This document shows, in pieces, positions 1 through 64,000 of a stretch of DNA of 64,000 nt. Both the position numbers and the translations under genes were made by a program. Under the pieces are notes generated by a model that was given only the letters and a program-made list of their open reading frames with translations, did not search any database and was not told the DNA's origin. The stretch covers positions 1,073 through 65,072 of the forward strand of contig JAQBRA010000002.1 in NCBI GenBank assembly GCA_028286685.1, written 5' to 3'. Every line of letters starts with the position of its first letter. The stretch's first letter is position 1. This DNA is from Candidatus Adlerbacteria bacterium. Its GTDB lineage: Bacteria; Patescibacteriota; Minisyncoccia; Phycocordibacterales; SBAW01.

Positions 1-2224
1 ATTGCGCGCCGATGTTGCTGGTCATGATAATGATCGTATTGCGGAAGTTGACCCGGCGGCCCTTGGAGTCGGTCAGCGTACCGGCATCAAGCACCTGCAA
101 GAGGATATTGAATACTTCCGGGTGCGCTTTCTCGATCTCGTCAAAGAGCAGCACCGAATACGGCCGGTGGCGCACCAGCTCGGTAAGCGATCCGCCTTCG
201 TCGTGACCCACGTAGCCCGGAGGCGCGCCGATAATCTTGGAGACGCTATGCTTCTCCATGTACTCGGACATGTCGACGCGTATGAGCGAGCGGTCGTCGT
301 CGAACATAAACTCCGCCAAGGCGCGCGTCAGTTCGGTCTTGCCGACACCAGTCGGTCCCAGGAACATAAACGAGGCGATCGGCCGGTTCGGGTCGGAGAT
401 GCCCGCGCGCGAGCGCTTGACCGAGTCGGCAATCTTTTGCACCGCCTCGGGCTGGCCCACTACTCTGCCCTGCAATACTTCCTCGATGCGCATGAGCTTC
501 TGCGCCTCCTCCTCGAGCATGCGCGAGACCGGGATACTGGTCCACTTGGACACCACCGCGGCAATATCGGCCTCGGTTATCTCTTCTTTGAGTATGCGGC
601 GGGTCGACTGCAGCTTCTTGAGCCGCTTCATCTTCTGCTCCAGCTCGCGCTCCATAGCCGGTATCTCGCCGTAGCGGATCTCCGCGGCGCGCGAGAGCGA
701 AGCGGAGGCCTCGGCGGTCTCAGCCTCTATGCGCAGGCTTTCAAGCTCTTTCTTTATTGATTTTATATCGCCCAGGGTCTGCTTCTCGTTCTTCCAGCGC
801 TGCTCGAGCTCGTGCGTGGCCTCCTTAAGCTCGGCTATGTCGCGCTCGATAACTTTGACGCGCGCGGCGGCTTTGCTGCCGGCAGGCGTGCTCTTGCGTC
901 CTGCCTCACCTTCAAGGTCGGCTTCCTTGCGCAAGGCTTCCTTCTCTACCTCGAGGCGCATAATCTTGCGATGCGCGTCCTCGAGCTGGGGCGGCTTGTT
1001 CTCCAGGGAAATGCGCAGCGCGGATGCCGCCTCGTCTATAAGGTCAATGGCCTTGTCAGGGAGAAAACGGTCCGGAATGTAGCGGGAAGAAAGCTCTACC
1101 GCGGCCACCAAGGAGTCGTCGGTAATATGCACCCCGTGGAAGAGCTCGTACTTTTCCTTAAGTCCGCGGAGTATCGCTATCGCATCCTCAACGGACGGCT
1201 CGAGAACATAGACCGGCTGGAAGCGCCTCTGGAAGGCCGGGTCGCGCTCGATGTGCTTCTGATACTCGCGCAGGGTCGTGGCGCCTATCATGTGAAGCTC
1301 GCCGCGCGCCAAGGCCGGCTTGATCATGTTGGAGGCGTCCATGGCGCCATCTGCGGCACCCGCACCCATCATGGTGTGTATCTCGTCGACAAACAGGAGA
1401 ACCTTCCCTTCCGAGCGCTCTATCTCTTTCATGATGGCCTTGAGCCTTTCTTCGAACTCGCCGCGATATTTGGTGCCGGCAATGAGTGCGCCCAAGTCCA
1501 AAGACACCAGCTCTTTGTCGCGCAGGGAGTCCGGCACGTCGCCCGAGGCGATGCGCGCGGCCAGGCCTTCAGCGATCGCGGTCTTGCCCACGCCGGCCTC
1601 GCCGATGAGTATCGGATTGTTCTTGGTGCGGCGCGAGAGTATCTGGATTACACGCTTGATTTCCTCGTCGCGACCGATGACCGGGTCGATTTTGTTCTGC
1701 GCCGCCATTTGCGTGAGCGAGCGCGTATATTTCTGCAGCGCGCGGAACTTCTTGGGCTGCTCGGTCGAGGCCTGCTTGGTGGAGCGCAAGTCCAGGAGCG
1801 CGCGGGTGATAGCGTCGCGCGTGATGCGGAAGCGCGAAAGGAGCTCGCGCGCAGCGCCCGGCACGTCCAAAAGGGCTATAAAAAGATGCTCGGTCGAGAC
1901 GAACTCGTCGTGGAGCTCGGTCGCGATCTTCGCGGATCGCTCCAGCGCCTGCACCAGCTCGGGGGTCAGGTACAGCTGGTAGCTGGGCGAGAGCGTCGCG
2001 CTCGTCGAGGGGCCCTCCAGGGCCTCAAGGGTCGTATCGGTAAGCAAGACGAGGTCTACTTCGAGCTTTTCGAGCACGGAAGCGACCAGGCTCTCCTCTT
2101 GCAAGAGGAGAGCTGCCAAGAGATGCGTCGGGCCCACCTGGTTCTGGCCCCGCTCGACCGCGAGCTCATGGGCCCGGCGGACGGCCTCTTTTGCTTTAGT
2201 GGTGAAGTGATTGAATGGGGGCAT
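1..2224 (-). CDS. clpB: ClpB-type AAA+ chaperone/disaggregase, C-terminus cut by window edge
   Basis: Not in the ORF track because it runs off the left edge. Reverse-strand translation from the ATG at 2224 gives [44 protein letters not shown] (Clp N-domain). Further on are Walker [31 protein letters not shown] and [22 protein letters not shown], with a long coiled-coil M-domain between the ATPase modules. Confidence 0.9.
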
Positions 2225-2238
2225 AGTTTTTATGGAGG

Positions 2239-3033
2239 TTAGCTGGCTGCAGGAGCGATGAGATTTGGATTGGGGACGGTGTAGAAATAGGCTCCGGTTT
2301 GGCGCGAGCCGCCGGTGGCAATACCCACCACTTCGCCAAAGAGCGTCATGAGGATGGAGCCCGGTGTTGCCGATGATACGCTCGACTCGATGAGCCCTGC
2401 GTGAGAATCCGGCAGCGACGCTACGACGCCGGTACCGACTGTGTCGCCGCCACCGCCGCCGATGCGTATGACGGACTGGCCAAGCTGGACTTTCGCAGCG
2501 TCAGCAATCGAGGCTGGGGCAAACCCGGTCGACGTGCCTATGGCAATATCAAGCACCGCTATTGCCTGCCCTTTTGCGGCGGGCCGGAGCGTGGCCGGGT
2601 AGCGCTTGCCGTCGGCCAGTATGGCCTCAAGCTGCCTTGAGGCGGAGCTGCTCAGCGCCTCGCGGTCTGCAAACGCAGTACCGCTGCCTGACACGATAAC
2701 GCCGCGAGTAAGCAGGAGGTCGCTGCCCTTCTGGGTGATGCGCACCAGCGACTTCTGCATGCGGGCTATAGACTGCGCGGCCAGGTCGTCGTCTTTGACG
2801 ACCACGGTGCGCTCAGTGACGGTAGTGGCGCTTGCCGCTGCGGTCGCGCCCTGGGTCGCCGGGACTACCTTTTCCACCGTATGCTCGACTATCTGATTGA
2901 TGGTGCGGGTGACCGACGGCGGCGCCTGATTGACCAGGGAGACCGTTACGATACCGGTCGCAATGGAGGTAACGAAACTCACCAAAAGAGTGAGGAGAAC
3001 TATCTGATGTTTGGTGAGATGTTCGAGGTCCAC
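2239..3033 (-). CDS. Membrane-anchored trypsin-like (S1C/HtrA-like) domain protein, probably non-catalytic
   Basis: 264-aa ORF with an N-terminal TM helix ([21 protein letters not shown]). HtrA-like blocks [28 protein letters not shown] and [20 protein letters not shown] are present. By-eye alignment finds no His or Asp of the triad. Confidence 0.5.
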
Positions 3034-3048
3034 AGCAGCCTTATAATA

Positions 3049-4305
3049 CTACTTTCGGTACCTATTGGCAATTTCAAAAAGTGCTTGTGCAATGCGGCGG
3101 GCCTGGCGCCGGGTAGCATCGGGCAAAAGGGTCAGACGGACCGCTTCTTGGGCCGTTTTCTTGTCGGCGCCAAGCGCCTCTATGACATAGGATGGCTCCT
3201 CGTCGTCGGTACTGCAGGCCGAACGGGTAGAGGCCGCAATGCCTGCGGCATCAAGCGCAATAACGGCCATCTGCCCGTCGAGCCCGGGTATGGAAATACT
3301 GAGGTTGTTTGCGGCCCTATGCTCGCCCGCGGGCCCATGCAGCAAAACATTGGGAATGAGGGCTTTGATTTCCTCGAGCAAGTAGTCGCGCACCTGCGCC
3401 GTTTTTGCCGCGCGCTTGCCCGCTCCCTTCTGCGCGTCGGCCAGAGCGGCGGCAAATGCTGCGGCTGCGGCTGCGTTTTCTGTCCCGGCGCGCTTGCCTT
3501 TCTCTTGTCCGCCGCCCCAGATGACCGGGTCGAGCAAAAGCCCCCGCTTAACGTACAAGCAGCCGATGCCTTTGGGGCCCAAAATTTTCTGCGCATCAAG
3601 CGTCACCATATCGACGCCGAGCTTTTCAACTTTTATATCAAGCCATAGCGGCGCCTGCGACGCGTCGACATGGAAGTACACGGGCAGCTCCCCACCCTTC
3701 TCTTGCCGGTGGGCGCGCAGGCGCCTGACCTCTTTGGCAATCTCGCGCACGGGCTCTACGGCGCCCATCTCGCTGTTTATATATTGCACGGACACGAGCG
3801 CCGTGTCGGGACGGGCAGCTTCCGTGACCGCGTTTGGAAATATAAGACCGTCAGGCTGCACGCCGACAAGCGCAAGCTCGAGCCCTTCGCGCTCAAGCGC
3901 CCGTAGAGGCGCCAGCACCGACTGGTGCTCGATAATGCTCGTTACTGCAGATACTTTTTCCCCGAGACGCAGGCGCGGTCCCAGCGTGCCGGAAATTGCC
4001 AGGTTGTTGGCCTCGGTACCTGAGGCGGTAAAGATTATCTCGTCTGGGTGCGCGCCTATCGAATCGGCGATGCTTTTGCGCGCCGCATCCAGCTCCTTCT
4101 TTGCGGCCAAGGCCTCCTGATGCAGGGCGCCCGGGTTGCCATACAACAGAAGTACGCGCAGCATCTCGCGCCTGGCTTTGCTAGACAGCGGAGTAGCCGC
4201 TGCTGCATCCGCGTAAATTCGCTTCCTTCTAAACCACATGGCTCTACTATGGCCTAGCGAAGCGAGAGAAACAAGCTCGCTTGTTTCCGAGCGAGCGACG
4301 GACAT
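3049..4305 (-). CDS. Cysteine desulfurase (class V aminotransferase, NifS/IscS family)
   Basis: 418-aa ORF with FTASGTEANN, HVDASQAPL, TLDAQKILGPKGIGCLYVKRG (PLP-Lys region) and STRSACS (active-site Cys loop). The start may instead be the ATG at 4239 (MWFRRKR...). Confidence 0.85.
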   Translation of the reverse strand: MSVARSETSELVSLASLGHSRAMWFRRKRIYADAAAATPLSSKARREMLRVLLLYGNPGALHQEALAAKKELDAARKSIADSIGAHPDEIIFTASGTEANNLAISGTLGPRLRLGEKVSAVTSIIEHQSVLAPLRALEREGLELALVGVQPDGLIFPNAVTEAARPDTALVSVQYINSEMGAVEPVREIAKEVRRLRAHRQEKGGELPVYFHVDASQAPLWLDIKVEKLGVDMVTLDAQKILGPKGIGCLYVKRGLLLDPVIWGGGQEKGKRAGTENAAAAAAFAAALADAQKGAGKRAAKTAQVRDYLLEEIKALIPNVLLHGPAGEHRAANNLSISIPGLDGQMAVIALDAAGIAASTRSACSTDDEEPSYVIEALGADKKTAQEAVRLTLLPDATRRQARRIAQALFEIANRYRK

Positions 4306-4333
4306 ATCAGCCCTGCTGTTATATACTGTGTAT

Positions 4334-4861
4334 ATGTCTGCAGCATCTCTTTACCCGTACCTCCTCGTGGCCAAAACGTACCTGACCTTGGCTGCACCCT
4401 ATCTCGCCCTTGCAGCAGCCGTCATGGCATTAGTGCTCTTGGTCATGCAAATTCGGTTGCGTCGCAGGCTTGCCCGGCTCGCGCTGGGCCGCAACGGCTC
4501 TATCGAGGAGACGATCGCGGTACTCATGCGCGACATGAAGGAATTCAAGGAGTTCCGCACCGAGCTTGAGAAATACCTGAAGCTTGCTGAAGGCCGCCTG
4601 CGCGGCACCGTATCGGGCCTGGGGGTCGTGCGCTTCAATCCGTTTACCGGCGAAGGCCAGGGCGGCAACCAGAGCTTTGCGCTCACTCTCCTAGACGAAG
4701 GGGGCCAAGGAGTGGTATTGTCGACCCTCTACGCCCGTGACCGCGTCGGCGTCTACGCCAAGCCCCTTAAGGCATTCGCCTCTACCTACGAGCTGAGCGA
4801 AGAGGAGAAGGCTTCGGTAGAAAAGGCGCGCGAGCAGATGGCTGCGCACCGCAAGGCATAA
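4334..4861 (+). CDS. DUF4446-like membrane-anchored protein
   Basis: Internal ATG of ORF 4238..4861. It has an N-terminal TM segment, then GVVRFNPFTGEGQGGNQSFALTLLDEGGQGVVLSTLYARD, which is typical of DUF4446 as I recall it. Confidence 0.6.
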   Translation: MSAASLYPYLLVAKTYLTLAAPYLALAAAVMALVLLVMQIRLRRRLARLALGRNGSIEETIAVLMRDMKEFKEFRTELEKYLKLAEGRLRGTVSGLGVVRFNPFTGEGQGGNQSFALTLLDEGGQGVVLSTLYARDRVGVYAKPLKAFASTYELSEEEKASVEKAREQMAAHRKA

Positions 4862-4891
4862 ATCAGGTGGAGAGCTTCAACATAAAACCCC

Positions 4892-6400
4892 ATGACCCAA
4901 CCTTCCGCCACATCGGGCTCGCGCCCTCCCATAGTTGCAATCGTCGGCCACATTGACCACGGCAAGTCGACCCTGCTCGACTATATTCGCAACACGAAGA
5001 TTGTGGAGGGCGAGGCGGGCGGCATCACCCAGCACCTCTCCGCCTACCAGGCCGTGCACGAGAACTCCACGGGCAAGCACGCCATTACCTTTCTGGATAC
5101 GCCGGGACACGCGGCGTTTGTGGGCATGCGCTCGCGCGGGCTCGAGGTAGCCGACGTCGCGATCCTCATAGTTTCGGCCGAAGAGGGCTCCAAGATCCAG
5201 ACTCTGGAGGCGATCGAGCTTATCAAGAGCGCAAAGATCCCCTTCGTCGTCGCTTTTACGAAAATAGACAAGCCGGGCGCCGATCTTGAGCGCGCCAAGA
5301 TGTCGCTCTTGGAGCACCAGGTATTCGTAGAAGGCATGGGCGGCGATGTGCCGTGGGTCGGCGTCTCGGGCAAGACCGGCGAGGGCATTCCCGAGCTTTT
5401 GGACCTCATACTCCTTTCCGCAGAACTTGAAGAAATTACTGCAGACCCCACCCTTCCGGGCCGGGGGCTCGTTATCGAAGCGCATACCGAGTCCAAGCGC
5501 GGCAACACCGCGATGCTCATCGTTTTGGACGGCTCGGTTATAAGCGGCAAATACGTTGTCGCCGGCGAATGCATCGCCCCAGTGCGCATCATGGAGAACT
5601 TTTTGGGCAAGCCTATAAAGGAAGCCGTGCCCTCAGACCCTATCCGCATCGTGGGCTTTACCCCGCTGCCGCCGGTCGGCACCCGCTTTGAGGTAGTTGA
5701 AAATAAAAAGCTCGCTGAAGCTGCCGCGGCAGCAAACAAGAACGCGAAGGCCAAGCCCGAGGCCACCGGACCCGCCGAGGCTACTGAGCGCACCGTGCTC
5801 CCCGTCATCATAAAGACCGACGTTGCCGGCACCGGCGAGGCGGTCGCCCACGAGATACAGAAGCTCCCCCAGCACGAGAAGCTCGAGGTGCGCGTGATAG
5901 CGCGCGCCGTCGGAGCTATCAGCGAGGGCGACGTCAAGATGCTCGCCGGCAGCTCCACCCCGGGCATTATCGCTGGCTTTAATGTAAAAATTGAGCCCGC
6001 CGCCCGCGAGCTGGCCGAGCGCCAGGGCGTTACGGTCAATACTTTCGATATCATCTACAAGCTCACCGAGTGGCTCGAGGCCACTATAGAGGAGCGCCGC
6101 CCGCGCGAGGAAGTCGACGAGGTTAAAGTCCGTGCCGCGGTACTTAAGTGCTTCAGCGTGCAGGGCAACCGCGTAGTCCTCGGCGGCCGCGTTGAAGAAG
6201 GTACCCTTACCGAGGGCCAGGAAGTGCGCTTAGTGCGCCGCGAGGAGGAAATCGGCCGCGGCAAGATTATTTCGCTCCAGACCGGAAAGACCCCGGCCAA
6301 GAAAGTCGAGGCGGGCAGCGAGTTCGGCGCGATGCTCAAGACCGATGCCATTCCCGCCTCCGGCGACAAGATCGAGGTGTACACTACGGTCATCAAATAA
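4892..6400 (+). CDS. infB: Translation initiation factor IF-2 (short form, no long N-terminal region)
   Basis: 502 aa with G-domain PPIVAIVGHIDHGKSTLLDYIR, DTPGHAAF and TKIDK, plus C-terminal IF-2 domains. Confidence 0.95.
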   Translation: MTQPSATSGSRPPIVAIVGHIDHGKSTLLDYIRNTKIVEGEAGGITQHLSAYQAVHENSTGKHAITFLDTPGHAAFVGMRSRGLEVADVAILIVSAEEGSKIQTLEAIELIKSAKIPFVVAFTKIDKPGADLERAKMSLLEHQVFVEGMGGDVPWVGVSGKTGEGIPELLDLILLSAELEEITADPTLPGRGLVIEAHTESKRGNTAMLIVLDGSVISGKYVVAGECIAPVRIMENFLGKPIKEAVPSDPIRIVGFTPLPPVGTRFEVVENKKLAEAAAAANKNAKAKPEATGPAEATERTVLPVIIKTDVAGTGEAVAHEIQKLPQHEKLEVRVIARAVGAISEGDVKMLAGSSTPGIIAGFNVKIEPAARELAERQGVTVNTFDIIYKLTEWLEATIEERRPREEVDEVKVRAAVLKCFSVQGNRVVLGGRVEEGTLTEGQEVRLVRREEEIGRGKIISLQTGKTPAKKVEAGSEFGAMLKTDAIPASGDKIEVYTTVIK

Positions 6401-6415
6401 CCCCACCCCTACCCT

Positions 6416-6730
6416 ATGTCCCAACGACACGAACAAATGCAGGAGCGCATGCGCGAAACCGCGGCCGAGTTCTTGGCCCGCGAGTCCAACCGCCAGTCGA
6501 TGGTTACCGTTACTGCTGCTGAAGTGAGCGGCGACGGCAAGCGCGCCCGCATCTACATCACCGTCATGCCCGACGACTACGAGGAGGAGGCGGTCAAGTT
6601 CGCCAACCGCAACAAGCACGAGTTCGGCATGTATCTCCTTAAGAAAGTGCGCGGCATGCGCATCCCGCAGATGGAGTTCGTCATAGACCGCGGCGAGAAG
6701 ATGCGCCAGCGCCTCGACGAGCTTTCGTAA
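6416..6730 (+). CDS. rbfA: Ribosome-binding factor A
   Basis: 104 aa lying directly after infB, the conserved gene order. Contains RbfA-like MVTVTAAEVSGDGKRARIYITV. Confidence 0.85.
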   Translation: MSQRHEQMQERMRETAAEFLARESNRQSMVTVTAAEVSGDGKRARIYITVMPDDYEEEAVKFANRNKHEFGMYLLKKVRGMRIPQMEFVIDRGEKMRQRLDELS

Positions 6731-6761
6731 GCGCCTCTGGTGCGCTAAAGTGTATAAGGTC

Positions 6762-6833
6762 GGCCACGTAGCCAAGTAGAAAGGCGCGGGACTGCAAATC
6801 CTGTATGCGCGGGTGCGATTCCCGCCGTGGCCT
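6762..6833 (+). tRNA. tRNA-Cys(GCA)
   Basis: Cloverleaf by hand: acceptor GGCCACG/CGTGGCC, anticodon stem CGGGA/TCCTG with loop CTGCAAA, T arm GCGGG-TGCGATT-CCCGC, discriminator T. No encoded CCA. The T-loop is atypical (G at position 55). Confidence 0.85.
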
Positions 6834-6837
6834 CAAG
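6822..6837 (+). repeat. Direct repeat DR1 (tRNA-Cys nt 62-73 plus CAAG)
   Basis: CCGCCGTGGCCTCAAG recurs identically at 6990..7005. Confidence 0.9.
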
Positions 6838-7001
6838 GAGAGTATTCGACGCTGGGGCCACGGAGAGAAGCATGGGATGCTTCTCGTCGGGAATCGCAAG
6901 CCGGAGCGGGCCCCATGCCTCTTGGCATGGGAGCGAGGCAGGGCCGTGCGGCACATGATCCAGTGGTATCATGTGAACGCCTGGCCGATCCGCCGTGGCC
7001 T
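6834..7001 (+). ncRNA. tRNA-3'-linked structured element, copy 1 (host tRNA-Cys), full length
   Basis: 22-nt spacer, then GGCCACG (6856..6862, a copy of tRNA nt 1-7) and hairpin 1 at 6865..6885. The 11-mer CGGGAATCGCA (6888..6898) is antisense to tRNA nt 54-64. Conserved blocks follow with hairpin 2 (6912..6931) and hairpin 3 (6952..6975). The element ends GAT+CCGCCGTGGCCT, a copy of tRNA nt 62-73. It has no coding potential, and homologous copies lie at 8003..8133 and 53792..53961. Confidence 0.65.
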
Positions 7002-7005
7002 CAAG
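6990..7005 (+). repeat. Direct repeat DR2 (second copy of tRNA-Cys 3' end plus CAAG)
   Basis: Identical 16-mer to 6822..6837. Confidence 0.9.
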
Positions 7006-7012
7006 TTTATTT

Positions 7013-7096
7013 GCCGGGGTGATGGAATGGTAGACATAGGGGACTTAAAATCCCCAGAGCTAATATCTCGTGTGGGTTCGAGTCCCACCCCCGGCA
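7013..7096 (+). tRNA. tRNA-Leu(TAA)
   Basis: Acceptor GCCGGGG/CCCCGGC, anticodon stem GGGGA/TCCCC with loop CTTAAAA, long variable arm, T arm GTGGG-TTCGAGT-CCCAC, discriminator A. Confidence 0.9.
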
Positions 7097-7101
7097 CCGG
7101 T

Positions 7102-7980
7102 ATGGATTTTTTATACGGAAAGCTAGAGCAAGCACCTGAGGGTTTTTGTCCACCTGAGATGTGGCCTGAGTACGCGATCGTGTCCCAGCCTACCTGGCCC
7201 TGCACAAGCGAAGGTGTAGGCAAGGACCCCAGCGGCGTACGCTGGGGTCTATGGCCCTTTACCTTTGAAGACTACATAAGCGACAAAGAACCAAACCTGC
7301 AGGAGTCGCGCAAAGGCACACTGGCCCGCAATCGCGTTATTACGTGGGAGCGCGTGCGCAAAACCAACATACCCCGGGGATGGATGCAGTTTAGCAGAGC
7401 ACCCTCGCGCATAGATGGCGTTTTATCCCTAGATCAAGATCAGGATTATACCCTTTCATGGAATAAGAATGCCCGCCGCGATTTGCGAATTTTTAAAGAC
7501 AAAGTGGCAAGCGGGCTCTATGCAGTAGTGCCGATTTCAATGGATGCGTTTGCAGGTGCTTACCGACAAAGCCTGATAGCCCAACGTGTTGATCTCCGCC
7601 GCCTCGAGGATCTTGAGCGCAAGTTTGCACATCCAGCCGCGCAAGGACATATAAAATTATGGGGTGTTCGTAACACTCAAACTGATGCCATAGTAGCGGG
7701 CACTGCTATTAATTATTCTCCTACCTATAAAAACTCGACTCATATTGCGCCCTTTATACTTGAGGAAGGGCGCCACCTCTGCGCCGCAACGGGGCTTATT
7801 GACCATTGGTTTGCAGAATCCATAAAACACGGCTGCACTTTTGCAACCACGCTCAACTTTTGGTTTAAGGGCCAGCCCAAAGAGTGGCGCGGGTTTTCTG
7901 AATTCAAATCGCACTTTGGGTTTCAGTTTGTGGCCTATCCACCTCGGCTCTATAAGTTCGTTTTAGGGAAGATTTTTTAA
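7102..7980 (+). CDS. FemAB/CelD-like GNAT-fold (Acetyltransf_6-like) protein
   Basis: The ORF 6805..7980 reads through two tRNAs and the element, so I take the first plausible ATG at 7102 (292 aa). The C-terminal GFSEFKSHFGFQF resembles the x-Y-x-FK-x-x-FG motif of FemAB/BioF2-like acyltransferases. The gene is visibly AT-richer than its flanks. The start is uncertain because no SD is seen. Confidence 0.45.
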   Translation: MDFLYGKLEQAPEGFCPPEMWPEYAIVSQPTWPCTSEGVGKDPSGVRWGLWPFTFEDYISDKEPNLQESRKGTLARNRVITWERVRKTNIPRGWMQFSRAPSRIDGVLSLDQDQDYTLSWNKNARRDLRIFKDKVASGLYAVVPISMDAFAGAYRQSLIAQRVDLRRLEDLERKFAHPAAQGHIKLWGVRNTQTDAIVAGTAINYSPTYKNSTHIAPFILEEGRHLCAATGLIDHWFAESIKHGCTFATTLNFWFKGQPKEWRGFSEFKSHFGFQFVAYPPRLYKFVLGKIF

Positions 7981-8002
7981 ATTTTTAGTATTTCGCACTA
8001 GT

Positions 8003-8133
8003 GGTCAGGCGTTCAACATGCGCCGTCGCACACATTGCCGCACGACCCTGCCTCGCCGTCCTGCAAGCGTAGGACATGGCTCCGGCTCGCACACAAGCAG
8101 AAAGCCTCCCGCAGGGGAGGCTTTCTGCTTGTG
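8003..8133 (-). ncRNA. tRNA-3'-linked structured element, copy 2 (host tRNA-Lys), core-only variant
   Basis: Read on the minus strand after tRNA-Lys, a 22-bp perfect hairpin comes first. Then follow GAGCCGGAGC, hairpin GTCCT/AGGAC, CGAGGCAGGGTCGTGCGGC, hairpin AATGTGTGC/GCGCATGTT and GAACGCCTGACC. It lacks the tRNA-antisense segments and the clear 3' direct repeat. Confidence 0.55.
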
Positions 8134-8136
8134 TGC
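8089..8136. repeat. 48-nt perfect palindrome (22-bp stem, 4-nt loop) abutting the tRNA-Lys 3' end
   Basis: GCACACAAGCAGAAAGCCTCCC GCAG GGGAGGCTTTCTGCTTGTGTGC. The last 3 nt overlap the tRNA-Lys 3' terminus. Confidence 0.9.
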
Positions 8137-8206
8137 GCCTACCTGGATTCGAACCAGGGACAATCTCCTTAAGAGGGAGCTGCTCTACCAACTGAGCTAT
8201 AGGCGC
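8134..8206 (-). tRNA. tRNA-Lys(CTT)
   Basis: Reverse complement GCGCCTA-TA-GCTC-AGTTGGTA-GAGC-A-GCTCC-CTCTTAA-GGAGA-TTGTC-CCTGG-TTCGAAT-CCAGG-TAGGCGC-A. Confidence 0.88.
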
Positions 8207-8335
8207 GAGTGAGGCTGGCACCAGGAATTCGTTCCTGATTGCCCGAACGAGCGGCCTATATGATTTCTCATATAGGCGCATCCGAACAGGAAAAATATAG
8301 CATAAAAATGGCTTTGCGCATAGAATGGCGATATC

Positions 8336-8417
8336 GCTGGAGTGGCGGAATTGGTATACGCGCCAGTCTTAGGAACTGGTCCCGCAAGGGTTGGAGGTTC
8401 AAGTCCTCTCTCCAGCA
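8336..8417 (+). tRNA. tRNA-Leu(TAG)
   Basis: Acceptor GCTGGAG/CTCCAGC, anticodon stem CCAGT/ACTGG with loop CTTAGGA, variable arm CCC-GCAA-GGG, T arm GGAGG-TTCAAGT-CCTCT, discriminator A. Confidence 0.88.
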
Positions 8418-8427
8418 CAATTTTGAA

Positions 8428-8465
8428 AAGCTAAAATCCCCTTTATTTTAAGGGGATTTTAGCTT
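8428..8465 (+). terminator. Hairpin terminator after tRNA-Leu(TAG)
   Basis: AAGCTAAAATCCCCTT-TATTTT-AAGGGGATTTTAGCTT is a 16-bp perfect stem with a U-rich 3' arm. Confidence 0.6.
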
Positions 8466-8491
8466 GACAAACCCATACAATATGATATAAT
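8464..8491 (+). promoter_or_regulatory. Sigma70-like promoter for the SPFH operon
   Basis: TTGACA (8464..8469), 16-nt spacer, TATAAT (8486..8491), about 80 nt upstream of the ATG at 8574. Confidence 0.6.
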
Positions 8492-8573
8492 AGATAGCGG
8501 ACGGTATGGTCTGCCCTAAGGCGACTCGTATCAAAAATTCATCGCACTTCGACAACAGAATAGGGGTCTTAAA

Positions 8574-9734
8574 ATGACACACATGGACGTTGCTCCAGGT
8601 CCGGATATCGTCAGTCGAGATACGGACCGAGTCGACACTTATCCCGCCTACTACTTCCTCGCACTCATTGTGCTTGCGGCGGCCTGGTTTCTGACAGGTC
8701 TCGTATTTTACGGGATACCCGTCGGATACGGCAGCTTAACGATCTACATGAGCACCGTCATCTGGGCTTTGGGAGCCGCGCACTTTGCGACCAGCTTCAG
8801 GATTGTAGAGCCTGACTACTTCGCTGGCGTCCTGGTGTTCGGAACGCCGACCGTTGTCGTGACTGGCAAACCGCTCTTGGTGCCCATGGGAATCTTTAAA
8901 GTCATAGAGATCTCCCGGGGCATCATCCAAATGGAGCTGCCCAACGAGCCGAATCTCATCTTCCGCAAAGAGGATGTAGAGATTGTTCCTCCTGGCATGT
9001 CACCCCCAATCCGGGTGACCTTCAAGAAGGGAGTGGCAGGCGACGATGGCTTTGATCCAAACGATCCGTTTGATGACAGGTCGACTCAAGAAGTGACTCC
9101 TATCATTCGCTTCAGGATTCAAGACGAAGAAGGGTTCTGGACGTTCTTCGTAAGGCTCGGAGGATTCGACGAAGCGCGCAAGCAAGCCGAAGACATGAGC
9201 ATCGCCGTTCTCCAGCAGTGGCTGACAGCACTCACTCTTCGGCAAGCTTTCGCGGGTATCGGAACAATCAACCGACATTACGACGATTACATCCGAGCGC
9301 AGACTAAAGGATGGGGCATCGAGATCGACAGTGCACACATCAAACTTATTGGCCTGTCGCACTCCTTCAATACAGCCATCCAGGATATCCCGCGCGCCAA
9401 AGCCGAAAAACTTGCTCGAACTTCTCGGGCAGAAGCTAAGCAGATTGAGCTCACGCGCGAAGGACTCGGCGAGGCTAATGCCAGAAAAGCACTTCTTTTT
9501 GCTGAAGCCTCTGGTCTTGAAGAGAAAGCGAAGTCACTTGGCGTAACCGGACACGACATGCTCGGTGCCGATACGGCCCGAGCGATCGGAGAGTCCGGCA
9601 ATATGATTATTGTCGGCGCTCAAGGCCTTACGGAAGCCGTTACCGCCGCGTTTGCGGCGGGAAAAGGCATGCAAGGAAAACCCAAACCCACACCCCCTGC
9701 CACTGAACCAGGCACACCACCCACTGGAGCATAG
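8574..9734 (+). CDS. SPFH/Band-7 (stomatin/HflK-like) domain membrane protein
   Basis: 386 aa with two N-terminal TM helices and an SPFH-like core (FRIVEPDYFAGVLVFGTP...PLLVPMGIFKVIEISRG). An Ala/Glu/Lys-rich coiled-coil and a Pro-rich tail follow. Confidence 0.65.
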   Translation: MTHMDVAPGPDIVSRDTDRVDTYPAYYFLALIVLAAAWFLTGLVFYGIPVGYGSLTIYMSTVIWALGAAHFATSFRIVEPDYFAGVLVFGTPTVVVTGKPLLVPMGIFKVIEISRGIIQMELPNEPNLIFRKEDVEIVPPGMSPPIRVTFKKGVAGDDGFDPNDPFDDRSTQEVTPIIRFRIQDEEGFWTFFVRLGGFDEARKQAEDMSIAVLQQWLTALTLRQAFAGIGTINRHYDDYIRAQTKGWGIEIDSAHIKLIGLSHSFNTAIQDIPRAKAEKLARTSRAEAKQIELTREGLGEANARKALLFAEASGLEEKAKSLGVTGHDMLGADTARAIGESGNMIIVGAQGLTEAVTAAFAAGKGMQGKPKPTPPATEPGTPPTGA

Positions 9735-9736
9735 AA

Positions 9737-10642
9737 ATGGAACTGACTTACGGAATCGCTATCTTTGTCCTCGTGGTGTTTTCCGTTTATTTTGGAAGAC
9801 ACTGGGAAAAGAAAGGCTCTACACGTATCAGCAGACCATCCCCCGTAACCCCTTCTACCAGAACACCGGAAGATACCGCAAACGAAGACAAAACTCCTCC
9901 TGCGGCTTCTGGCTGGTGGAAAGCGATAGGGGGCGTATCTGGTCGGTTTGTAACCTATTGGTCGACAAACTGGGCGTATGTTCTTCTGCCGCCCGCAGCG
10001 GTAGCACTGTCCCTTGTCCTGTTTGCATACTCCTTCCCTGAATGGTGGTGGTCATACAAACAATGGAATGGACCGACCTGGCAACTTGTGGTTGCCACGC
10101 TCGCACTCGGACTTATCAAGGTCTCTCCTCTCGCGCCCTCTTGGCGCGGGAGACTTACGGCATTAGTGCTCGTATTCGCGGTCGGAGCCTTTGTGTGGAC
10201 ACTTCTTGTCCGGGCTCCGTTCTTCTGCGCTCCTGGCGACACCGCGTGTCGCCAGGAGGAAGCCCGGGTGGCGAACGAGAAGCGTCTGGCCGTCCTGCAA
10301 GATCAGGCACGGCGCGCTAAACAAGAGCGGCGTGATGCAGTGGCACGAACGGACTGCACCCATGGCGTGTTGGCGACCATAGAGCTCAACCAAGAGCCGG
10401 TCACATTCCCCAACCGCTGCGTGTTTATCTTCGATATTACGGCCGGACCTGTCTGGTTCAAGGGCAGGGACGGCACTGTTGTCGGAGGCAGCACCGGAGT
10501 TACTGCAGGAGCTCGAGTGCCATGGCCCAGCGGGTTTCGACTCCTGGGCGCATGGTCGCGAGGCAACGGCAAGCTCGAAGGCGTCTTCTGCCCGGAAGAG
10601 CGGCCGGTATGGCGCAGCGGAACTTGCTCGCATACCGGTTAG
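9737..10642 (+). CDS. Multi-pass membrane protein of unknown function, SPFH-operon partner
   Basis: 301 aa starting 3 nt after the SPFH stop. It has about 4 TM helices, a charged coiled segment (RQEEARVANEKRLAVLQDQARRAKQERRD) and a Cys-containing C-terminal domain. I recognise no family. Confidence 0.55.
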   Translation: MELTYGIAIFVLVVFSVYFGRHWEKKGSTRISRPSPVTPSTRTPEDTANEDKTPPAASGWWKAIGGVSGRFVTYWSTNWAYVLLPPAAVALSLVLFAYSFPEWWWSYKQWNGPTWQLVVATLALGLIKVSPLAPSWRGRLTALVLVFAVGAFVWTLLVRAPFFCAPGDTACRQEEARVANEKRLAVLQDQARRAKQERRDAVARTDCTHGVLATIELNQEPVTFPNRCVFIFDITAGPVWFKGRDGTVVGGSTGVTAGARVPWPSGFRLLGAWSRGNGKLEGVFCPEERPVWRSGTCSHTG

Positions 10643-10792
10643 CAAACTTAGTTCTTACTGAAATCCCTTCTGGGGTACGCAGGACCAATTGGTCCTGCGT
10701 TTTTCTTTTCCCAAAAACCCTTATAAAAGGCCGTCTTTTGCTCCCCTCTCCCATCACTTGACTTTTATACTCAAGTATGCTACTATTGATAT

Positions 10793-11269
10793 ATGCAAAA
10801 GACCCTTATAACCACTGCCGTGTTGGCCGCGCTTTTTGCTCCTCTATCAGCTATAGCCGCCTCGGTACCCACCGGATACTCTTACGACCCGGGCTATTCC
10901 TACACGCCTGGATACTCATATACCCCTGGCTACTCTATCCCGTCCGGCCACTCTGAAAACTCAGGCACTTCTATATCGTCGGGCCAGTCAATCTCAAGCG
11001 GTTCATCCATACCGTCGGGCCACTCTATACCTTCCGGCTACTCTATCCCCTCCGGACACTCGATACCTTCCGGCCATTCCGTAGAATCGGGACACTCTAT
11101 ATCGTCCGGCCAGTCCATCCAAACCGGCCATTCTATACAGTCGGGTTACTCTATTAGCTCCGGACATTCCATACAGTCGGGCCGCTCTATTCAGACCGGA
11201 TACTCAATACCTTCCGGCCGCTCCATAGAGTCCGGACATTCGATAGAGGGAACAAAGCTCAGCTGGTAA
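10793..11269 (+). CDS. Secreted hexapeptide-repeat protein ((S/T)G(H/Y/R/Q)SI(P/Q/S/E))n
   Basis: 158 aa with signal peptide MQKTLITTAVLAALFAPLSAIAAS, then about 20 tandem 6-aa units (PGYSYT..., SGHSIP, SGQSIS, TGHSIQ...). A strong terminator follows. Confidence 0.7.
   Translation: MQKTLITTAVLAALFAPLSAIAASVPTGYSYDPGYSYTPGYSYTPGYSIPSGHSENSGTSISSGQSISSGSSIPSGHSIPSGYSIPSGHSIPSGHSVESGHSISSGQSIQTGHSIQSGYSISSGHSIQSGRSIQTGYSIPSGRSIESGHSIEGTKLSW
10868..11252 (+). repeat. Imperfect 18-nt tandem repeat array (coding)
   Basis: The DNA periodicity of 18 nt underlies the hexapeptide repeats of the 10793..11269 CDS. Confidence 0.8.
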
Positions 11270-11282
11270 TACCCCGAAAGCC

Positions 11283-11321
11283 AAAACAAAACTCCCGGAC
11301 TTACGTCCGGGAGTTTTGTTT
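11283..11321. terminator. Bidirectional rho-independent terminator
   Basis: AAAACAAAACTCCCGGAC-TTAC-GTCCGGGAGTTTTGTTT lies between the convergent genes ending at 11269 and 11336. Confidence 0.8.
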
Positions 11322-11335
11322 CTGCACTTACTACA

Positions 11336-11617
11336 TTAGCAAGGCAAATTGCCGCCAACCATAGTAGAGATAAGTTTTATGATTGCAATGGCGGAGACCA
11401 TGATAAACATGCCTCCCAGGCCCCACAGCATATGCTGTTTGCCCTCTTCTTTCTTGCCGGCCTCATTGCTTAGGCCCCACAGAAATTCCACAAGCCCCCA
11501 GACGAACACCAAAAGCCCTGCCGCGAATATGAGTGCGAGTAGCGGGTTTATAAACGCCTCGGTCAGCTTGCCGACGATGGTGCAGGTAGCGCTATTTGTA
11601 ACGGCAGCAGATAGCAT
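11336..11617 (-). CDS. TrbC/VirB2-like (T4SS-pilin family) small membrane protein, paralog 5
   Basis: 93 aa with two TM helices and the shared motif LLVFVWGLVEFLWGLS...GKQHMLWGLGGMFIMVSAIAII. Confidence 0.6.
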   Translation of the reverse strand: MLSAAVTNSATCTIVGKLTEAFINPLLALIFAAGLLVFVWGLVEFLWGLSNEAGKKEEGKQHMLWGLGGMFIMVSAIAIIKLISTMVGGNLPC

Positions 11618-11622
11618 GATTA

Positions 11623-12018
11623 TTATGGGGTATACCCGTCTTTACCGAAGAGAGGGCCGCTGCTATTGCCATACTGTATCTGCGGGGCTTTTCCTCGGGC
11701 ATTTTCATCGATACCGAGCGCTTCTTGCATAAGGGCAACAATACCCCAAACCGACACCATAACAAACAAGGTTATAAGGCCCCACTTCATCAGGTCCTTG
11801 CCCTTCTCGTGCCCGCTCTTGCTCGATGCCCCCCACAGGTAGCGCACCAAGCCCCAGAAGAACACGACCAGCGCTAGGGTAATGAGTATCGGTATGAGCG
11901 CTCCTATAAGACTCCCAAAAGCCCCTAAGAGGCTTTCAATAGGCGACAGGTTAAGTCCTTGGGCAGAGGCCCATGCGGGCAAAGCGAACAGGAGCAAAGC
12001 TGCAGACCTTTTTATCAT
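11623..12018 (-). CDS. TrbC/VirB2-like (T4SS-pilin family) small membrane protein, paralog 4
   Basis: 131 aa with a signal peptide and LITLALVVFFWGLVRYLWG...GKDLMKWGLITLFVMVSVWGIV. It is near-identical in its core to the 12019..12372 product. Confidence 0.65.
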   Translation of the reverse strand: MIKRSAALLLFALPAWASAQGLNLSPIESLLGAFGSLIGALIPILITLALVVFFWGLVRYLWGASSKSGHEKGKDLMKWGLITLFVMVSVWGIVALMQEALGIDENARGKAPQIQYGNSSGPLFGKDGYTP

Positions 12019-12372
12019 TTACGGTACGAGTGCTTTAGGAGAGAGGACATCTGCATTGCGCTGGACACCCAAAGCATCCTGGGCCAGGCGGACAATGCCC
12101 CAGACCGACACCATGACAAACAAAGTTACGAGACCCCACTTCATCAGGTCCTTAGCACCGGCGGTGTTTGACTTGCCGCCAGCGCCGTACAAGTAGCGCA
12201 CCAAGCCCCAGAAAAAGACAACGAGTGCCAAGGTGATGAGTATCGGAACCAAGGCGGCAACGAGGCGGCCTACGGCGCCAATAAGATTGGCCAAAGGCTG
12301 TAGGCTCTGAGCCGAAGCCGCAAGCGGCAGTGCTAAAGAAAGGGCTGATAGTGCGGCGAAGGTCTTTTTCAT
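12019..12372 (-). CDS. TrbC/VirB2-like (T4SS-pilin family) small membrane protein, paralog 3
   Basis: 117 aa with a signal peptide and LITLALVVFFWGLVRYLYG...AKDLMKWGLVTLFVMVSVWGIV. Confidence 0.65.
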   Translation of the reverse strand: MKKTFAALSALSLALPLAASAQSLQPLANLIGAVGRLVAALVPILITLALVVFFWGLVRYLYGAGGKSNTAGAKDLMKWGLVTLFVMVSVWGIVRLAQDALGVQRNADVLSPKALVP

Positions 12373-12455
12373 TAAAATAACTTAAACGGGTATGGCTCTA
12401 TTCTAGCAGGCCCCTGCTCTCTTTTGCTTTGCCGTGTGGATAACAAAGGGCCAGG

Positions 12456-12698
12456 TTAGGCCGGCAGGAATATCCCCTGTAGCAATTGCAGTATGCCAAA
12501 TATGGATACCAGCACAAACAGCGCCACCAGGCCCCAGCCCAACAGCTCTTTTTGGCCCTGCTTGTCATGCGAGTCGCCGGACAGGTACAAGAACCGTACT
12601 GCGCCCCATAAAAATATGGCCAGCGCTACCGAGCCCAAGAGAGCCACCAGGACGTTTATAACGCTAATTATCTGGCCAACGAGGACGGAAAAAGTCAT
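12456..12698 (-). CDS. TrbC/VirB2-like (T4SS-pilin family) small membrane protein, paralog 2
   Basis: 80 aa with LAIFLWGAVRFLYLSGDSHDKQGQKELLGWGLVALFVLVSIFGIL. Confidence 0.6.
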   Translation of the reverse strand: MTFSVLVGQIISVINVLVALLGSVALAIFLWGAVRFLYLSGDSHDKQGQKELLGWGLVALFVLVSIFGILQLLQGIFLPA

Positions 12699-12701
12699 AT
12701 A

Positions 12702-13148
12702 TTAGCGGCCACAGAACTGTATCGTACCGCTGGTATCGAGCGTTTGGATAGTTGCCGAAATGATGCTGGCCAAGGTCCAAGCGCCCAGGAATATGGCAAT
12801 GCCTAAAATGACAAACTTAAAGTTCCTTTTAGCGTCGTCGAGCCCTGTCGCGCTGCCACGGGCCAATATAAACCTGAAACCCGACCATACTAAGAACAAG
12901 ACCGCGATCGGCATGCCTATCGCCATAATAATGTTGAGCAGGGCCTTGACCAGGTTGCAGAAATCATCAACGCCCAGCGGGTTACACAACTTAAAAGTAC
13001 CTCCTTGTGATCCGCAATCAGAGCCTGTGGGAACGGAATTTTGATATGTCCCTGTCTGGACAGAGTTTGCCTGCGCCAAAGCAAATTGTGGAATAAGTAT
13101 TATTCCACAAAGGATGAGCGAGGTTGAGATAAATTTATAAAATTTCAT
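12702..13148 (-). CDS. TrbC/VirB2-like pilin-type protein with Cys-containing N-terminal extension, paralog 1
   Basis: 148 aa with a signal peptide and a Cys-rich segment, then VLFLVWSGFRFILARG...AKRNFKFVILGIAIFLGAWTLASII. Confidence 0.55.
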   Translation of the reverse strand: MKFYKFISTSLILCGIILIPQFALAQANSVQTGTYQNSVPTGSDCGSQGGTFKLCNPLGVDDFCNLVKALLNIIMAIGMPIAVLFLVWSGFRFILARGSATGLDDAKRNFKFVILGIAIFLGAWTLASIISATIQTLDTSGTIQFCGR

Positions 13149-14440
13149 TGATTTGGCAAAAGCTGGCGCATAGCCTGGGCGGCATCAAAAACGGCCTGCT
13201 CGGGGTCGGTGCGCCCCGATGAGACAGATTCTATCATTGTTTTAAAGATGTTATTGGTCGCCGAGGCGTTCGGGTCATTCCACGAGCGCGAGATAAGCGC
13301 TGACTGTACGAACACCTCTCCGGCGGCAGAAGCCGAGGTGTCTATGGGCACATCGCGGCGCACCGGCGGCAAGGTGGTCTGCCCCGATACGGCAGCAATG
13401 CCTGCGGCCGAGGTAAGCTTTTGGGCCACCGCCAAAGCTCCGGCCGGGTTCTGCGCCCCGCGAGCAATGGAGAGCCCCGCGATATTGCCGGAGGTAATGC
13501 GGGATGAAGCGCCCATAAGCTGGGGCAGCACCGCAACGCCAAAGCGCAGGTTGGGATTGCGCTCCGCTATGGAGCGGTACTCGCTGGCAAAGCCGAAGTA
13601 AACTGCAACGTCGCCCGAAGCAAATGCGTTGTACGAGTTGGGCAGCGAGCGGTTCCACGAGTAGGTGGTTTTAGAAGGGTTGGCAAAATCGGTATAAAAC
13701 CGCAAGGCTCCGGCAGCCGGCGTGTCGCTCTGGTTTTCAGGCTTGGAACCTAAGACAGTGGTAAGCGCGCCCGCAGCATTGCGACTCGTGACAAAGTCTC
13801 CGGTCTGCATGAACAGGGCCGACAGGACCGCCTTGCCGTTGTTTATGTTGTCCCAGGTGCCCAGCGCCACCGCCGACTTGCGGACCGAGCCGGCAGAGAG
13901 CGAGGTTATCTTGGGCGCCAAGGTAATGAGATCATTCCAATACTGGGGCGGCTGGGCGATGCCAACCCCGGTAAAGGTGTCGCGGTTCCAGTACATGACC
14001 AAGGGGTCTATGGTAAACGGCAAGGCCAAGATGCCTCCCGGGGTCAAAAACAGCTGGCCCTCGTCAACAAAGGACGACATGAACGTGCTTTGCGTCACGG
14101 CGCTGTACGGGATAGGCACTATCTTGTCGGAAAGCCCGCCCATGCTGCTCTGCGAGAGGAAGACCAGGTCCGGACCGGTGCCTGCTGCAATGGCATTTAC
14201 CAGGTCAGACTCGTACGTGGCCGGGCTGTGATAGTAATACTGCACATCCGAGAGGCTCTTATCCGCGCTAGACACCTCGCCTAGGACCGAGTCCATGGTC
14301 GACTGGTCGATAGTGCCCCAGACAATAACCGTGCCTATTCCCCCTTGGCCGCCCACACCCCCAAAAAGAGCGAAGACGCCGATACCGATGACGACAAGGG
14401 CTACGAAAATGCCGGTAACTATGGTTTGGAAGCTGGACAT
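13145..14440 (-). CDS. Membrane-anchored extracellular solute-binding protein (SBP_bac_1-like)
   Basis: 431 aa with an N-terminal TM anchor. SBP-like blocks are IVWGTID..., GTGPDLVFLSQ, DPLVMYWNRDTF and PPQYWNDL. No permease or ATPase gene is adjacent. Confidence 0.65.
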   Translation of the reverse strand: MSSFQTIVTGIFVALVVIGIGVFALFGGVGGQGGIGTVIVWGTIDQSTMDSVLGEVSSADKSLSDVQYYYHSPATYESDLVNAIAAGTGPDLVFLSQSSMGGLSDKIVPIPYSAVTQSTFMSSFVDEGQLFLTPGGILALPFTIDPLVMYWNRDTFTGVGIAQPPQYWNDLITLAPKITSLSAGSVRKSAVALGTWDNINNGKAVLSALFMQTGDFVTSRNAAGALTTVLGSKPENQSDTPAAGALRFYTDFANPSKTTYSWNRSLPNSYNAFASGDVAVYFGFASEYRSIAERNPNLRFGVAVLPQLMGASSRITSGNIAGLSIARGAQNPAGALAVAQKLTSAAGIAAVSGQTTLPPVRRDVPIDTSASAAGEVFVQSALISRSWNDPNASATNNIFKTMIESVSSGRTDPEQAVFDAAQAMRQLLPNQ

Positions 14441-14446
14441 GCGGTA

Positions 14447-14983
14447 TTACTTTTTCCTTAGTATAAGCCCCCAATGGTAGGCGCCTGCGGGGATATCCTC
14501 TGCCTGACTGAATCCGGCGACCTCGAATATTTTCTTAGCCTCCACAGCGGACACTATCTGGTCGGGATGCGGCCCCAAGCCGCCGTGCGAGTCGCCCCAG
14601 TCGATAAGCATGAGGCGGCCGGCACGGCGCAGCACGCGGGCAGCTTCTGCGGCTGCAGCAGCCTTGTCCTCGGTCGAAAAGAGCCCGTTGGCCAAAATGC
14701 AAAAATCCATGGTGCCTTCGGGCAAATGCGTGCCGTTAAGCTTTTCTATCGTGCCGCGCACAACCTCTATGTTGCGCAAGCCCTCGGCCTCGGCCAGATT
14801 CTTAAGCCGCGGGAGCATGTCCTGATGGGCATCTACGGCCCACACCTGGCCCTGGGCCCCTACCGCGCGGGCAGCCGCGCGGGCAAAAAAGCCCGAGCCA
14901 GCGGCCAAGTCGGCCACGCGCGAGCCTTCGCTTATGTGGCACGCCGCCACTGCTGCCTGCGGATTAAGAAACGAACTCTCCAT
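14447..14983 (-). CDS. Class I SAM-dependent methyltransferase
   Basis: Motif I VADLAAGSGFFARAAA, then VWAVDAHQDML and a C-terminal LMLIDW. I chose the start at the internal ATG 14983, because the longer ORF to 15064 would overlap the upstream gene. Confidence 0.75.
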   Translation of the reverse strand: MESSFLNPQAAVAACHISEGSRVADLAAGSGFFARAAARAVGAQGQVWAVDAHQDMLPRLKNLAEAEGLRNIEVVRGTIEKLNGTHLPEGTMDFCILANGLFSTEDKAAAAAEAARVLRRAGRLMLIDWGDSHGGLGPHPDQIVSAVEAKKIFEVAGFSQAEDIPAGAYHWGLILRKK

Positions 14984-15032
14984 TGCGTTCAGTATATATC
15001 CAAAAAAGCGCCGCCCAGAAAGTCTGGGCGGG

Positions 15033-15383
15033 CTAGGCGGCTTGCACTGAAACGATCCGGGCAAGTTTGGGTTTCAATTCCGTTTCTTCCACCCATCTAC
15101 CGCCTAAAGTTTCAGCAACGGGAATGCTGTAAAAACGCATATGGGCTACCGGCAGGATAAAAGAGTCGCCGAGCTCATACTCAATATCCTGGTAATAAAC
15201 CCACCCCTTAAGCAGCGGGCTTATCGCAATTGCAGCGCAACTGAGAGCCTCGGCCTCCGTATCAAAGAGGCTTTTGCATGTAGCGCAAGCGTATTGGACA
15301 TGGGCCTTCCAGACCGCGCAGCACCGGAGAGCCCTGGGCTGCTCGATATAGGCTGTTTCGCACCTCTCGCATTGAAATAACAT
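15033..15383 (-). CDS. Hypothetical protein with two CxxC pairs (zinc-ribbon-like)
   Basis: 116 aa with MLFQCERCETAY...YACATCKSLF. No family recognised. Confidence 0.45.
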   Translation of the reverse strand: MLFQCERCETAYIEQPRALRCCAVWKAHVQYACATCKSLFDTEAEALSCAAIAISPLLKGWVYYQDIEYELGDSFILPVAHMRFYSIPVAETLGGRWVEETELKPKLARIVSVQAA

Positions 15384-15487
15384 CGCTACCTACCCCGCGC
15401 TAGAGCTTGTCTGCTTCAACTCTACACCCGCAAAAAAGCCCCGCTTGAGCGGGGGTGGATAAGTCAGAGGCCGCGCGGGCAGTACCG

Positions 15488-15649
15488 CTACCGGCCAACC
15501 GCCACGGCCTCGGACGGAGTGCCGGAGATGGCAGCCTGGCGTTCTGCAGAGAGCACCGATGCGCCCCACAGCGAGTATGCAACCGTGCAGACCATCGCTA
15601 GGGCGACCACTCCTGCCGTGCCCATTTTATTAGAAACTTTCTCGCTCAT
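15488..15649 (-). CDS. Candidate 53-aa membrane micro-protein
   Basis: Below the ORF-track cutoff. The product is MSEKVSNKMGTAGVVALAMVCTVAYSLWGASVLSAERQAAISGTPSEAVAVGR with one TM helix. This reading is preferred over the Arg/Cys-rich track ORF 15400..15582. Confidence 0.3.
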   Translation of the reverse strand: MSEKVSNKMGTAGVVALAMVCTVAYSLWGASVLSAERQAAISGTPSEAVAVGR

Positions 15650-15743
15650 ATATACATAAACGCACAACCTGCCTGTTTCTTACATGAATTACCCGCCGCA
15701 CGTATGTGCGGCGGGTAATAAAACAGCTTCTTGTCTTTAAAAA

Positions 15744-15857
15744 TTACAGAAGGAACGGCGCACAATACAAAGAAACGCCCACCAATCCCGCAGCCCACAA
15801 CCCCGCCTTGCGACACGCTTCTTTGTTTCTGAAAAACGACACGACCCGCTTCGCCAT
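15744..15857 (-). CDS. Candidate 37-aa membrane micro-protein
   Basis: SD GGGAGG lies 5 nt upstream of the ATG. The product is MAKRVVSFFRNKEACRKAGLWAAGLVGVSLYCAPFLL. A 13-bp hairpin (15689..15718) follows. Confidence 0.35.
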   Translation of the reverse strand: MAKRVVSFFRNKEACRKAGLWAAGLVGVSLYCAPFLL

Positions 15858-15917
15858 GACGACCTCCCAAGATCCAGCCTCTGCCACAAAGGTACTCCAC
15901 CCCGCAGCGCGGTCAAC

Positions 15918-16178
15918 TTACTTATCCCCTTCGACTTTAGAAAATCGCTGCATCTGACTGTCCTCCCACTGCAGGGATTCGCTCCACTCGGCAAGCGGGC
16001 GGGTAAACAGCGGCGCGGCCGCATTGTCATACATCGGCTCGTACACCACCGCCCATTGATCAGTCGAGTCGAGCGCAACGCCGATAATTTTATATAAATC
16101 GCCCTTGTAGTGCTTATATACCTCCCCTGCCTCAGGGGCGTCTGCAGGCAACATTGGTACCGGATCTCCTTTTGACAT
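15918..16178 (-). CDS. DUF1653 domain protein
   Basis: GEVYKHYKGDLYKIIGVALDSTDQWAVVYEPMY...LFTRPLAEW matches the DUF1653 pattern as I recall it. The start is set at the internal ATG 16178. Confidence 0.6.
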   Translation of the reverse strand: MSKGDPVPMLPADAPEAGEVYKHYKGDLYKIIGVALDSTDQWAVVYEPMYDNAAAPLFTRPLAEWSESLQWEDSQMQRFSKVEGDK

Positions 16179-16190
16179 ATCCCTAGTATA

Positions 16191-16228
16191 CAAACAAAAC
16201 GCCCGCGGCACCCAATGGGGCCGCGGGC
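16191..16228 (-). terminator. Rho-independent terminator (GCCCGCGGC...GCCGCGGGC type, copy 1)
   Basis: Minus sense reads GCCCGCGGC-CCCATTGGGT-GCCGCGGGC followed by GTTTTGTTTG. Confidence 0.7.
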
Positions 16229-16234
16229 TCTCAA

Positions 16235-16396
16235 TCAATTCCTATAGCGATAACCGCTGTGGGGGTTCGCGCTGGCAAACTTATTCATCGCCTCTCTGTA
16301 GCTTTTGCCATCTCCGCTCTTGGGAGGAGACGGCGGGGTCCTGACCCCCTTTTTGCGAGCCTTGATCCGCTCACTCTGCCGTTTGGACTTTGCCAT
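16235..16396 (-). CDS. Candidate 53-aa basic micro-protein
   Basis: SD GGAGG lies 7 nt upstream. The product is MAKSKRQSERIKARKKGVRTPPSPPKSGDGKSYREAMNKFASANPHSGYRYRN, and the terminator follows immediately. The overlapping track ORF 16285..16494 is in another frame and less plausible. Confidence 0.4.
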   Translation of the reverse strand: MAKSKRQSERIKARKKGVRTPPSPPKSGDGKSYREAMNKFASANPHSGYRYRN

Positions 16397-16470
16397 TTCG
16401 ATACCTCCGTATCATTTCCGGGCTGGAACTGCGCCGCTGCCGACACCTTACTATGCCACCCTGTCAAAAT

Positions 16471-16510
16471 CAACAAAATAAAAGCCCGCGGCACCCATAG
16501 GGCCGCGGGC
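16471..16510 (-). terminator. Rho-independent terminator (GCCCGCGGC...GCCGCGGGC type, copy 2)
   Basis: Minus sense reads GCCCGCGGC-CCTATGGGT-GCCGCGGGC followed by TTTTATTTTGTTG. Confidence 0.75.
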
Positions 16511-16522
16511 TATTCTTTTCGC

Positions 16523-16843
16523 TTATTTTTTTGTCTTGCGCCTGAGTTTGGTCTTGAGCTTGAGCTTTTTTATCTCACTCAAGACTTTGCGCGGAAGACC
16601 GGAGCTATTGCCTTTCTTGCGGCGCTTATTGTCTTCGGACAGGATTTTTTGGACCCGACGGATCTTCTTTGCATCCTGCGCTTCGATCTTTTCTCGAGCC
16701 ACTATCTCTTCCCGGCGCCGGGTATCGGCCTCGAAGAAAGTCTCCTGATTGGGGCCATAGACCACCTGGGACATCGAAGTTATTCCTGCCGTACCCAGGC
16801 CCCTAAACTTCGCATTAACGTTGCTGTACAGGCGTACTGCCAT
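16523..16843 (-). CDS. Hypothetical highly basic protein
   Basis: MAVRLYSNVNAKFRGLG... with a Lys/Arg-rich C-terminus. GGAG lies just upstream of the ATG at 16843; the track ORF uses a TTG at 16852. Confidence 0.5.
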   Translation of the reverse strand: MAVRLYSNVNAKFRGLGTAGITSMSQVVYGPNQETFFEADTRRREEIVAREKIEAQDAKKIRRVQKILSEDNKRRKKGNSSGLPRKVLSEIKKLKLKTKLRRKTKK

Positions 16844-16926
16844 CTTCTCCAATCCTCTAGAGCTGCTTGTCTGCTCCTATTTTACCAAATTTGACGTTTT
16901 AGTAAATAAATACTCTTATTCTGCCG

Positions 16927-17436
16927 CTAGTTTATCTTGTCGCCGTAATCGAGGTCGTGCTGGGCGTAGCGATGGCGCAGCATGGCCTCGTCGCCGTACT
17001 TGGCAAACGACTGCTCGAAGGGCGACGGCATAAAGCCGCGTTCCTCCAGGTGCGCGATGGCGCAGAAGTAGTTTTGCGTGCGCCCGGCCACGACCGAGGC
17101 GTAGTGCAGCCAGCCGTTTACGTAGCCGCAGTACATGCAGCCGATCTTCTCGTACCAGGTCAGATACGGCAGCCTGGCGCGATCGACAATGCGTATATAG
17201 TGGCTGCGCTTAACCTTGCGGATGCCAAACAGCGGGAAAGCAATTTGATGATAGAGCTCCAAGAAAATGTCTGAGATGACGACCGGCACGAGCATGAGCC
17301 AAACCAGGGGCGCGCCCACCAGGTAGCGCAAAAACTGCGGATATTTGGACTTTGTGTGGGTAATTATCGGTTTAGTCATACTTAAGTTATCCCCAGCGTT
17401 ATCCCCTTTTATGCCATTTTGGGGTGAATTGGTCAA
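16927..17436 (-). CDS. Hypothetical membrane protein (CMYCGYxNG motif)
   Basis: 169 aa with a TM helix LVGAPLVWLMLVPVVISDIFLELY and a conserved-looking YEKIGCMYCGYVNGWLHY. Family not recognised. Confidence 0.55.
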   Translation of the reverse strand: MTNSPQNGIKGDNAGDNLSMTKPIITHTKSKYPQFLRYLVGAPLVWLMLVPVVISDIFLELYHQIAFPLFGIRKVKRSHYIRIVDRARLPYLTWYEKIGCMYCGYVNGWLHYASVVAGRTQNYFCAIAHLEERGFMPSPFEQSFAKYGDEAMLRHRYAQHDLDYGDKIN

Positions 17437-17695
17437 AATGCTATACTGGTGGAAGTAGGTAGGTCAGGAAGCATAGAGGCTTCTACTGATCCTAAAGCGA
17501 CATTGGTTGATCCATTTGATCGCATATTGTGTGGGGCGACCCACTTACCGGGCATGGGCTTACGCCGAGCGATTTCGGATCGAGGGCTGAGGAGTTGCTG
17601 GAGAGTACGCAACATTCTCCACTCAGGCACCAACATTCACTTACCGTTCGGACCCGCCTCCCAAACTCCAGCTTCGGCTCGGAGTTTTTGTATTT

Positions 17696-20167
17696 TTACA
17701 AGCAAACGAAGGAGGCAATTGCGTCGCCTTCGCGGAGTTTCATCACGCGGACGCCTTGGGTGCTGCGGGAGAGGGACGGGATTTCTTTAAGCGCGGTGCG
17801 AATGACCTGACCCTTCTTGGAGACGACAACGATCTCGTCCTCGCCTACGCCTTCTTCTTTTGAAATTACTTTAGACGCAATCAGCGAGCCGGTCTTGGGG
17901 GTCGTATTCATGGTCTTGATGCCCGAGCCGCCGCGGTTCTGGTTCTTGTACTCGTCCACCGAGGTGGTCTTGCCGTAGCCGTTCTTGGACAACACCAGAA
18001 CCTCGAGGTTCTTCATCCCCTTCTTGATAACGTCGGCACCCACGATAATGTCGCCGGCCCCCAGCTTCATACCGCGCACGCCGCCGGCACCGCGGCCCAT
18101 GGCGCGGATGTCGCCCTCCTTAAAGCGGATCGATTGGCCCTTGGCGGTCGAGAGGAAGATCTCGTCGCCCTTCTCTACCAGGAGCGCGGCAATAAGCTCG
18201 TCGCCCTTCTGGAGCTTGATAGCAATAAGGCCCGAGCGGCGCACGTCATGGAAGGCGGTGGCGTCTACCTTCTTGGCAACGCCTTCTTTGGTGATCATGT
18301 ACAAAAACTTCTCGCCCTCCTTCTGGTTCTTGCGCATCGGCAGCACGCTCGATACTTTTTCTGAGTCGGTAAGCTGCAGGAAGTTGACCAGGGCCTTGCC
18401 CTTGGTCGAGCGCTTGCCTTCAGGAATTTCGTAGAACTTGAGCTGGAAGGCGCGGCCTGCGTCGGTAAAGAACAAAAGGTCGCTATGGGTCGAGGTGGTC
18501 AGGAAGGTAGTAACGAAGTCCTCCTCTTTAGTATCAAGGTCGATAACGCCAACGCCGCCGCGCTTCTGCTGCTTGTATTCGTCGGGGTTGGTGCGCTTAA
18601 CGTAGCCGCCTGCAGTCAATACCAAAACCTGCTCCTCGTCGGGCACGAGATCCTCGACATTGATAACGCCGGCGGCGCCTTTCATCACCTTGGTGTTGCG
18701 GTCGTCGCTAAAGCGGCGGGTAAGCTCCTCGATCTCATGCTTAATAAGCGCGAGCATCTTCTTGTCGCTGCCCAAGAGCGCGGTCAGCTCGGCAATAAGC
18801 GCCTGGACCTCTGCAAGCTCGTCCATGACCTTCTGGCGCTCGAGGTTAGCAAGGCGCGAAAGACGCATCTCCAAAATGGCAGTGGCCTGCAAGTCGCTGA
18901 ACTTGTACTTCTTAACGATGTTGGCATGCGCCTCCGGCACATCTTTGGAGGCGCGGATGGTCTTGATGAGCTCATCAATTATGTCGAGCGCCTTGGCGAG
19001 GCCGAGCAAGATGTGCTCGCGGTCCTGCGCCTTGGTGAGATCAAACAGCGTGCGGCGGCGCACGACCTCGCGGCGGTGCTTAATAAACTCCTCGAGGATG
19101 CCTTTGAGTGAAATGGTCTGCGGCACGCCGTCGACAAGCACAACCATGTTGAAATGGAACGTGTCCTCAAGCGCGGTGTGCTTGTAGAGGAAGTTGAGGA
19201 CCTTCTGCGGATGCGCGCCCTGTTTGAGGTCGATAACGACGCGGATGTCCTTGGACGATTCGTCGCGCAGGCCGCGCACGCCCTCAAGCTTCTTGTCGCG
19301 GACCAGGTCGGCGATGCGCATGATGAGGTCGGCCTTGTTGACGCGGTACGGAATGGAGGTAATGACGATCTGGAAGTCGCCCTTCTTGCCTTCTACAATT
19401 TCTGCCACGCCGCGCACGACTACGCCGCCCTTGCCGGTGCTGTAGGCATGCAAAAGCGCTTTCTTATCAAATGCCACGGCGCCCGTCGGGAAGTCCGGGC
19501 CGGTAATAAACTCCATGAGGTCCTCGACGGTTGCGTCCGGGTTTTCTATCAAATGCGTCAAAGCGCCGGAGACCTCGCCCAAGTTGTGCGGCGGAATAGA
19601 GGTTGCCATACCGACGGCGATACCGAGCGTGCCGTTAAGCAGAATGTTGGGCATGCCGGCAGGCAGCACCGTCGGCTCCTTGATAGTGCCATCGTAGTTG
19701 GGGCGCCACTCCACAGTGTCTTTATCAAGGTCGTTTAAGAGCGCCTCGGCTACGCGCGACATTTTCGCCTCGGTGTAGCGGTAGGCGGCGGCCGAGTCGC
19801 CGTCGATGGAGCCGAAGTTACCCTGGCCCAAAATGAGCGGGTAGCGCATAGAGAAGTCTTGCGTCATCTTGACCATCGCGTCGTACACCGACTGGTCGCC
19901 GTGCGGGTGGTATTTACCCAGTACGTCTCCCACGATAGTTGCCGACTTGCGGAAGCGCGCGCCCGGGGTAAGCCCCTGGCGATGCATGGTGTAGAGAATG
20001 CGGCGGTGCACCGGCTTGAGACCGTCGCGCACATCGGGCAGGGCGCGGTCGGTAATGACCGACATGGCGTAGTCGATAAAGCTCTCGCGCATTTCAGCGG
20101 AGATGCTGCGGCCGACGATGCCCGTGCCGCCCTGTTCTTTTGTCTTGTTTTCTTCCTTGTCTGCCAT
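17696..20167 (-). CDS. gyrA: DNA gyrase subunit A
   Basis: 823 aa with [19 protein letters not shown], the active-site region AAAYRYTEA, and C-terminal beta-pinwheel repeats. Confidence 0.97.
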
Positions 20168-20168
20168 A

Positions 20169-20420
20169 CTAGAATCCTGAAGTCGGGGCCGGTATTAACT
20201 GGTTGGGCCCATTGTAGCCGCTTTGCGCCGCCGCCGCAGTAAGCGACGTCTGGTTAGTATCGTCTTGCGCCAGCTGCGTCTCGTCGGAGGAAAGGCGGAA
20301 GCCCAGCGTCGTAATCCAGATAGCAAAGACCCCCGCCGTAACGACGCCCGCGATCTGCATCGCATGCTGGCGGCGCTCGTGGGGCTCTTTGGTCTTTATG
20401 TGATCGAGATACTTCTTCAT
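20169..20420 (-). CDS. Small single-pass membrane protein
   Basis: [41 protein letters not shown]... The start is set at 20420 to avoid overlapping the upstream gene. Confidence 0.45.
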
Positions 20421-20427
20421 ATCTATA

Positions 20428-21048
20428 TTATGCGCCCAAAACGACGACTTCGGCCTCTTTGCCCTCAAGGTCCTTGCGCTTGACGGTCAGTTTTTCCTCG
20501 GCCTTTGTGCCCTCGGCACCCGCCTCCTTAAGGAATGATTTGAGCGCGGCCGCATCGTAGTGCATGGGCACGATTACCTTGGGGCCGAGCTGCACGGCCA
20601 GCTTATAGGCCGCCGCATGATCAAGCACTTCGCCGCCGCCGACCGGTATAAACAGTATATCGACTTCATCAACTTCTTGCTTGGCAGCCGCGGGCAGCTC
20701 GGCCGAGCCCATGGCGCCCAAAAAGCACAGGTTCATGCCCTCGAGCGATATAGAGTAGATAGTATTGATAGTCGCCTGCTTGTCGTAGGTCGTAGGCGCA
20801 CCAAAGCCACGCACTGCTACGCCCTTAACCTCATACTCGCCCGCGCCGCTTATAACGAACGGCTGGCGCTCGCCGAAGGAGGCGTTTTCGGTGCCATTGA
20901 AGTCTTCATGCGGCAAAGAGACAAGGGCGATGTCAGCGCCAAACTTAGAGGTGGCAAGCTTGGAGGATTTGCCGGGCGGGTTGATAGCGATAGTCAGATC
21001 GCCAAAGGTAACCTTAAAGCACTCGCCGCCCAGGTAGCTGATAACCAT
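20428..21048 (-). CDS. Metal-dependent hydrolase, beta-lactamase-fold (UPF0173-like)
   Basis: 206 aa with MVISYLGGECFKVTFGDLTIAINPP..., DILFIPVGGGEVL and IVPMHY. Confidence 0.7.
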   Translation of the reverse strand: MVISYLGGECFKVTFGDLTIAINPPGKSSKLATSKFGADIALVSLPHEDFNGTENASFGERQPFVISGAGEYEVKGVAVRGFGAPTTYDKQATINTIYSISLEGMNLCFLGAMGSAELPAAAKQEVDEVDILFIPVGGGEVLDHAAAYKLAVQLGPKVIVPMHYDAAALKSFLKEAGAEGTKAEEKLTVKRKDLEGKEAEVVVLGA

Positions 21049-21102
21049 GCCTCCATTTTAACATATTTATGAACGCTTTTCCATAAATCGGCTTCTATCT
21101 AC

Positions 21103-21131
21103 TTGACATCTTCATATCGGAAGTTTATATT
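21103..21131 (+). promoter_or_regulatory. Sigma70-like promoter
   Basis: TTGACA (21103..21108), 17-nt spacer, TATATT (21126..21131). Confidence 0.55.
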
Positions 21132-21233
21132 GCCTATACATGTTCGCCTGACGCGGACGCCCTCAAAAGGCGCCCTTTTTGTTCCCCAGGGGGCAGAGTC
21201 AGGATGAGGACGTGCAGCACACAGGAGACGACA

Positions 21234-21401
21234 ATGGGTCAAAACAACAAGCCGGGTCAGGGTCAGAAGGATCAGGACCAGCAGGGCGGCCAAAGCGGCC
21301 AGAAGCCCGGCCAGCAGAGCCAGCAGCCCGGCCAAGGCGGCCAGCAGCAGGGCGGCGCCCACAAGCCCGGCACCCAGCCCGGCAAGGGCTCGCAGCGCTA
21401 A
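21234..21401 (+). CDS. Gln/Gly-rich low-complexity micro-protein (55 aa)
   Basis: AGGAGA lies 5 nt upstream of the ATG. The product is MGQNNKPGQGQKDQDQQGGQSGQKPGQQSQQPGQGGQQQGGAHKPGTQPGKGSQR. The antisense ORFs 21099..21476 and 21199..21597 are mirror images of the repeat. Confidence 0.45.
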   Translation: MGQNNKPGQGQKDQDQQGGQSGQKPGQQSQQPGQGGQQQGGAHKPGTQPGKGSQR

Positions 21402-21670
21402 CGCGCGATCGGCCCACATCCTCGGCGGCGCCGGCGCGCCGTCGAGGACAACCCGGAGGAGTTCCATGAGCATCAAACCAATGCATGGCTTGGGAATTCC
21501 TCAAGCCTTGCAGCAACACGGTGCGGGACCTAAATCCCCGCCTGAACCAAGCGTACTTGGAGTAGTCGGATTCGGGCAACCGATTCCGCCGCTTCAAGGC
21601 GTCACGCCGTCTCTAAAGATCCAAGTCTCTGGGAGGAGAACGCAGAAGCGCCTTTAAGGCGCTCGCAGAA

Positions 21671-21718
21671 GCCCGGTTCGCGCAGCACCATTCAGGTGTT
21701 GAGCGAACCGGCTTTTTT
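21671..21718 (+). terminator. Strong rho-independent terminator
   Basis: GCCCGGTTCGC...GCGAACCGGC with inner pairing CAGCACC/GGTGTTG, followed by TTTTTT. Confidence 0.8.
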
Positions 21719-21849
21719 ATTGCCCTAATTTGCAAAAAGGCCCCTTTCGGGCTATAGTCTGAGCCAATAGAGGGAGTCTCTATTATTAGAAACAGCGCGT
21801 AGGAGTAAAGCCAGATCTTGGCCCCCTACCGTACAAATCAATAAATATT

Positions 21850-22944
21850 ATGGAATCTAACCTTACCGAGGAGAACTTGCCCGCATCCGTGATGGCCATG
21901 TTTGCCGAGCAGGCACACATGCCGCCCAAGGCTGGCGATATTATCGAGGGCACCGTGCTCTCTTTGGACCGCGCCCGCCTCTACGTCGACCTGCCGCCTT
22001 TCGGCACCGGCGTTATTTACGGCCGCGAGTACATGAACGCGCGCGAGGTCATCAAGCGCACCAACGTCGGCGACAAGATCAGCGCCAAAGTCATTTCCAC
22101 CAACACCAAGGACGGCTACATCGAGCTTTCCCTTAAGGAGGCGCGCCAGGCCGCTGCCTGGGCCGAGGCCGAGGATATGGTCAAGAACAAGACCATGCTC
22201 GAGCTTACCGTTAAGGAGGCCAACAAGGGCGGACTCATCATGGAGTGGCAGGGTATTGCCGGATTCCTCCCCGCATCCCAGCTCAAGGCAGAACACTACC
22301 CGCGCGTCAGCGACGGCGACAAGGACCGCATTCTTGATGAGCTGCGCAAGCTCGTGGGCACCAAGCTCCCGGTCTCGATAATCGGCGCACAGCCGAAGGA
22401 GGGCAAGCTCATCTTCAGCGAGAAGGGCGCAGACGATAAGGAGAAGAAGGAGCTCATCGCCAACTACGCCGTGGGCGACGCCGTTAACGGCGAGGTTACC
22501 GGCATGGTGGACTTCGGCGTCTTCGTGAAGCTCGAGGAGGGCCTCGAGGGCCTGGTCCATATTTCCGAGATCGACTGGGGCCTGGTAGACGATCCGCGCC
22601 ACTTCTTCAAGGTCGGCGACAAGGTCCGCGTGAAGATCATCGATATCAAGGACGGCAAAGTGTCCCTCTCAGTGAAGGCGCTCAAGGAGAACCCTTGGGA
22701 GGCTGCCAAGGGCCGCTACAACAAGGGCGACAAGGTTGAGGGCGTGGTCATCAAGTTCAACAAGCACGGCGCACTCGCCTCTATCGAGGAAGGCATTGCC
22801 GGCCTGGTGCACGTCTCCGAGTTCGGCACCGAGGAGAAGCTCCGCGGTAGCTTGGAGCTCGGCAAGCGCTACCCCTTCACCATTTCCCTCTTCGAGCCGA
22901 AGGATATGCGCATGGCATTGAATTTCGCAGGGGATAAGAAGTAA
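21850..22944 (+). CDS. rpsA: 30S ribosomal protein S1 (four S1 domains)
   Basis: 364 aa with repeated S1 motifs (GDIIEGTVLSLD, GFLPASQL, VNGEVTGMVDFGVFVKL..GLVHISE, VEGVVIKFNKHGALASI..GLVHVSE). Confidence 0.9.
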   Translation: MESNLTEENLPASVMAMFAEQAHMPPKAGDIIEGTVLSLDRARLYVDLPPFGTGVIYGREYMNAREVIKRTNVGDKISAKVISTNTKDGYIELSLKEARQAAAWAEAEDMVKNKTMLELTVKEANKGGLIMEWQGIAGFLPASQLKAEHYPRVSDGDKDRILDELRKLVGTKLPVSIIGAQPKEGKLIFSEKGADDKEKKELIANYAVGDAVNGEVTGMVDFGVFVKLEEGLEGLVHISEIDWGLVDDPRHFFKVGDKVRVKIIDIKDGKVSLSVKALKENPWEAAKGRYNKGDKVEGVVIKFNKHGALASIEEGIAGLVHVSEFGTEEKLRGSLELGKRYPFTISLFEPKDMRMALNFAGDKK

Positions 22945-22970
22945 ATCCTGCCGATATCCGCGCAAACAAG

Positions 22971-23001
22971 AAACCGCCTCTCAATTAAGAGAGGCGGTTT
23001 T
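22971..23001. terminator. Bidirectional terminator between rpsA and the receiver gene
   Basis: AAACCGCCTCTC-AATTAA-GAGAGGCGGTTTT. Confidence 0.75.
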
Positions 23002-23353
23002 GCATCAGATTCTTAAGCAGGGCATTGAACTGCTCCCTTGAAATGAACTTGCCCAAAAATAAGTGCGCCCCGCGCTCTTTTGCCTCCTGCTGCACGGCAG
23101 GTATGCCATGTCGCGATATGACAACGATTGCGGGTGTGCCGCAGCGCTTGCGGATAGTGTCGATGAGCACGAAGCCCTCCTCTGCCTGGCTGCTTAGGCC
23201 CAAGAGCAGCACCAAGTCGAACTCCTCGGCTACCTCGACAAGACCCGAAGCACTAACAGTCGAGACAGAGATACATCCGGTCGTAACCAGCTTGCTTTCC
23301 CAGTCCACAGCCTCGATAGAGGTTGCCGTGTGGTTTACGACGAGCGCTCGCAT
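22985..23353 (-). CDS. Orphan CheY-like receiver domain protein lacking the canonical acidic pocket (pseudo-receiver)
   Basis: 122 aa with an REC-like pattern (MRALVVNH..., FDLVLLLGLSS, PAIVVISRHG, FLGKFIS). NH replaces the DD pair, and Leu sits where the phospho-acceptor Asp is expected. Confidence 0.6.
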   Translation of the reverse strand: MRALVVNHTATSIEAVDWESKLVTTGCISVSTVSASGLVEVAEEFDLVLLLGLSSQAEEGFVLIDTIRKRCGTPAIVVISRHGIPAVQQEAKERGAHLFLGKFISREQFNALLKNLMQNRLS

Positions 23354-23414
23354 GGGACGCCTCCTTTGTACTTTGCCCCACTATACGGCATGAGCACCCC
23401 TTGCGCAAAAATTA

Positions 23415-23945
23415 CTACCGCGCATTTATTGCGGTCATTGCGGCTTGGACGCCGTCTTCCAAAACTATTTCCAGCGCCTCCTGCACTATCTTTTTAACTT
23501 TTTTGAGCTTCTCCGCATCGAGAGGCTTGAATTTGCCCAAGACAAAGTCGGTAATCTTCTCGGGCGCGGGCCGCTTGAGCAATCCCTTTGGGGTGGCGCC
23601 CGATATGCCGATGCGGATGCGCACGTAGTCTTTGGTCTTAAGGGCCTTTTCTATCGACTTAACCCCGTTGTGGCCGCCGGCGCTCGAGCCGAAGGAGACT
23701 TTGACGCGGCCCAAGGGCAGATCGAGCTCGTCATGGAGCACGATAAGCTTTTCTGCAGCTTTTTTGCTCGCAATCAGCTTCTTTATGGGGCCGCCCGAGT
23801 TGTTCATATACACGTTAAGCTCGGCGACCTTCGCTTTTTTGGGCAGCTTGTCCTTAAGCGCAGCCAGAAGGTCCTTGCCGACGTTGTGCCGGGTGCCAAT
23901 GTATTCCTTATCAGGGTTCCCGAGCCCCACTACTATCCAAGACAT
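23415..23945 (-). CDS. pth: Peptidyl-tRNA hydrolase
   Basis: MSWIVVGLGNPDKEYIGTRHNVG..., SFGSSAGGHNGVKSI. The start is set at the internal ATG 23945. Confidence 0.92.
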   Translation of the reverse strand: MSWIVVGLGNPDKEYIGTRHNVGKDLLAALKDKLPKKAKVAELNVYMNNSGGPIKKLIASKKAAEKLIVLHDELDLPLGRVKVSFGSSAGGHNGVKSIEKALKTKDYVRIRIGISGATPKGLLKRPAPEKITDFVLGKFKPLDAEKLKKVKKIVQEALEIVLEDGVQAAMTAINAR

Positions 23946-24105
23946 GCAGGCACTATACCACGCAGGCAAAAAACAATAGAAAAATAGTCTGGCCCGAGAG
24001 GGCTCAGAGCCCGATACGGGAGACCCGAGGACTTTTTTCTATTGTTTTTCTGCCGGAGATGTTAAAAAAGCTTGCACTGTTTGCAAAGAGGTATAAACTA
24101 ATGCC

Positions 24106-24663
24106 ATGCCACAGGAGAACAGTGATTCTTTTTTCACCGAACTCCTCAAATTCGTAGTAGTCGCGGCCGTCATCGTGCTCCCGGTGCGCCTTTTTGTCGC
24201 GCAACCGTTCATTGTCTCCGGCGAGAGCATGGATCCGACGTTTAAGAACGGGCAATACCTCATTGTCGACGAGCTTACCTACCGCCTGGAGGACCCCAAG
24301 CGCGGCGACGTGGTTATTTTCCGCTACCCGCGCAACCCTTCCGAGTTCTTTATCAAGCGCATTATCGGACTCCCGGGCGAAACCGTTACGATCCAGGACG
24401 GCACCGTATCGGTAATGGGCGCGGACGGCAGCGCGGTCGCACTCAACGAGCCGTACGTAAAAAACATCGGCAACGGCCGCGACTCATCGTATCCGCTCGG
24501 CGCAGACGAATACTTTGTTATGGGCGACAATCGTCCCGAAAGCTCCGACTCCCGCATTTGGGGCGTACTTCCCCGCGAAAATATGATAGGACGCGCCCTG
24601 GTACGGCTTTTGCCCGTCGGGGACGCAGGCGTCTTCCCCGGCTCGGCTACGTACTCTCAGTAA
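24106..24663 (+). CDS. lepB: Signal peptidase I
   Basis: 185 aa with SGESMDPTF, KRIIGLPGE and GDNRPESSDSR. Confidence 0.92.
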   Translation: MPQENSDSFFTELLKFVVVAAVIVLPVRLFVAQPFIVSGESMDPTFKNGQYLIVDELTYRLEDPKRGDVVIFRYPRNPSEFFIKRIIGLPGETVTIQDGTVSVMGADGSAVALNEPYVKNIGNGRDSSYPLGADEYFVMGDNRPESSDSRIWGVLPRENMIGRALVRLLPVGDAGVFPGSATYSQ

Positions 24664-24664
24664 T

Positions 24665-25807
24665 ATGAGCGCCCCCCAGAAATCCTCCCCGGCCAGCTTC
24701 CTTAAATTGTCCCAGGACGTTGCCTCCTTTTACGGCTTCCGGCCGCTGCGCGAGATAGAAAAGAGCCTTGCCCCCGGCATCTACAAGCGCGGGGCGCACA
24801 ACTTTTCCTCCGCCTCGACCGCGCTGGCGCACAGCTCCGGCGGCGTGCTCCCGGAGCCGGTCATGGCCTACTATGCCAGCGCCTCCCCCTTGCATGTGCC
24901 CGGGGGTTGGCCCGCGCGCGAGGTGGGCGAGTTCGGCTTGCAGGTGGCGGGCGCCAAAGAGAGCGTCGGCGAAGTGTTCCTGCTCAAGACGGTCGCCACT
25001 ATTTTAAGCGAGTGGGGCGGCACCATGACCCGGGTGCGCATCAATGCGCTCGGCGACCGGGACTCCCGGCAACGCTTTGCGCGCGAACTTTCAAGCTACC
25101 TGCGCCGCCAGTCGCACAACCTGTCGCCCGAGTGCCGCGACAAGGCGCCTGAAGACCCTATGGCAGTGTTTGCCTGCGCCGACGAGGCATGCCGCGCGGC
25201 GCTCGAGTCCGGTCCACGCGCGATGAACTTCTTATCGGAGAAGAGCCGCGCCCATTTCCGCGAGGTCTTGGAGCACTTGGAGCACTTGGGGCTCCCCTAC
25301 GAGCTTGATGACATGCTGATGGGCGACGAGCGCGAGCCGCGCGTGGCGTTTGCTATCGACCTCAATGAAGACGCCACGGTCCTGGGCTCTATCGGCGGAC
25401 GCTTTGATGACCATGTCCGCCGGCTCACCGGCCACAAGGAGGCTACGGCAGTCCACGCCAGCCTGTTTTTCCGCAAGAAAGGCCTTACCGCTTCAAACTT
25501 CCAGCTCGAGAGCCCCACAGGGCGGCCCCGCATCTACTTTGTCCAGCTGGGCATGCGCGCCAAGCTGCGTTCGCTCGAGGTAAGCGACATATTGCGCGTA
25601 GCCCGCATCCCGGTCCTGCAATCCTTCGACTCGTCCCGCCTTTCCCCGCAGCTCTTGGCCGCAACTGCGGCAGGAGTCTCCCACCTTATTATTATGGGCC
25701 AGCGCGAGGCTCTGGACGGCACGGTTATCGTCCGCGCGGCCGACAATAGTGCCCAGACGACGCTCGGCCTCTCCCAGCTCCCCCGCTATTTAAAGGCCCT
25801 GCACTAG
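24665..25807 (+). CDS. Histidyl-tRNA synthetase-like protein with degenerate catalytic motifs
   Basis: 380 aa with HisRS/HisZ-like blocks (VRINALGDRDSRQRF..LSSYL, GSIGGRFDDHVRRL). The C-terminal anticodon-binding-like domain has IYFVQLG...HLIIMGQREALDGTVIVR. Canonical FRYERPQ and LVRGLDYY are not recognisable. Confidence 0.55.
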   Translation: MSAPQKSSPASFLKLSQDVASFYGFRPLREIEKSLAPGIYKRGAHNFSSASTALAHSSGGVLPEPVMAYYASASPLHVPGGWPAREVGEFGLQVAGAKESVGEVFLLKTVATILSEWGGTMTRVRINALGDRDSRQRFARELSSYLRRQSHNLSPECRDKAPEDPMAVFACADEACRAALESGPRAMNFLSEKSRAHFREVLEHLEHLGLPYELDDMLMGDEREPRVAFAIDLNEDATVLGSIGGRFDDHVRRLTGHKEATAVHASLFFRKKGLTASNFQLESPTGRPRIYFVQLGMRAKLRSLEVSDILRVARIPVLQSFDSSRLSPQLLAATAAGVSHLIIMGQREALDGTVIVRAADNSAQTTLGLSQLPRYLKALH

Positions 25808-25859
25808 GGCCCAGGGGCAGTTGCAGCCCGTCCTTACCCGTGTTATATTTTCCCCACAC

Positions 25860-26117
25860 ATGGCAACCAACGCAGAGGTAAAAAAGAACGACAACGAGAA
25901 CGCGATAAACCTTATCCGCCGCTTTAGTAAGCGCGTCCAGGGAACGGGCCTTATCCAGGCTACCCGCAAGCGCCGCTACTTTGCCCGCGCAAAGTCCAAG
26001 CTGGTTACCCGCAAGGGCGCCCTTAAGCGCATGGCCCGCCGCGAGGAGGTAACCGAGCTCATCAAGCTCGGCAAGATGGAGGCCCGCGTCCCGGGCCAGC
26101 GCTTCCGCCGCAAGTAA
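25860..26117 (+). CDS. rpsU: 30S ribosomal protein S21
   Basis: 85 aa with NAINLIRRFSKRVQGTGLIQATRKRRYFARAKSK. The start is set at the ATG 25860. Confidence 0.8.
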   Translation: MATNAEVKKNDNENAINLIRRFSKRVQGTGLIQATRKRRYFARAKSKLVTRKGALKRMARREEVTELIKLGKMEARVPGQRFRRK

Positions 26118-26125
26118 ATCTCCGC

Positions 26126-26464
26126 GTGGTACGCATCCCCGCAGTATTTAAGAAGATCCAGGCCGAGATACTCGGCCCCAGCTACGACCTTTCGGTCGTT
26201 TTTTTGGTTGAGAAGGAGATGCGAAAAGCGATGAAGTACCGGTACGAGAAAATAGCCGGAAAGAAGACGTCCAACGTGCTGTCGTTCCCGCTTTCCAAAA
26301 CGTCCGGCGAAATCCTCATCTGCCCCGATGCCGCAAAGCCCTACACCCTTGCCTACCTTTTTATCCACGGATGCCTGCACCTTAAAGGGTCCAAGCATAG
26401 TGATACAATGGAGCGTGAAGAGAACCGGATTTTAAAAAAATTCGGCCTTCGCGCGCATGAATAA
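26126..26464 (+). CDS. ybeY: rRNA maturation endoribonuclease YbeY
   Basis: 112 aa with a GTG start and the Zn motif HGCLHLKGSKH (HxxxHxxGxxH). Confidence 0.85.
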   Translation: MVRIPAVFKKIQAEILGPSYDLSVVFLVEKEMRKAMKYRYEKIAGKKTSNVLSFPLSKTSGEILICPDAAKPYTLAYLFIHGCLHLKGSKHSDTMEREENRILKKFGLRAHE

Positions 26465-27635
26465 TATTGTCACCGGCATAGACATCGGCACTTACCACGT
26501 CAAAGTGGTAATTGCTGAGCGCGCGGACGACCCCCGAGTACCGCCCCGCATTCTGGGCACCGGCTACGCCGAGTCCCGCGGCCTGCGCCAGGGCTACATC
26601 GTCTCCATACCCGAAGTCTCTCGCTCGGTCGCCGCAGCGGTGGCCCAGGCAAGCAAGGCCGCGCGGGTAAAAGTTAAGCGCGCCTATCTGGCGGTTGGCG
26701 GCGTGGGGCTCGACGAGGCCTTCTCGCGCGGAGAGACGGTTGTTGAGCGCGGCGACAGCGAGATTACTGACCGCGACCTGCCGCGCGCCATAAAGGCCAG
26801 CGAAGCGGCGCTTCCGCCATCCGCGACCCTTAACCGCAAGATACTGCACACCATACCGCTCAAGCTCTCCGTCGACGGCACGCGCGTCATGGGCCGTACG
26901 CCCGCCGGCATGAAGGGCGTGCGCCTTTCGGTCGAGACCCTTTTTATCACCTGCCTGGAGCGCCACGTGCATGACCTGGTTGCCGCCGTAGAGGACGCAG
27001 GGCTTGAGGTTGAAGATGTCGTAGCGGCTCCCCTGGCTGCATCGTTTATCGCGCTTACCAAGATGCAGAAGCGCGTGGGCTGCGTCCTCGCCAACATCGG
27101 CGCCGAAACCCTTTCCATTATCGTATTTGAGGACAATGCGCCCACCTCGCTTAAAGTATTTCCCGTAGGCGCATCCGACATCACCAACGACCTGGCGCTC
27201 GGTCTGCGCATCAGCCCCGAAGAGGCGGAAGGATTGAAGTCCGGCGCCGTGCTCGGATCGACTTATCCTAAGAAAAAAGTCGACGACCTCATTGCCCGGC
27301 GTGTCGGGGACATGTTCCGGCTCGTCGAGGCGCACCTGAAAAAGATCGGCAAAGACGAGCTCTTGCCCGCGGGCATCATACTCACCGGAGGCGGCTCGGC
27401 CGTGCAGTCGGTCGCAGACCTCGCCAAAGCAGTGCTGCGGCTCCCTTCGCGCACGGCGGCGCTTGCGGAAGGCACTGCGGCAAAGATGCAGCTGCGCGAC
27501 TCATCGTGGGCAGTAGCCTACGGCCTTACCGTCTGGGGCTTCAGCGAGGGCGGCGAACTGGAGATCCACGAGCCGAGCACCGTTTCTGAAACCCTCAGGT
27601 CGCTGTGGCGCTGGTTTAAGAAATTCTTGCCCTAG
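26457..27635 (+). CDS. ftsA: Cell division protein FtsA
   Basis: 392 aa with the actin-like fold (GIDIGTYHVKVVIAE, VANIGAETLSIIVF, ILTGGGS). It lies upstream of ftsZ and overlaps ybeY by 8 nt. Confidence 0.9.
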   Translation: MNNIVTGIDIGTYHVKVVIAERADDPRVPPRILGTGYAESRGLRQGYIVSIPEVSRSVAAAVAQASKAARVKVKRAYLAVGGVGLDEAFSRGETVVERGDSEITDRDLPRAIKASEAALPPSATLNRKILHTIPLKLSVDGTRVMGRTPAGMKGVRLSVETLFITCLERHVHDLVAAVEDAGLEVEDVVAAPLAASFIALTKMQKRVGCVLANIGAETLSIIVFEDNAPTSLKVFPVGASDITNDLALGLRISPEEAEGLKSGAVLGSTYPKKKVDDLIARRVGDMFRLVEAHLKKIGKDELLPAGIILTGGGSAVQSVADLAKAVLRLPSRTAALAEGTAAKMQLRDSSWAVAYGLTVWGFSEGGELEIHEPSTVSETLRSLWRWFKKFLP

Positions 27636-27641
27636 GCAAGC

Positions 27642-27662
27642 GCCGCCATAGGGCGGCTTTTT
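27642..27662 (+). terminator. Terminator after ftsA
   Basis: GCCGCC-ATAG-GGCGGC followed by TTTTT. Confidence 0.55.
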
Positions 27663-27762
27663 CGATACAAAAGCCAGGTTTGTCAAAATTGCCAAAGGTT
27701 TTAGGAACAAGTAGAGTTGTAGGGCTACACGGCACGCACACCTAAACAACCAACCAATCCTT

Positions 27763-28986
27763 ATGGCACAAGTACATCCTGAAATCGAGGCATTCGCGCG
27801 CATTCGCGTCATTGGCGTGGGCGGTTCGGGCAAGAATGCCGTCAACCACATGGTCGAGGAGAAGGTGCGTGGTGTCGACTTCATCACGATAAACACCGAC
27901 GCGCAGGACCTCCACCACTCCCTCGCCAAGAAGAAAATCCATATCGGCAAGAACCTCACGCGCGGCCTCGGCGCCGGCATGAACCCGGAGCTCGGCAAGC
28001 GCGCTTCCGAGGAAACCAAGGAAGAGATACAGCAGGCCATCAAGGGCTCTGACATGGTCTTTATCGCGGGCGGCATGGGCGGCGGCACCGGCACGGGTGC
28101 AGCGCCCGTCGTTGCGCGCACCGCAAAGGAAATGGGCGCGCTTACCGTCGCGGTCGTTACCAAGCCGTTTGCCTTCGAGGGCCAGGCCCGCATGCGCTTG
28201 GCCGAGGCCGGGCTTGACGACCTGCGCAAGGAAGTAGACGCGCTCATCATCATCCCCAACGACCGCCTCCTCGCTACCGTCGCCAAGGACACTACGCTCA
28301 AGCAGGCCTTCGCCCAGTGCGACGACGTCTTGAAGCAGGCTGTGGAGGGCATCTCCGACCTCATCACCAATCCGGGCATCATCAACGTCGACTTCGCCGA
28401 CGTCCGCGCGGTCATGGAAAACTCCGGCTCGGCCCTTATGGGCATCGGTATCGCCTCGGGCGAAAACCGCTCCGCCATCGCCGCCAAGGCCGCCGTCTCC
28501 TCGCCGCTCCTCGAGCTCTCCATCAACGGCGCCAAGGGCGTCCTGTTCGCCATCGCGGGTGGCGATGACCTGGGCATGCTCGAGGTCCACGAGGCCGCTA
28601 AAATAATCACCGAGTCCGTCGACCCGAACGCCAAGATCATCTTCGGCGCAGTCAAGGACGACAAGCTCAAGAAGGGCGAGGTTCGCGTGACCGTTATTGC
28701 GACCGGCTTCCCCGCCCCGGGTATGGCCGCTCCCCGCGGCACGCCTTTGTTTACGGCATTCGGCCGCGAGACCACCAAAGAAAAGGAGAAGGAGGAGGAT
28801 GTGCCGCCCTTGGGCCAGGCAGGACGCATCTTTAATGCGCCCCAGGCCCCCGCTCCCCGCGAGGAAAAGGAAGAACCTAAAGTAGCGGCACCTTCCTCTC
28901 AGGAGCCCATCAAGATCAAAGTAGACGAGGATGACGACGAGTGGGGCGCGGTACCGAGCTTCCTGCGCCGCCCCAAGATTAAGTAG
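27763..28986 (+). CDS. ftsZ: Cell division protein FtsZ
   Basis: 407 aa with VIGVGGSGKNAVNHM, GGMGGGTGTGAAPV and NVDFADV, plus the C-terminal conserved peptide DEWGAVPSFLRR. Confidence 0.97.
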   Translation: MAQVHPEIEAFARIRVIGVGGSGKNAVNHMVEEKVRGVDFITINTDAQDLHHSLAKKKIHIGKNLTRGLGAGMNPELGKRASEETKEEIQQAIKGSDMVFIAGGMGGGTGTGAAPVVARTAKEMGALTVAVVTKPFAFEGQARMRLAEAGLDDLRKEVDALIIIPNDRLLATVAKDTTLKQAFAQCDDVLKQAVEGISDLITNPGIINVDFADVRAVMENSGSALMGIGIASGENRSAIAAKAAVSSPLLELSINGAKGVLFAIAGGDDLGMLEVHEAAKIITESVDPNAKIIFGAVKDDKLKKGEVRVTVIATGFPAPGMAAPRGTPLFTAFGRETTKEKEKEEDVPPLGQAGRIFNAPQAPAPREEKEEPKVAAPSSQEPIKIKVDEDDDEWGAVPSFLRRPKIK

Positions 28987-29005
28987 TTTACAAAAGGCGC
29001 ATAGA

Positions 29006-29031
29006 GTTGTATCTTAGCGGCGGACCCAATC
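29006..29031 (+). terminator. Terminator after ftsZ
   Basis: AGCGGCGGA-CCCAA-TCCGCCGCT followed by TTT. Confidence 0.7.
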
Positions 29032-29068
29032 CGCCGCTTTTGGCGCACAAACGCACATAAAGGATGCC

Positions 29069-29662
29069 ATGTCTGAACAAGAGGCAGAACTGATCCGGAA
29101 TTCTCTCAGAAAAAAGCCAGGCACCTTTACCGGCAGAGAGATCGAGGGAATTTGCATCCATCGGGCCGCTAGTTCCGACCAGATCTGGCGGCAGATAGCT
29201 GAGCCGAGCCCCAAACTCTACTTGCACCAGCTAAAAGGCCATGCCCGAGCAATGATTCCCCAGAGTATCGAATACCTCAGGTCAGACGAGCCGGTAGCCG
29301 CTGTCGATAGCATAATCATATTTATGGTAAAGGCATGCCAGCGAACCGGACTGATTCTGGGGGACTTTATTCCCCCTAAGGAACTTGCCGGCGTCAGACG
29401 GGCGGCACTACTGCGAGGAGGACGGCTGCCGCTCGATAACCCAAGCCACCCGCTGATAAGGAGCGGCAACGGCAAGGAGATGTTCCGAGCACACGCGGTC
29501 ATCGCCGGAATAAGCCCTCAGGACCTCGGCATCAACAAAAATGAAGCCGAGCGCTGCCTTCGGGCATACTTCTACAAAGGCAGGCCGCGCATGAAAGAGC
29601 ATTGGAAGGCCGCTCAAAAACAGGCTGAGTTCGTCAATAACCTCTTCCCTGCCACCGCTTAG
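29069..29662 (+). CDS. Hypothetical protein
   Basis: 197-aa ORF with normal composition and its own terminator. No family recognised. Confidence 0.5.
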   Translation: MSEQEAELIRNSLRKKPGTFTGREIEGICIHRAASSDQIWRQIAEPSPKLYLHQLKGHARAMIPQSIEYLRSDEPVAAVDSIIIFMVKACQRTGLILGDFIPPKELAGVRRAALLRGGRLPLDNPSHPLIRSGNGKEMFRAHAVIAGISPQDLGINKNEAERCLRAYFYKGRPRMKEHWKAAQKQAEFVNNLFPATA

Positions 29663-29692
29663 CGCGCCAGCAGGCGCTCAGTTTCTCAATAC

Positions 29693-29723
29693 GCCACCGC
29701 CAAAAGCGGTGGCTTCTTCTTTG
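29693..29723 (+). terminator. Terminator
   Basis: GCCACCGC-CAAAA-GCGGTGGC followed by TTCTTCTTT. Confidence 0.7.
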
Positions 29724-29750
29724 GGCCCTTACGCGGTAAAATAGATTTCT

Positions 29751-30677
29751 ATGTACGACCTTGCGATTATCGGCGGCGGCCCTGCGGGGGTTGCCGCCGG
29801 CGTGTATGCGGCCCGCAAACGACTTAAGACAGTTTTTATTGCAGAGACCTTCGGCGGGCAGTCGACCGACTCCCTCGATATCCAGAACTGGATAGGCATC
29901 CCGCATATCCCCGGCCCCGCGCTTGCTAAAGCCCTGGAGGCCCACCTGCGCGAGTATGCGAGCGATATCGTCGACCTTAAGGCTGGCGAGCGCGCCGCAA
30001 CTGTAGAGAAGAGTGCGACAGGATTTGCCATAACGACTCAGAAGGGCTCATACGAGGCCAAGACGGTCCTTATCGCCACCGGCGGCTCGCGACGCAAGCT
30101 CGGCATTCCGGGAGCCGAACAATACGAGAACAAGGGCATTGTCTACTGCGCCTCCTGCGACGGCCCGCTGTTTGCCGGACAAGACACGGTGGTTATCGGC
30201 GCGGGCAATGCCGGGTTTGAGACCGCAGCGCAGCTCTTGGCCTATGCAAAATCGGTTACGCTCCTTAACCGCAGCAGCGCATTTGACAAGGCCGACGCCA
30301 AGACCGTCGAAGCCGTGCGCAATCACCCGAACATGACCATACTTGCCGACACGGAGCCCGTAGAGGTTAAGGGCACGATGTTCGTAAATGCGCTTACGGT
30401 TAAAAACACCAAGACCGGAGAGACTAAAGATCTCCCTGCCGGAGGCATCTTTGTTGAAATCGGTGCCCTGCCCGCCACTGGCCTGGTCAAAGATCTCGTG
30501 GAATTCGACCCTTTCAATCACATAAAGGTCGACCCGCGCACGCAGCGCGCCTCAGTTGCGGGCGTATGGGCTGCGGGCGACTGCACGGACGGCTTGTACC
30601 ACCAAAACAATATTGCCGCGGGAGACGCGGTCAAAGCGCTCGAGGATATCTACTTGTATATAAAGTCGGGCAGCTAG
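29751..30677 (+). CDS. trxB: Thioredoxin-disulfide reductase
   Basis: 308 aa with IIGGGPAGVAAGVYAAR, the redox CASCDG, VIGAGNAGFE and GVWAAGDC. Confidence 0.88.
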   Translation: MYDLAIIGGGPAGVAAGVYAARKRLKTVFIAETFGGQSTDSLDIQNWIGIPHIPGPALAKALEAHLREYASDIVDLKAGERAATVEKSATGFAITTQKGSYEAKTVLIATGGSRRKLGIPGAEQYENKGIVYCASCDGPLFAGQDTVVIGAGNAGFETAAQLLAYAKSVTLLNRSSAFDKADAKTVEAVRNHPNMTILADTEPVEVKGTMFVNALTVKNTKTGETKDLPAGGIFVEIGALPATGLVKDLVEFDPFNHIKVDPRTQRASVAGVWAAGDCTDGLYHQNNIAAGDAVKALEDIYLYIKSGS

Positions 30678-32038
30678 CCTTTTTTAGGGACGTCGAATAT
30701 AGAAGGCTCGACCTTCTCCCCTGCCAAATGGCGGGCAATGATGCGTCCGCCGCAGGCCGAAGGCAGTATGCCTATGCCATTGCAGCCCAGGTTGTATAAA
30801 AGCACCGGGTTTTGCGGCTCGGGCCCGACCATGCGCACGCCGTTTTTGGTGTAGCCCATGAGCCCGTGCCAGGTAAAGATGTATTCTATTTTTTTGTTCG
30901 GATCCGAATCATACGTCTTGCGCAAAAAGTCATCGATCGCCTGCACATACTCCTCCGGAAACTCCTGCTCGTAGGAATACGCGCCTCGCTCCGGGAGCGC
31001 CGCCTCGGGCCCACCTATCGATATAAGGTTGTGGCCCGGGTGAGCTTCGTACTCATACGGGCGGCGAGTCAGGTAAAAGTAAACTTCTCCTGCGCTCGCT
31101 CCGGATTGCGGGAAGTAGCTAATAGCTACGGGAGGCTTATTGAGCTTCTCGAGATAGCCGGACATGTAGCCGATGTGGCCGCTAAGGCCGGCATGAAAGC
31201 GCCCGTTTACCTCAAGCCCGTGCTCGTTGATGATCGTAAAATCCTCGAATCCGTTGGTGCACAAGACGACCCTGTCTGCCGTTACAGTGTGCGTTCCCGC
31301 ATCCAAGAGCGCGTCGGCGTCGCGCAGGATCAGCTTATGGACCGGCGCATGCTCGTACAAGGCCAGGCGGTCGGGATACGTCTTGAGGAGATACGCAAAT
31401 ACCTCCTGGCACAAAAGCGCGCTATTGATGCAGCCTTTTTGATAGGAAAGCGCGGCCACGTACTCCGGCGCCTCGGACTCCAAAAGCGCCAGGACTTTCT
31501 GGTGCGGCACGACTTCGTAGAGCCCCTTGTACTCGGCCGGTATGGCGCTTAAGAAAGCAGCAGTCTCGCTTATTCGCATGCGCTCGAGCGGCAGGCCGGC
31601 CTCCTGGCGCCGGTGATTATTTTTCAAATGGAGCAGGACCTGGGTCTCGCTGGTAAAGCCCGCATGGCCCTCGAAACGTGAGAATGGGATATCGAGCCCG
31701 GCATCAGTGTACATCTCGTCTAAAAGCGCCCAGGCATCCTCGACGGCCCGCTGGCCGCGCGCCGCCATGTCCAGGCCGAACTCCTCTGCCAGGCTCGCAA
31801 AACCGCGCTCAAAGTAGCTCGTAACCTGCCCGGCATTGTGGCCCGTAGCGCCATGCGCCATCTTAAAGCGCTCGAGCACTACAACCCGCTTATCGGTGTA
31901 TTTAAGGGTGAAATACGCCGTGGCCGTGCCCGCGATGCCCGCGCCAATAATGGCCACGTCGGCTGCAAGGTCGCCCGGGAGAGTCTTTGACACCCGGGCT
32001 TGGTCGAGCTGGTAGAGCCAGGGCGAGCGGTTCTTCAT
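30674..32038 (-). CDS. FAD-dependent oxidoreductase (DAO/glycine-oxidase-like)
   Basis: 454 aa with N-terminal VAIIGAGIAGTATAYF and a DAO-family layout. Its stop overlaps the trxB stop within the tetranucleotide CTAG. Confidence 0.7.
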   Translation of the reverse strand: MKNRSPWLYQLDQARVSKTLPGDLAADVAIIGAGIAGTATAYFTLKYTDKRVVVLERFKMAHGATGHNAGQVTSYFERGFASLAEEFGLDMAARGQRAVEDAWALLDEMYTDAGLDIPFSRFEGHAGFTSETQVLLHLKNNHRRQEAGLPLERMRISETAAFLSAIPAEYKGLYEVVPHQKVLALLESEAPEYVAALSYQKGCINSALLCQEVFAYLLKTYPDRLALYEHAPVHKLILRDADALLDAGTHTVTADRVVLCTNGFEDFTIINEHGLEVNGRFHAGLSGHIGYMSGYLEKLNKPPVAISYFPQSGASAGEVYFYLTRRPYEYEAHPGHNLISIGGPEAALPERGAYSYEQEFPEEYVQAIDDFLRKTYDSDPNKKIEYIFTWHGLMGYTKNGVRMVGPEPQNPVLLYNLGCNGIGILPSACGGRIIARHLAGEKVEPSIFDVPKKG

Positions 32039-32111
32039 GACTTAGTGAGTGAGAGAATAAAAATTTGTTTTTAATTCCGAGCGAGTGACAGCCATGCAAG
32101 ACGGAGTTCTT

Positions 32112-32522
32112 TTATCGTATGGTTTTGACGAGCGTAAAGTTGCCGCGGAAACCAGGGTTTCCCGAAGCGCCTTCGTCGACATCGCCGACGCGCACGACAA
32201 CCTGCCCGGGCTCCTCAAAGACGCCTATCTCGTGGCCGCCGCCAGCAAACCAGCAGATGACCTTGGATTTCTCATACTCCAAAAAGTCGGAGTCCATCTC
32301 GGCGCAGCTGCCCTCGTGCGTACCGATGTCGAAGCTCTCGCCGCCTGCCATGAGGGTTACTTGCGTCTGCGGTATGCCATCCTTTTCGCCCCGCTCGGAA
32401 AACTCCCACGAGTAGACAAGGGGCCCGGCCGGGGCTTTTGTGTCGTGCCTAAAGACCGTAAACGCCACGCCGCCCAAAATGATGATGATAAGGCCGAGAA
32501 TTCCCCATGATTTAGGTGTCAT
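32112..32522 (-). CDS. Membrane-anchored hypothetical protein
   Basis: 136 aa with an N-terminal TM (WGILGLIIIILGGVAFTVF) and a soluble domain. No family recognised. Confidence 0.5.
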   Translation of the reverse strand: MTPKSWGILGLIIIILGGVAFTVFRHDTKAPAGPLVYSWEFSERGEKDGIPQTQVTLMAGGESFDIGTHEGSCAEMDSDFLEYEKSKVICWFAGGGHEIGVFEEPGQVVVRVGDVDEGASGNPGFRGNFTLVKTIR

Positions 32523-32551
32523 GCGAATAAGTATAACGTCCTCGCCAGCTC

Positions 32552-33304
32552 TTACAAACGCTCTATAGTGGTCGCCCAGATAACGCCGTCTATGTCGTAG
32601 GGAGTGTTTGCCTCGGCCGGATGCAGCGGGCCCTCAACCTTGACCTTGGCGCCGGTTGGGAAATCGACCGGCGATGCGGACATAAGCGAGGTGTTTATGG
32701 CGTAGTGGCCGTCGCTCTGGTCTATTGCGATGCCGAAGGCGCATTCCATAGTATGTGGGCCGTCACCCTTGTGCGGCAGGCACTCCCAGACGCCCGTAAC
32801 GCTTACCCGCTCAGGCGGTGGCTCTGTGGCGCCCTTTTGCCAGCTGGAGATAAGCCATTGCTCCGCCCGTTTTTCGAGCGCAATAGTTACCGGATACGTG
32901 GCGGCATAGCCTTCTGGATCATCATTCGTTACCTCAACTACCGTGCCCTGCGCGGTCGCGGTCGCATCCTTGTAGCTAACCTCGGCAATCTCGACGCGGT
33001 CGGGCCACGGACTCGAGGTTTGGCGGCCAGGGGCGCTCTTAGGGTCAGCCTGCCATGCCGCAAAAAGTTCCGGGGTTATATAGAGGCCGTACTGCGCGCC
33101 CACTTGCGCCGCAGCATCCGGAGCCAGGAGCGAGACATTCTTCATGTTCGAGCCCAGGCCCTCGATAGCGGCCCGAATAGCTGAGTCCTCGGTATTGGAG
33201 ACCGAACCCTGATCCGGAGCCTTCTGCCCGCCGAACAGCACCAGCATCAGCGCGACCCCAAGTGCCACCGCCGCCCCTATCCCCATGATTGCCTCTTTTT
33301 TCAT
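32552..33304 (-). CDS. Membrane-anchored hypothetical protein
   Basis: The start is set at MKKEAIMGIGAAVALGVALMLVLF (ATG 33304). The protein has an extracytoplasmic domain and no recognised family. Confidence 0.5.
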   Translation of the reverse strand: MKKEAIMGIGAAVALGVALMLVLFGGQKAPDQGSVSNTEDSAIRAAIEGLGSNMKNVSLLAPDAAAQVGAQYGLYITPELFAAWQADPKSAPGRQTSSPWPDRVEIAEVSYKDATATAQGTVVEVTNDDPEGYAATYPVTIALEKRAEQWLISSWQKGATEPPPERVSVTGVWECLPHKGDGPHTMECAFGIAIDQSDGHYAINTSLMSASPVDFPTGAKVKVEGPLHPAEANTPYDIDGVIWATTIERL

Positions 33305-33524
33305 AAACACATTGTAACGCATTTGCGAGTGGCTACTTATTAAGCCGGGCCTAGCCAGAATTTTTCTTCTTGCTCATAATCGTGCCTACGATGCCGGCAA
33401 TGACCGCCAAGAGCCCGAGCAGCTGCGCTCCGCGGTTTAGGAGAAGCCTAGATAGTCTTATGTAGACTTTTTCTGCGTGTCATAGTGCCAGTATGCCAGC
33501 TCCCTACAAATAGGCGCGGAAAAA

Positions 33525-35423
33525 TTACGGCAACGACTGGCGGCCCTGTGTGGCCCCTACGACGGGTATCCCCTTCTGTTTTATATAATTGACTATGCTC
33601 TGGAACATGCTGGGCGTTACGGAGTAGAGACTGTTGTTAGTGTCAATATCGTGGAACGCGAGTATGAGCCACGTACGCGTCTGCGCCGCAGTATCGACCC
33701 ACTGCTTGACCTGGTCGAGCGTCACGGTATTACGCAGCTCCTGGTACTCGAGCTGGTACGGGTCGGAGTTGGTGGACACGTAGCCGCTTATGGTCGCGGC
33801 CGCACTGGTAAAGCCTGCGTCTCGCACGACCTGGAGCGTCGTCGCGTCGTACTCGCCGTACGGGTACGCGAACGAAAGCACCGACCCCACGCTCCACCCC
33901 AAAAGATCCTGCCGCGACCCGGCTATCTCGTCCTGCTCCTGCTGGGGTGTGAGCGCGGTCAAGTGCGCATGCGTGCGGGTGTGCGCGCCTATCTCGTGCC
34001 CGCGAGCCGCCAGGTCCTGCACTTGCGCCTTGGACACAAAGCCCGGAAAGCCATTGTCGGCCGTCTCGCGCGAGATAATATAGAACATCCCCTTGAATCC
34101 GGCCGTATCGAGCATGGGCGCGGCCGCGGAGTACTGGCTGCTTAAGCCGTCATCGAAGCGGAAGGTCACCGCCCCGGTCAAGAATATGCCGCTCGAGGCC
34201 GAAGAGGCGGTTATGGCTACGTTGTCGAGCGATAGCGTACCGTTGCCTTTGATAAGGTGGAAGACTCTCGTCTTGGCCGCAGCAGATGGCACCGAAAGAG
34301 CGGCCGTGGCAGTAGTCCACGACGAGGCGGCAGGCAAGGTCTTGAGGTCCGCGTAGAAAAAGCTGCCGTCGGCGCGCTGGAATTCTGCGGTCAAGATTGT
34401 CGGCACGTTCGCCATATAGCTGTCCGAGTAGGTATACGCGCCCGGTGAGAGCGCCACCTGCTCGTGCACCCACTTGGCGTCGCCGCTTGCGTAGCCCGAC
34501 ATAGCTATCTGCGCGCCATTGCCGCTCTGTCCCGAGACGGGATATGTAAACACGCGCGTATTGCTGCCATAGCCGCCGCGGGCCCAACGCGCTGGGAGCC
34601 CCCCGGAGCCCGCGGTCTCGAAGTCGCCGTTTAGCACCGAGTTCTGGGCGGACGGAGGCGGCGGGGACGGCGGCATGACCTCGCGCAGGACGTAGTCGTC
34701 GGTATCGAGCGTGCCGTTGCTTTTAATAAGATGGAAGATCGTCGCTGACACCGTGCCCGCGGGCGCCGCAAATTGCACCGTGATGTTCGTGTATGCGGCG
34801 CTCGCGGGCAAGGTGGCAACGTCCTTATAAACGAACGTGCCGCCCGAGAGCGCAAAGCGGATAGTGACTATGCTTGCGGCCGTGCTTTTGTAGGTGTCCG
34901 AAAATTCGTAGGTCTTGCCGCCTGTTACGGGCATGTCGTCCGGGTACCACTTGGCGTCGCCGCTTGCGTAATTGGATAGTGCGACCTCAACGCCACTGCC
35001 ACTTTTGCCCGGCACGGGGTACGTAAGCGCTCGCGTGCTGCTGCCGTAGCCGCCCTTGTGCCAGCTGGCTGGCAGGCCGGGCTGACCGGCAGTCTCAAGC
35101 CCGGGATTAGGCACCAGATTGGGGCCAAAGCTGGAAGCTGCCGGAGCGAGCGCGGCGGGAGCCGCCGCGGGCGCTGTCTTGTTGCCGCTCGGCAGCGTAG
35201 GACTCGGTATAGGCGCCTTTCTGTCTATGTTGGGCTCTTGCGCGGTTTCGCGGTGCGGTATGAGTATGGGCCCGGCGCGCTGCAGGTTAGGGTCCGCGGC
35301 GCTTTCTTGGTTTGGGACCGGAGCGCCGAAGGAGACCCCGAGCGGCGCCACCAGCGCCACCATGACAATAAGCGTCGCTATTTTCTTTCGCCCGCGCCAC
35401 CAATTGTTTACATTGTCTTTCAT
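33525..35423 (-). CDS. Secreted polysaccharide deacetylase (CE4/NodB domain) with two N-terminal carbohydrate-binding-like repeats
   Basis: 632 aa with a signal/TM. There are two about 150-aa repeats (GLPASWHKGGYGSSTR.../GLPARWARGGYGSNTR...). The C-terminal NodB motifs are FRFDDG, GHEIGAHTRTH and AYPYGEYD. Confidence 0.8.
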   Translation of the reverse strand: MKDNVNNWWRGRKKIATLIVMVALVAPLGVSFGAPVPNQESAADPNLQRAGPILIPHRETAQEPNIDRKAPIPSPTLPSGNKTAPAAAPAALAPAASSFGPNLVPNPGLETAGQPGLPASWHKGGYGSSTRALTYPVPGKSGSGVEVALSNYASGDAKWYPDDMPVTGGKTYEFSDTYKSTAASIVTIRFALSGGTFVYKDVATLPASAAYTNITVQFAAPAGTVSATIFHLIKSNGTLDTDDYVLREVMPPSPPPPSAQNSVLNGDFETAGSGGLPARWARGGYGSNTRVFTYPVSGQSGNGAQIAMSGYASGDAKWVHEQVALSPGAYTYSDSYMANVPTILTAEFQRADGSFFYADLKTLPAASSWTTATAALSVPSAAAKTRVFHLIKGNGTLSLDNVAITASSASSGIFLTGAVTFRFDDGLSSQYSAAAPMLDTAGFKGMFYIISRETADNGFPGFVSKAQVQDLAARGHEIGAHTRTHAHLTALTPQQEQDEIAGSRQDLLGWSVGSVLSFAYPYGEYDATTLQVVRDAGFTSAAATISGYVSTNSDPYQLEYQELRNTVTLDQVKQWVDTAAQTRTWLILAFHDIDTNNSLYSVTPSMFQSIVNYIKQKGIPVVGATQGRQSLP

Positions 35424-35686
35424 ACCTACATATCGTCTTTAACATACGGACGCGATTTCGCGTAAGTGTAGTGCGTATGCCGTGATAGGACTGTGAACAA
35501 AGGCTATGGACAAAGCACGCATGCCGTAGCACAGCGCAATAATCTGAAGATGAAATATGGCGCAACCGTGCGATATACGATTCTTCATTAAGTTTCATCG
35601 TCCTTTCACTATTGACCATATTCACCGAGTCTTAAAGAATATGCAGGTGCGAAGCTTACCCGTTATGAATTCCAAGATTGCAACCC

Positions 35687-37438
35687 ATGCGTATTACAAA
35701 AGCCGCGCTCGTCGCGACTCTATCCCTCAGTGTGCTACTGCCGACGTTCGCGTCGGCGCAGACAGCTTCGGTCTATTACCCGTTCAACAGTGCGGGCACG
35801 CTCTATCAAGCGAGCTCTGCCGAAAAAAGCCCCAGTTCCTACTTCTGGCTTAAAAGCGGCGCCAAACTCGTCATCAAAGATGGTGTGGGCAACACGATAC
35901 AAGGCGCCCTTCCCGCCGACGATCCGTGGAGAAAGACCTATGCATCGACCCTCGCCACGGCCTCCGACAATGGCGCGCACCCGCAGAACACCTTCCTCCT
36001 GCTAACCCGGGCCGCATACAAGAACACCTCCGCACAGATATATGTGCGCCGTACGGCCGACAACCTTACAAACCCGGCCAATCGACAGCCCTACAACGGC
36101 GAGTCGATCCTCGCGCGGTACCAGAGTGACGGAACCTTCTACTATGCCGGCATCCGAGCCGATGGCACGGTCGTCATCAAAAAGAAATTGAACGGCGCAT
36201 ACCAAACGCTCTCGCAGAAGAAGGTGCTCTCTGGCACGTATAACGCAAGTTCAAATCCTAACCTCATCCCTAAAAACACCTGGATAGGACTTAAGCTCAC
36301 GATTGAAGACACCAGCGCAGGCCCGCAACTTACCCTCTTTACCGATGTGAGTAAGACCGGCGCGTGGAGCAAGGCGCTCAGCGTTATCGACGACAAGGCG
36401 AAATTCGGCAGCCCTATCACGGGCGCGGGTGTCGTCGGCATCCAAACCGATTACGCGGACGCGCAGTTCGACGACTTCCTCTTCTCGGAGATAGCGGCAA
36501 CATCGACCCCAGCCCCGACGCCAGCACCCACACCTACCCCTACTCCCACCCCCACTCCGACCCCGACGCCAGCACCCACACCTACGCCGACGCCTACCCC
36601 CGCACAGGGATATGACGCTACCGTGCTCGGCGGCAAGCCAGTCATGTACCTTGCAATGAACTCGTTCAGCACGGGCAAAGAGTCGGACCTAAGCGGCCAT
36701 AACAACGCCGGCGCCTACAAAGGCGGCACGCCCACGACGGCCGCGCTCCCTAACGGGGAGACGGCAGCCAACTTCAACGGCTCGAGCCAGTACCTGACCG
36801 TGCCGTCGAACGCCTCGCTCTCGATCCCGACTACCGGCAAATTGACGTGGGAGGCGTGGATCCGGCCCGATACGTTCCAGTTTTCCAACGCCAGCAGCGA
36901 TGGCTATGTCGACTGGATGGGCAAATGCGCAAACTACTCGCCGACGTGCGAGTGGGAGGCGCGCATCTACGGCGCATCGACCGCACAAGGCCGCCCCAAC
37001 CGACTCTCAGCCTACGCGTTCAACCCATCGGCCGGTCTCGGGAGCGCGGCCGACTGGCAGCCGCAGGCGGGCCTCCTGCAGGCGGGCAAGTGGCTCCACG
37101 TGGTCGCAGAATACGACCTATCGACGACGCCATCTGGGTGCTCCTCCGCTTACCCCGGATCGATCAACATCTGGGTCAACGGCATCAAGCAGAACTTCGC
37201 CGCACATGCACCGACCGGATGCATGAGCCAGTACAAAATATCCCCCAAAGCCGGCAGTTCGCCGCTTACTATCGGGACGATGGCGCTCGACACCTGGTTT
37301 AAGGGTGCGGTCGGCAAGGTCGCCGTGTACAACCGACTGCTGACGCAGACTGAAATCAATGCGCACTTCACTGCAATGACAGGCGCCAATCCTTCCGGCT
37401 CGTGCGCATCCACCTGTACCGCCGCGCTCGTGCAGTAA
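35687..37438 (+). CDS. Secreted two-domain ConA/LamG-like lectin-fold protein with Pro-Thr linker
   Basis: Signal peptide MRITKAALVATLSLSVLLPTFASA. The N-domain is homologous to the 41769..42605 product. A linker TPAPTPAPTPTPTPTPTPTPTPAPTPTPTPTP follows. The C-terminal LamG-like domain has WEAWIRPD, LHVVAEYD and VAVYNRLLTQTEI. Confidence 0.65.
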   Translation: MRITKAALVATLSLSVLLPTFASAQTASVYYPFNSAGTLYQASSAEKSPSSYFWLKSGAKLVIKDGVGNTIQGALPADDPWRKTYASTLATASDNGAHPQNTFLLLTRAAYKNTSAQIYVRRTADNLTNPANRQPYNGESILARYQSDGTFYYAGIRADGTVVIKKKLNGAYQTLSQKKVLSGTYNASSNPNLIPKNTWIGLKLTIEDTSAGPQLTLFTDVSKTGAWSKALSVIDDKAKFGSPITGAGVVGIQTDYADAQFDDFLFSEIAATSTPAPTPAPTPTPTPTPTPTPTPAPTPTPTPTPAQGYDATVLGGKPVMYLAMNSFSTGKESDLSGHNNAGAYKGGTPTTAALPNGETAANFNGSSQYLTVPSNASLSIPTTGKLTWEAWIRPDTFQFSNASSDGYVDWMGKCANYSPTCEWEARIYGASTAQGRPNRLSAYAFNPSAGLGSAADWQPQAGLLQAGKWLHVVAEYDLSTTPSGCSSAYPGSINIWVNGIKQNFAAHAPTGCMSQYKISPKAGSSPLTIGTMALDTWFKGAVGKVAVYNRLLTQTEINAHFTAMTGANPSGSCASTCTAALVQ

Positions 37439-37537
37439 GGTTACCGACCTAAAAATCGACTCATCCCCCGTTCAGCGCAGTGCAACAGGCCATGGTTCAC
37501 TATCAGTTCAGCGTACTACGGTACAGTACGCCGTGAT

Positions 37538-38923
37538 ATGGAAGCTCAATCTGCGACAGAGAGAATAGCGGGAAAGGACGACAAGAAAGGACCGAAATCC
37601 CGCATCGACAAGCCGCGGAACGGGCAGGAAGATGAGCACCCACCCCCTCGCCTACTGAACGTAGCAGTGGTCGGCGTCGGCTATGTCGGCCTACCGCTCG
37701 CGCTCCTGGCCCGCGCAAAGGGCTACCGGGTGCGGGGCATCGACATCGACGAGCGCAAGCGCGCAGCTGTGCGTGACGCAGCCGTGGCCGACCTGGACGC
37801 CTCCTTTACGGAGGCGTTGCGCGTGCAGCCCTTAGAGGTCTCAGGCCATTTCGGCCCGGTGCGCAGCGCGAACATTGTCATCGTATGCGTGCCGACCCCG
37901 GTCGACGACGAGCATAACCCGGACCTCTCCTTGATCGAGGGAGCTGCACGCCGCGTCGGGCGCAACCTGCACCAAGGCGCACTCGTCATACTGGAGTCGA
38001 CCGTGCATCCCGGCACCTGCGACGAGATCTTTATCCCCATTTTAGAGAAAGCGTCGGGCCTGCGCGCCGGAAAGGATTTCGGCGTAGCCCATTGCCCGGA
38101 ACGCATCAACCCGGGAGACAAGGTTTGGACGATAGAACGCATCCCCCGCGTCGTGGGCGCCACGACCGAAAAGGCGCTTAGCTTGGCGGCCAGCTTCTAC
38201 CGCTCGATACTCAGCGCGTCGGTCCATGAGATGGAGAGCATTAAAGAGGCCGAGGCGGTCAAGGTGGTTGAGAATTCCTTTAGGGACATTAACATTGCCT
38301 TCGTCAACGAGCTCGCGATGTCCTTCAGCAAGCTTGGCATCGACGTCAGCCACGTGCTGAGCGGCGCCGCGACGAAGCCTTTCGGCTTCCTGCTCCATCA
38401 GCCGGGGTGCGGTGTTGGAGGGCATTGCATACCGGTCGACCCGTACTACCTTATACGGTACGCCAAGCGCAACGGATTTTCGCACCGCTTCCTGTCGCTC
38501 GCACGCACGATAAACGAAGGCATGCCCGCATATACAGTCTCGCTCGTCGAGACAGGCCTGCACTCGCTCGGACGCACGTTGAGCAACTCGAGCGTGGCGC
38601 TCTTGGGCCTCTCTTATAAAGCCAACGTAAGCGACCTGCGCGAGAGCCCGTCGTTCGAGATTAAGGAACTGCTTGAGAGTAAGGGGGCACGGGTGCGCAC
38701 CTTCGACGAGCATGCGCCCGACCGATCGACGACGCACTCGCTCGCCGAGGCGCTCGACGGGGCCGATGCCGCAATAGTCGCGACCGCCCATGCGGAGTTC
38801 GCTGGACTGCCCCCCTCGGTGTTCGCCTCGCGCGGCGTGCGCGTGGTGGTCGACGGACGCAACTGCCTCCAAAAGGAGCAGTACCTGCGGGCGGGCATCC
38901 TTTACCGCGGCATAGGCCGCTAA
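37538..38923 (+). CDS. Nucleotide-sugar 6-dehydrogenase (UDP-N-acetyl-hexosamine dehydrogenase-like, TviB/WecC/Cap5O type)
   Basis: VAVVGVGYVGLPLALL (Rossmann), VIVCVPTP and GCGVGGHCIPVDPYYL (catalytic Cys region of the UDP-GlcNAc/ManNAc dehydrogenase type). The N-terminal 40 aa are uncertain. Confidence 0.8.
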   Translation: MEAQSATERIAGKDDKKGPKSRIDKPRNGQEDEHPPPRLLNVAVVGVGYVGLPLALLARAKGYRVRGIDIDERKRAAVRDAAVADLDASFTEALRVQPLEVSGHFGPVRSANIVIVCVPTPVDDEHNPDLSLIEGAARRVGRNLHQGALVILESTVHPGTCDEIFIPILEKASGLRAGKDFGVAHCPERINPGDKVWTIERIPRVVGATTEKALSLAASFYRSILSASVHEMESIKEAEAVKVVENSFRDINIAFVNELAMSFSKLGIDVSHVLSGAATKPFGFLLHQPGCGVGGHCIPVDPYYLIRYAKRNGFSHRFLSLARTINEGMPAYTVSLVETGLHSLGRTLSNSSVALLGLSYKANVSDLRESPSFEIKELLESKGARVRTFDEHAPDRSTTHSLAEALDGADAAIVATAHAEFAGLPPSVFASRGVRVVVDGRNCLQKEQYLRAGILYRGIGR

Positions 38924-38927
38924 GGCA

Positions 38928-40211
38928 ATGGAACCACTACCCACGCAGCGACGGCTCGCATTCCTGCAGGACGCAGGGCCCCTGTTTATGTTCTTCCTCG
39001 TGGTTTACTTCATCATCATTCTGAAGACCGCGACTGTCTCCTCCATCGTCGACCACTGGTTCTTTGGCTTATACAGTCTGCTCATCACGACCTACATCCT
39101 CTCACGCTTCCTGCTGTCGCATTTCCATGTAGTGCCCCGCGCGGACCCCGCCTACCGCCCGACCGTCACTTTCGTGGTGCCGGCCAAGAACGAGGAGGAC
39201 AACATACGCGAGACTATGCGCAAGTTCAGCGAGGTCGACTACCCGCCCGAACTTATCGAGGTGATAGCTATCAACGACGGCTCCACCGACCGGACGCTTG
39301 AGGAGATGCGCGCAGCTGCGCTTGAGATACGTGCGCGCATCGCGCGCGTCGAGGTTATCCACTGGGGCCACAATCGCGGCAAGCGCCACGGCATGGCGGA
39401 AGGAGTACAGCGCGCGCGGCACGAAATCATCATCTTCATCGACTCCGACAGCTTCATCGAGCCCGACTGCGTCACCCACCTGGTAAAGTACTTCGCCGAC
39501 CCGGCAGTCGGCGCGGTCTCGGGGCATACCGACGTCCACAACGACCAGGCAAACTTCCTCACCCGCATGCAGGCCATACGCTACTACCTGGCGTTCCGAG
39601 TCTACAAGGCGGCGGAGTCGGTATTCGGCGCGGTAACCTGCTGCCCAGGCTGCTGCAGTGCATACAAGCGCGCCTACCTTATACCCATACTCGACGAGTG
39701 GCTTACCCAGCGCTTTTTGGGCGGCCAGTGCACCTTTGGCGACGACCGCTCGCTCACCAACTTTATCCTGCGGAAATTCGAGGCGGTCTATGCGCCCGAG
39801 GCGCGAGCGCGCACCGTCGTGCCCGAGAAGTTCGCCACGTACGTGCGCCAGCAACAGCGCTGGAAAAAGTCGTGGATACGCGAGACTTTTATCGCATGCG
39901 GATTTATGTGGCGCAAGCATCCGCTCGCGGCGATATCCTTCTATACGTACGTTTTTTTGGCGTTCGCCTCTCCTATCGTGTTTGCCCGCGCGATGATCTG
40001 GCATCCGCTTACGACCGCAAGCGTGCCGCTTGTGTACCTCGCGGGACTCTTCCTCATGCTCATGCTGCACGGGCTCTACTACCGCCTGTACATGGGCCCG
40101 CGAGCGTGGCTCACGGGGATAATGAGCTTTTGGTTTAATTCCGTGGTGCTTATGTGGCAGCTCCCTTGGGCACTCATCACGCTCAAGGACTCCCGCTGGG
40201 GCACCCGTTAA
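38928..40211 (+). CDS. Processive family-2 glycosyltransferase, hyaluronan-synthase/NodC/chitin-synthase-like
   Basis: 427 aa with INDGSTD, NRGKRHG, IDSDS, CCPGCCSAYKR, GDDRSLTN and QQQRWKKSWIRE (Q-x-x-RW). There are TM helices at both ends. Confidence 0.8.
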   Translation: MEPLPTQRRLAFLQDAGPLFMFFLVVYFIIILKTATVSSIVDHWFFGLYSLLITTYILSRFLLSHFHVVPRADPAYRPTVTFVVPAKNEEDNIRETMRKFSEVDYPPELIEVIAINDGSTDRTLEEMRAAALEIRARIARVEVIHWGHNRGKRHGMAEGVQRARHEIIIFIDSDSFIEPDCVTHLVKYFADPAVGAVSGHTDVHNDQANFLTRMQAIRYYLAFRVYKAAESVFGAVTCCPGCCSAYKRAYLIPILDEWLTQRFLGGQCTFGDDRSLTNFILRKFEAVYAPEARARTVVPEKFATYVRQQQRWKKSWIRETFIACGFMWRKHPLAAISFYTYVFLAFASPIVFARAMIWHPLTTASVPLVYLAGLFLMLMLHGLYYRLYMGPRAWLTGIMSFWFNSVVLMWQLPWALITLKDSRWGTR

Positions 40212-40216
40212 CTCCC

Positions 40217-41767
40217 ATGAGATTCGCACGATTTTCACTGCAAAGGCTCGGCCCGATAGTTTTTGCGGGAGTACTGCTCATGGTCGCGACTGTCTCGACG
40301 TTCACCTGGAAGAGCGCCCACTACGGGCAGACGCCGTTCTTCAACTGGCTGGTCCTCATGGTCGAAGAACGCACGGTAGCGGCGGCGTTCAATGGGTGGC
40401 ACTCCCTCGGCGATCTGTCAGCGCTCCTGGCGCCAAAAAAGACACAGGCGCAGCTCGCGAGAGCTGTCCCCGTGCTGGCCTATCACCGCCTGACGCTCAC
40501 CGAGGAGGCCGGCCAGCTTCCGGTGGCGCGCTTCATGGACCAGATGGAGACGCTGCACCGCGCCGGCTGGCACACCGCCACACTCGAGGAGTACCGGCAG
40601 TTCGTGCAGGGCACGCGCACGCTCCCCGAGCGCACCTTTCTCCTGACGTTCGACGACGGGGCGCAGCAGAGCTACTACCCCGTCGACCCCATACTCAAGA
40701 CGCTCGGTTACAGCGCGGTACAGTACGTCATCGTATCCGCCAGCGAAACGCCCAAAAGCATCTACTACCTATCGCCCGAGCAGATAAGCGCCATGCTCTC
40801 AACCGGGCGCTGGGAGATAGGCTCGCACTCCTTTGACGCACACCACACCTACCCCACCGACCCCGCAGGCGGGACCGGCATCTTTTATACCGACAAACTC
40901 TGGATGCCCACGCAAGGGCGCCTGGAGACCGACGCGGAGTTCCTCGCGCGCGTGCACGACGATCTCTTGCGCGCGCGCCAGGCGCTCGAAGCGCGCTACG
41001 GCGTAACAGTCGACACGTTTGCCGTCCCCTTTGGCGGAGAGACCGGACACCGCGCGGCGGACAACTACGCCGGTGGCAGCGATATAACGCTCGCGGAAGC
41101 GCGCAGGCTCTACGACTTCGTGTGGCTGCAGACCGACCGGCGCGACTTTACCTTCAATTACCCCAGCTACCCCTCTATACTCGGCAGGCGCATACACGTC
41201 GACTACGACTGGGAAGGCGAGACGCTCAAGACATTTATGGAGGGTGGAGTCCCCAAGGCGCTGCCATATAGGGATAACTTTGCCGTCGACAGCGGCTGGC
41301 GGCACTCCTGGGGCAGCGTCCAGCCCATCGGGTCGCTCGAGCTCGGTGCGGGCCCGCAGGATACCAGCGCGGGGAGCGTGCTGGACGGGAGTCTCTTGTG
41401 GAGCGCGTACCAAGCGGAGGCGACGGTCAATTGGGAACACGGGTACGCGGTGATCATGGGCGCGGTGCGCGACGCCCACACATACCGGTCGTGCTCGTTC
41501 TCTCCCGGCGAGGTCGAAATACACGACACCAGCGGCACCAGCATCATCCCGCTTGCCAAGCGCGCGGAGTCTGAGATCCAATACGGACAGGGGGTCAAGC
41601 TGGGTATCCGCGTGGAAGATGCCGCTATCTCCTGCTTGTACAACGGCCATGTCCTGCTCTCCGCGCCGACTGGCCGCAACGAGGGCGGCGTCGGCATACA
41701 GACTTGGGCGCCTGAACCAGGCACGGCGAGCCTCCTGGTGACCAATTTTCTCGCAGACCCGCTGTAA
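40217..41767 (+). CDS. Membrane-anchored polysaccharide deacetylase (CE4) with extra C-terminal domain
   Basis: The start is MRFARFSL... with a TM. NodB motifs are LLTFDDGAQQSY and EIGSHSFDAHH. The ORF track start at 40154 would overlap the GT2 gene. Confidence 0.75.
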   Translation: MRFARFSLQRLGPIVFAGVLLMVATVSTFTWKSAHYGQTPFFNWLVLMVEERTVAAAFNGWHSLGDLSALLAPKKTQAQLARAVPVLAYHRLTLTEEAGQLPVARFMDQMETLHRAGWHTATLEEYRQFVQGTRTLPERTFLLTFDDGAQQSYYPVDPILKTLGYSAVQYVIVSASETPKSIYYLSPEQISAMLSTGRWEIGSHSFDAHHTYPTDPAGGTGIFYTDKLWMPTQGRLETDAEFLARVHDDLLRARQALEARYGVTVDTFAVPFGGETGHRAADNYAGGSDITLAEARRLYDFVWLQTDRRDFTFNYPSYPSILGRRIHVDYDWEGETLKTFMEGGVPKALPYRDNFAVDSGWRHSWGSVQPIGSLELGAGPQDTSAGSVLDGSLLWSAYQAEATVNWEHGYAVIMGAVRDAHTYRSCSFSPGEVEIHDTSGTSIIPLAKRAESEIQYGQGVKLGIRVEDAAISCLYNGHVLLSAPTGRNEGGVGIQTWAPEPGTASLLVTNFLADPL

Positions 41768-41768
41768 C

Positions 41769-42605
41769 ATGCTTATGCAGTTCTATGGCGTACTATCGGC
41801 GATGATCCTTTTAGCCGCAGTGGCGCTCCTTTTTGGCGCGGATCGAGTCGGCACGCCCGTGGCTACGGTCGCCTCGCCGTATGTCTACTTGTTCGGAGGG
41901 AACGGCGCACTGGAAGAGGCCAGGAATACGTCCAGGACCGCGAGCCCCTACTGGTGGCTAAACTCCGGCGGCAGAATCGAGATTGCCGGCTCCCTGGGCA
42001 GCACGATGCAGGGCGACGCGCCGCAAGGTGACCGATGGCGCACGGCCTACGCCGCCTCCAACCCGACCGATACCGACCAGGGTCTCCATCCGCAGAACAT
42101 CTTCCGTCTCGTGACGCGCAGCCTGTGGGGAGACGCGAGCCAGGAGGTCGAGCTGCGCCTGGTTGCCGACCAGAAGAGCCAAAGCCCTAATCGCAACGCG
42201 TCGAACGGGCTCTTTCTTATGAGCCGGTACGTGGACGGCGATACGCTTTACTACGCGGGCCTGCGCGTCGACGGCATGGCCGTGATAAAGAAAAAATACA
42301 ACGGCGCGTATTATACGCTTGCCGAGGCGCCGGCCTTCCCCGGCGCCTACGACCGCGACAAAAACCCCAATCTCCTGCCGCACGGGGAATGGCTCTCGAT
42401 ACGGTCCGAGACCGCGCATACTGACGGCGGCATCGCCATACGCCTATACCTGAAGCGGGAGTCGGACACCAATTGGCTGAAGCTCCTCGAGGCGATTGAC
42501 CGCGGCCAGAGCGGGACGCCCGCCATCAGGGGCCGCGGGCGCGGCGGCATCCGCACCGACTTTATGGACGTGCAGTTCCGCTCGTACCGGATGGAAAATT
42601 TGTGA
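41769..42605 (+). CDS. Secreted ConA-like (DUF1080-like) domain protein, paralog of the 35687 N-domain
   Basis: 278 aa with a TM/signal and PYWWLNSGG...HPQNIFRLVTR...YYAGLRVDGMAVIKKKYNGAYYTL...GIRTDFMDVQFRSYRM. Confidence 0.6.
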   Translation: MLMQFYGVLSAMILLAAVALLFGADRVGTPVATVASPYVYLFGGNGALEEARNTSRTASPYWWLNSGGRIEIAGSLGSTMQGDAPQGDRWRTAYAASNPTDTDQGLHPQNIFRLVTRSLWGDASQEVELRLVADQKSQSPNRNASNGLFLMSRYVDGDTLYYAGLRVDGMAVIKKKYNGAYYTLAEAPAFPGAYDRDKNPNLLPHGEWLSIRSETAHTDGGIAIRLYLKRESDTNWLKLLEAIDRGQSGTPAIRGRGRGGIRTDFMDVQFRSYRMENL

Positions 42606-42762
42606 CCCAAGTGGGAGAAAACTGGAACAACTTCTTTTAGAGCTAGGGGCTTGGTATGCCTTTGGGCGGGCTCTAGAGGCCGAGCGGGTCTAGTACTGAT
42701 ATTGGGGATTAGAAATGAAGAAGTCCCGTGAGAAGTGCGTGACTTCTCCGGGACTTTATCTC

Positions 42763-43200
42763 TTACTCCTTCTTCGGGTATGTTTTGTGTATTTCAAGAT
42801 ACTTCTCTTCCGTTGACGGCAAACCAGCGCAAGTAAAAGCATCTGTGATACTTATCCGGCTCTCAAACAGAAAGCCGAGTTCTGCCATTTCAAACAAGGT
42901 TTGTAGGTCGATGCCCTTGCCGCTCCATTCCTCCGTCTTAATGTAGACAGTCACGTCTTCCTTGTGATAGTAATACTCGATTTCAGTGACTTTCGCCTCT
43001 GAGAAACGAGCAATTGAGTTGAAGGCAATTTCCTTCCCTTCAGCAGGAATAGCATTCACTGGCCAAGGAAGATAGAAAAGCGATGGGTGCGACGGGGAGT
43101 GCAGCCGCACTGCAGTCGCATACTCTTCAGGTAGATCCCAGTCATCCGCAGCAGTAGGAATTTCTACTAAGGCGACGGCTGGCGGTGCCAAGTAGTTCAT
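42763..43200 (-). CDS. Hypothetical protein (AT-richer gene next to tRNA pair)
   Basis: 145-aa acidic protein with no family recognised. A long hairpin at about 42716..42760 lies downstream. Confidence 0.45.
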   Translation of the reverse strand: MNYLAPPAVALVEIPTAADDWDLPEEYATAVRLHSPSHPSLFYLPWPVNAIPAEGKEIAFNSIARFSEAKVTEIEYYYHKEDVTVYIKTEEWSGKGIDLQTLFEMAELGFLFESRISITDAFTCAGLPSTEEKYLEIHKTYPKKE

Positions 43201-43291
43201 ACGACCCTCCTCTTAGATGTTTTTCATCGACGAAAAACTATCGATGTATCCGCAGGCAAAATAACACACTATTTTATTTAAATCAACTCTG

Positions 43292-43363
43292 TGACCCCAC
43301 CGGGAATCGAACCCGGATTAACGGCTTGAAAAGCCGGCGTCCTAACCGTTAGACGATGGGGCC
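43292..43363 (-). tRNA. tRNA-Glu(TTC)
   Basis: Reverse complement GGCCCCA-TC-GTCT-AACGGTTA-GGAC-G-CCGGC-TTTTCAA-GCCGT-TAAT-CCGGG-TTCGATT-CCCGG-TGGGGTC-A. Confidence 0.85.
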
Positions 43364-43393
43364 GCATGCCCGGGGCTTTAACCCTGGGCTTGG

Positions 43394-43480
43394 CGGAGGA
43401 GGTGAGATTCGAACTCACGGTGGAGTTTCCCCCACGCCACATTTCGAGTGTGGTGCCTTCGACCACTCAGCCACTCCTCC
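43394..43480 (-). tRNA. tRNA-Ser(CGA)
   Basis: Reverse complement starts GGAGGAG-TG-GCTGAGTGGTCGAAGGC. The anticodon loop is CTCGAAA, with a long variable arm, T arm GTGAG-TTCGAAT-CTCAC and discriminator G. Confidence 0.85.
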
Positions 43481-43551
43481 GTACCACGCAAAATAACACT
43501 TTTTTAACCTCTTTGCTATACTGGCTGCATTAGCCGCTTACCTGCATATAT

Positions 43552-43974
43552 ATGAACCGAGTAGTACATTTTGAGATACAGGCAGACGATCTGGACCGTG
43601 CGCAGAAGTTTTATGAGACAGCATTCGGCTGGACCTTCCAGCAGATGGGTCCCGAATACGGCAATTACCGAGTTATTACGACCGGCCCTGGCCCGGACGA
43701 AATGGCCGAAGGGGTCAAGATGGAAGACCTGGGCATTAACGGCGGAATGATGAAGCGCAACGCTCCGCTGCCCGCGGACGGCATGTCTCCCAACGCATTT
43801 ACCAGTGTTATGGGCGTGGGCGATATTGAGTCGATAATGCCTAAGATAGAGGCGGCAGGAGGCAAACCCCAGACCGACCTTATGGATGTGCCGAATGTCG
43901 GAAAGATCCGCTACTACAAGGATACCGAGGGCAATCTTTTTGGGATCATACAGCCGACAATGCGGGCGGCATAA
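43552..43974 (+). CDS. VOC (glyoxalase/bleomycin-resistance fold) family protein
   Basis: 140 aa with MNRVVHFEIQADDLDRAQKFYETAFGW and YYKDTEGNLFGI. Confidence 0.75.
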   Translation: MNRVVHFEIQADDLDRAQKFYETAFGWTFQQMGPEYGNYRVITTGPGPDEMAEGVKMEDLGINGGMMKRNAPLPADGMSPNAFTSVMGVGDIESIMPKIEAAGGKPQTDLMDVPNVGKIRYYKDTEGNLFGIIQPTMRAA

Positions 43975-44015
43975 TAATTGAAAAAAGCTCCAAAATGCGC
44001 TAAGGTTTTGGAGAT

Positions 44016-44088
44016 GCGCGGTTAGCTCAGTTGGTAGAGCATCCCCTTGACGTGGGGAGGGTCGCAGGTTCAAGTCCTGCACCGCGCA
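44016..44088 (+). tRNA. tRNA-Val(GAC)
   Basis: GCGCGGT-TA-GCTC-AGTTGGTA-GAGC-A-TCCCC-TTGACGT-GGGGA-GGGTC-GCAGG-TTCAAGT-CCTGC-ACCGCGC-A. Confidence 0.9.
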
Positions 44089-44091
44089 CAA

Positions 44092-44934
44092 ATGAAAGAC
44101 ATAGTCGTTTTATATCATCGCAACTGCCCGGACGGGTTTACGAGCGCCTATTGCGCTTGGAAAAAGTTTGGCGACCAGGCTGACTATATTGCCATGTCTC
44201 ATGGCCAAGAGCCGCCCCAAGGGCTTGAAGGCAAGGAAGTGTACTGCATCGACTACAGCTTTAAGAAAGACATCCTTCTTGATCTGGAGAAAAAGGTTAA
44301 GCGCCTGATAGTGCTCGATCACCACATGGGCGCCCGCGAGGCCGTCGAGGCCGTGCACGAGCACGTGTTTGATAACGACCGCTCCGGTGCCGGCATTGCA
44401 TGGCGATACTTCCATCCGGACGCGAGCGTGCCCCGGCTTGTCGACTACGTCGAGGATAACGATATAAATAAAAACAGCCTGACAAACATACGGGAAATAA
44501 CCACATTTATAAGCATCCAACCTTTCGACTTTAGCCACTTCGACAAGCTTGCGCAGAACATAGAGACCGAAGACGGCTTTAAAAATATTGTCGCGCAAGG
44601 CGGCGCCTATCTCGCCTACCTCGCAAGCCTGTGCGACTACTTGGCAACCAAGGCAGAGGAGGTAGAAATTGACGGACATCGCGTATTTGCCGTAAACGTC
44701 CAGGGCTCGCAGCTGGTGCGCGATGAGATCGGCCACAGGCTCTCGGCGCAAAAAGGCAGGCCGTTCGCCATCATCTGGTGCGAGGACTCGAAAGGCCGGG
44801 GCTTTTCCCTGCGCGGCGACGGCAGCGTAGACCTGTCCCTGCTGGCGCAAAAATACGGCGGCAACGGCCACAAAGGCGCCGCAAGCTTCAGGCTGCCGCA
44901 CGGCAACTCCCTCCCTTTTACGTACCTTGAATAA
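44092..44934 (+). CDS. DHH/DHHA1 family phosphoesterase
   Basis: The start is MKDIVVLYHRNCPDGFTSAY, with LDHH in the middle and a C-terminal GGNGHKGAASF (DHHA1 GGGH motif). The track ORF start at 44047 lies inside tRNA-Val. Confidence 0.75.
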   Translation: MKDIVVLYHRNCPDGFTSAYCAWKKFGDQADYIAMSHGQEPPQGLEGKEVYCIDYSFKKDILLDLEKKVKRLIVLDHHMGAREAVEAVHEHVFDNDRSGAGIAWRYFHPDASVPRLVDYVEDNDINKNSLTNIREITTFISIQPFDFSHFDKLAQNIETEDGFKNIVAQGGAYLAYLASLCDYLATKAEEVEIDGHRVFAVNVQGSQLVRDEIGHRLSAQKGRPFAIIWCEDSKGRGFSLRGDGSVDLSLLAQKYGGNGHKGAASFRLPHGNSLPFTYLE

Positions 44935-44941
44935 AGAAAGA

Positions 44942-44970
44942 GCGCCGACCCGAAGGTCGGCGCATTTTTT
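44942..44970 (+). terminator. Rho-independent terminator
   Basis: GCGCCGACC-CGAA-GGTCGGCGC followed by ATTTTTTG. Confidence 0.85.
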
Positions 44971-44971
44971 G

Positions 44972-46180
44972 TTATAGGAACTCCTTAAGGAACGCGTGCA
45001 CAGAACCCGGAGGAGTCATGCCGGAGTATCGCTCATCACCAATAACGATGCGATTGGGCTTCTTGTAGTAACTCGATTGGAGGTTGAAGGTGTAAACACC
45101 TTCTTCATCCGTACGCTGCAACCGGTCTTCCGGACGCTTGAGGCTCGACCAGAGAAAGTCGAGCGATTCGCTCCCGAAAGACGGCTCCCTATTTTGTATA
45201 TAGGGCGCCACCCGCGAGCCAGTAGCCAGCAGGAAGGTCGTCTGAGCATCGCCGCCGCCCCATAATCCGGCCCGAAGGTCGGTAAGGGTATCTCCGGCAT
45301 AGAAGAGGCGCAGGTCTTTTGTCGGTCGGCCGGCTGCTTTCGCAGACTCCGAAAACAGCCGGTTGATCATCTTCTCCTTTCTTGCTCCCCAAGGAATGAG
45401 GTAGAGCGTGTATTTGCTGTTTTCAGGATTATTCCGGTCGGGCCTGCTTTCATCTACAAGCGCAATACGAAGGGCGACCGAATGCCCTTCGGACTTCTTA
45501 CGTTCAATAGCGGAAACGAGCGCATTCATCTGGGCCAATCCGCTACTTCCTTTGAAGTCGAGCTGGAATCTGTATTCCAGCGGAGCGACGTCAGTCAGGT
45601 CTTGCTCGTAGTTACTCCTATTTTCTAAGGGAGACATGTACTCTCCCGCTTCAGGAAAGGTGTCCGCCAAGAAAGCCAGCATCGACAGGCGCCACGGCTC
45701 AGGCTTCGATGCTCCTTTCTTGGCAGCGTCGTGCTTGAGCAGATCGAAGTAGTTATGATCAACCATGTACCCGTGCCCGTTACGCAGGCAGATGCCGCTC
45801 CCGAAGCCGGCGGAAACATCCCAATCGAGAGAGTGGTCAAAAAACGAAACCCCCTCGAGCGGAACAGGCACGCGCCTGCCCGTTACCTGCTCAACGCCCC
45901 ACTTGGGCTCAGGTTCGAGGAAGCCGAGTTTTTTCGACGCTTGATAGACCGAGCTCGACATAGTGAGCGCAGGCGTACGGGCCGTTACAGCACCCGCCAC
46001 CAACCCTCTGTCCAAAAGCAGCTGGCGAACAGCCGCTCTGTCATTCAACTCATTCGAAGACGGAATCTTATCTCCCGTTGTAAATGTCCCATCAAGGTCG
46101 GTAAGCACCATGATGCCGCTTTCTTTTAACTTGGGGATATAGGAAGCTTTCCCATAAGGATCCCCCACCACGTCCGTCAT
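44972..46180 (-). CDS. HAD-superfamily hydrolase-like protein (large cap)
   Basis: 402 aa with motif I LTDLDGTF, motif II GAVTARTP, and a late YAGDTLTDL. Confidence 0.55.
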   Translation of the reverse strand: MTDVVGDPYGKASYIPKLKESGIMVLTDLDGTFTTGDKIPSSNELNDRAAVRQLLLDRGLVAGAVTARTPALTMSSSVYQASKKLGFLEPEPKWGVEQVTGRRVPVPLEGVSFFDHSLDWDVSAGFGSGICLRNGHGYMVDHNYFDLLKHDAAKKGASKPEPWRLSMLAFLADTFPEAGEYMSPLENRSNYEQDLTDVAPLEYRFQLDFKGSSGLAQMNALVSAIERKKSEGHSVALRIALVDESRPDRNNPENSKYTLYLIPWGARKEKMINRLFSESAKAAGRPTKDLRLFYAGDTLTDLRAGLWGGGDAQTTFLLATGSRVAPYIQNREPSFGSESLDFLWSSLKRPEDRLQRTDEEGVYTFNLQSSYYKKPNRIVIGDERYSGMTPPGSVHAFLKEFL

Positions 46181-46347
46181 TTAACCCCTCCCAAAGAGCA
46201 AGCTGGAATACGGCTACACTCTACCCATTACTTGATACACAACAATATCCGCTTTCAAGCTTACTGGATAGAACCTGTGATCTACATGAAGCCGTTAGAA
46301 TAAGCAAAAACCCTTGAAATAAGTGATTTTTGTGGTATTTTGGTGTT

Positions 46348-47460
46348 ATGAAAGTGCTCGCCATAGAGACCTCCTGCGACGAGACCGGCATTGCCCTGGT
46401 GGAAGGCCGCCGCACTCCGGCAGGCATGGAATTTAGCACCCTCAAGGCGGCATTGGTCAGCCAGGCCGCTCTGCATGCACCGTACGGAGGAGTCTTCCCC
46501 ACTTTGGCCAAGCGCGAACACACAGCAAGTCTGCCAGTACTGTTTGAGCAGTTTAAAGATGAAGATTTTGACGCCATTGCGGTCACCCAAGGACCGGGAC
46601 TCGAGCCGGCGCTCTGGACCGGCATCGAGTTTGCAAAAAAAATTGCAAGCGACTTTAAGAAGCCCCTCTTGCCCGTCAATCATATGGAGGGCCATATTAT
46701 TTCCTCGCTCGCACGGCCGGTTACCAGCCCCGATACTCATTCTAGTATTCTGCAGAACACTAGGGTACTAAGCGATGCGCAGTTTCCAATACTCGCCCTG
46801 CTCGTCTCCGGCGGACACACCGAATTTGTCCTGATGCGCGACTGGTTTCAATACGAGCTTATCGGCCGCACGCTCGACGATGCCGTGGGCGAAGCGTTCG
46901 ACAAGGTGGCCCGCATGATCGGAGTCCCCTACCCGGGCGGGCCGCAAATCTCCAAGCTCGCGCAGGGCGCCCGTGTCCGGTCCTTAAAGTCCGACATCAA
47001 GCTTCCACGCCCTATGCTCCATGCCGACTCCTGCGACGTATCCTTCTCGGGCCTTAAGACCGCGGCACTCTACGCTTTGCGCGACCGCGGCGGCGTACAA
47101 AAACTCTCAGGCGACGAAATATCGGCCTTTGCCGCCGAGCTTGAGGATGCCATTGTCGAAGTCTTGTGCGCCAAGACGCGCCGCGCGCTGGAGCAAACCG
47201 GCGCCAAGACCTTGGTCATAGGCGGGGGTGTGGCAGCCAACCGCTACTTGCGCGAGGAACTGCAGAAAATGGTGCTTGAGGATTTTAACGATGTCGAATT
47301 CCGCCTCCCGGAGCTTTCCATCACCGGGGACAACGCCATTATGATTGCCGAGGCGGCCCTCGCCCACCTCCTTATGGGCGACTGGCAGCTCGACCAGTCC
47401 GGCACAGATCTGGATTTTAAGGCTCAGGGCAACCTTTCTCTAGCCCAAAAAGTGTTGTAA
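46348..47460 (+). CDS. tsaD: tRNA N6-adenosine threonylcarbamoyltransferase TsaD
   Basis: MKVLAIETSCDETGIALVE, NHMEGH, LLVSGGHT and GPQISKLA. There is an about 20-aa insertion before LLVSGGHT. Confidence 0.9.
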   Translation: MKVLAIETSCDETGIALVEGRRTPAGMEFSTLKAALVSQAALHAPYGGVFPTLAKREHTASLPVLFEQFKDEDFDAIAVTQGPGLEPALWTGIEFAKKIASDFKKPLLPVNHMEGHIISSLARPVTSPDTHSSILQNTRVLSDAQFPILALLVSGGHTEFVLMRDWFQYELIGRTLDDAVGEAFDKVARMIGVPYPGGPQISKLAQGARVRSLKSDIKLPRPMLHADSCDVSFSGLKTAALYALRDRGGVQKLSGDEISAFAAELEDAIVEVLCAKTRRALEQTGAKTLVIGGGVAANRYLREELQKMVLEDFNDVEFRLPELSITGDNAIMIAEAALAHLLMGDWQLDQSGTDLDFKAQGNLSLAQKVL

Positions 47461-47469
47461 ATTAAGCCC

Positions 47470-49626
47470 ATGCCGGAGAAATTCCTCAAGCCCTACGACG
47501 CCCAGGCCTCAGAGGCCTCTATATATAAGACATGGGAGGAGTCGGGCTACTTTAACCCCGACAACTTGCCGCCGCTCCAAGACGGCTCTGCGCGCACCGA
47601 GCCTTTTTCCATAGTATTGCCGCCACCTAACGTTACCGGCACGCTCCACCTGGGCCACGCCTCCATGCTGGCAGTCGAAGACATTTTAGTGCGCTACAAC
47701 CGCATGAAGGGCAAGAAGGCGCTTTGGATACCGGGCACCGATTCGGCGGCAATCGCCACCCAGAGCAAGGTTGAAAAGGAAATCCAAAAGAGCGAGGGCA
47801 AATCCCGCCACGATCTGGGGAGAGACGAGCTCCTCAAACGCGTGGACGCCTTTGCCGAAGAGAGCAAAACAACTATCGTCAACCAAGTTAAGCGTATGGG
47901 CTCCTCCCTGGACTGGAGCCGCTATGCCTACACGCTCGACGATAAGCGCTATAAGGCGGTCATGGAGGCGTTCGTGCGCATGTACGACGCTGGGCTCATT
48001 TATCGCGGCAATCGCATAGTTAACTGGGACCCCAAGGGCCAGACGACTATTTCCGATGACGAGATAGTGCACGAGGAGCGCACGGCAAAACTGGTCACGT
48101 TTAAATACTCCAAAGACTTCCCCATCGCCGTCTCTACCACTCGACTTGAGACCAAAGTGGGCGACACGGCGGTCGCGGTGCATCCGGACGATGCTCGCTA
48201 CCAGGAATTTGTAGGAAAAGAATACGACGCGACCTTTTGCGGCGTGCCTTTGCATATAAAAATTATCGCCGACAAGGAAGTCGATCCGGAATTCGGCACC
48301 GGCGCCTTGGGCGTTACTCCCGCGCATTCCCAAACCGACTGGGAGATAGCCGACCGGCATAATATTGCCGCGCGCCCCCAAGTAATAAACGAGTACGCAA
48401 AGATGACCGTCGAGGGACCGCTCAGCGGCAAAAAAGTTCTTGAGGCCCGCGAAACAGTCTTGGAATGGCTCAAGACTGAAGGTCTTTTTATTGAAGAGAA
48501 GGATATCCAGCAAAACGTCTCGACTGCGGAGCGCACCGGCGGCATTATCGAGCCCTTGCCGAAGCTGCAGTGGTTCATAGACGTCAACAAGCCTATAGCC
48601 GAGCGCGGCGACAAATCACTTAAAGAGCTTATGCGCGAGGCGGTAGCATCCGGCGGAGTCATGATCACTCCTAGCCACTTTGAAAAGATTTATTTCCATT
48701 GGATAGAGAATCTGCGCGACTGGTGCATTAGCCGCCAGATCTGGTTCGGGCACCGCATACCCGTCTGGTATAAGGGTACTGAGACCTACGTAGGCATAGA
48801 GGCGCCCGAGGGTGAAGGATGGGGTCAGGATCAAGACACGCTCGACACGTGGTTTAGCTCGGGTCTGTGGACCTTCTCCACCTTGGGCTGGCCGGAGGAG
48901 ACGGAGGACCTAAAAACCTTCCACCCTACCTCAGTCCTTGAGACCGGCTACGACATCCTCTTCTTCTGGGTAGCGCGCATGATACTCATGAGCAGCTTTT
49001 TGATGAAAGAAGTGCCGTTTAAGAACGTATACCTCCACGGCCTCGTGCGCGACGGCCAAGGCCGCAAGATGAGCAAGTCTTTGGGCAACATTATCGACCC
49101 GTTGGATATGATAAATAAGTACGGCGCCGATGCCGTACGCCTTTCGCTTATCGTGGGCGCTGCCCCAGGCAACGATATCCGTCTCGATGAGAACCGCATA
49201 CGCGCCTACAAGAACTTTGCCAACAAGGTATGGAACATTACCCGCTTCGTGCTCGAGAGCGCACAGGAAGCAGATGCCATCGTTGATTCCCCCATCAATC
49301 CCGCAGACGAGAGCCTTATAGCCGAAGCAAAAGTCATGGCCCAAGAAGTTGCCAAGCATATAGACACCTTCCGCCTCGATTTGGCTGCCGATGCCGCCTA
49401 CCAGTTTATCTGGCACCGCTTTGCCGACGAAGTGCTGGAGGAGAGCAAACCGCTCTTGCGCGGGGACGACAAGGTCCGCGCGGCCTCCCGCGCTGCAGCG
49501 CTTCTGCAGTCGCTCGATATACTCCTAAAGGCGCTTCACCCGTTTATGCCGTTTGTAACCGAGGAAATCTGGAAGGACATGCCTTCTCGTAAAGATTTGC
49601 TTATGGTCGAAGCGTGGCCTTCCTAA
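47470..49626 (+). CDS. valS: Valine--tRNA ligase (short form without C-terminal coiled coil)
   Basis: 718 aa with PPPNVTGTLHLGHA (HIGH), an editing domain and KMSKSLGN (KMSKS). Confidence 0.93.
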   Translation: MPEKFLKPYDAQASEASIYKTWEESGYFNPDNLPPLQDGSARTEPFSIVLPPPNVTGTLHLGHASMLAVEDILVRYNRMKGKKALWIPGTDSAAIATQSKVEKEIQKSEGKSRHDLGRDELLKRVDAFAEESKTTIVNQVKRMGSSLDWSRYAYTLDDKRYKAVMEAFVRMYDAGLIYRGNRIVNWDPKGQTTISDDEIVHEERTAKLVTFKYSKDFPIAVSTTRLETKVGDTAVAVHPDDARYQEFVGKEYDATFCGVPLHIKIIADKEVDPEFGTGALGVTPAHSQTDWEIADRHNIAARPQVINEYAKMTVEGPLSGKKVLEARETVLEWLKTEGLFIEEKDIQQNVSTAERTGGIIEPLPKLQWFIDVNKPIAERGDKSLKELMREAVASGGVMITPSHFEKIYFHWIENLRDWCISRQIWFGHRIPVWYKGTETYVGIEAPEGEGWGQDQDTLDTWFSSGLWTFSTLGWPEETEDLKTFHPTSVLETGYDILFFWVARMILMSSFLMKEVPFKNVYLHGLVRDGQGRKMSKSLGNIIDPLDMINKYGADAVRLSLIVGAAPGNDIRLDENRIRAYKNFANKVWNITRFVLESAQEADAIVDSPINPADESLIAEAKVMAQEVAKHIDTFRLDLAADAAYQFIWHRFADEVLEESKPLLRGDDKVRAASRAAALLQSLDILLKALHPFMPFVTEEIWKDMPSRKDLLMVEAWPS

Positions 49627-49659
49627 ATTGCCCCAAAGGGGCTGTGCTATACTTTTTTT

Positions 49660-50346
49660 ATGTCCGGTGTGGCTCTTCTTATCGCCGTTGTGGGCGGGAT
49701 ACTGCCCGCGCTGCTGTGGCTCACGTTCTGGCTCATGGAGGACCGCTGCGACCCCGAGCCCAAGCGCTACATATTCTTCTGCTTTATCGGCGGCATGGTA
49801 GCGGTCCCGCTTATACTCCCTATCGAGCAGTATGTGGCGCATTACCTGGCGGGGACGCAGCTTTTGCTGGCCTGGGCAACGCTTGAGGAGTTGTTTAAAT
49901 TCGCTGCGGCGTACGCGGCCGCACTGCGCTTCAGGGTCTTTGACGAGCCTCTGGACGGCGTTATATACCTGGTTACGGCGGCGCTCGGATTCTCCGCGCT
50001 TGAAAACGTATTCTTCCTCCTCTCACCAGTCGGCGACGGCGATCTTTTGCGCACCATAGTCACGGGTGACTTGCGCTTTATCGGCGCAACGCTCTTGCAC
50101 ACGCTTTCATCTGCAACTATCGGCGTTGCGCTGGCGCTTTCGTTCTACAAGAGCGTGGCGCTGCGGAAATTCGCCGCATTCGCGGGAGTTATCCTTGCGG
50201 TCGCATTGCATACGCTCTTTAATTTTTTTATACTTACAAGCGGCAAGGGGTCGACCTTTATGGTCTTCCTCGCCATCTGGCTTGGCATCGTAGTACTCCT
50301 CTTTACCATAGAGCAGGTCAAGCAGCCGGCGCGCGACTACTGTTAG
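49660..50346 (+). CDS. PrsW-family intramembrane metalloprotease
   Basis: 228 aa, multi-pass, with EELFKF and HTLFNF motifs. Confidence 0.75.
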   Translation: MSGVALLIAVVGGILPALLWLTFWLMEDRCDPEPKRYIFFCFIGGMVAVPLILPIEQYVAHYLAGTQLLLAWATLEELFKFAAAYAAALRFRVFDEPLDGVIYLVTAALGFSALENVFFLLSPVGDGDLLRTIVTGDLRFIGATLLHTLSSATIGVALALSFYKSVALRKFAAFAGVILAVALHTLFNFFILTSGKGSTFMVFLAIWLGIVVLLFTIEQVKQPARDYC

Positions 50347-50367
50347 CTAACTATCCCTATATTATTT

Positions 50368-50880
50368 ATGGCACGAGAAAGGCGATCATTGTTTGAGTGG
50401 CTTACGGGGAGCCAAGGCGAAGCGGACTACTCTTTTGACGAACTCGAGCAAGGCGGCGCCTCTTTTGCCGCAACCCCGGCCCGCGGAGGCCGCGTCCCGG
50501 TCCATTCACCAAGCGCTCCCATGCCCCTGCAGGAGCCCGAGGAGGAACCAGCGGGAGAATTGGCCGTCGATGTCTACCAGACCCCGACCCATATCGTCAT
50601 TAAAGCCATGATAGCTGGCGTTAAGCCTGATGATCTCGACGTTTCCATAACCCGCGATATGGTTACTATCCGCGGCAAGCGCGAGCGCCATACCGAGGGT
50701 ACTGCAGGCGACTTTTTCTTCCAGGAACTCTACTGGGGCGCTTTTAGCCGCACCATCGTCCTGCCCCAGGAGGTGGAGATAGAAGAGGCTGAGGCTTCCG
50801 AGAAGCACGGCCTCCTCATTGTGCGCCTCCCCAAGCTCGACAAGGGCCGCCAGGCAAAACTCAAGGTCAAATCGAATTAG
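50368..50880 (+). CDS. Hsp20/alpha-crystallin small heat-shock protein
   Basis: 170 aa with the ACD LAVDVYQTPTHIVIKAMIAGV...GAFSRTIVLPQEV...HGLLIVRLPK. Confidence 0.85.
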   Translation: MARERRSLFEWLTGSQGEADYSFDELEQGGASFAATPARGGRVPVHSPSAPMPLQEPEEEPAGELAVDVYQTPTHIVIKAMIAGVKPDDLDVSITRDMVTIRGKRERHTEGTAGDFFFQELYWGAFSRTIVLPQEVEIEEAEASEKHGLLIVRLPKLDKGRQAKLKVKSN

Positions 50881-50890
50881 GTTCTAGCCA

Positions 50891-50930
50891 TAAAGTAAAA
50901 GACCTGCCGCAGGGCAGGTCTTTTACTTTA
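50891..50930. terminator. Bidirectional terminator
   Basis: TAAAGTAAAAGACCTGCC-GCAG-GGCAGGTCTTTTACTTTA is an 18-bp perfect stem between hsp20 (+) and tRNA-Phe (-). Confidence 0.8.
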
Positions 50931-51006
50931 TGGTGCTTGGGGCCGGGCTCGAACCGGCGACATCTTCCTCTTCAGGGAAGCGCTCTACCAACTGAGCTAC
51001 CCAAGC
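50931..51006 (-). tRNA. tRNA-Phe(GAA), CCA encoded
   Basis: Reverse complement GCTTGGG-TA-GCTC-AGTTGGTA-GAGC-G-CTTCC-CTGAAGA-GGAAG-ATGTC-GCCGG-TTCGAGC-CCGGC-CCCAAGC-A-CCA. Confidence 0.9.
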
Positions 51007-51049
51007 AATAAGACCAGCTTATCAAAAAGCGGGACTTTAGGCCACTGGC

Positions 51050-51334
51050 CTAGCGGCTAGTCGAAGTCCCGAAATACTGGCCGAAAAAGCTCCGTGCCTG
51101 CTGCTCAAAACCCTGTGCCGAGTCGTACAAGCCTAATACCTGATGAACGTAGGGCTGCACATAGGCGTAATAGGTGTACGCCGAGACGCTGAATATAAGC
51201 ACCCACCATATGACGGCCACAAACGTATGCCAGCGCTGGTTGCGGCGCATGGCATGGACCACCTTGTTGGTGTCCTGGCTTAAGAGCGTATTGCGGCGCA
51301 CCAGCTCTTTAAGCTCCTCTATCTCCGTATCCAT
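51050..51334 (-). CDS. Hypothetical single-pass membrane protein
   Basis: 94 aa with an N-terminal coiled segment and a TM WHTFVAVIWWVLIFSVSAYTYYAY. Confidence 0.5.
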   Translation of the reverse strand: MDTEIEELKELVRRNTLLSQDTNKVVHAMRRNQRWHTFVAVIWWVLIFSVSAYTYYAYVQPYVHQVLGLYDSAQGFEQQARSFFGQYFGTSTSR

Positions 51335-51357
51335 GCCCTAAATTGTATCACGCACAG

Positions 51358-52245
51358 CTACTTGTCCTTAAAAAAATCCTCGAGCCCCAGCTGCGTCGCC
51401 TCGGCCATGGCATTGAGTGTGCTCTCGCGCAGGAGCGGGTCTTGGATGCGGCGCTCGTATATGTAGGAATATTCCACCAACACACTTGCGGCCTCCAGCG
51501 TATTGTATGCGCCTATGGCGATAAGCTCTTGGTCTTCCACCAGACCCGCGCTTTCGCCCGGCAAGGTGCTCGGGTAGGTTACATCCATAAGGCGGTCCCG
51601 CAGGGCCTCTCCGACCGCCCAGGAGCCCCGCGCGTTGCCAAACTGATTCTCGGGCGTGTAGATAGTAAAGCCGGTGTACGGAGCCGGGTAGTTAAGATCG
51701 TAGCGCGCCGTATCGTTGAAATGCACATGCAAGACGAGATCGAACTCCTCGTCATTGGACCACTTATTGATGCCGTAGAGCCTGAGCGCCGCTTCGCTGG
51801 CGGCGGTCCCATGCGGCACGCCGCTCGCAGATTCAAGATTCCCCGACTCCAAATGACGCTCCATGCGGTCCTTGTAGCGCGCGATGAAATCCTCGGTCTG
51901 CTCCCGTCGATCGGTAAAATATTCAAGGAGGTCGGGGTCGTACCCCTCTTCGGTACGCGCCATGCGCACCTCCAAGTTCTTATTATCCCCCAAGAGGTCC
52001 TTAATTTTTTCTGCAAGTTCAAGATTTAGGTCAGCCTCGCGCAGGCCGGCAAAGGAGGTGCCACTAAACTGATCGTCATGCCCGGCAACAATGAGCACCT
52101 TAAAATCGCCCTTGCCCTTCTGTGCATCCTTATATGCCTTATGGAGGATTGCCGGCGTCGAAGTGTCCTTGTAGGCGGCGGCAAAGGCCTGGCCTGCAGG
52201 CAAAATAAGCAGGGCCGCGGCGACCAACACTAACAAGCGCTTCAT
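51358..52245 (-). CDS. N-acetylmuramoyl-L-alanine amidase (Amidase_3-like)
   Basis: 295 aa with a signal peptide, VLIVAGHDDQFSG, READLNLELAEKI and LVLHVHFN. Confidence 0.65.
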   Translation of the reverse strand: MKRLLVLVAAALLILPAGQAFAAAYKDTSTPAILHKAYKDAQKGKGDFKVLIVAGHDDQFSGTSFAGLREADLNLELAEKIKDLLGDNKNLEVRMARTEEGYDPDLLEYFTDRREQTEDFIARYKDRMERHLESGNLESASGVPHGTAASEAALRLYGINKWSNDEEFDLVLHVHFNDTARYDLNYPAPYTGFTIYTPENQFGNARGSWAVGEALRDRLMDVTYPSTLPGESAGLVEDQELIAIGAYNTLEAASVLVEYSYIYERRIQDPLLRESTLNAMAEATQLGLEDFFKDK

Positions 52246-52283
52246 AAAGCCAGTATAGCAGGTGCCTACCTGAAGATTTTATG

Positions 52284-52355
52284 TGCCCTTAGCAGGAATT
52301 GAACCTACATCTTCTCCTTAGGACGGAGTTGCTCTATCCGTTGAGCTATAAGGGC
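52284..52355 (-). tRNA. tRNA-Arg(CCT)
   Basis: Reverse complement GCCCTTA-TA-GCTC-AACGGATA-GAGC-A-ACTCC-GTCCTAA-GGAGA-AGATG-TAGGT-TCAATTC-CTGCT... The acceptor 3' strand is TAAGGGC-A. Arm boundaries are approximate. Confidence 0.8.
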
Positions 52356-52371
52356 TTTCTGTTTTTACGAC

Positions 52372-52393
52372 AAAACCGGCTTTCGCCGGTTTT
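52372..52393 (-). terminator. Terminator after glutaredoxin gene
   Basis: AAAACCGGC-GAAA-GCCGGTTTT in minus sense. Confidence 0.7.
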
Positions 52394-52420
52394 GAGTATG
52401 CTACAGATTCGCCTTTTGGG

Positions 52421-52663
52421 CTACGCCTCGATCCCGAGCTTGCCAGCCACCTTGGCGCGGTCAAAGCCCACCATCATCTCATCGCCGATAACGATAACCG
52501 GGACGCCTAGCTGGCCGGTCATCTGGATCATCTCCTCGCGCTTTGCGGCGTCGGTTGAGACGTCGTAGCCGGTGTACTCAATGCCCTTTTCGGCAAAGAA
52601 ATCCTTGGCCATCTCGCAGAAGTGGCAGGTCGGCGTGCTGTAGATAGTAACGGTCTTTTGCAT
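52421..52663 (-). CDS. Glutaredoxin-family protein (NrdH/Grx-like, CHFC)
   Basis: 80 aa with VTIYSTPTCHFCEMAKDFF and GVPVIVIGDEMMVGFD. Confidence 0.85.
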   Translation of the reverse strand: MQKTVTIYSTPTCHFCEMAKDFFAEKGIEYTGYDVSTDAAKREEMIQMTGQLGVPVIVIGDEMMVGFDRAKVAGKLGIEA

Positions 52664-52714
52664 AAATCCTTGGTTATTTGCTAGTAACTCCAGTATATCA
52701 CGCAGGCTCTTAGG

Positions 52715-53341
52715 CTAGAATCCGAGCTTTTCCTTAACTAAGATCACGTGGATCTTCCGGCCAGTAAAGCCGACATTCTCCTTGTGGAACACGAACACTT
52801 TGTTAACCGCAGTACCTGCCTCGGGGCCGTATACTTTCTTCATGCGCGCATCCTCCAGGGGCACCACATGGTCTAGGAGGCGCTTGTAGGTATCAGCCAG
52901 GGTCGGCACGATCTTTTGGGCACCCACTACGAAGACGACATTGGGCGAGCTATACACGATGTGCGGCAGCTGGCTTCCGGTGTTAGAGGCAATAAGCATC
53001 TCGCCGGTCTCCGAAAGCGCGTGCACCGAGCCTGCGTAATATTCGGAAGTGAGAGCTTGGCGGCGCAACTCCTTCTGCTTTTCAGCATCCGCCTCGGAAA
53101 CAATGCCCGCATGGAGATTGTCCCAGCCATGACCCTCGGCCTTAAGGTGATCGATAAAGCCGATCTCTTCAAGGGTTGCAGACGCGCCGTTCATGACTGA
53201 AGCGCCCTGAGGAATAAGCTCCTTAACCTTTGCCAAAGCCTCTTCCTTGGTAGCCACGACTACCGGCTCGAAGCCGCGCTCCTTAAGCCCTGCGACTGTC
53301 TTAGTAATCGACTCTTCTGATGCCAATTGTGTGTAATCCAT
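52715..53341 (-). CDS. LUD-domain (lactate-utilisation B/C-like, DUF162) protein
   Basis: 208-aa YkgG-like layout with GASVMNGASATLEEIG and VVFVVGAQKIVP. Confidence 0.6.
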   Translation of the reverse strand: MDYTQLASEESITKTVAGLKERGFEPVVVATKEEALAKVKELIPQGASVMNGASATLEEIGFIDHLKAEGHGWDNLHAGIVSEADAEKQKELRRQALTSEYYAGSVHALSETGEMLIASNTGSQLPHIVYSSPNVVFVVGAQKIVPTLADTYKRLLDHVVPLEDARMKKVYGPEAGTAVNKVFVFHKENVGFTGRKIHVILVKEKLGF

Positions 53342-53403
53342 AGATTCAGTATATACCGATACTTTACATTGTAAAGTAGTAGGCGCTGTGATACGATTAT
53401 TTT

Positions 53404-53712
53404 ATGGCTTTGGCTACCCCTCTGGCACACAAAAAAGGCGGCTGTCCCGTACAAAAAACGGCCACTTTGCTGAGCGATACATGGACCATGCTTATCATCC
53501 GGGACCTCCTTGAGGGCCCTAGGCGCTTTTGCGACCTCGAACGCTCGCTTGAGGGCATATCGACCCGCACCCTGACCTTGAAGCTCAAAATCCTCGAGTC
53601 CGAACGGCTTATTAAGAAGCTCAAAGACGGCAGCTACTCGGCGACTCCCCGGGGCAAGGGCCTGCGGGTAGTCGAAAGCGCCATGCGCCGGTATGGAGAG
53701 AAATTTTTATAA
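53404..53712 (+). CDS. HxlR-family winged-helix transcriptional regulator
   Basis: 102 aa with CPVQKTATLLSDTWTMLIIRDLLEGPRRFCDLERSLEGISTRTLTLKLKILE. It is divergent from the LUD gene. Confidence 0.85.
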   Translation: MALATPLAHKKGGCPVQKTATLLSDTWTMLIIRDLLEGPRRFCDLERSLEGISTRTLTLKLKILESERLIKKLKDGSYSATPRGKGLRVVESAMRRYGEKFL

Positions 53713-53715
53713 ACT

Positions 53716-53791
53716 GTGCGGAATAGAAGCTGGGACTTATATTCCTTCCCTCGCTCGCAAATAATAGCGGGCTTTATTTGTCTCACTCGGG
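53716..53791 (-). other. Decayed remnant of a further tRNA-linked element copy
   Basis: Minus sense contains GCGAGCGAGG (block-2 fragment) and ends ...CTTCT-ATTCCGCA-C, a third copy of the tRNA-Gly acceptor 3' strand. It begins with CCGAG, like the spacer after tRNA-Gly. Confidence 0.35.
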
Positions 53792-53803
53792 TGCGGAATG
53801 GGA
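53790..53803 (-). repeat. Direct repeat (distal copy of tRNA-Gly nt 62-73 plus CC)
   Basis: Plus-strand GGTGCGGAATGGGA is identical to 53960..53973. The similarity continues (CTCGG vs CTCGGG) with a 1-nt indel. Confidence 0.85.
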
Positions 53804-53961
53804 ATCGGTCAGGCGTTCGTATAATGCCGTCGCATTATACGCCGCACGACCCTGCCTCGCTCCCGTGCCCGCTGGCACGGGGCCCGCTCCGGCTTTCGAT
53901 TCTCCACACAACCCGCCCCGCGGGTCGTTCATTCCGCACTCTTGTCACTATAGTTCCTCGG
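53792..53961 (-). ncRNA. tRNA-3'-linked structured element, copy 3 (host tRNA-Gly), full length
   Basis: In minus sense a 23-nt spacer comes first. Then follow TGCGGAAT (53938..53931), hairpin 1 ACGACCCGC-GGG-GCGGGTTGT, and GGAGAATCGAA (53905..53895, antisense to tRNA-Gly nt 54-64). The core is the same 99 nt as copy 1, and the element ends GAT+TCCCATTCCGCA. Confidence 0.65.
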
Positions 53962-53973
53962 TGCGGAATGGGA
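53960..53973 (-). repeat. Direct repeat (proximal copy, inside tRNA-Gly 3' end)
   Basis: Identical 14-mer to 53790..53803. Confidence 0.85.
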
Positions 53974-54032
53974 GAATCGAACTCCCGCCCGTTGCTTGGG
54001 AAGCAACTGTTCTACCACTAAACCAATTCCGC
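53962..54032 (-). tRNA. tRNA-Gly(CCC)
   Basis: Reverse complement GCGGAAT-TG-GTTT-AGTGGTA-GAAC-A-GTTGC-TTCCCAA-GCAAC-GGGC-GGGAG-TTCGATT-CTCCC-ATTCCGC-A. Confidence 0.9.
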
Positions 54033-54045
54033 GTACGGGCCTAAT

Positions 54046-54477
54046 TTACCACACGAAGAGCGCCCTGAATATCCTTACGAAAAAGTTGGGCGAGTCGGCC
54101 GACTCGGAGCTTGTGGTGGCCTGCCGCCGCACAATATCTATCTGGCCCTCGCCCGGCCGGGCTACCCCGTAGCGCTCGCGCACGCCCGCCTCCACCCCCC
54201 TATCCGACGACAAAGCGGCTACGGCGGCCCCTACGTGCTTGTGCTGGGACCGGAGCTCTTCCAGCTCGGCGCGAGCGCTCGCATCGGCACCTGAAGCAGC
54301 CACAAACTTGCCGTACATGCCCCAAGTGCCCCGCACCGCTATAAAAGCCACAAATACCAGGAACGCCACGCCGGCCAGGCCGAAACCCGTCTGCATCAAA
54401 TCCTGCCGGCCCGCTCGGCGCTTGCGATAGTCCTGCATGCTCTCATTGTACCCTCTTCCGGGGACCCCTTTATCCAC
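54046..54477 (-). CDS. Septum-formation initiator (FtsB/DivIC-like) protein
   Basis: 143 aa with a TM GFGLAGVAFLVFVAFIAV, a coiled coil ARAELEELRSQHKHV and VRERYGVARPGE (DivIC-like). The start may be an internal Met. Confidence 0.6.
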   Translation of the reverse strand: MDKGVPGRGYNESMQDYRKRRAGRQDLMQTGFGLAGVAFLVFVAFIAVRGTWGMYGKFVAASGADASARAELEELRSQHKHVGAAVAALSSDRGVEAGVRERYGVARPGEGQIDIVRRQATTSSESADSPNFFVRIFRALFVW

Positions 54478-54503
54478 CGCCCTATATGCGCTAGACTAGT
54501 GCT

Positions 54504-54608
54504 ATGTACGGAAAACACCACAGTCGCGTCGTCAAAATCGGCGGATACGTCCTGGCAGTAGTCGTTATTGCCTCGATGGTTATCGCCTACTTCGCTCCGG
54601 CAGTCTAA
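54504..54608 (+). CDS. Candidate 34-aa membrane micro-protein
   Basis: MYGKHHSRVVKIGGYVLAVVVIASMVIAYFAPAV. Below the track cutoff, and its 3' end overlaps the lepA stop. Confidence 0.25.
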   Translation: MYGKHHSRVVKIGGYVLAVVVIASMVIAYFAPAV

Positions 54609-56392
54609 TCGCCTGACTTCACCATCTTAAGGAAGACATCTTCCGGGATGTTTACCTTGCCGCGGCCGAGCATCTTCTTCTTGCCCTTTTTCTGCTTGTC
54701 GCGCAGCTTCATTTTGCGGGTAATGTCGCCGCCGTACATGTGCTGGGTAACATCCTTGGCCATGGCGGACAAGGTTTTGGAAGAAAGTATGCGGCCGGTA
54801 GCCACGCCCTGGATTTTGGTCGTAAACATCTGGCGCGGCAGGATTTTATATAATTTCTCCACAGCAGCAACTGCTTCCTCGTAGGCGCGATGGCTCGCCA
54901 CAATGCGCGTAAACGCGGGAACCGGCTCGTCGGCTACCAAAATATCGAGCCTGGTTACCTCCGCAGGGCGCAGCTCCCCTATCTCATAAGAAATAGAGGC
55001 GTAGCCCGAGGAGGCCGACTTTACCTTGTCAAAGAAGTTGCGCATGAGCTCGCGCAGCGGCATCGACACCTTGAGCATCATGCGCTCCTCGGAAAAGCGG
55101 TCGGTCGAGAGCGTGGTGGCCTCGTGCTCGTACAAAAGCGGCAGGAGATTGCCCAAGTACTCGCCCGGTATCAGAATCTCGGCCTCGACATACGGCTCCC
55201 ATACGTGTGCCACTTCGCCATGGTCCGGAAACAACGGCGGAGAATAGACAATGATGCGCTCGCCTGATTTGGTTTCAACCTCGTAGGTAATGGTCGGCGT
55301 CGTGACAATAAGAGAGATATCGGACTCGCGGCGCAGGCGCTCGGTGATAATTTCCAAGTGGAGCATGCCCAAAAGCCCGCAGCGGAATCCGCGACCCAAG
55401 ACGCCGGACGATTCTTCTTCGTACGAAAGCGACGAATCGGACAAGCGGAGCCGGGAGAGCGCCTGCCGCAGGCCGACAAAGTCGTCCTGGCTCTCGGGAT
55501 AGACGGATGCCCACACGACCGGCCGAGGCTCGGCGTAGCCCGACAGCGGCACGGTCTTAGTACCCTTCGCGCGTACGGTATCGCCGACGCGCGCAAAGCC
55601 CGACTCCTTGATGCCGGTTACGACATAGCCTATCGAGCCCGCGCCCAATTCCGGCACCGGGGTCGGCTGCGGCGAGAATACGCCGACCTCGAGAGCATTG
55701 AAGGTGCGGCCGCTGGCGGAAAACTCCAGAGCATCGCCCTTTTTTATGGCTCCGGCGAAGTTGCGCAAAAAGACGATGATGCCCTGGTGATCCGAGTACT
55801 GGAAGTCGAAGATGAGCGCCTTGGGTTCTTTTTCTTCCGCCTCTTTGGGCGGGGGCACCTTGGCAATGACCGCCTTCAAGAGCTCCTCAACTCCCTCGCC
55901 GGTCTTGCCCGAGCAATGGTAAATTTCGTGCGCCTCGACGCCCAGGAGCCTCATGACCTGTCCCTCTACATCCTCCACGCGCGCCAAGGGAGAGTCTATT
56001 TTGGATAGCGCCGGAACTATCACGAGCCCGAGCTGCTGGGCGCTGCGCAGCACGGTCAGCGTCTGCGCCTGCACGCCCTGGGTCGCATCGACCAGGAGTA
56101 TCGCGCCCTCCACAGCCGTCAGCGCGCGCGACACCTCGTAGCTAAAGTCGATATGGCCGGGAGTATCGATAAGGTTGAGCATGTATTCCTCTCCTTCGAG
56201 GGCGTACTTCATGCGCACCGGCTGCATTTTTATAGTGATGCCGCGCTCGCGCTCAAGGTCCATGGAATCGAGCACCTGCTCGCGCATGCGGCGAGGTTCG
56301 ATAGTCTTGGTGACCTCTAAAAAGCGATCGGCCAGGGTCGATTTACCATGGTCGATGTGGGCGATGATGGAGAAATTGCGTATGCGCTGCAC
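54605..56392 (-). CDS. lepA: Elongation factor 4
   Basis: 595 aa with IRNFSIIAHIDHGKSTLADR, DTPGHIDF and the LepA C-terminal domain. Confidence 0.96.
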   Translation of the reverse strand: MQRIRNFSIIAHIDHGKSTLADRFLEVTKTIEPRRMREQVLDSMDLERERGITIKMQPVRMKYALEGEEYMLNLIDTPGHIDFSYEVSRALTAVEGAILLVDATQGVQAQTLTVLRSAQQLGLVIVPALSKIDSPLARVEDVEGQVMRLLGVEAHEIYHCSGKTGEGVEELLKAVIAKVPPPKEAEEKEPKALIFDFQYSDHQGIIVFLRNFAGAIKKGDALEFSASGRTFNALEVGVFSPQPTPVPELGAGSIGYVVTGIKESGFARVGDTVRAKGTKTVPLSGYAEPRPVVWASVYPESQDDFVGLRQALSRLRLSDSSLSYEEESSGVLGRGFRCGLLGMLHLEIITERLRRESDISLIVTTPTITYEVETKSGERIIVYSPPLFPDHGEVAHVWEPYVEAEILIPGEYLGNLLPLLYEHEATTLSTDRFSEERMMLKVSMPLRELMRNFFDKVKSASSGYASISYEIGELRPAEVTRLDILVADEPVPAFTRIVASHRAYEEAVAAVEKLYKILPRQMFTTKIQGVATGRILSSKTLSAMAKDVTQHMYGGDITRKMKLRDKQKKGKKKMLGRGKVNIPEDVFLKMVKSGD

Positions 56393-56424
56393 TGCACTAA
56401 ACTACCATTTTTAAGGCCTAAAAA

Positions 56425-58095
56425 CTAGCTCGATACATCAGTCGGCTCCAAAATAACCTTAGGCGGCATAAAGCGGTTTTTAAGCGCCAGGTACGTCTCC
56501 GCAATCTCCTTGTTTTTAAGCAGGTAAAGTACCACGGCCGTCACCATAAGCCCCACTGCGCCGCCCACAAAGCCTTGGGTCAAAATGCCGGCAGTAGTAT
56601 TTATATCGACCAAGAGGCCCATGACGGTAAGCGCGACATAAGCCGCGCCGCCGCCCACTATCGAGGCGCCCAGGCTTTCAAACGAGAGCCTCCATAGCGG
56701 CCCCAGGGTCAGCTTGAAGTCGCGGCGCAAGTGCCAGAAGCCGGCCGCAAACCCCGCCAAAGAGCCCAGGGTCATCGCTAGCGCAAGCATGAGGACCGTC
56801 GTGCCCGTGAGGTCGGAAACGCGCAGCATGGCCTCGAGCATGTCGCGCCAGAGGTAATTGCCGTGGAACACCGCAATGAATAGCAGCGCCGAGAGCACCG
56901 AGACGCACACAGTCGTTAATCCGAAATAAAAAGGCTTGGACGTATTGCCTGCCGCATAATACGCGCGGGCAATGAGCATCGATACCGACTGCGCGAGCAG
57001 GGACACGACAAACAGCGCCAGCGCAGCGGCGGTGAGCTTGGTCGCCCCCCAATCGAACGCGCCGGAGCCGAGTATTGCGCGCACCAGCTGCGCGCGCAAA
57101 ACGATTATGAGCACCGTTGCAGGTATGGTCCAGAAGAATATGTGGCGCAGCGCCACCTCAACGTGCCGCGCAAATTCCGAGAGTTCCCCGCCCGCATGGA
57201 GCTTGGAGAGCGTCGGGAATGCCGCGACCGAGTACGACACGCCGATAATAGTCAGCGGCACGGCCTGCAGGTTCCAGCCGAACATGAATACTGCAATGGA
57301 GCCCGGCGCCATAAACGACGCCAGCGCAGTGAGGATGATGAGCGATATCTGCCCGGCGCCCAAGGAAAGCGTGCGCGGCACCGAGAGGCTCAGCACTTTC
57401 CACAGCTCGCGGCGCGACTCGCGCCACGGCATGTGCGTCTGCGGGCGCTCGACCGCAAAGAACGGGAGCTGGACGAGCATATGGAGCGCCGCGCCTATAA
57501 CCACGCCCCACGCGAGGCCCGCAAGCCCCATGCGCGGATACAAAAATACGATACCCGATATGATGCCTAGGTTATATAAAAGCGGCGATATGGAATAGAG
57601 GAAGAACCGGTGCCGCATCTGGGTCAAGTTAGCGAGGATGTTTGAGGCGCCCAAGAATATCGGCTGCAGGAGCAGTATGCGCGCGAGCAGTACCAAGTCG
57701 GGATTTGCAATGCCCGGTGCGATAAGCTGCAGGAGCCAGGGCGCGAGCATGAACACTACCAGCGATATGGCTCCCATTGCCGCAAAGAAAAATAAGAGCA
57801 TCTGCCGCAGGAAGGAAATCATGTGCCCCTCGTCGGTCTCGGCAAGCCTCGAGAGCACCGGCAAGAGCGCATACAGCGACAGGAGCGAAGCGACGGTAGC
57901 AAACAGCAAGTCCGGAATGCGGAATGCCGCATAGTACACGTCGAGTGTATGCGACGCGCCGAACTCCGCCGCCAAGAGCCGGTCGCGCACCAAGGCCAGA
58001 AGCTGGCTGCCCAAGGCAAAAGCCGCCAGCAAGTAGGCGGCCTGATGCATCCCGCGGACCTCGCGCCCTATGACGCTTAAAAAAGCTCGTACCAC
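56425..58095 (-). CDS. murJ: Lipid II flippase MurJ/MviN
   Basis: 556 aa, about 14 TM, with N-terminal LLALVRDRLLAAEFGASHTLDVYYAAFRIPDLLF. Confidence 0.88.
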   Translation of the reverse strand: MVRAFLSVIGREVRGMHQAAYLLAAFALGSQLLALVRDRLLAAEFGASHTLDVYYAAFRIPDLLFATVASLLSLYALLPVLSRLAETDEGHMISFLRQMLLFFFAAMGAISLVVFMLAPWLLQLIAPGIANPDLVLLARILLLQPIFLGASNILANLTQMRHRFFLYSISPLLYNLGIISGIVFLYPRMGLAGLAWGVVIGAALHMLVQLPFFAVERPQTHMPWRESRRELWKVLSLSVPRTLSLGAGQISLIILTALASFMAPGSIAVFMFGWNLQAVPLTIIGVSYSVAAFPTLSKLHAGGELSEFARHVEVALRHIFFWTIPATVLIIVLRAQLVRAILGSGAFDWGATKLTAAALALFVVSLLAQSVSMLIARAYYAAGNTSKPFYFGLTTVCVSVLSALLFIAVFHGNYLWRDMLEAMLRVSDLTGTTVLMLALAMTLGSLAGFAAGFWHLRRDFKLTLGPLWRLSFESLGASIVGGGAAYVALTVMGLLVDINTTAGILTQGFVGGAVGLMVTAVVLYLLKNKEIAETYLALKNRFMPPKVILEPTDVSS

Positions 58096-58131
58096 TCCCC
58101 CATTTTACCTTGGAATATAAGGAAAAGACAC

Positions 58132-58162
58132 AAAACCGCCGCCCGTGATGGGCGGCGGTTTT
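58132..58162 (-). terminator. Terminator between the O-antigen-ligase-like gene and murJ
   Basis: AAAACCGCCGCCC-ATCA-CGGGCGGCGGTTTT in minus sense. Confidence 0.75.
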
Positions 58163-58181
58163 AGTTAGAGCAAGGTCGCGC

Positions 58182-60512
58182 TTATTCCTGCACCGGAGCG
58201 GTGGTGGATTGGGTCGGGGTGGTCGTCGCTCCCTCGAGCGCCGGCTTGCCCGCCTGCATGTTGCTTATGACCAGCTTGATTTCCTGATTGTCCGGATTGG
58301 TGCGAACCAAGTCCTGGAACAACTGCAGCGCTTCTACCTGGCGGCTCTGCGTGTAGTAGCTGAGACCCAGGAAGTACTTGGCGTTCGCATAATCGGCCTG
58401 GATCTTGAGCGCCTGCTCAAGCGGCGCGATAGCCTCCTTCGGGGCTCCGCCTGCGTAGTACAGCAAGCCGAGCTGGAACCACAGGGGCGCTACGCCCGGC
58501 GCCGACTGCACCGCAGCCTGTGCGGCCTGGACCGCCGAGTTAAGGTCGTTGTTGGCGACATTGAGCTGTACCAGGAACAGGATCGCGTCAGTGTAGTTGG
58601 GCTTCTGGGTCAGCGAAGCGCGCAGGTACTCGATAGTGCCCGCCTGATCGCCGTTCATAGCCGAGAGGCGCGACAGCGCGAGCGTAATGGTCGGATTCTG
58701 CGGATTGCGGCTCAGTGCGGCCAGATACGTAGAGCTTGCCTGGGCATACGCGCCCTCTACCTTAAGCGAGGAGAGCAGGTCGTATACGCGCGCCATGGAG
58801 AGGAGCGGCCGGTAATCATCCGGATTTGCGGCGATGGCTTTCTGGCCGGCAGCAATAGTCGACTGCAGAGCGGCGGCAAACTGGGTCTGCAGGTCCGCAG
58901 CAGGAGTGTTTGTATTCTGCGCGAGGCCTGCCAATTTGGTGCCGCCTGCATCTACCTGGAGGCGCAAGGCGTCGCCGATAGACTCAATGCCCTCGGCTTT
59001 GACTGCCAGTGCGAGCGCCTCGTCTGCATTGCCGTTTGCCAAGGCAACGCTTGCCTTGCCGACATACACCTCGGCCAAAGCGCGCTGCGAAGTCTTAGCG
59101 GATGCCACGAGCGCAGCGATAATGATGAGCATGCCGAGCGCCAGCGCGTAGAGCTGCACGGGGCGGCTCGGAGCCTCTTCCGTAACTGCAGGACGCCCCT
59201 GGCGCCACAAGAAGCCGAAGGATGCTCCGGCCAAAGTAAGAGCCAAGAGGATAAGGTTTTGGCTCGGGACATAGAAGATCATGGATGCCAAAAGCAGGAA
59301 GCTGCCTGCGGCGAGCGCCATGGCAAGGCCCTTGTCCTCGCGGTTGAGCACCGATACGCGCCAAGCGCGTGCCAAAGCGGCAAGCACCAGGAGGAACGGC
59401 AGTATCCAAGCCAAGACGCCGAGCACGCCTACGGTGCCGAGCGCAGTCGTGAGCGTCGAGAAGCCGACGTTAAAGTCGAGATTCCAGAACGCGGACTGGT
59501 TAACCTCAGCCGGCTTGTGGGCCAGCCACAACTCGCCAAAGGTGTTAGGGCCCGTGCCGGTAAGTGTGCGACCAAACGAGCCGTCGCGGCCTGCCGAGAG
59601 TACGGCCTGAGTAGACTGGTAGGAAGGGCGGACCTCCAAGGAAGATACGGGGAAGATCGACGTGAGGCCGGTATTGAACAGCGGGCCCCAGAAGATGAAG
59701 GCGATCGAAACCATGGCGGAGCCGATGGCGATCCACGGCATGCGGCCCATAAGGCCGCGGGGCACATGCTGGACTTCGCCCTCCTCGCCGCGATGCGAGA
59801 TAAACGAGTAGAGACCGACGCACAGCGAGGCGACCAGGACCAAGGCCCATGCCAAGCTAAAGTTGACGAACGCCAAGAGGAGTACTAGCGCGACGCCCAA
59901 TACCATAGAGCCGATGCGCATCAGGTTGGACGAGCGGCGCAGCTCTATTTGTACGAGAACAAAGAGGAACGCGAGCGAAGCCAAGAGGCCAAGATCGTTC
60001 CACTTGCCCACGAGGTTGACCGAGCGGTCGGCAAACGTCTGGAACGGTATGACCGAGGTGCCAAAGAGTATGGCGATGAACTGGAATACGACTGCGGCGA
60101 CCAGCGCCCACAGGACCGTCGTGTAGAGCAGGCGTGCGGTGCGCTGAGTGCGGAAGAGCGCCGACGAGAAGACGAAGGCGAGCGCGGCGAGCGTCGTAAA
60201 GAGGACTGTGTCCCACTCTACGCTAAAGCCGCTCCATGAAACGGTGGAGTCGAGCGATAGGAAGGCCGATAATGTATAAGCGGCCGGCAGCAAGAACACG
60301 GCGAGCGTCGCCCAAGCCCCATGCGAACGGACGAACTCGCGCATGCCGCCCCCGGCGACAAACAGCACCGCCGCTCCAAGAAGGAGTGCGGCAAACACGG
60401 CTACCTTTGCTAATTGAAACGGGAACCACGCGGTCGGGATGACCAGCACCAAGGCAAGAACGATACCTGCCAGGTACAGGCCCCGAGACCACGCCTGTAG
60501 TCTTGAGTACAT
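58182..60512 (-). CDS. O-antigen ligase-like (Wzy_C) polytopic membrane protein fused to C-terminal TPR repeats
   Basis: 776 aa with about 12 TM helices in the N-terminal 450 aa and TPR-like repeats in the last about 300 aa (AEVYVGKASVALANGN..., LGLLYYAGGAPKEAIAPLEQAL). Confidence 0.7.
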   Translation of the reverse strand: MYSRLQAWSRGLYLAGIVLALVLVIPTAWFPFQLAKVAVFAALLLGAAVLFVAGGGMREFVRSHGAWATLAVFLLPAAYTLSAFLSLDSTVSWSGFSVEWDTVLFTTLAALAFVFSSALFRTQRTARLLYTTVLWALVAAVVFQFIAILFGTSVIPFQTFADRSVNLVGKWNDLGLLASLAFLFVLVQIELRRSSNLMRIGSMVLGVALVLLLAFVNFSLAWALVLVASLCVGLYSFISHRGEEGEVQHVPRGLMGRMPWIAIGSAMVSIAFIFWGPLFNTGLTSIFPVSSLEVRPSYQSTQAVLSAGRDGSFGRTLTGTGPNTFGELWLAHKPAEVNQSAFWNLDFNVGFSTLTTALGTVGVLGVLAWILPFLLVLAALARAWRVSVLNREDKGLAMALAAGSFLLLASMIFYVPSQNLILLALTLAGASFGFLWRQGRPAVTEEAPSRPVQLYALALGMLIIIAALVASAKTSQRALAEVYVGKASVALANGNADEALALAVKAEGIESIGDALRLQVDAGGTKLAGLAQNTNTPAADLQTQFAAALQSTIAAGQKAIAANPDDYRPLLSMARVYDLLSSLKVEGAYAQASSTYLAALSRNPQNPTITLALSRLSAMNGDQAGTIEYLRASLTQKPNYTDAILFLVQLNVANNDLNSAVQAAQAAVQSAPGVAPLWFQLGLLYYAGGAPKEAIAPLEQALKIQADYANAKYFLGLSYYTQSRQVEALQLFQDLVRTNPDNQEIKLVISNMQAGKPALEGATTTPTQSTTAPVQE

Positions 60513-60620
60513 ATACGATTATGCTTAAGAAGGGCACGATGCCCTCCCCTATTAATACGAACCTCTATCAGTATAAACCCAAGTTTAAAGAAAATATGGA
60601 AAGATGGGGACAGCAAGGCG

Positions 60621-60644
60621 AAACCCCGGCAGTTAGCCGGGGTC
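60621..60644 (-). terminator. Terminator after RNase P RNA
   Basis: Minus sense ACCCCGGC-TAACT-GCCGGGGT followed by TTCGCCTT. Confidence 0.6.
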
Positions 60645-60649
60645 CTCGC

Positions 60650-60942
60650 ATTTAGCGCGCGCGTCTGTAAGCCGAGTTCTGTCGTGGGCTGCAATTTATC
60701 TGGGCCCAGAGTCGCCCCTGGGCTCGAGCGGCACTCCGCAGTTGCCTGCGGCACGGCCTTGCACCCGGGTAGGGATTTTGCCGTTTCACCCGAACTAAAT
60801 CGGTTCGTCACTGTTCGCACCCCTTACGACCGCTAATATCGTACGGCAGGCGTTACCTGCTACCTTGCTACTGCAGTTGCCCGCAGTGGGAGCTCGGACT
60901 TTCCTCTCCGTCTTGCGACAGAGCTGCAACCAAACGCGCTTT
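60650..60942 (-). ncRNA. rnpB: RNase P RNA (bacterial type A, compact)
   Basis: Minus sense contains the universally conserved GAGAGGAAAGTCCGAGCTCC (P4 5' strand) and ACAGAACTCGGCTTACAG (P4 3' strand). The ends are estimated from P1/P2-like pairing and are approximate. Confidence 0.85.
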
Positions 60943-60944
60943 TA

Positions 60945-61424
60945 CTATTGTACCACGATTTTCTGTCCTTCGGCAATGCCGTGCTTTGCGGCAAAGCCGG
61001 CCGGAACTTCAAGCACATAGCGAGCAGGCTGTGTCGGCCTGAACACCTCAGGGAAGCTTTCAGGGGCGACTAGAGGCGCAATGGTGACTATAGTGCCGTC
61101 TGCGGCAACCCAGATGATATCGAGCGGAATGAGCGTATCTTTCATCCAAAAAGCCCACAACTCGTCGGTATCAAATACGAACCACATGCCCCGGCCTTCT
61201 TCCAGACGGTTGCGGCCGCCTAAGCCCCGCTCGCGCAAAGGGTCAGTATCGGCGACCTCGGCCACTACCTCAGTTGAGCCCAGGGAAAGAGTGACGGTTG
61301 AATGCGTGGTCATGGGAGTAGGTACCAGAGCGGGGCGCTGCCCATAAAGCACGAAAGCCGCCCCCAGGGCGGCCGCCAGTGCTAAAAGTATGAGCGGCAG
61401 TTGTAGTGCGGCCCTCACAGGCAA
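60945..61424 (-). CDS. DUF192 domain protein (secreted)
   Basis: 159 aa with a signal/TM, GMWFVFD and IPLDIIWVAADGTIV. Confidence 0.75.
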   Translation of the reverse strand: MPVRAALQLPLILLALAAALGAAFVLYGQRPALVPTPMTTHSTVTLSLGSTEVVAEVADTDPLRERGLGGRNRLEEGRGMWFVFDTDELWAFWMKDTLIPLDIIWVAADGTIVTIAPLVAPESFPEVFRPTQPARYVLEVPAGFAAKHGIAEGQKIVVQ

Positions 61425-61685
61425 TTAGGAGAGGTGCTTGGAGACAAGCTTGGTCATCTCGAACATGTTTACCATGTCCTTGCCGCCGAAGACCTTCTTG
61501 AGGTTCTCGTCAGCGTTGATGTTGCGCTTGTTGGTAGGGTCCTGGAGATCGTGCTTCTTGATGTATACCCAGAGAGCCTTAACGACCTCGGAGCGGGGCA
61601 TAGGGCCCTTGCCCACTACCTCGGCGAGATCATCGCTGATCTGCATCGGCTTCATAAATGCGGAATTTGCTTTTGCGGGTGCCAT
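61425..61685 (-). CDS. SWIB/MDM2 domain protein
   Basis: 86 aa with MPRSEVVKALWVYIKKHDLQDPTNKRNINADENLKKVFGGKDMVNMFEMTKLVSKHL. Confidence 0.8.
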   Translation of the reverse strand: MAPAKANSAFMKPMQISDDLAEVVGKGPMPRSEVVKALWVYIKKHDLQDPTNKRNINADENLKKVFGGKDMVNMFEMTKLVSKHLS

Positions 61686-61783
61686 AAGATTTGTATGTAA
61701 ACTAACTATTTCTAAACGGTTAATAAGACCTGTCTATAGTATACCAGCCCTGCTTAGGCGCAAGGGGGCCTGTTTTACAACTG

Positions 61784-61868
61784 CGGAGGCGGTGAGATTC
61801 GAACTCACGGTGGGTTGCCCCACGCCGCCTTTCCAAGGCGGTGCACTAGACCGCTATGCGACGCCTCC
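61784..61868 (-). tRNA. tRNA-Ser(GGA)
   Basis: Reverse complement starts GGAGGCG-TC-GCATAGCGGTCTAGTGC. The anticodon stem-loop is CGCC-TTGGAAA-GGCG, with a long variable arm, T arm GTGAG-TTCGAAT-CTCAC and discriminator G. Confidence 0.85.
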
Positions 61869-61907
61869 AGTGCTCATACAAAATACCCTTATTTCGGCCA
61901 AAGATAA

Positions 61908-61939
61908 AGGCCGGATTTCTCCTTCGAGGAATCCGGCCT
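61908..61939 (-). terminator. Rho-independent terminator
   Basis: Minus sense AGGCCGGATT-CCTCGAAGGAGA-AATCCGGCCT followed by TTTATCTTT. Confidence 0.7.
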
Positions 61940-61951
61940 GCCGCGTAGCAG

Positions 61952-62275
61952 CTATTTGTGGCGTTTGCCGAAGGTGGTCCGATTCTTCTGGCCGCCCGCT
62001 GACGTCTGATAGATTGTCCGTTTCGGCCTGTCGTCCACCCGAGCCTTCGGCTGCTGGGTCGGCGCCGGGCGCTCATACAGCTTGGCGAAGTCCGACATTG
62101 TCGGGCTTTGTCGAGCCGTAGTTTCGTGCGCGGGCAGAAGCTGCTCGCCTTCCATCCGACCAGAAGGCTCAAACGCCTTCGAAGGCCGCGGTATAAAACC
62201 GGCGTTTCGCGTATTGATGATCGATTTTTCGGTCACGCGGCCGCCGCTGCGCCGTTCAAAAACCACCTGCACCAT
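61952..62275 (-). CDS. Hypothetical basic, probably disordered protein
   Basis: 107-aa ORF bracketed by its own promoter-like site and terminator. No family recognised. The competing track ORFs on this stretch look like frame artefacts. Confidence 0.4.
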   Translation of the reverse strand: MVQVVFERRSGGRVTEKSIINTRNAGFIPRPSKAFEPSGRMEGEQLLPAHETTARQSPTMSDFAKLYERPAPTQQPKARVDDRPKRTIYQTSAGGQKNRTTFGKRHK

Positions 62276-62325
62276 AGTAAGGTCCCCGCTTTAGCCTCTC
62301 CCCCACGGAGAGGCTTACTTCATTA

Positions 62326-62354
62326 ATAGTAGCATATTTGACCCAAAAAGTCAA
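62326..62354 (-). promoter_or_regulatory. Sigma70-like promoter
   Basis: Minus sense TTGACT, 17-nt spacer, TACTAT. A 9-bp hairpin (62293..62315) lies in the predicted 5' UTR. Confidence 0.5.
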
Positions 62355-62377
62355 GCACTACTATAACAGCCTTTCAA

Positions 62378-63268
62378 TTACTGGCTTAGCAGCGCCTTAA
62401 TCCGCTGCTCTACCGGCGGATGGGTCAAAAATAGCCGGGCTAGGCCGCTCATGGCCGCCTTGGGGCCGAATGGGTTTGAGATATACAGGTGCGCTGTGGC
62501 GTTATTGGCGCGGCGCATGGGTGCCTGGTAGCCGCCGATTTTGCGCAGCGCGTTTGCCAGACCCTCCGGGTAGCGGGTTAGCAGTGCGCCCGATGCGTCT
62601 GCCAGAAACTCGCGCTTGCGCGATATCGCAAGCTGAATGAGCGTGGCGACTATGGGAGAAAGAACGATGAGCACCACCGCAACAATCATGAGTATCGGGT
62701 TTTTGTTATCGCGATCGTTGTTCCCTCCCCCAAATAGGGTCGAGCGCAAGAAAAAGTCAGAGGCCAAGGTAACAAAGCCCACCAAGACCACTGCCACGGT
62801 CGACACTAGCATGTCGCGGTTGCCGATATGCGAAAGTTCGTGCGCGATAACCCCTTCAAGCTCCGTGCGTTCCATCATGCCTAAAAGACCTGTGGTAACC
62901 GCGACAGCCGCATGCTCCTTGTTGCGGCCGGTGGCAAAAGCGTTGGGTGCCGGGTCATCAATCACATACACCTTCGGCTTGGGCAGGCCCGCCGTAATAG
63001 CCAGGTTTTCGACAATATTATTGAGCTCGGGATACTGCGCGTCGCTTGCCGGCTTGGCGCCACTCATGGCAATGACCACCTTGTCGGAGCTCCAGTAGGC
63101 CCATACGTTGGTAACAATGGAGAATACAACCGCGATAAGCAGGATCGAGGGATTATTAAAATAGTACGACAGCGCCCAGCCGATAAGCACGACCACGCCC
63201 AAGAACCCGGCCATAAGTATCCAAGTCTTGGCGATGTTTGACTCTTGATGCGTGTATAGCGTTGCCAT
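62378..63268 (-). CDS. htpX: Zinc metalloprotease HtpX (M48)
   Basis: 296 aa with 4 TM and HELSHIGNRD (HExxH). Confidence 0.9.
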   Translation of the reverse strand: MATLYTHQESNIAKTWILMAGFLGVVVLIGWALSYYFNNPSILLIAVVFSIVTNVWAYWSSDKVVIAMSGAKPASDAQYPELNNIVENLAITAGLPKPKVYVIDDPAPNAFATGRNKEHAAVAVTTGLLGMMERTELEGVIAHELSHIGNRDMLVSTVAVVLVGFVTLASDFFLRSTLFGGGNNDRDNKNPILMIVAVVLIVLSPIVATLIQLAISRKREFLADASGALLTRYPEGLANALRKIGGYQAPMRRANNATAHLYISNPFGPKAAMSGLARLFLTHPPVEQRIKALLSQ

Positions 63269-63771
63269 TAGTTTGTTTTATTGAGACGCTCCTCGACCAT
63301 CTCTATTTCATGGTCGATGCCCTGGATAAGCTCGTAGTTTTTAACCTCGCTTGCAAGCACCCAGGCAAACTCGGTTGCATCCTCGTCCAGAACAACCTCG
63401 CCACCCTCGTACTTGCAGTAAAAGCTCAGGACGATTGCCGGAACGCCGTCGGGGCGGATAAAGGTCAGGTCCAAGAGGTACTGCGCATCGGACACCTCAA
63501 TCCCCACCTCTTCCTTAATCTCGCGCTTAAGGGTGTTTTCGACCGCGCCGTACCACTGCGGACTCTCGGAGTTGGCATAGGTAGCCTCCCCGTCCATGTA
63601 GTCCTTGGTCTCAAGACCGCCGCCCGGCACCGTCCACATGTTGGGCCACGCCTTTTTAGTCGGTGCTCTCTTGGTTATAAGGTAGCGGTAGCCGTCCACG
63701 TCTTTGCGCCAAATGATACCGGTTATAGCGATCCGATGAAGATCGGAGTAGATGGGAGTGGGTACCTCCAT
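63268..63771 (-). CDS. NUDIX hydrolase
   Basis: The start is set at MEVPTPIY (ATG 63771). The Nudix box is GGGLE...REIKEEVGIEV. The upstream Ser/Arg-rich extension in the track ORF is unlikely to be real. Confidence 0.8.
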   Translation of the reverse strand: MEVPTPIYSDLHRIAITGIIWRKDVDGYRYLITKRAPTKKAWPNMWTVPGGGLETKDYMDGEATYANSESPQWYGAVENTLKREIKEEVGIEVSDAQYLLDLTFIRPDGVPAIVLSFYCKYEGGEVVLDEDATEFAWVLASEVKNYELIQGIDHEIEMVEERLNKTN

Positions 63772-63775
63772 AGAG

Positions 63776-64000
63776 TTAGAACTTAACTGCGACCGGCTGG
63801 CGGGCAGCCGCATCAATCTCGCCCAACTCGAAGAACTCGCGCGGCTCGAAGCGGAACGTGCTGGCAATGACATTGCCCGGGAAGCTTTCTACCGAAGTGT
63901 TGAGGTCGCGCACATTGGTGTTGTAGAAACGGCGCGCAGCTTGAATTTTATTTTCCGTATCCGAAAGTTCGCGCTGGAGCTCCAGGAAGTTGGTGTTGGC
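63776..64000 (-). CDS. LemA family protein, N-terminus beyond window edge
   Basis: Not in the ORF track. Reverse translation of the window end gives ...NFLELQRELSDTENKIQAARRFYNTNVRDLNTSVESFPGNVIASTFRFEPREFFEL..., which is typical LemA. Confidence 0.8.
   Translation of the reverse strand, partial: ANTNFLELQRELSDTENKIQAARRFYNTNVRDLNTSVESFPGNVIASTFRFEPREFFELGEIDAAARQPVAVKF

What the first reader, a model, noticed from the sequence alone, without database searches (positions are those of the whole stretch)
33525..42605. Exopolysaccharide locus: HasA/NodC-like processive GT2, hexosamine-type nucleotide-sugar dehydrogenase, two CE4 deacetylases and lectin-fold secreted proteins
The gene order is CE4(-) | ConA/LamG protein, dehydrogenase, GT2, CE4, ConA-like protein (+). 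The GT2 carries the hyaluronan/chitin-synthase hallmarks (GDDRSLTN, QQQRWKKSW, NRGKRHG). The dehydrogenase has the GGHCIPVDPYY motif of UDP-GlcNAc/ManNAc 6-dehydrogenases rather than the UDP-glucose type. Together these predict a membrane-extruded HexNAc / HexNAc-uronic acid polymer that is partially de-N-acetylated, analogous to PNAG (PgaC/PgaB) or hyaluronan (HasA/HasB). That is unexpected investment for a streamlined genome.
Basis: partly seen in the sequence, partly recalled or inferred. Interest (0 to 1): 0.5.

Follow-up and report, generated by a model that had tools for sequence, protein, structure and literature searches.

The report
Surface polysaccharide operon of tiny bacteria
This stretch of a very small (candidate-phyla-radiation) bacterial genome carries a compact gene set, conserved across that whole lineage, that most likely spins out and trims an acidic, chitin/hyaluronan-like sugar coat on the cell surface; the set is real and coherent, but its product has never been studied.

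Summary
In detail: all six genes, their order and every quoted motif are present. The GT2 models with high confidence as a membrane-embedded hyaluronan-synthase-like enzyme. The dehydrogenase lies in the HexNAc (TviB/WecC) clade, not the UDP-glucose clade. Both CE4 proteins look catalytically intact. The two "lectin-fold" proteins share a ConA-like domain with no Pfam family.

New points:
- The real unit is a tightly packed four-gene operon: dehydrogenase, GT2, PgaB-type CE4, lectin-like protein. It is syntenic in most Paceibacteria/Kaiserbacteria loci, including a complete 859-kb genome, so it is a lineage trait rather than an oddity of this genome.
- The upstream CE4 and the lectin/LamG protein are variable accessories.
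- The GT2s form their own clade (100/100 bootstraps) beside HAS and NodC. Non-CPR relatives carry PilZ and, in one locus scanned, TPR.
- In a related CPR-like locus the CE4 and the lectin domain are fused to a heparinase II/III-type lyase. This supports a uronic-acid polymer and a binding role for the domain.
- Fungi and chloroviruses carry the same unexplained triad (UDP-GlcNAc dehydrogenase, chitin/HA-like synthase, deacetylase).

The product chemistry is inferred, not shown. I rate it a new variant of a known kind, of moderate interest.

The parts
37538..38923 (+). Gene C: NAD-dependent nucleotide-sugar 6-dehydrogenase of the HexNAc (TviB/WbpA/WecC/Cap5O) clade. It is the predicted source of a UDP-HexNAc-uronic acid, most simply UDP-GlcNAcA.
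   Evidence: Three UDPG_MGDP_dh domains, and TIGR03026 at 389 bits against a cut-off of 190. Best PDB match is 4r16, a UDP-ManNAcA dehydrogenase, at 1.6e-83; UGDHs reach no better than 4e-41. In an NJ tree it groups with TviB-type enzymes and the Paenibacillus dehydrogenase. Identities: 39.8% to TviB-type, 32% to WecC, 23-28% to UGDH. It sits directly upstream of the GT2 in 39/51 CPR loci.
38928..40211 (+). Gene D: membrane-embedded GT2 synthase of the HAS/NodC/chitin-synthase superfamily, in a distinct subfamily. It is the predicted polymerase and translocase.
   Evidence: Pfam Glycos_transf_2 and Chitin_synth_2. AF2 pLDDT 89; top Foldseek hits are XlHAS1 and CvHAS. Motifs DSDS, GDDR, QQQRW and a C-terminal WGTR are invariant in 47 homologues. 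The CPR + PilZ-GT2 + Paenibacillus clade is recovered in 100/100 bootstraps; its position relative to HAS and NodC is unresolved.
40217..41767 (+). Gene E: membrane-anchored, extracytoplasmic PgaB/IcaB-type CE4 de-N-acetylase (domain about 40472-41053), followed by a conserved C-terminal domain of unknown family (41144-41764).
   Evidence: PF01522 at 4e-14; TIGR03938 at 98.6 bits; best PDB match BpsB/PgaB at 1e-18. The equivalents of PgaB H55, D114, D115, H184 and H189 are present and at least 95% conserved across 41 CPR homologues. One N-terminal hydrophobic segment. Present downstream of the GT2 in 48/49 CPR loci. The C-terminal domain has no Pfam hit and no profile similarity to F.
41769..42605 (+). 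Gene F: N-terminally anchored ConA-like (CBM66 / L-type-lectin-like) beta-sandwich protein of an undescribed family. It is the predicted polymer-binding or polymer-retaining module.
35678..37438 (+). Gene B (accessory): secreted two-lectin protein. It has a signal peptide, an F-like domain (about 35756-36493), a Pro/Thr linker (about 36500-36610) and a LamG/Laminin_G_3 domain (about 36776-37360).
   Evidence: Laminin_G_3 at 2.5e-12. The N-terminal half is 38% identical to F. Hydrophobic N-terminus with ...FASA-Q. The LamG fusion was found in only one other locus, L052, but extra F paralogues occur in 12/49 loci.
33525..35423 (-). Gene A (accessory, divergently transcribed): N-terminally anchored protein with two tandem repeats of about 150 aa (about 34209-35138) and a canonical NodB-type CE4 domain (about 33537-34172).
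   Evidence: PF01522 at 2e-24; HfsH model 103 bits, cut-off 400. The repeats are 46% identical, E = 8e-47, with no Pfam or PDB relatives. The CE4 domain matches fungal and bacterial chitin/xylan deacetylases. The motifs RFDDG, HTRTH, YPYG and AFHD are visible in the translation. A-like genes occur in 10/40 CPR loci.

Best explanation
C-D-E-F is a synthase-dependent cell-surface polysaccharide operon, stripped down for a single-membrane CPR bacterium. The source MAG is labelled Candidatus Adlerbacteria; close relatives are Kaiserbacteria/Paceibacteria.

Proposed mechanism. "Shown" below means shown by computation on the sequence only; no biochemistry has been done.

1. The cytoplasmic dehydrogenase C oxidises a UDP-N-acetylhexosamine at C6. 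UDP-GlcNAc is the simplest candidate, because no 2-epimerase lies in the cassette or the window. The clade assignment is shown; the substrate is inferred.
2. The GT2 D is a HAS-like integral membrane enzyme. It polymerises the uronic acid donor, probably together with UDP-GlcNAc, and threads the chain through its own transmembrane channel. The fold and catalytic motifs are shown; processivity, linkage and composition are inferred.
3. Outside the membrane, the anchored PgaB-type CE4 E removes some N-acetyl groups. This would give a polymer carrying both carboxylate and amine groups. Intact catalytic residues and an extracytoplasmic location are shown from sequence; activity is inferred.
4. The anchored lectin-like protein F binds the polymer and holds or organises it at the surface. 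The fold and its use as a modular appendage on glycan-active enzymes are shown; the ligand is inferred.

Genes A (a second CE4 with two repeat modules) and B (F-domain plus LamG) are lineage-variable secreted accessories that further modify or cross-link the coat. A plausible biological role is a capsule or adhesive matrix for these episymbiotic cells. That role is speculative.
For: Gene content and motifs.

Operon structure: gaps of 4, 5 and 1 nt between C/D, D/E and E/F.

Synteny: present in L001 and in the complete genome CP066682.1, and across 80 GTDB-species loci. Dehydrogenase adjacent in 39/51, CE4 in 48/49, F in 44/49, all four in 29/40.

GT2: HAS-like model and HAS top hits. It shares the HAS-type GDDR, where NodC has GEDR and PgaC has TED. 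It shares the IFH1 Arg equivalent to XlHAS1 R287, where NodC has Glu, and it shares a C-terminal WGTR. The roles of these motifs are taken from PMC11750622.

Dehydrogenase: HexNAc-clade placement, and no WecB in the window.

CE4 E: catalytic residues conserved.

Location: A, B, E and F each have one N-terminal hydrophobic segment and no others.

F: lectin/CBM fold.

Rosetta-stone locus L092: a dehydrogenase 54% identical to C, then a GT2, then one protein that fuses a heparinase II/III lyase, a CE4 and an F-domain 47% identical to F. Lyases of that family act only on uronic-acid polymers (established knowledge).

Substrate supply: MurJ in the window implies a lipid II pathway and hence a UDP-GlcNAc pool (inference).
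Against: - No biochemical data exist for any member.
- 12 of 51 CPR loci lack the C-type dehydrogenase within 7 kb, although at least two of them carry a short divergent one. The non-CPR relatives also lack it. The uronic acid may therefore not be obligatory.
- The HAS-like motifs (GDDR and the others) are shared by those dehydrogenase-less relatives too, so they do not prove a uronic acid donor.
- The GT2 of L092 belongs to a different lineage (32% identity, ATDR instead of GDDR). The lyase argument therefore transfers through the dehydrogenase and the F-domain, not through the synthase.
- The dehydrogenase reaches no equivalog cut-off: TviB 230/592, WecC 219/459, archaeal 295/750. My tree is a small NJ tree.
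Confidence: 0.6

Rival explanations
1. The product is a plain chitin/chitosan-like beta-1,4-GlcNAc homopolymer: GT2 plus CE4, with F as a chitin/chitosan-binding lectin. The dehydrogenase would feed another glycan, or only a minor or terminal residue.
For: - The GT2-CE4 pair is the most conserved core (48/49), whereas the dehydrogenase is missing next to 12/51 CPR GT2s and in the non-CPR relatives.
- The Paenibacillus version ends with a GH18-family gene.
- There is a Pfam Chitin_synth_2 hit, and the NodC model is the best NCBIfam match.
- F-domains are also fused to GH5 and GH6 beta-1,4-glycanases.
- Chlorovirus chitin synthases that sit beside a UDP-GlcNAc dehydrogenase and a deacetylase are reported to make chitin (PMC5122149).
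Against: - There is a 4-nt gap between the dehydrogenase and the GT2, and they are adjacent in 39/51 loci and again in Paenibacillus. No other GT in the cassette could consume the acid sugar.
- A heparinase-type lyase is fused to CE4 and the F-domain in L092.
- The residue before the catalytic Asp is HAS-type (GDDR), not the GEDR seen in NodC.
Confidence: 0.22
2. It makes genuine hyaluronan (GlcA-GlcNAc), with C acting as a UDP-glucose dehydrogenase like HasB.
For: JGI pipelines name many homologues 'hyaluronan synthase'. HAS structures are the best fold matches. The HAS motif set is present.
Against: - C is only 23-28% identical to UGDHs, against about 40% to TviB-type enzymes. It has GGHC..DP instead of GGYC/GGSC..KD, and its UGDH models and structures score far lower.
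- The GT2 does not fall inside the HAS clade.
- Known has operons have no CE4 (established knowledge; the pXO1 hasA neighbourhood shows galU and a UGDH only).
Confidence: 0.05
3. It is a NodC/NodB-like system that makes short, partly deacetylated chito-oligosaccharide signals rather than a polymer.
For: The NodC equivalog model aligns end to end (residues 48-427 on model positions 13-394) and is the best NCBIfam hit. The protein has the same length and topology class as NodC and is 31% identical to it. A deacetylase lies next to it.
Against: - The score of 197 bits is far below the NodC cut-off of 550.
- It has GDDR, Arg218 and WGTR where NodC has GEDR, Glu and WLSR.
- The new family groups with NodC in only 3/100 bootstraps.
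- There is no NodA or NodIJ.
- The CE4 is PgaB-type and, like F and B, carries an N-terminal anchor or signal peptide, so the substrate must be outside the cell.
Confidence: 0.05
4. It is a PNAG (beta-1,6-GlcNAc) system like PgaCB/IcaAB.
For: E is most similar to PgaB/BpsB/IcaB and keeps all five PgaB catalytic residues.
Against: The GT2 is only 26% identical to PgaC (79 bits), against 31% (about 145 bits) to NodC and HasA. The PgaC_IcaA model scores 127 against a cut-off of 422. PgaC is the outgroup in the tree. There is no small PgaD/IcaD-like gene between D and E, which lie 5 nt apart. E lacks the GH153 C-terminal domain.
Confidence: 0.03

Closest known systems
Class I hyaluronan synthase operons (streptococcal / B. 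anthracis pXO1 hasA-hasB; Chlorella-virus and vertebrate HAS structures)
   Same: - A single membrane-embedded GT2 that would both polymerise and export.
- The same fold (Foldseek E = 4e-22).
- The same motif set (DxD, GDDR, QxxRW, WGTR at the C-terminal gating loop, IFH1 Arg/Tyr/Phe).
- A sugar 6-dehydrogenase encoded alongside.
- A size (427 aa) like the bacterial class I enzymes.
   Different: - About 30% identity, and not inside the HAS clade.
- The partner dehydrogenase is HexNAc-type, not UGDH.
- There are two CE4 deacetylases and lectin-like proteins, which has operons lack.
- The product is therefore probably not hyaluronan.
Fungal / chlorovirus UNGD - chitin(hyaluronan)-synthase-like (CHS8/CV class) - chitin deacetylase gene cluster (PMC4059230, PMC5122149, PMC7053769)
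   Same: The same three activities are clustered: a UDP-GlcNAc 6-dehydrogenase, a HAS/CHS-like GT2 and a CE4 deacetylase. The product is likewise unknown. In Trichoderma and Fusarium the cluster is linked to parasitic interaction.
   Different: - It is eukaryotic or viral. Orthology was not established: the nearest viral GT2s I found are 24-41% identical (the highest values over partial alignments), with a dehydrogenase at 23-35% in a few loci.
- It has no F-domain protein.
- The fungal enzymes have a QRKRW motif and a different architecture.
PNAG systems PgaABCD / IcaADBC
   Same: A synthase-dependent HexNAc polymer is partly de-N-acetylated outside the membrane by a CE4 with the permuted PgaB motif order. 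In monoderm IcaB systems deacetylation retains the polymer on the cell (established knowledge).
   Different: The synthase is not PgaC/IcaA-like. There is no PgaD/IcaD, no porin, no c-di-GMP site and no GH153 domain. A dehydrogenase is present.
Rhizobial NodC/NodB
   Same: The GT2 is of the same length and is colinear with NodC, and a deacetylase is adjacent.
   Different: It fails the equivalog cut-off and differs at diagnostic residues. The accessory proteins are extracytoplasmic. There is no NodA or NodIJ.
Pneumococcal type 3 capsule cassette (cps3D UDP-Glc dehydrogenase followed by the cps3S processive GT2 synthase); recalled from the literature, sequences not compared here
   Same: The gene order is dehydrogenase then a single HAS/NodC-related synthase, making an acidic capsule in a monoderm without Wzx/Wzy or an ABC exporter.
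   Different: The dehydrogenase is a UGDH and the polymer is Glc-GlcA. There is no deacetylase or lectin.
Uncharacterised PilZ-GT2 loci of Paenibacillus, Verrucomicrobiota/Kiritimatiellia, Aminicenantes and Syntrophorhabdus (found here)
   Same: The GT2s belong to the same subfamily (39-46% identity; one clade, 100/100) and are followed by a CE4-like gene. Paenibacillus also has the HexNAc-type dehydrogenase directly upstream.
   Different: - They carry an N-terminal PilZ domain (confirmed in L004 and L072). L068 also has a giant TPR protein and a GHL10 gene; Paenibacillus has a GH18 gene.
- They have no F-domain.
- The CPR version has lost the regulatory and outer-membrane parts and gained F.

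Membership tests
Class I hyaluronan synthase (HAS) | GT-A domain fused to a transmembrane channel-forming helix bundle | tested here: met
   AF2 model pLDDT 89, pTM 0.86. Top PDB matches are XlHAS1 and CvHAS over about 420-460 columns, TMq 0.67-0.75. Hydrophobic helices at 6-35, 44-64, 332-363 and 368-389.
Class I hyaluronan synthase (HAS) | Conserved motifs DxDT, GDDR, QxxRW and a WGT(S/R) gating loop (list from PMC11750622) | tested here: met
   DSDS (172-175), GDDR (271-274), QQQRW (308-312) and WGTR (424-427) are all invariant in 47 homologues. The GLYG motif was not examined.
Class I hyaluronan synthase (HAS) | Falls within the HAS clade in a phylogeny | tested here: inconclusive
   NJ tree on 206 core columns. 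The new family is monophyletic in 100/100 replicates. It is sister to the HAS sequences in 35/100 and to NodC in 3/100, and HAS itself is monophyletic in only 14/100. Identity is equal to HasA (30%) and NodC (31%).
Class I hyaluronan synthase (HAS) | Partner UDP-glucose 6-dehydrogenase (HasB) supplying UDP-GlcA | tested here: not met
   The adjacent dehydrogenase is HexNAc-clade, with 23-28% identity to UGDHs and a different active-site motif.
Class I hyaluronan synthase (HAS) | Product is alternating GlcA-beta1,3-GlcNAc-beta1,4 | not testable with these tools
   Needs biochemistry.
NodC chitooligosaccharide synthase | Reaches the NCBIfam equivalog TIGR04242 cut-off (550 bits) | tested here: not met
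   196.8 bits.
NodC chitooligosaccharide synthase | nodA/nodB/nodIJ context and cytoplasmic processing | tested here: not met
   There is no acyltransferase or ABC exporter in the locus. The CE4 is PgaB-type with an N-terminal membrane anchor. Compare the true nod locus.
PgaC/IcaA PNAG synthase | Reaches the TIGR03937 cut-off (422 bits) | tested here: not met
   127 bits; 26% identity and 79 bits to PgaC.
PgaB/IcaB-type CE4 de-N-acetylase (gene E) | Catalytic/metal residues His55, Asp114, Asp115, His184 and His189 in PgaB order | tested here: met
   The equivalents YH, TFDDG and H-x4-H are present in E and at least 95% conserved in 41 CPR homologues. The residue numbering is recalled from the PgaB literature.
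PgaB/IcaB-type CE4 de-N-acetylase (gene E) | Equivalog score (TIGR03938, 322 bits) and, for PgaB, a C-terminal GH153 domain | tested here: not met
   98.6 bits, and the match covers the N-terminal domain only. The C-terminal 207 aa have no Pfam match.
UDP-N-acetylhexosamine 6-dehydrogenases (TviB/WbpA, WecC/Cap5O) | Nucleotide-sugar dehydrogenase fold with the catalytic Cys in GGHC..DP, and closer to HexNAc enzymes than to UGDH or GMD | tested here: met
   TIGR03026 at 389 against 190. PDB order is 4r16 > Cap5O > CalS8 > 3g79 >> UGDH and GMD. Motif alignment and NJ tree.
UDP-N-acetylhexosamine 6-dehydrogenases (TviB/WbpA, WecC/Cap5O) | Assignable to one equivalog (UDP-GlcNAc versus UDP-ManNAc specificity) | tested here: inconclusive
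   TviB 230/592, WecC 219/459, archaeal ManNAc dehydrogenase 295/750. Identity is about 40% to TviB-annotated and to generic enzymes. The NJ tree favours TviB-type. No WecB epimerase lies in the 64-kb window.
Synthase-dependent EPS systems with c-di-GMP control (Bcs, Pga, Pel, Alg type) | c-di-GMP receptor (PilZ or equivalent) and a TPR/porin export module | tested here: not met
   D starts directly with its first TM helix, and there is no PilZ or TPR in the locus. The non-CPR relatives do have PilZ (L004, L072) and TPR (L068). Absence of a porin is expected for a monoderm.
Fungal/chlorovirus UNGD-CHS-CDA cluster | Clustered UDP-GlcNAc dehydrogenase, HAS/CHS-like GT2 and CE4 | tested here: met
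   The same three activities are adjacent.
Fungal/chlorovirus UNGD-CHS-CDA cluster | Orthology of the component genes | tested here: inconclusive
   The viral scan found GT2s at only 24-41% identity, and few had a dehydrogenase (23-35%) or a CE4 nearby. The scan pattern required GDDR and may have missed CV-class enzymes.
CBM66 / L-type lectin (ConA-like) modules (gene F, B N-terminus) | ConA-like beta-sandwich fold | tested here: met
CBM66 / L-type lectin (ConA-like) modules (gene F, B N-terminus) | Sequence membership in a described family | tested here: not met
   No Pfam, NCBIfam or PDB sequence hit even at E = 10. All homologues are 'hypothetical protein'.

The most novel reading that the evidence does not exclude
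The cassette makes a polysaccharide class not yet described in nature: a HAS-type alternating or mixed beta-linked GlcNAc / N-acetylglucosaminuronic acid chain, partly de-N-acetylated to a zwitterionic polymer. A new lectin family holds it on the cell. This coat would be the conserved surface matrix through which Paceibacteria/Kaiserbacteria attach to their hosts. The same chemistry would also explain the long-unexplained UNGD-CHS-CDA clusters of fungi and chloroviruses.
Probability: 0.3. Interest if true: 0.75.

Novelty: new variant of a known kind. Interest (0 to 1): 0.5.

Why it matters
CPR/Patescibacteria are a large share of bacterial diversity. They live attached to other cells, and they have very few genes to spare. 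Almost nothing is known about what covers their surface.

A four-gene cassette takes about 5 kb of an 859-kb genome and stays syntenic across many species. It is therefore likely to be central to their envelope or to host contact.

It is also small enough to test directly by expressing two to four genes. If the product contains GlcNAcA, it would be a new natural glycosaminoglycan-like polymer made by a minimal HAS-type enzyme. That would interest glycobiology and biomaterials research. It would also give a function to a new carbohydrate-binding domain family, and to the analogous unexplained clusters in fungi and giant viruses.

Tried and rejected
- F versus the C-terminal domain of E. Profile-profile comparison gave probability 4.8%, so they are not demonstrably related.
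- Pfam and PDB searches of A's repeats, E's C-terminal domain and B's N-terminal domain found nothing.
- Resolving HAS versus NodC affinity by phylogeny gave no answer with the references I could obtain. I had no streptococcal HasA, Cps3S or chitin synthase sequences.
- Assigning the dehydrogenase substrate from equivalog models and plasmid homologues was inconclusive.
- The promoter/terminator scan of the locus was no better than shuffled sequence.
- Literature searches for Patescibacteria/Kaiserbacteria plus hyaluronan or chitin synthase, or deacetylase, gave only a one-line mention of a 'hyaluronan synthase' annotation in soil Parcubacteria MAGs.
- A horizontally acquired island is unlikely. 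GC in the locus (0.60-0.63) matches the left flank, and the cassette is lineage-wide.
- The viral scan found no close relatives and no F-domain.
- F as a GH16 or PL7-type enzyme was considered. It is disfavoured because the top matches are non-catalytic lectins and CBMs, and because the domain occurs as an appendage on enzymes of several unrelated classes. It is not excluded.

Full report
**What is there.** The region holds six genes exactly as described.

- A (33525-35423, minus strand) has one N-terminal hydrophobic segment. It then has two repeats of about 150 aa that are 46% identical to each other and have no known relatives. It ends in a canonical NodB-type CE4 domain (PF01522, 2e-24).
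- B (35678-37438) has a signal peptide, a domain of about 245 aa, a Pro/Thr linker and a Laminin_G_3 domain.
- C (37538-38923) is a three-domain nucleotide-sugar dehydrogenase (TIGR03026, 389 bits).
- D (38928-40211) is a GT2 with Chitin_synth_2 similarity.
- E is a CE4 with PgaB-like sequence plus a C-terminal domain of about 200 aa.
- F (41769-42605) matches no family.

C, D, E and F are separated by 4, 5 and 1 nucleotides if E starts at ATG 40217, so they form an operon.

**Host and context.** The window has 11 scattered tRNA genes and a short RNase P RNA. It also carries housekeeping genes: gyrA, lepA, infB, murJ, tsaD, tRNA ligases and signal peptidase. Many ORFs have no family. F is 100% identical to a protein of a 'Candidatus Adlerbacteria' MAG. 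The closest GT2 homologues come from Kaiserbacteria/Paceibacterota. This is a CPR/Patescibacteria chromosome. GC in the locus matches the left flank.

**The conserved unit.** In Kaiserbacteria CG10 and in the complete 859-kb genome CP066682.1 the order is the same: dehydrogenase, GT2, CE4 (533-613 aa), then an unannotated protein of about 300 aa.

A scan of one genome per GTDB species returned 80 loci. Among loci whose GT2 is at least 48% identical to D:

| Feature | Loci |
|---|---|
| C-type dehydrogenase directly upstream | 39/51 |
| E-type CE4 directly downstream | 48/49 |
| F after the CE4 | 44/49 |
| All four genes | 29/40 |
| A-like CE4 | 10/40 |
| Two or more F paralogues | 12/49 |

Some loci without the C-type dehydrogenase carry a short divergent dehydrogenase or a two-component regulator instead. 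The B-type LamG fusion was seen in only one other locus. A and B are therefore variable accessories.

**The synthase.** An AlphaFold model built on 47 homologues is confident (pLDDT 89). Its best solved-structure matches over the full length are Xenopus HAS1 and Chlorella-virus HAS (E about 1e-22 to 1e-20, TMq about 0.74). A mannosyltransferase, chitin synthases and BcsA follow.

It has two N-terminal and two to three C-terminal hydrophobic helices around the GT-A domain. The HAS motif list (PMC11750622) is matched by DSDS, GDDR, QQQRW and WGTR at the very C-terminus, and all are invariant in the family.

In a direct alignment, D shares three features with HasA, CvHAS and XlHAS1:
- the GDDR motif, where NodC has GEDR and PgaC has TED;
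- the IFH1 Arg that contacts GlcA in XlHAS1, where NodC has Glu;
- WGTR, where NodC has WLSR.

Identity is nonetheless equal to NodC (31%) and pXO1 HasA (30%), and lower to PgaC (26%). No equivalog cut-off is reached: NodC 197/550, PgaC 127/422.

In a bootstrapped NJ tree the CPR enzymes form one clade in 100/100 replicates together with PilZ-bearing GT2s of Paenibacillus, Verrucomicrobiota, Aminicenantes and Syntrophorhabdus. The position of that clade relative to HAS and NodC is unresolved. D is therefore a member of a distinct, uncharacterised subfamily that works like a class I HAS.

**The dehydrogenase.** C scores 285 bits against the UDP-ManNAcA dehydrogenase 4r16 and 220 against Cap5O, but at most 145 against UDP-glucose dehydrogenases.

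| Reference enzyme | Identity to C |
|---|---|
| TviB-type (PGAP equivalog) | 39.8% |
| Paenibacillus neighbour dehydrogenase | 39.5% |
| 4r16 | 37.7% |
| E. coli WecC | 32% |
| UGDHs | 23-28% |

C shares ...TK.F.F...PG.GVGGHCIPVDPYYL with the TviB type. UGDHs have GGYC/GGSC..KD at that position.

The precise substrate is not assignable. A small NJ tree groups C with the TviB type, and no WecB epimerase lies in the window. UDP-GlcNAc is therefore the parsimonious guess.

**The deacetylases.** E aligns with PgaB through the permuted CE4 motifs. The equivalents of PgaB His55, Asp114/115 and His184/189 are present and at least 95% conserved in 41 CPR homologues. E has a single N-terminal hydrophobic segment preceded by Arg residues, so the catalytic domain should face outward (inference from the positive-inside rule). 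A has the standard NodB motif order.

A profile search of 1.84 billion representatives found only 735 members. Many are tandem duplications. Several are appended to other modules: heparinase II/III lyase plus CE4, GH6 plus a peptidoglycan-binding domain, GH5, CE4 plus PKD, and PKD arrays. That is how a carbohydrate-binding module behaves.

**A Rosetta-stone locus.** In L092 the genomic context is CPR-like. A dehydrogenase 54% identical to C is followed by a GT2 and then by one 1372-aa secreted protein. That protein fuses a heparinase II/III-type lyase, a CE4 and an F-domain 47% identical to F. Lyases of this family cleave only polymers with 4-linked uronic acids (established knowledge).

This is the best available evidence that the dehydrogenase product ends up in the polymer and that the F-domain recognises that polymer. 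The caveat is that the L092 GT2 belongs to another lineage (32% identity, ATDR instead of GDDR).

A second variant, L093, links a three-F-domain PKD protein, a CE4-PKD-F protein and a GT2.

**Relatives outside CPR.** Paenibacillus cellulositrophicus carries this arrangement on a megaplasmid:
- a tandem CE4;
- a HexNAc-type dehydrogenase, which is an ORF missing from the PLSDB gene table;
- a PilZ-GT2 (39% identical to D);
- a CE4 that has lost most catalytic residues;
- a GH18.

The diderm relatives scanned have a PilZ-GT2 (PilZ confirmed in L072) followed by a CE4-like gene. The Verrucomicrobiota-type locus L068 also has a TPR protein of about 1500 aa and a GHL10 gene. The CPR cassette looks like the monoderm, regulator-less derivative of a broader c-di-GMP-controlled system, with F added.

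**Comparison with the literature.** I found no study of this cassette in CPR. There is only a remark that a 'hyaluronan synthase' annotation was unique to soil Parcubacteria MAGs.

The same triad is documented in fungi (Wangiella, Fusarium, Trichoderma chs8-cda1) and in chloroviruses: a UDP-GlcNAc 6-dehydrogenase, a chitin/hyaluronan-synthase-like GT2 and a polysaccharide deacetylase. Its product is unknown, and it is induced during mycoparasitism. Viral GT2s that I could retrieve are only 24-41% identical to D and lack F. The resemblance is therefore one of logic, not shown orthology.

**Verdict.** I rate the general mechanism at about 0.8: an extruded, partly de-N-acetylated HexNAc-based surface polymer. 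With the uronic acid component included, the full statement rates about 0.6.

The main rival is a plain chitin/chitosan-like polymer (0.22). Genuine hyaluronan, Nod-factor-like oligomers and PNAG are each unlikely.

The system is a new variant of a known kind, the synthase-dependent exopolysaccharide. It has an undescribed GT2 subfamily, an undescribed lectin-like domain family and an unusual dehydrogenase pairing. It is not surprising in principle, but it is uncharacterised, lineage-wide in CPR bacteria and directly testable.

Noticed in passing
window 60652-60942 (-): The bacterial RNase P RNA match spans only 291 nt on a 367-position model. It barely passes the gathering score (104.8 against 100). 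This fits a reduced CPR-type RNase P RNA.
   Followed up: no
window 6762-8418, 43291-44089, 50931-54032, 61783-61868: Eleven tRNA genes are scattered singly or in pairs across 64 kb. Two of them (Glu, Ser) and a Val gene lie just right of the polysaccharide locus.
   Followed up: no
L004 (Paenibacillus cellulositrophicus plasmid NZ_CP045296.1) 4505-12171: A cultured Firmicute has a related cassette: a tandem CE4, a HexNAc-type dehydrogenase (ORF 6034-7278, absent from the PLSDB gene table), a PilZ-GT2, a CE4 with degenerate catalytic residues, and a GH18. It would be a tractable model organism for this GT2 subfamily.
   Followed up: partly
L092 6197-13119: A dehydrogenase and a GT2 are followed by a single 1372-aa protein that fuses a heparinase II/III lyase, a CE4 and the F-domain. 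The GT2 here is a different lineage (ATDR instead of GDDR, C-terminus WVRG).
   Followed up: partly
L093 2063-13157: A further architecture: a 1609-aa PKD-repeat protein with three F-domains, a 278-aa protein, a CE4-PKD-F protein of 1207 aa, and then a Chitin_synth-type GT2.
   Followed up: partly
L002 14114-15860; L021, L022, L032, L040 upstream of the GT2: OmpR-type response regulator and histidine kinase genes sit next to the cassette in several CPR genomes. This hints at two-component control. None was seen within about 12 kb in this window.
   Followed up: partly
window 41144-41764 (C-terminal domain of E): A domain of about 200 aa is conserved in CPR homologues, with invariant Trp, Cys and Gly positions. 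It has no Pfam match and no detectable profile similarity to F. The Paenibacillus counterpart gives a faint Laminin_G_2 hit (E = 0.07).
   Followed up: partly
window 34209-35138 (-): Two tandem repeats of about 150 aa lie in the CE4 protein A. They are 46% identical to each other and have no Pfam or PDB sequence relatives. They are presumably a new carbohydrate-binding module.
   Followed up: partly
window 36500-36610: A Pro/Thr-rich linker (TPAPTPAPTPTPTPTPTPTPTPAPTPTPTPTPA) in B produces spurious NCBIfam hits to S-layer, internalin and TonB models.
   Followed up: no
window 26382-28829, 32112-33322, 42763-43200, 44972-46180: Several sizeable ORFs flanking the locus (317, 442, 136, 256, 145 and 402 aa) have no Pfam family. 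This is typical of CPR genomes.
   Followed up: no
window 56425-60512 (-): A MurJ lipid II flippase gene lies next to a 776-aa TPR protein. MurJ implies peptidoglycan synthesis and hence a UDP-GlcNAc pool.
   Followed up: no

What the first reader, a model, noticed from the sequence alone, without database searches (positions are those of the whole stretch)
53716..53961. tRNA-Gly locus: full module followed by a decayed remnant ending in a third copy of the tRNA 3' strand (tandem accretion?)
Downstream of the full Gly copy (53792..53961), the next about 75 nt in minus sense begin with CCGAG, like the spacer after the tRNA. They contain GCGAGCGAGG, a fragment of conserved block 2, and end in ATTCCGCA-C (53716..53724 on the plus strand). 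That gives three co-oriented copies of the tRNA-Gly acceptor 3' strand within 260 nt. This is the pattern expected if successive insertions at the regenerated tRNA 3' end push older copies downstream, where they decay.
Basis: seen in the sequence. Interest (0 to 1): 0.6.

Follow-up and report, generated by a model that had tools for sequence, protein, structure and literature searches.

The report
Two insertions behind tRNA-Gly gene
In this candidate-phyla-radiation bacterium, 243 bases have been inserted next to the 3' end of the tRNA-Gly gene: one intact copy of an apparently undescribed structured RNA module that sits behind tRNA and tmRNA genes, plus a piece of a second, unrelated repeat.

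Summary
The three co-oriented copies of ATTCCGCAC are real. The 9-mer occurs four times in 64 kb, all at this locus, against 0.54 expected. At least 11 orthologous loci, falling into four distinct sequences, have the same gene order but the tRNA-Gly 3' end lies 1-19 nt from the HxlR stop codon. In the window the third copy (53716-53724) lies 3 nt from that stop. So about 243 nt were most likely gained here and the tRNA 3' end was duplicated.

The proximal 170 nt is an intact module with a three-way-junction RNA: 94% of cells paired, 26 of 37 pairs compensated. Its closing helix pairs an antisense copy with a sense copy of the tRNA 3' end. The family is widespread in the candidate phyla radiation (CPR). 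It sits behind 21 tRNA anticodon types and tmRNA, is present or absent at orthologous sites, and forms mixed arrays. It has no Rfam match.

The 66-nt "remnant" is not a decayed module: covariance model 1.7 bits, alignment p = 0.2-0.36. It is 86% identical (E = 9e-9) to a second dispersed family that elsewhere lies on the opposite strand upstream of genes. GCGAGCGAGG belongs to that family.

Repeated insertion at the tRNA end is supported. A decayed copy of the same module is not. The insertion mechanism is unknown.

The parts
53960..54032 (-). tRNA-Gly(CCC) gene, intact
   Evidence: ARAGORN; Rfam tRNA model, 70.4 bits.
53961..53978 (-). X1: the tRNA's own 3' segment, GATTCTCCCATTCCGCAC, running from T-loop G57 to the base after the discriminator
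   Evidence: Sequence; 9-mer search.
53940..53960 (-). Spacer CGAGGAACTATAGTGACAAGA. Its first four bases, CGAG, repeat the bases that follow X2.
   Evidence: Sequence. The spacer is unrelated to the one in the 91%-identical module of L148.
53930..53939 (-). X'a: GTGCGGAATG, an antisense copy of the acceptor 3' strand plus the discriminator and the next C
   Evidence: Plus-strand hit of ATTCCGCAC. It pairs with X2 in the minimum-free-energy fold.
53906..53929 (-). Inserted hairpin ACGACCCGC-GGGG-GCGGGTTGT between the two halves of the antisense copy
   Evidence: Fold. The same hairpin is present in L148.
53895..53905 (-). X'b: GGAGAATCGAA, an antisense copy of the T loop and the T-stem 3' strand
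   Evidence: Sequence. Helix 1 is 75% paired, and all 7 pairs show changes on both sides.
53807..53894 (-). Module core: AGCCGGAGC, hairpin, GAGCGAGGCAGGGTCGTGCGGC, hairpin with a GACG loop, GAACGCCTGACC
   Evidence: Covariance model, 111 bits. Covariation. Fold z-score -5.4.
53791..53806 (-). X2: GATTC-CCATTCCGCAC, a sense copy of the tRNA 3' segment with one base missing. It is the 3' strand of the closing helix.
53725..53790 (+). A copy of a second dispersed family, here called E1-like, cut short where it meets X2.
   Evidence: blastn: 86% identity over 57 nt to L037:7710-7766, E = 9.4e-9. nhmmer hits in the window and in L111. Alignment A3.
53753..53782 (+). Terminator-like hairpin GCTCGC..GCGGGC followed by TTTATTTGTC. 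It starts 41 nt after the HxlR stop and lies inside the E1-like piece.
   Evidence: Consensus scan. The equivalent hairpin varies with compensation among the five family copies.
53716..53724 (-). X3: the third copy of ATTCCGCAC, 3 nt from the HxlR stop codon. The tRNA end lies 1-19 nt from that stop in relatives without the insertion.
53404..53712 (+). Convergent HxlR-family regulator gene. Its stop codon anchors the comparison with the orthologous loci.
   Evidence: Pfam PF01638 on the identical contig L117; homologues.
6835..7002 (+). Sister module behind tRNA-Cys. Same layout, with arms that match tRNA-Cys.
   Evidence: (95 bits).
7991..8132 (-). Sister module behind tRNA-Lys(CTT). The long palindromic trailer hairpin supplies the antisense arm.
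   Evidence: inverted repeat I16; 98 bits.

Best explanation
The locus records DNA gained at the 3' end of the tRNA-Gly(CCC) gene, with the tRNA 3' segment duplicated so that the gene stayed whole.

SHOWN
- Relatives with the same gene order have the tRNA end 1-19 nt from the HxlR stop. Gene order: glutaredoxin, LUD-domain protein, HxlR, tRNA-Gly, a 130-aa protein, LepA.
- The window has 243 extra bases there, and a copy of the tRNA's last 9 nt remains 3 nt from the stop.
- The proximal 170 nt is an intact member of a CPR-wide family of modules that lie directly 3' of tRNA and tmRNA genes on the same strand.
- A module is a spacer, an antisense copy of the tRNA 3' end, a core of about 90 nt with two covarying hairpins, and a sense copy of the tRNA 3' end starting at T-loop G57.
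- The two tRNA-derived arms pair to close a three-way junction. An invariant G.U pair places the folded strand on the tRNA-sense strand.
- The distal 66 nt is a truncated copy of a different dispersed family. It carries a terminator-like hairpin on the HxlR strand.

INFERRED
- There were two events. The 66-nt piece arrived first, flanked by the 9-nt repeat.
- The module arrived later, because its flanking repeat (X plus CGAG) includes the first four bases of that piece.
- The module is co-transcribed with the tRNA and is a non-autonomous copy-and-paste element that targets tRNA 3' ends.
- The enzyme is unknown. I favour an RNA-mediated, template-switching route, with low confidence.
- The confidence value below covers the shown steps and the two-event history, not the mechanism.
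For: THIRD COPY
- The 9-mer is confined to this locus.

ORTHOLOGOUS SITES WITHOUT THE INSERTION
- L240, L238, L241/L242 and L244-L250 give four distinct sequences. HxlR is 82-92% identical to the window's.
- All have the tRNA-Gly end 1-19 nt from the HxlR stop and no module.
- In L241 the tRNA is 70/72 identical to the window's and reads ...CCCATTCCGCAC A TTA. The window reads ...ATTCCGCAC AGT TTA.

FAMILY
- A pattern scan of genome contigs returned true hits only from CPR genomes.
- Of 67 covariance-model hits, 46 lie within 130 nt 3' of a same-strand tRNA or tmRNA gene (21 tRNA anticodon types and one tmRNA).
- Six more follow another module and 5 are at locus edges.
- Rfam shows that one hit with no ARAGORN gene lies 147 nt 3' of a tmRNA (L046).

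STRUCTURE
- 94% of cells are paired, against 31-40% with slid partners. 26 of 37 pairs change on both sides. 0 of 500 shuffles reach the observed values.

MOBILITY
- About 20 of 116 tRNA-Gly loci carry a module.
- L145 and L186 have near-identical tRNAs but no module. L148 has a module 91% identical to the window's, with different spacer, flanks and neighbouring genes.
- The flanking repeat runs 0 to more than 60 nt past the tRNA end: L126 20 nt, L175 37 nt, L142 62 nt.
- Arrays hold different subtypes: L141, L142, L037.

IDENTITY OF THE 66-NT PIECE
-.

NO RECOMBINASE NEARBY
- The Pfam hits on record for the called neighbours are Glutaredoxin, LUD_dom, HxlR and, in relatives, LepA. The 130-aa protein has none (for the window's 143-aa ORF).
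Against: - Gain versus loss is inferred by parsimony. Precise deletion between the direct repeats in every relative would give the same picture.
- One event and two events cannot be told apart with certainty. CGAG is only four bases, and the repeat has an extra C.
- Expression of the module has not been shown. In most loci a terminator-like hairpin lies between the tRNA and the core.
- In the trailer-hairpin subtype the antisense arm is simply the 3' strand of a palindromic trailer hairpin. The same kind of hairpin exists behind the module-free tRNA-Phe of the window. So that arm is not always made by insertion.
- Part of the core's sequence invariance comes from the search pattern and filter I used.
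- No candidate enzyme was found, nor any module version with an ORF.
Confidence: 0.62

Rival explanations
1. The 75 nt are an older copy of the same module in the same orientation. A newer insertion at the regenerated tRNA end pushed it downstream, and it has since decayed.
For: - The third 9-mer and the shared CGAG.
- Truncated or low-scoring distal units exist elsewhere: L106, L080, L189, and the third unit behind tRNA-Arg(TCT) in L037.
- A weak hairpin, GGAATATAAG/CTTCTATTCC, next to the third copy could be a leftover closing helix, p = 0.034.
Against: - Covariance model: 1.7 bits, E = 0.12 in a 111-nt search.
- Alignments to the module: p = 0.2-0.36.
- The stretch matches another family at E = 9e-9, including the GCGAGCGAGG block.
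- The 5' arm of that hairpin lies inside the stretch that aligns with the L037 copy.
Confidence: 0.08
2. A single event. A 243-nt composite (module, X2 and the 66-nt piece) came in one step from another strain. For example by natural transformation, with homologous recombination in the tRNA on one side and a microhomology join at ATTCCGCAC on the other.
For: - Only the outer repeats X1 and X3 are needed for such an event. X2 is an internal part of the module's closing helix.
- The module is 91% identical to the one in L148, which argues for lateral origin.
Against: - No donor arrangement was found. In L148, X2 is followed by a promoter and a glutaredoxin gene, not by the 66-nt piece.
- The CGAG repeat is better explained by insertion next to a piece that was already in place.
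Confidence: 0.2
3. The module is not mobile. It is a resident functional RNA of tRNA operons: a processing or stability element, or a three-part switch in which the antisense arm can pair with either the tRNA end or its decoy. Its patchy distribution reflects loss, and arrays reflect local tandem duplication and gene conversion.
For: - Strong covariation and conserved positions.
- Modules sit behind tRNA-Cys and tRNA-Lys(CTT) in the window, L038, L062, L081, L097 and L107.
- L177 is a perfect tandem duplicate.
- In L121 the antisense arm and X2 share a base that differs from the tRNA.
Against: - All orthologous HxlR loci lack it.
- Near-identical modules sit in different local contexts.
- Arrays made of different subtypes cannot arise by duplicating one unit.
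- Repeats extend into non-functional flank even where there is no antisense partner for them (L126).
Confidence: 0.15
4. Nothing was inserted. The third 9-mer is chance, and the 66 nt are just the HxlR terminator region.
For: A terminator-like hairpin for HxlR lies at 53753-53782.
Against: - The 9-mer statistics.
- Relatives have no spacer of this kind between the HxlR stop and the tRNA.
Confidence: 0.02

Closest known systems
Integrase-borne genomic islands and prophages at tRNA and tmRNA genes (attL/attR repeats, tandem islands)
   Same: - The targets are the 3' parts of tRNA and tmRNA genes.
- The inserted DNA brings or regenerates the 3' end.
- The direct repeat starts in the T loop and runs past the gene end.
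- Several insertions can stack at one gene.
   Different: - The unit is 110-250 nt with no integrase.
- One conserved core serves more than 20 tRNA types, with arms that match each tRNA.
- An antisense copy of the target lies inside the unit.
- The core shows RNA-type covariation with a conserved G.U pair.
Integron cassette arrays and attC sites
   Same: - A unit of 60-150 nt is closed by inverted repeats.
- A short core repeat recurs at every junction.
- Units accumulate at one entry site.
   Different: - No IntI gene or attI site was seen. I did not look for them beyond the genes next to the Gly locus.
- The arms are target-derived and lack the GTTRRRY/RYYYAAC consensus.
- The centre is conserved in sequence, whereas attC sites are conserved only in shape.
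- No cassette ORFs.
Non-autonomous repeats: MITEs, REPINs, and SINEs or R2-type retroelements that insert by target-primed reverse transcription
   Same: - Small and non-coding, in several copies per genome.
- Flanking duplications of variable length.
- One precise junction and one variable junction with filler.
- Like R2, the element sits in a conserved RNA gene and would be co-transcribed with it.
   Different: - The terminal inverted repeats are copies of the target rather than fixed transposase sites.
- No reverse transcriptase or transposase partner was identified.
- No A-rich tail.
Three-part RNA switches: terminator/antiterminator leaders and riboswitch expression platforms
   Same: The layout sequence X, antisense X', sense X allows two exclusive pairings.
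   Different: - The module lies 3' of its presumed target, a tRNA that folds first.
- Repeats extend into the flank beyond any pairing need.
- No ligand or regulated ORF.

Membership tests
tRNA-linked module family of this report (model R1) | Core with two covarying hairpins and the conserved junctions, scored by the covariance model | tested here: met
   53795-53906 scores 111 bits, E = 3e-24. This copy is one of the 42 the model was built from.
tRNA-linked module family of this report (model R1) | The same test applied to the 'remnant', 53716-53791 | tested here: not met
   No hit at E <= 10 in the window. 1.7 bits, E = 0.12 in 111 nt. Alignment p = 0.2-0.36.
tRNA-linked module family of this report (model R1) | Lies directly 3' of a tRNA or tmRNA gene on the same strand, with an antisense and a sense copy of that gene's 3' end flanking the core | tested here: met
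Second dispersed family (E1-like) | Significant similarity to the other copies, including the blocks CGAGTGAGA and CCGAGCGAG around a variable hairpin | tested here: met
   86% over 57 nt, E = 9.4e-9. The gapped pattern has 2 matches against 0.00 expected. nhmmer hits.
Second dispersed family (E1-like) | Followed, on its own strand, by CTAGG and the start codon of a gene | tested here: not met
   At the Gly locus the copy stops at CTCACTCG and runs into X2. No ORF follows.
Integrase-mediated integrative element at a tRNA gene | A tyrosine or serine recombinase gene inside or next to the element | tested here: not met
   The element is 243 nt. The neighbours are glutaredoxin, LUD-domain protein, HxlR, a protein of about 130-143 aa with no Pfam hit, and LepA in relatives. 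Action in trans is not excluded.
Integrase-mediated integrative element at a tRNA gene | Direct repeats made of the tRNA 3' part at both ends | tested here: met
   X1, X2 and X3. In other loci the repeat reaches 20-62 nt into the flank.
Integron cassette / attC | Conserved R''/R' core sites (RYYYAAC ... GTTRRRY) and an IntI/attI platform | tested here: not met
   The arms are GTGCGGAATG..GGAGAATC and GATTC..CGCAC, and they change with each tRNA. No search for IntI was made.
Any Rfam 15 family, including group I/II introns, self-cleaving ribozymes, T-box, tmRNA and Y RNA | A match to the family's covariance model | tested here: not met
   Only the tRNA is found in 53600-54100 at E <= 10. The whole window at gathering scores gives only tRNAs and RNase P RNA.
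Retroelement inserted by target-primed reverse transcription | A reverse transcriptase partner and an RNA intermediate | not testable with these tools
   Only indirect signs: one precise junction at T-loop G57, a variable other junction, and repeats of variable length.

The most novel reading that the evidence does not exclude
The modules are a new class of non-autonomous mobile RNA genes specific to CPR bacteria. A three-way-junction RNA, co-transcribed with a tRNA or tmRNA, would be copied back into tRNA genes at the T loop. The tRNA-derived arms would act as the homing or priming determinant, so the host gene is always repaired. The Gly locus would then be a fresh example of such an insertion site, one that also captures other sequence.
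Probability: 0.3. Interest if true: 0.85.

Novelty: new variant of a known kind. Interest (0 to 1): 0.66.

Why it matters
CPR bacteria have very small genomes, so a non-coding unit of 110-170 nt present behind many of their tRNA genes and behind tmRNA is unlikely to be neutral clutter.

If it is a mobile element that always restores its target, it would be a new way for a parasite-like RNA gene to live in essential genes without cost. It would also be a possible tool for site-specific insertion at tRNA genes.

If it is a resident RNA, it points to an unknown step of tRNA processing or control in these organisms.

Either way it is a well-supported candidate RNA family that Rfam lacks and that the searched literature did not mention. 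Its flanking tRNA-end copies can also confuse tRNA and att-site annotation.

The 'remnant' belongs to another family.

Tried and rejected
1. Rfam at gathering and at E <= 10 on the locus, on a second repeat copy and on 11 related loci. Only tRNA, tmRNA, rRNA and RNase P RNA were found.
2. Strain variation through the exact HxlR protein. The only contig found, L117, is identical to the window.
3. Remnant against module by local alignment, collinear alignment and the covariance model. All were non-significant.
4. A leftover closing helix beside the third copy. p = 0.08 anywhere in the stretch, p = 0.034 if required to be adjacent, and the fold energy is not unusual, p = 0.27. Too weak to use.
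5. The idea that the second family has the same repeat-flanked layout as the module, and so would be a sister mobile element. Flanking-repeat tests failed in 3 of 5 copies.
   - RNAalifold instead pairs an upstream box with the Shine-Dalgarno/start region, as in a 5' leader. I dropped the idea.
6. Hammerhead, HDV-like, group II domain V, T-box, TIGR array and bridge RNA were considered from memory. None has an Rfam hit, and the layout differs in each case.
7. Viral contigs. The alpha-subtype core pattern gave only chance hits (11 bits). The beta-subtype pattern found one contig, L255, with two tandem modules but no visible context.
8. Module versions carrying an ORF. None were found among the loci held.
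9. Six literature searches and one paper read. No description of such modules turned up.

Full report
WHAT IS AT THE COORDINATES

ARAGORN and Rfam place tRNA-Gly(CCC) at 53960-54032 on the minus strand. Read on that strand the locus is:
- the tRNA, ending ...GGGAGTTCGATTCTCCCATTCCGCAC;
- a 21-nt spacer, CGAGGAACTATAGTGACAAGA;
- GTGCGGAATG, here X'a;
- a hairpin;
- GGAGAATCGAA, here X'b;
- an 88-nt core;
- GATTC-CCATTCCGCAC, here X2;
- 66 nt;
- ATTCCGCAC, here X3;
- AGT, then the reverse of the HxlR stop codon.

The 9-mer ATTCCGCAC occurs four times in the 64-kb window, all here. Three are in the tRNA sense and one, inside X'a, is antisense. The expected number is 0.54, and no shuffle reaches four.

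THE 170-NT UNIT IS A MEMBER OF A LARGE FAMILY

The window holds three units with the same core, behind tRNA-Cys, tRNA-Lys(CTT) and tRNA-Gly.

A pattern scan of one genome per species returned true matches only from CPR lineages. These were Saccharibacteria, Paceibacterota, Adlerbacteria, Nomurabacteria and related groups. The hits in high-GC genomes were chance matches inside genes.

I aligned 42 cores. RNAalifold predicts two hairpins joined by conserved junctions, and 19 of 30 pairs have compensatory changes. I then added the closing helix formed by the flanks:
- 94% of 1547 cells are paired, against 31-40% when partners are slid;
- 26 of 37 pairs change on both sides;
- no shuffle in 500 reaches the observed values.

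An invariant G.U pair, and many more G.U than A.C departures, put the folded strand on the tRNA-sense strand. This fits an RNA better than a DNA site. One caveat applies: part of the core's sequence invariance comes from the search pattern and filter I used. The stems, which carry the covariation, were not constrained.

A covariance model (R1) finds 64 units in 45 CPR loci, plus the three in the window, which are part of the model:
- 46 of the 67 lie within 130 nt downstream of a same-strand tRNA or tmRNA gene, covering 21 tRNA anticodon types and one tmRNA;
- six follow another unit;
- five are at locus edges;
- Rfam shows that one hit with no ARAGORN gene lies 147 nt 3' of a tmRNA, in L046.

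Nothing in Rfam 15 matches the module, even at E = 10. Six literature searches found no description of it.

ANATOMY OF THE MODULE

In the Gly and Cys type, the sequence just 5' of the core is a plain antisense copy of the last 21 nt of the tRNA gene. It includes the discriminator and the next C, so it is a copy of the 3' strand and not of the tRNA's own 5' acceptor strand. It may be interrupted by a hairpin.

The sequence just 3' of the core is a sense copy that always begins at T-loop G57. The two pair and close a three-way junction.

In the Lys type, the antisense arm is the 3' strand of a long palindromic trailer hairpin that reaches a few bases into the tRNA. The module-free tRNA-Phe of the window has the same kind of hairpin. 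In that subtype, then, the antisense arm predates the module.

IS THE REMNANT A DECAYED MODULE? NO

- With filters off, R1 gives no hit at 53716-53791 in the window at E <= 10.
- In a 111-nt search the best score is 1.7 bits, E = 0.12.
- Local and collinear alignments to the adjacent module are no better than dinucleotide shuffles: p = 0.20-0.27 and p = 0.36.

Instead, a blastn search of all fetched loci found an 86% match over 57 nt to L037:7710-7766, E = 9.4e-9. nhmmer then found further copies at window 4242-4349, window 32030-32131 and L111 959-1060. The gapped pattern GAGTGAGANA..CGAGCGAG has two window matches against 0.00 expected.

In the four other copies, read on the opposite strand, the family looks like a 5' leader:
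- a box that can pair with the Shine-Dalgarno/start region;
- CCGTCGCTCGCTCGG;
- a variable hairpin with a T run;
- TCTCTCACTCGCTAGG;
- a gene start at or shortly after this block.

The genes that follow include a class-V aminotransferase, a FAD oxidoreductase and a tRNA-binding-domain protein.

At the Gly locus the copy lies on the HxlR strand and begins just after the HxlR stop. It supplies a terminator-like hairpin. It is cut off at CTCACTCG, where it meets X2, and no gene follows.

WHERE THE THIRD COPY COMES FROM

HxlR homologues led to loci with the same gene order: glutaredoxin, LUD-domain protein, HxlR, tRNA-Gly, a 130-aa protein, LepA. Their HxlR is 82-92% identical to the window's. 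These are L240, L238, L241/L242 and L244-L250, which give four distinct sequences.

In all of them the tRNA-Gly 3' end lies 1-19 nt from the HxlR stop, and there is no module. L241, whose tRNA is 70/72 identical to the window's, reads ...GATTCTCCCATTCCGCAC A TTA. The window reads ...CTTCTATTCCGCAC AGT TTA.

X3 thus lies 3 nt from the stop, within the range where the tRNA end lies in those relatives. By parsimony the 243 nt are a gain in the window's lineage. The only other contig with the identical HxlR protein, L117, is identical in sequence.

The bases just upstream of the 9-mer, CTTCT, have a counterpart, CTTAT, in the L037 copy in the MAFFT alignment, outside the significant blastn match. 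I therefore count only 6-9 nt as tRNA-derived.

ORDER OF EVENTS (INFERENCE)

The repeat flanking the module is X plus CGAG: X1 reads CAC-CGAG|GAAC and X2 reads CAC-C-CGAG|TGAG. CGAG is the start of the second family's conserved block CGAGTGAGA.

This fits a history in which the 66-nt piece was already next to the tRNA end when the module went in. A single composite insertion cannot be excluded.

EVIDENCE THAT MODULES COME AND GO

A metagenome scan with the tRNA-Gly 3' 21-mer gave 116 usable loci, of which about 20 carry a module.
- L145 (tRNA 72/72 identical) and L186 have the tRNA followed directly by the glutaredoxin gene.
- L148 has, at the same place, a module 91% identical over 149 nt to the window's, including the inserted hairpin. 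Its spacer and downstream flank are unrelated, and HxlR is not its neighbour.
- The direct repeat starts at G57 but ends anywhere from 0 to more than 60 nt past the tRNA: L126 20 nt, L175 37 nt, L142 62 nt. In L126 it extends where it has no antisense partner. It is therefore a by-product of the insertion process, not a pairing requirement.
- Arrays exist and can mix subtypes: four units of three kinds in L141; two cores behind identical spacers in L142; alpha-beta-alpha in L037. L177 is a perfect tandem duplicate.

Stacking at a tRNA end is therefore real in the family. Age is not simply ordered along the array, though: in L033 and L061 the proximal unit scores lower.

HOW IT MAY WORK

Shown: the structure, the linkage to tRNA and tmRNA 3' ends, the target duplication from the T loop, and presence/absence at orthologous sites.

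Not shown: transcription, processing, and the enzyme.

No recombinase lies beside the Gly locus. No ORF-bearing version was seen. One virus-labelled contig carries two tandem units, but its context is not held.

My preferred reading is a non-autonomous element copied through RNA. The reasons are the RNA-type conservation, one exact junction and one ragged junction, and repeats of variable length. A trans-acting site-specific recombinase, or a purely resident RNA with local duplication and loss, remain live rivals.

VERDICT

Noticed in passing
window 4242-4349 (+), 32030-32131 (+), 53702-53800 (-); L037 7666-7782; L111 959-1060: A second conserved intergenic family. Read on the opposite strand it looks like a 5' leader. 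It has a box able to pair with the Shine-Dalgarno/start region, CCGTCGCTCGCTCGG, a variable hairpin with a T run, and TCTCTCACTCGCTAGG, with a gene start at or shortly after that block. The downstream genes are a class-V aminotransferase, a FAD oxidoreductase and a tRNA-binding-domain protein. No Rfam match.
   Followed up: partly
L238 about 1005-1050 (minus strand): A 24-nt 5' fragment of a tRNA-Gly (GCGGAATTAGTTTAGTGGTAGAAC) lies 22 nt upstream of the intact tRNA-Gly. It looks like a leftover of a gene replacement or a partial duplication.
   Followed up: no
window 8088-8137 and 7991-8002: A perfect 23-bp palindrome includes the last 5 nt of tRNA-Lys. After the Lys module comes GTGCGA, the usual start of a second unit, and then unrelated AT-rich sequence.
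   Followed up: partly
window 50870-50935 (minus strand): tRNA-Phe has no module but does have a 21-bp perfect palindromic trailer hairpin that pairs with its terminal CCA. Long trailer hairpins reaching into the tRNA end are thus a general feature here.
   Followed up: partly
L061 6303-7040; L046 776-1411: Modules also follow tmRNA genes in two unrelated loci.
   Followed up: partly
L141, L142, L177, L183 (downstream of tRNA-Gly): Complex arrays. L141 has four units of three kinds, two of them nested in one closing helix. L142 has two different cores behind identical 62-nt spacer-plus-arm segments. L177 is a perfect tandem duplicate.
   Followed up: partly
L157, about 180-900 nt downstream of tRNA-Gly: The second unit is interrupted after 4 nt of core by DNA that carries a perfect palindrome and a reverse ORF. 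The ORF looks like a DDE transposase by eye. I did not check it.
   Followed up: no
L255 2846-3187 (IMG/VR contig): A contig labelled viral carries two tandem beta-type modules with arms that look like a tRNA-Ser 3' end. The tRNA itself lies beyond the stretch held.
   Followed up: partly
window 60652-60942 (-): The RNase P RNA scores only 104.8 bits against a cut-off of 100, and spans 291 nt against a 367-position model. It appears to be a reduced form.
   Followed up: no
window 10892-11263 and 36494-36601: Tandem repeats of 18 nt (14 overlapping copies) and of 12 nt (Pro/Thr-rich if translated). They are unrelated to the finding.
   Followed up: no
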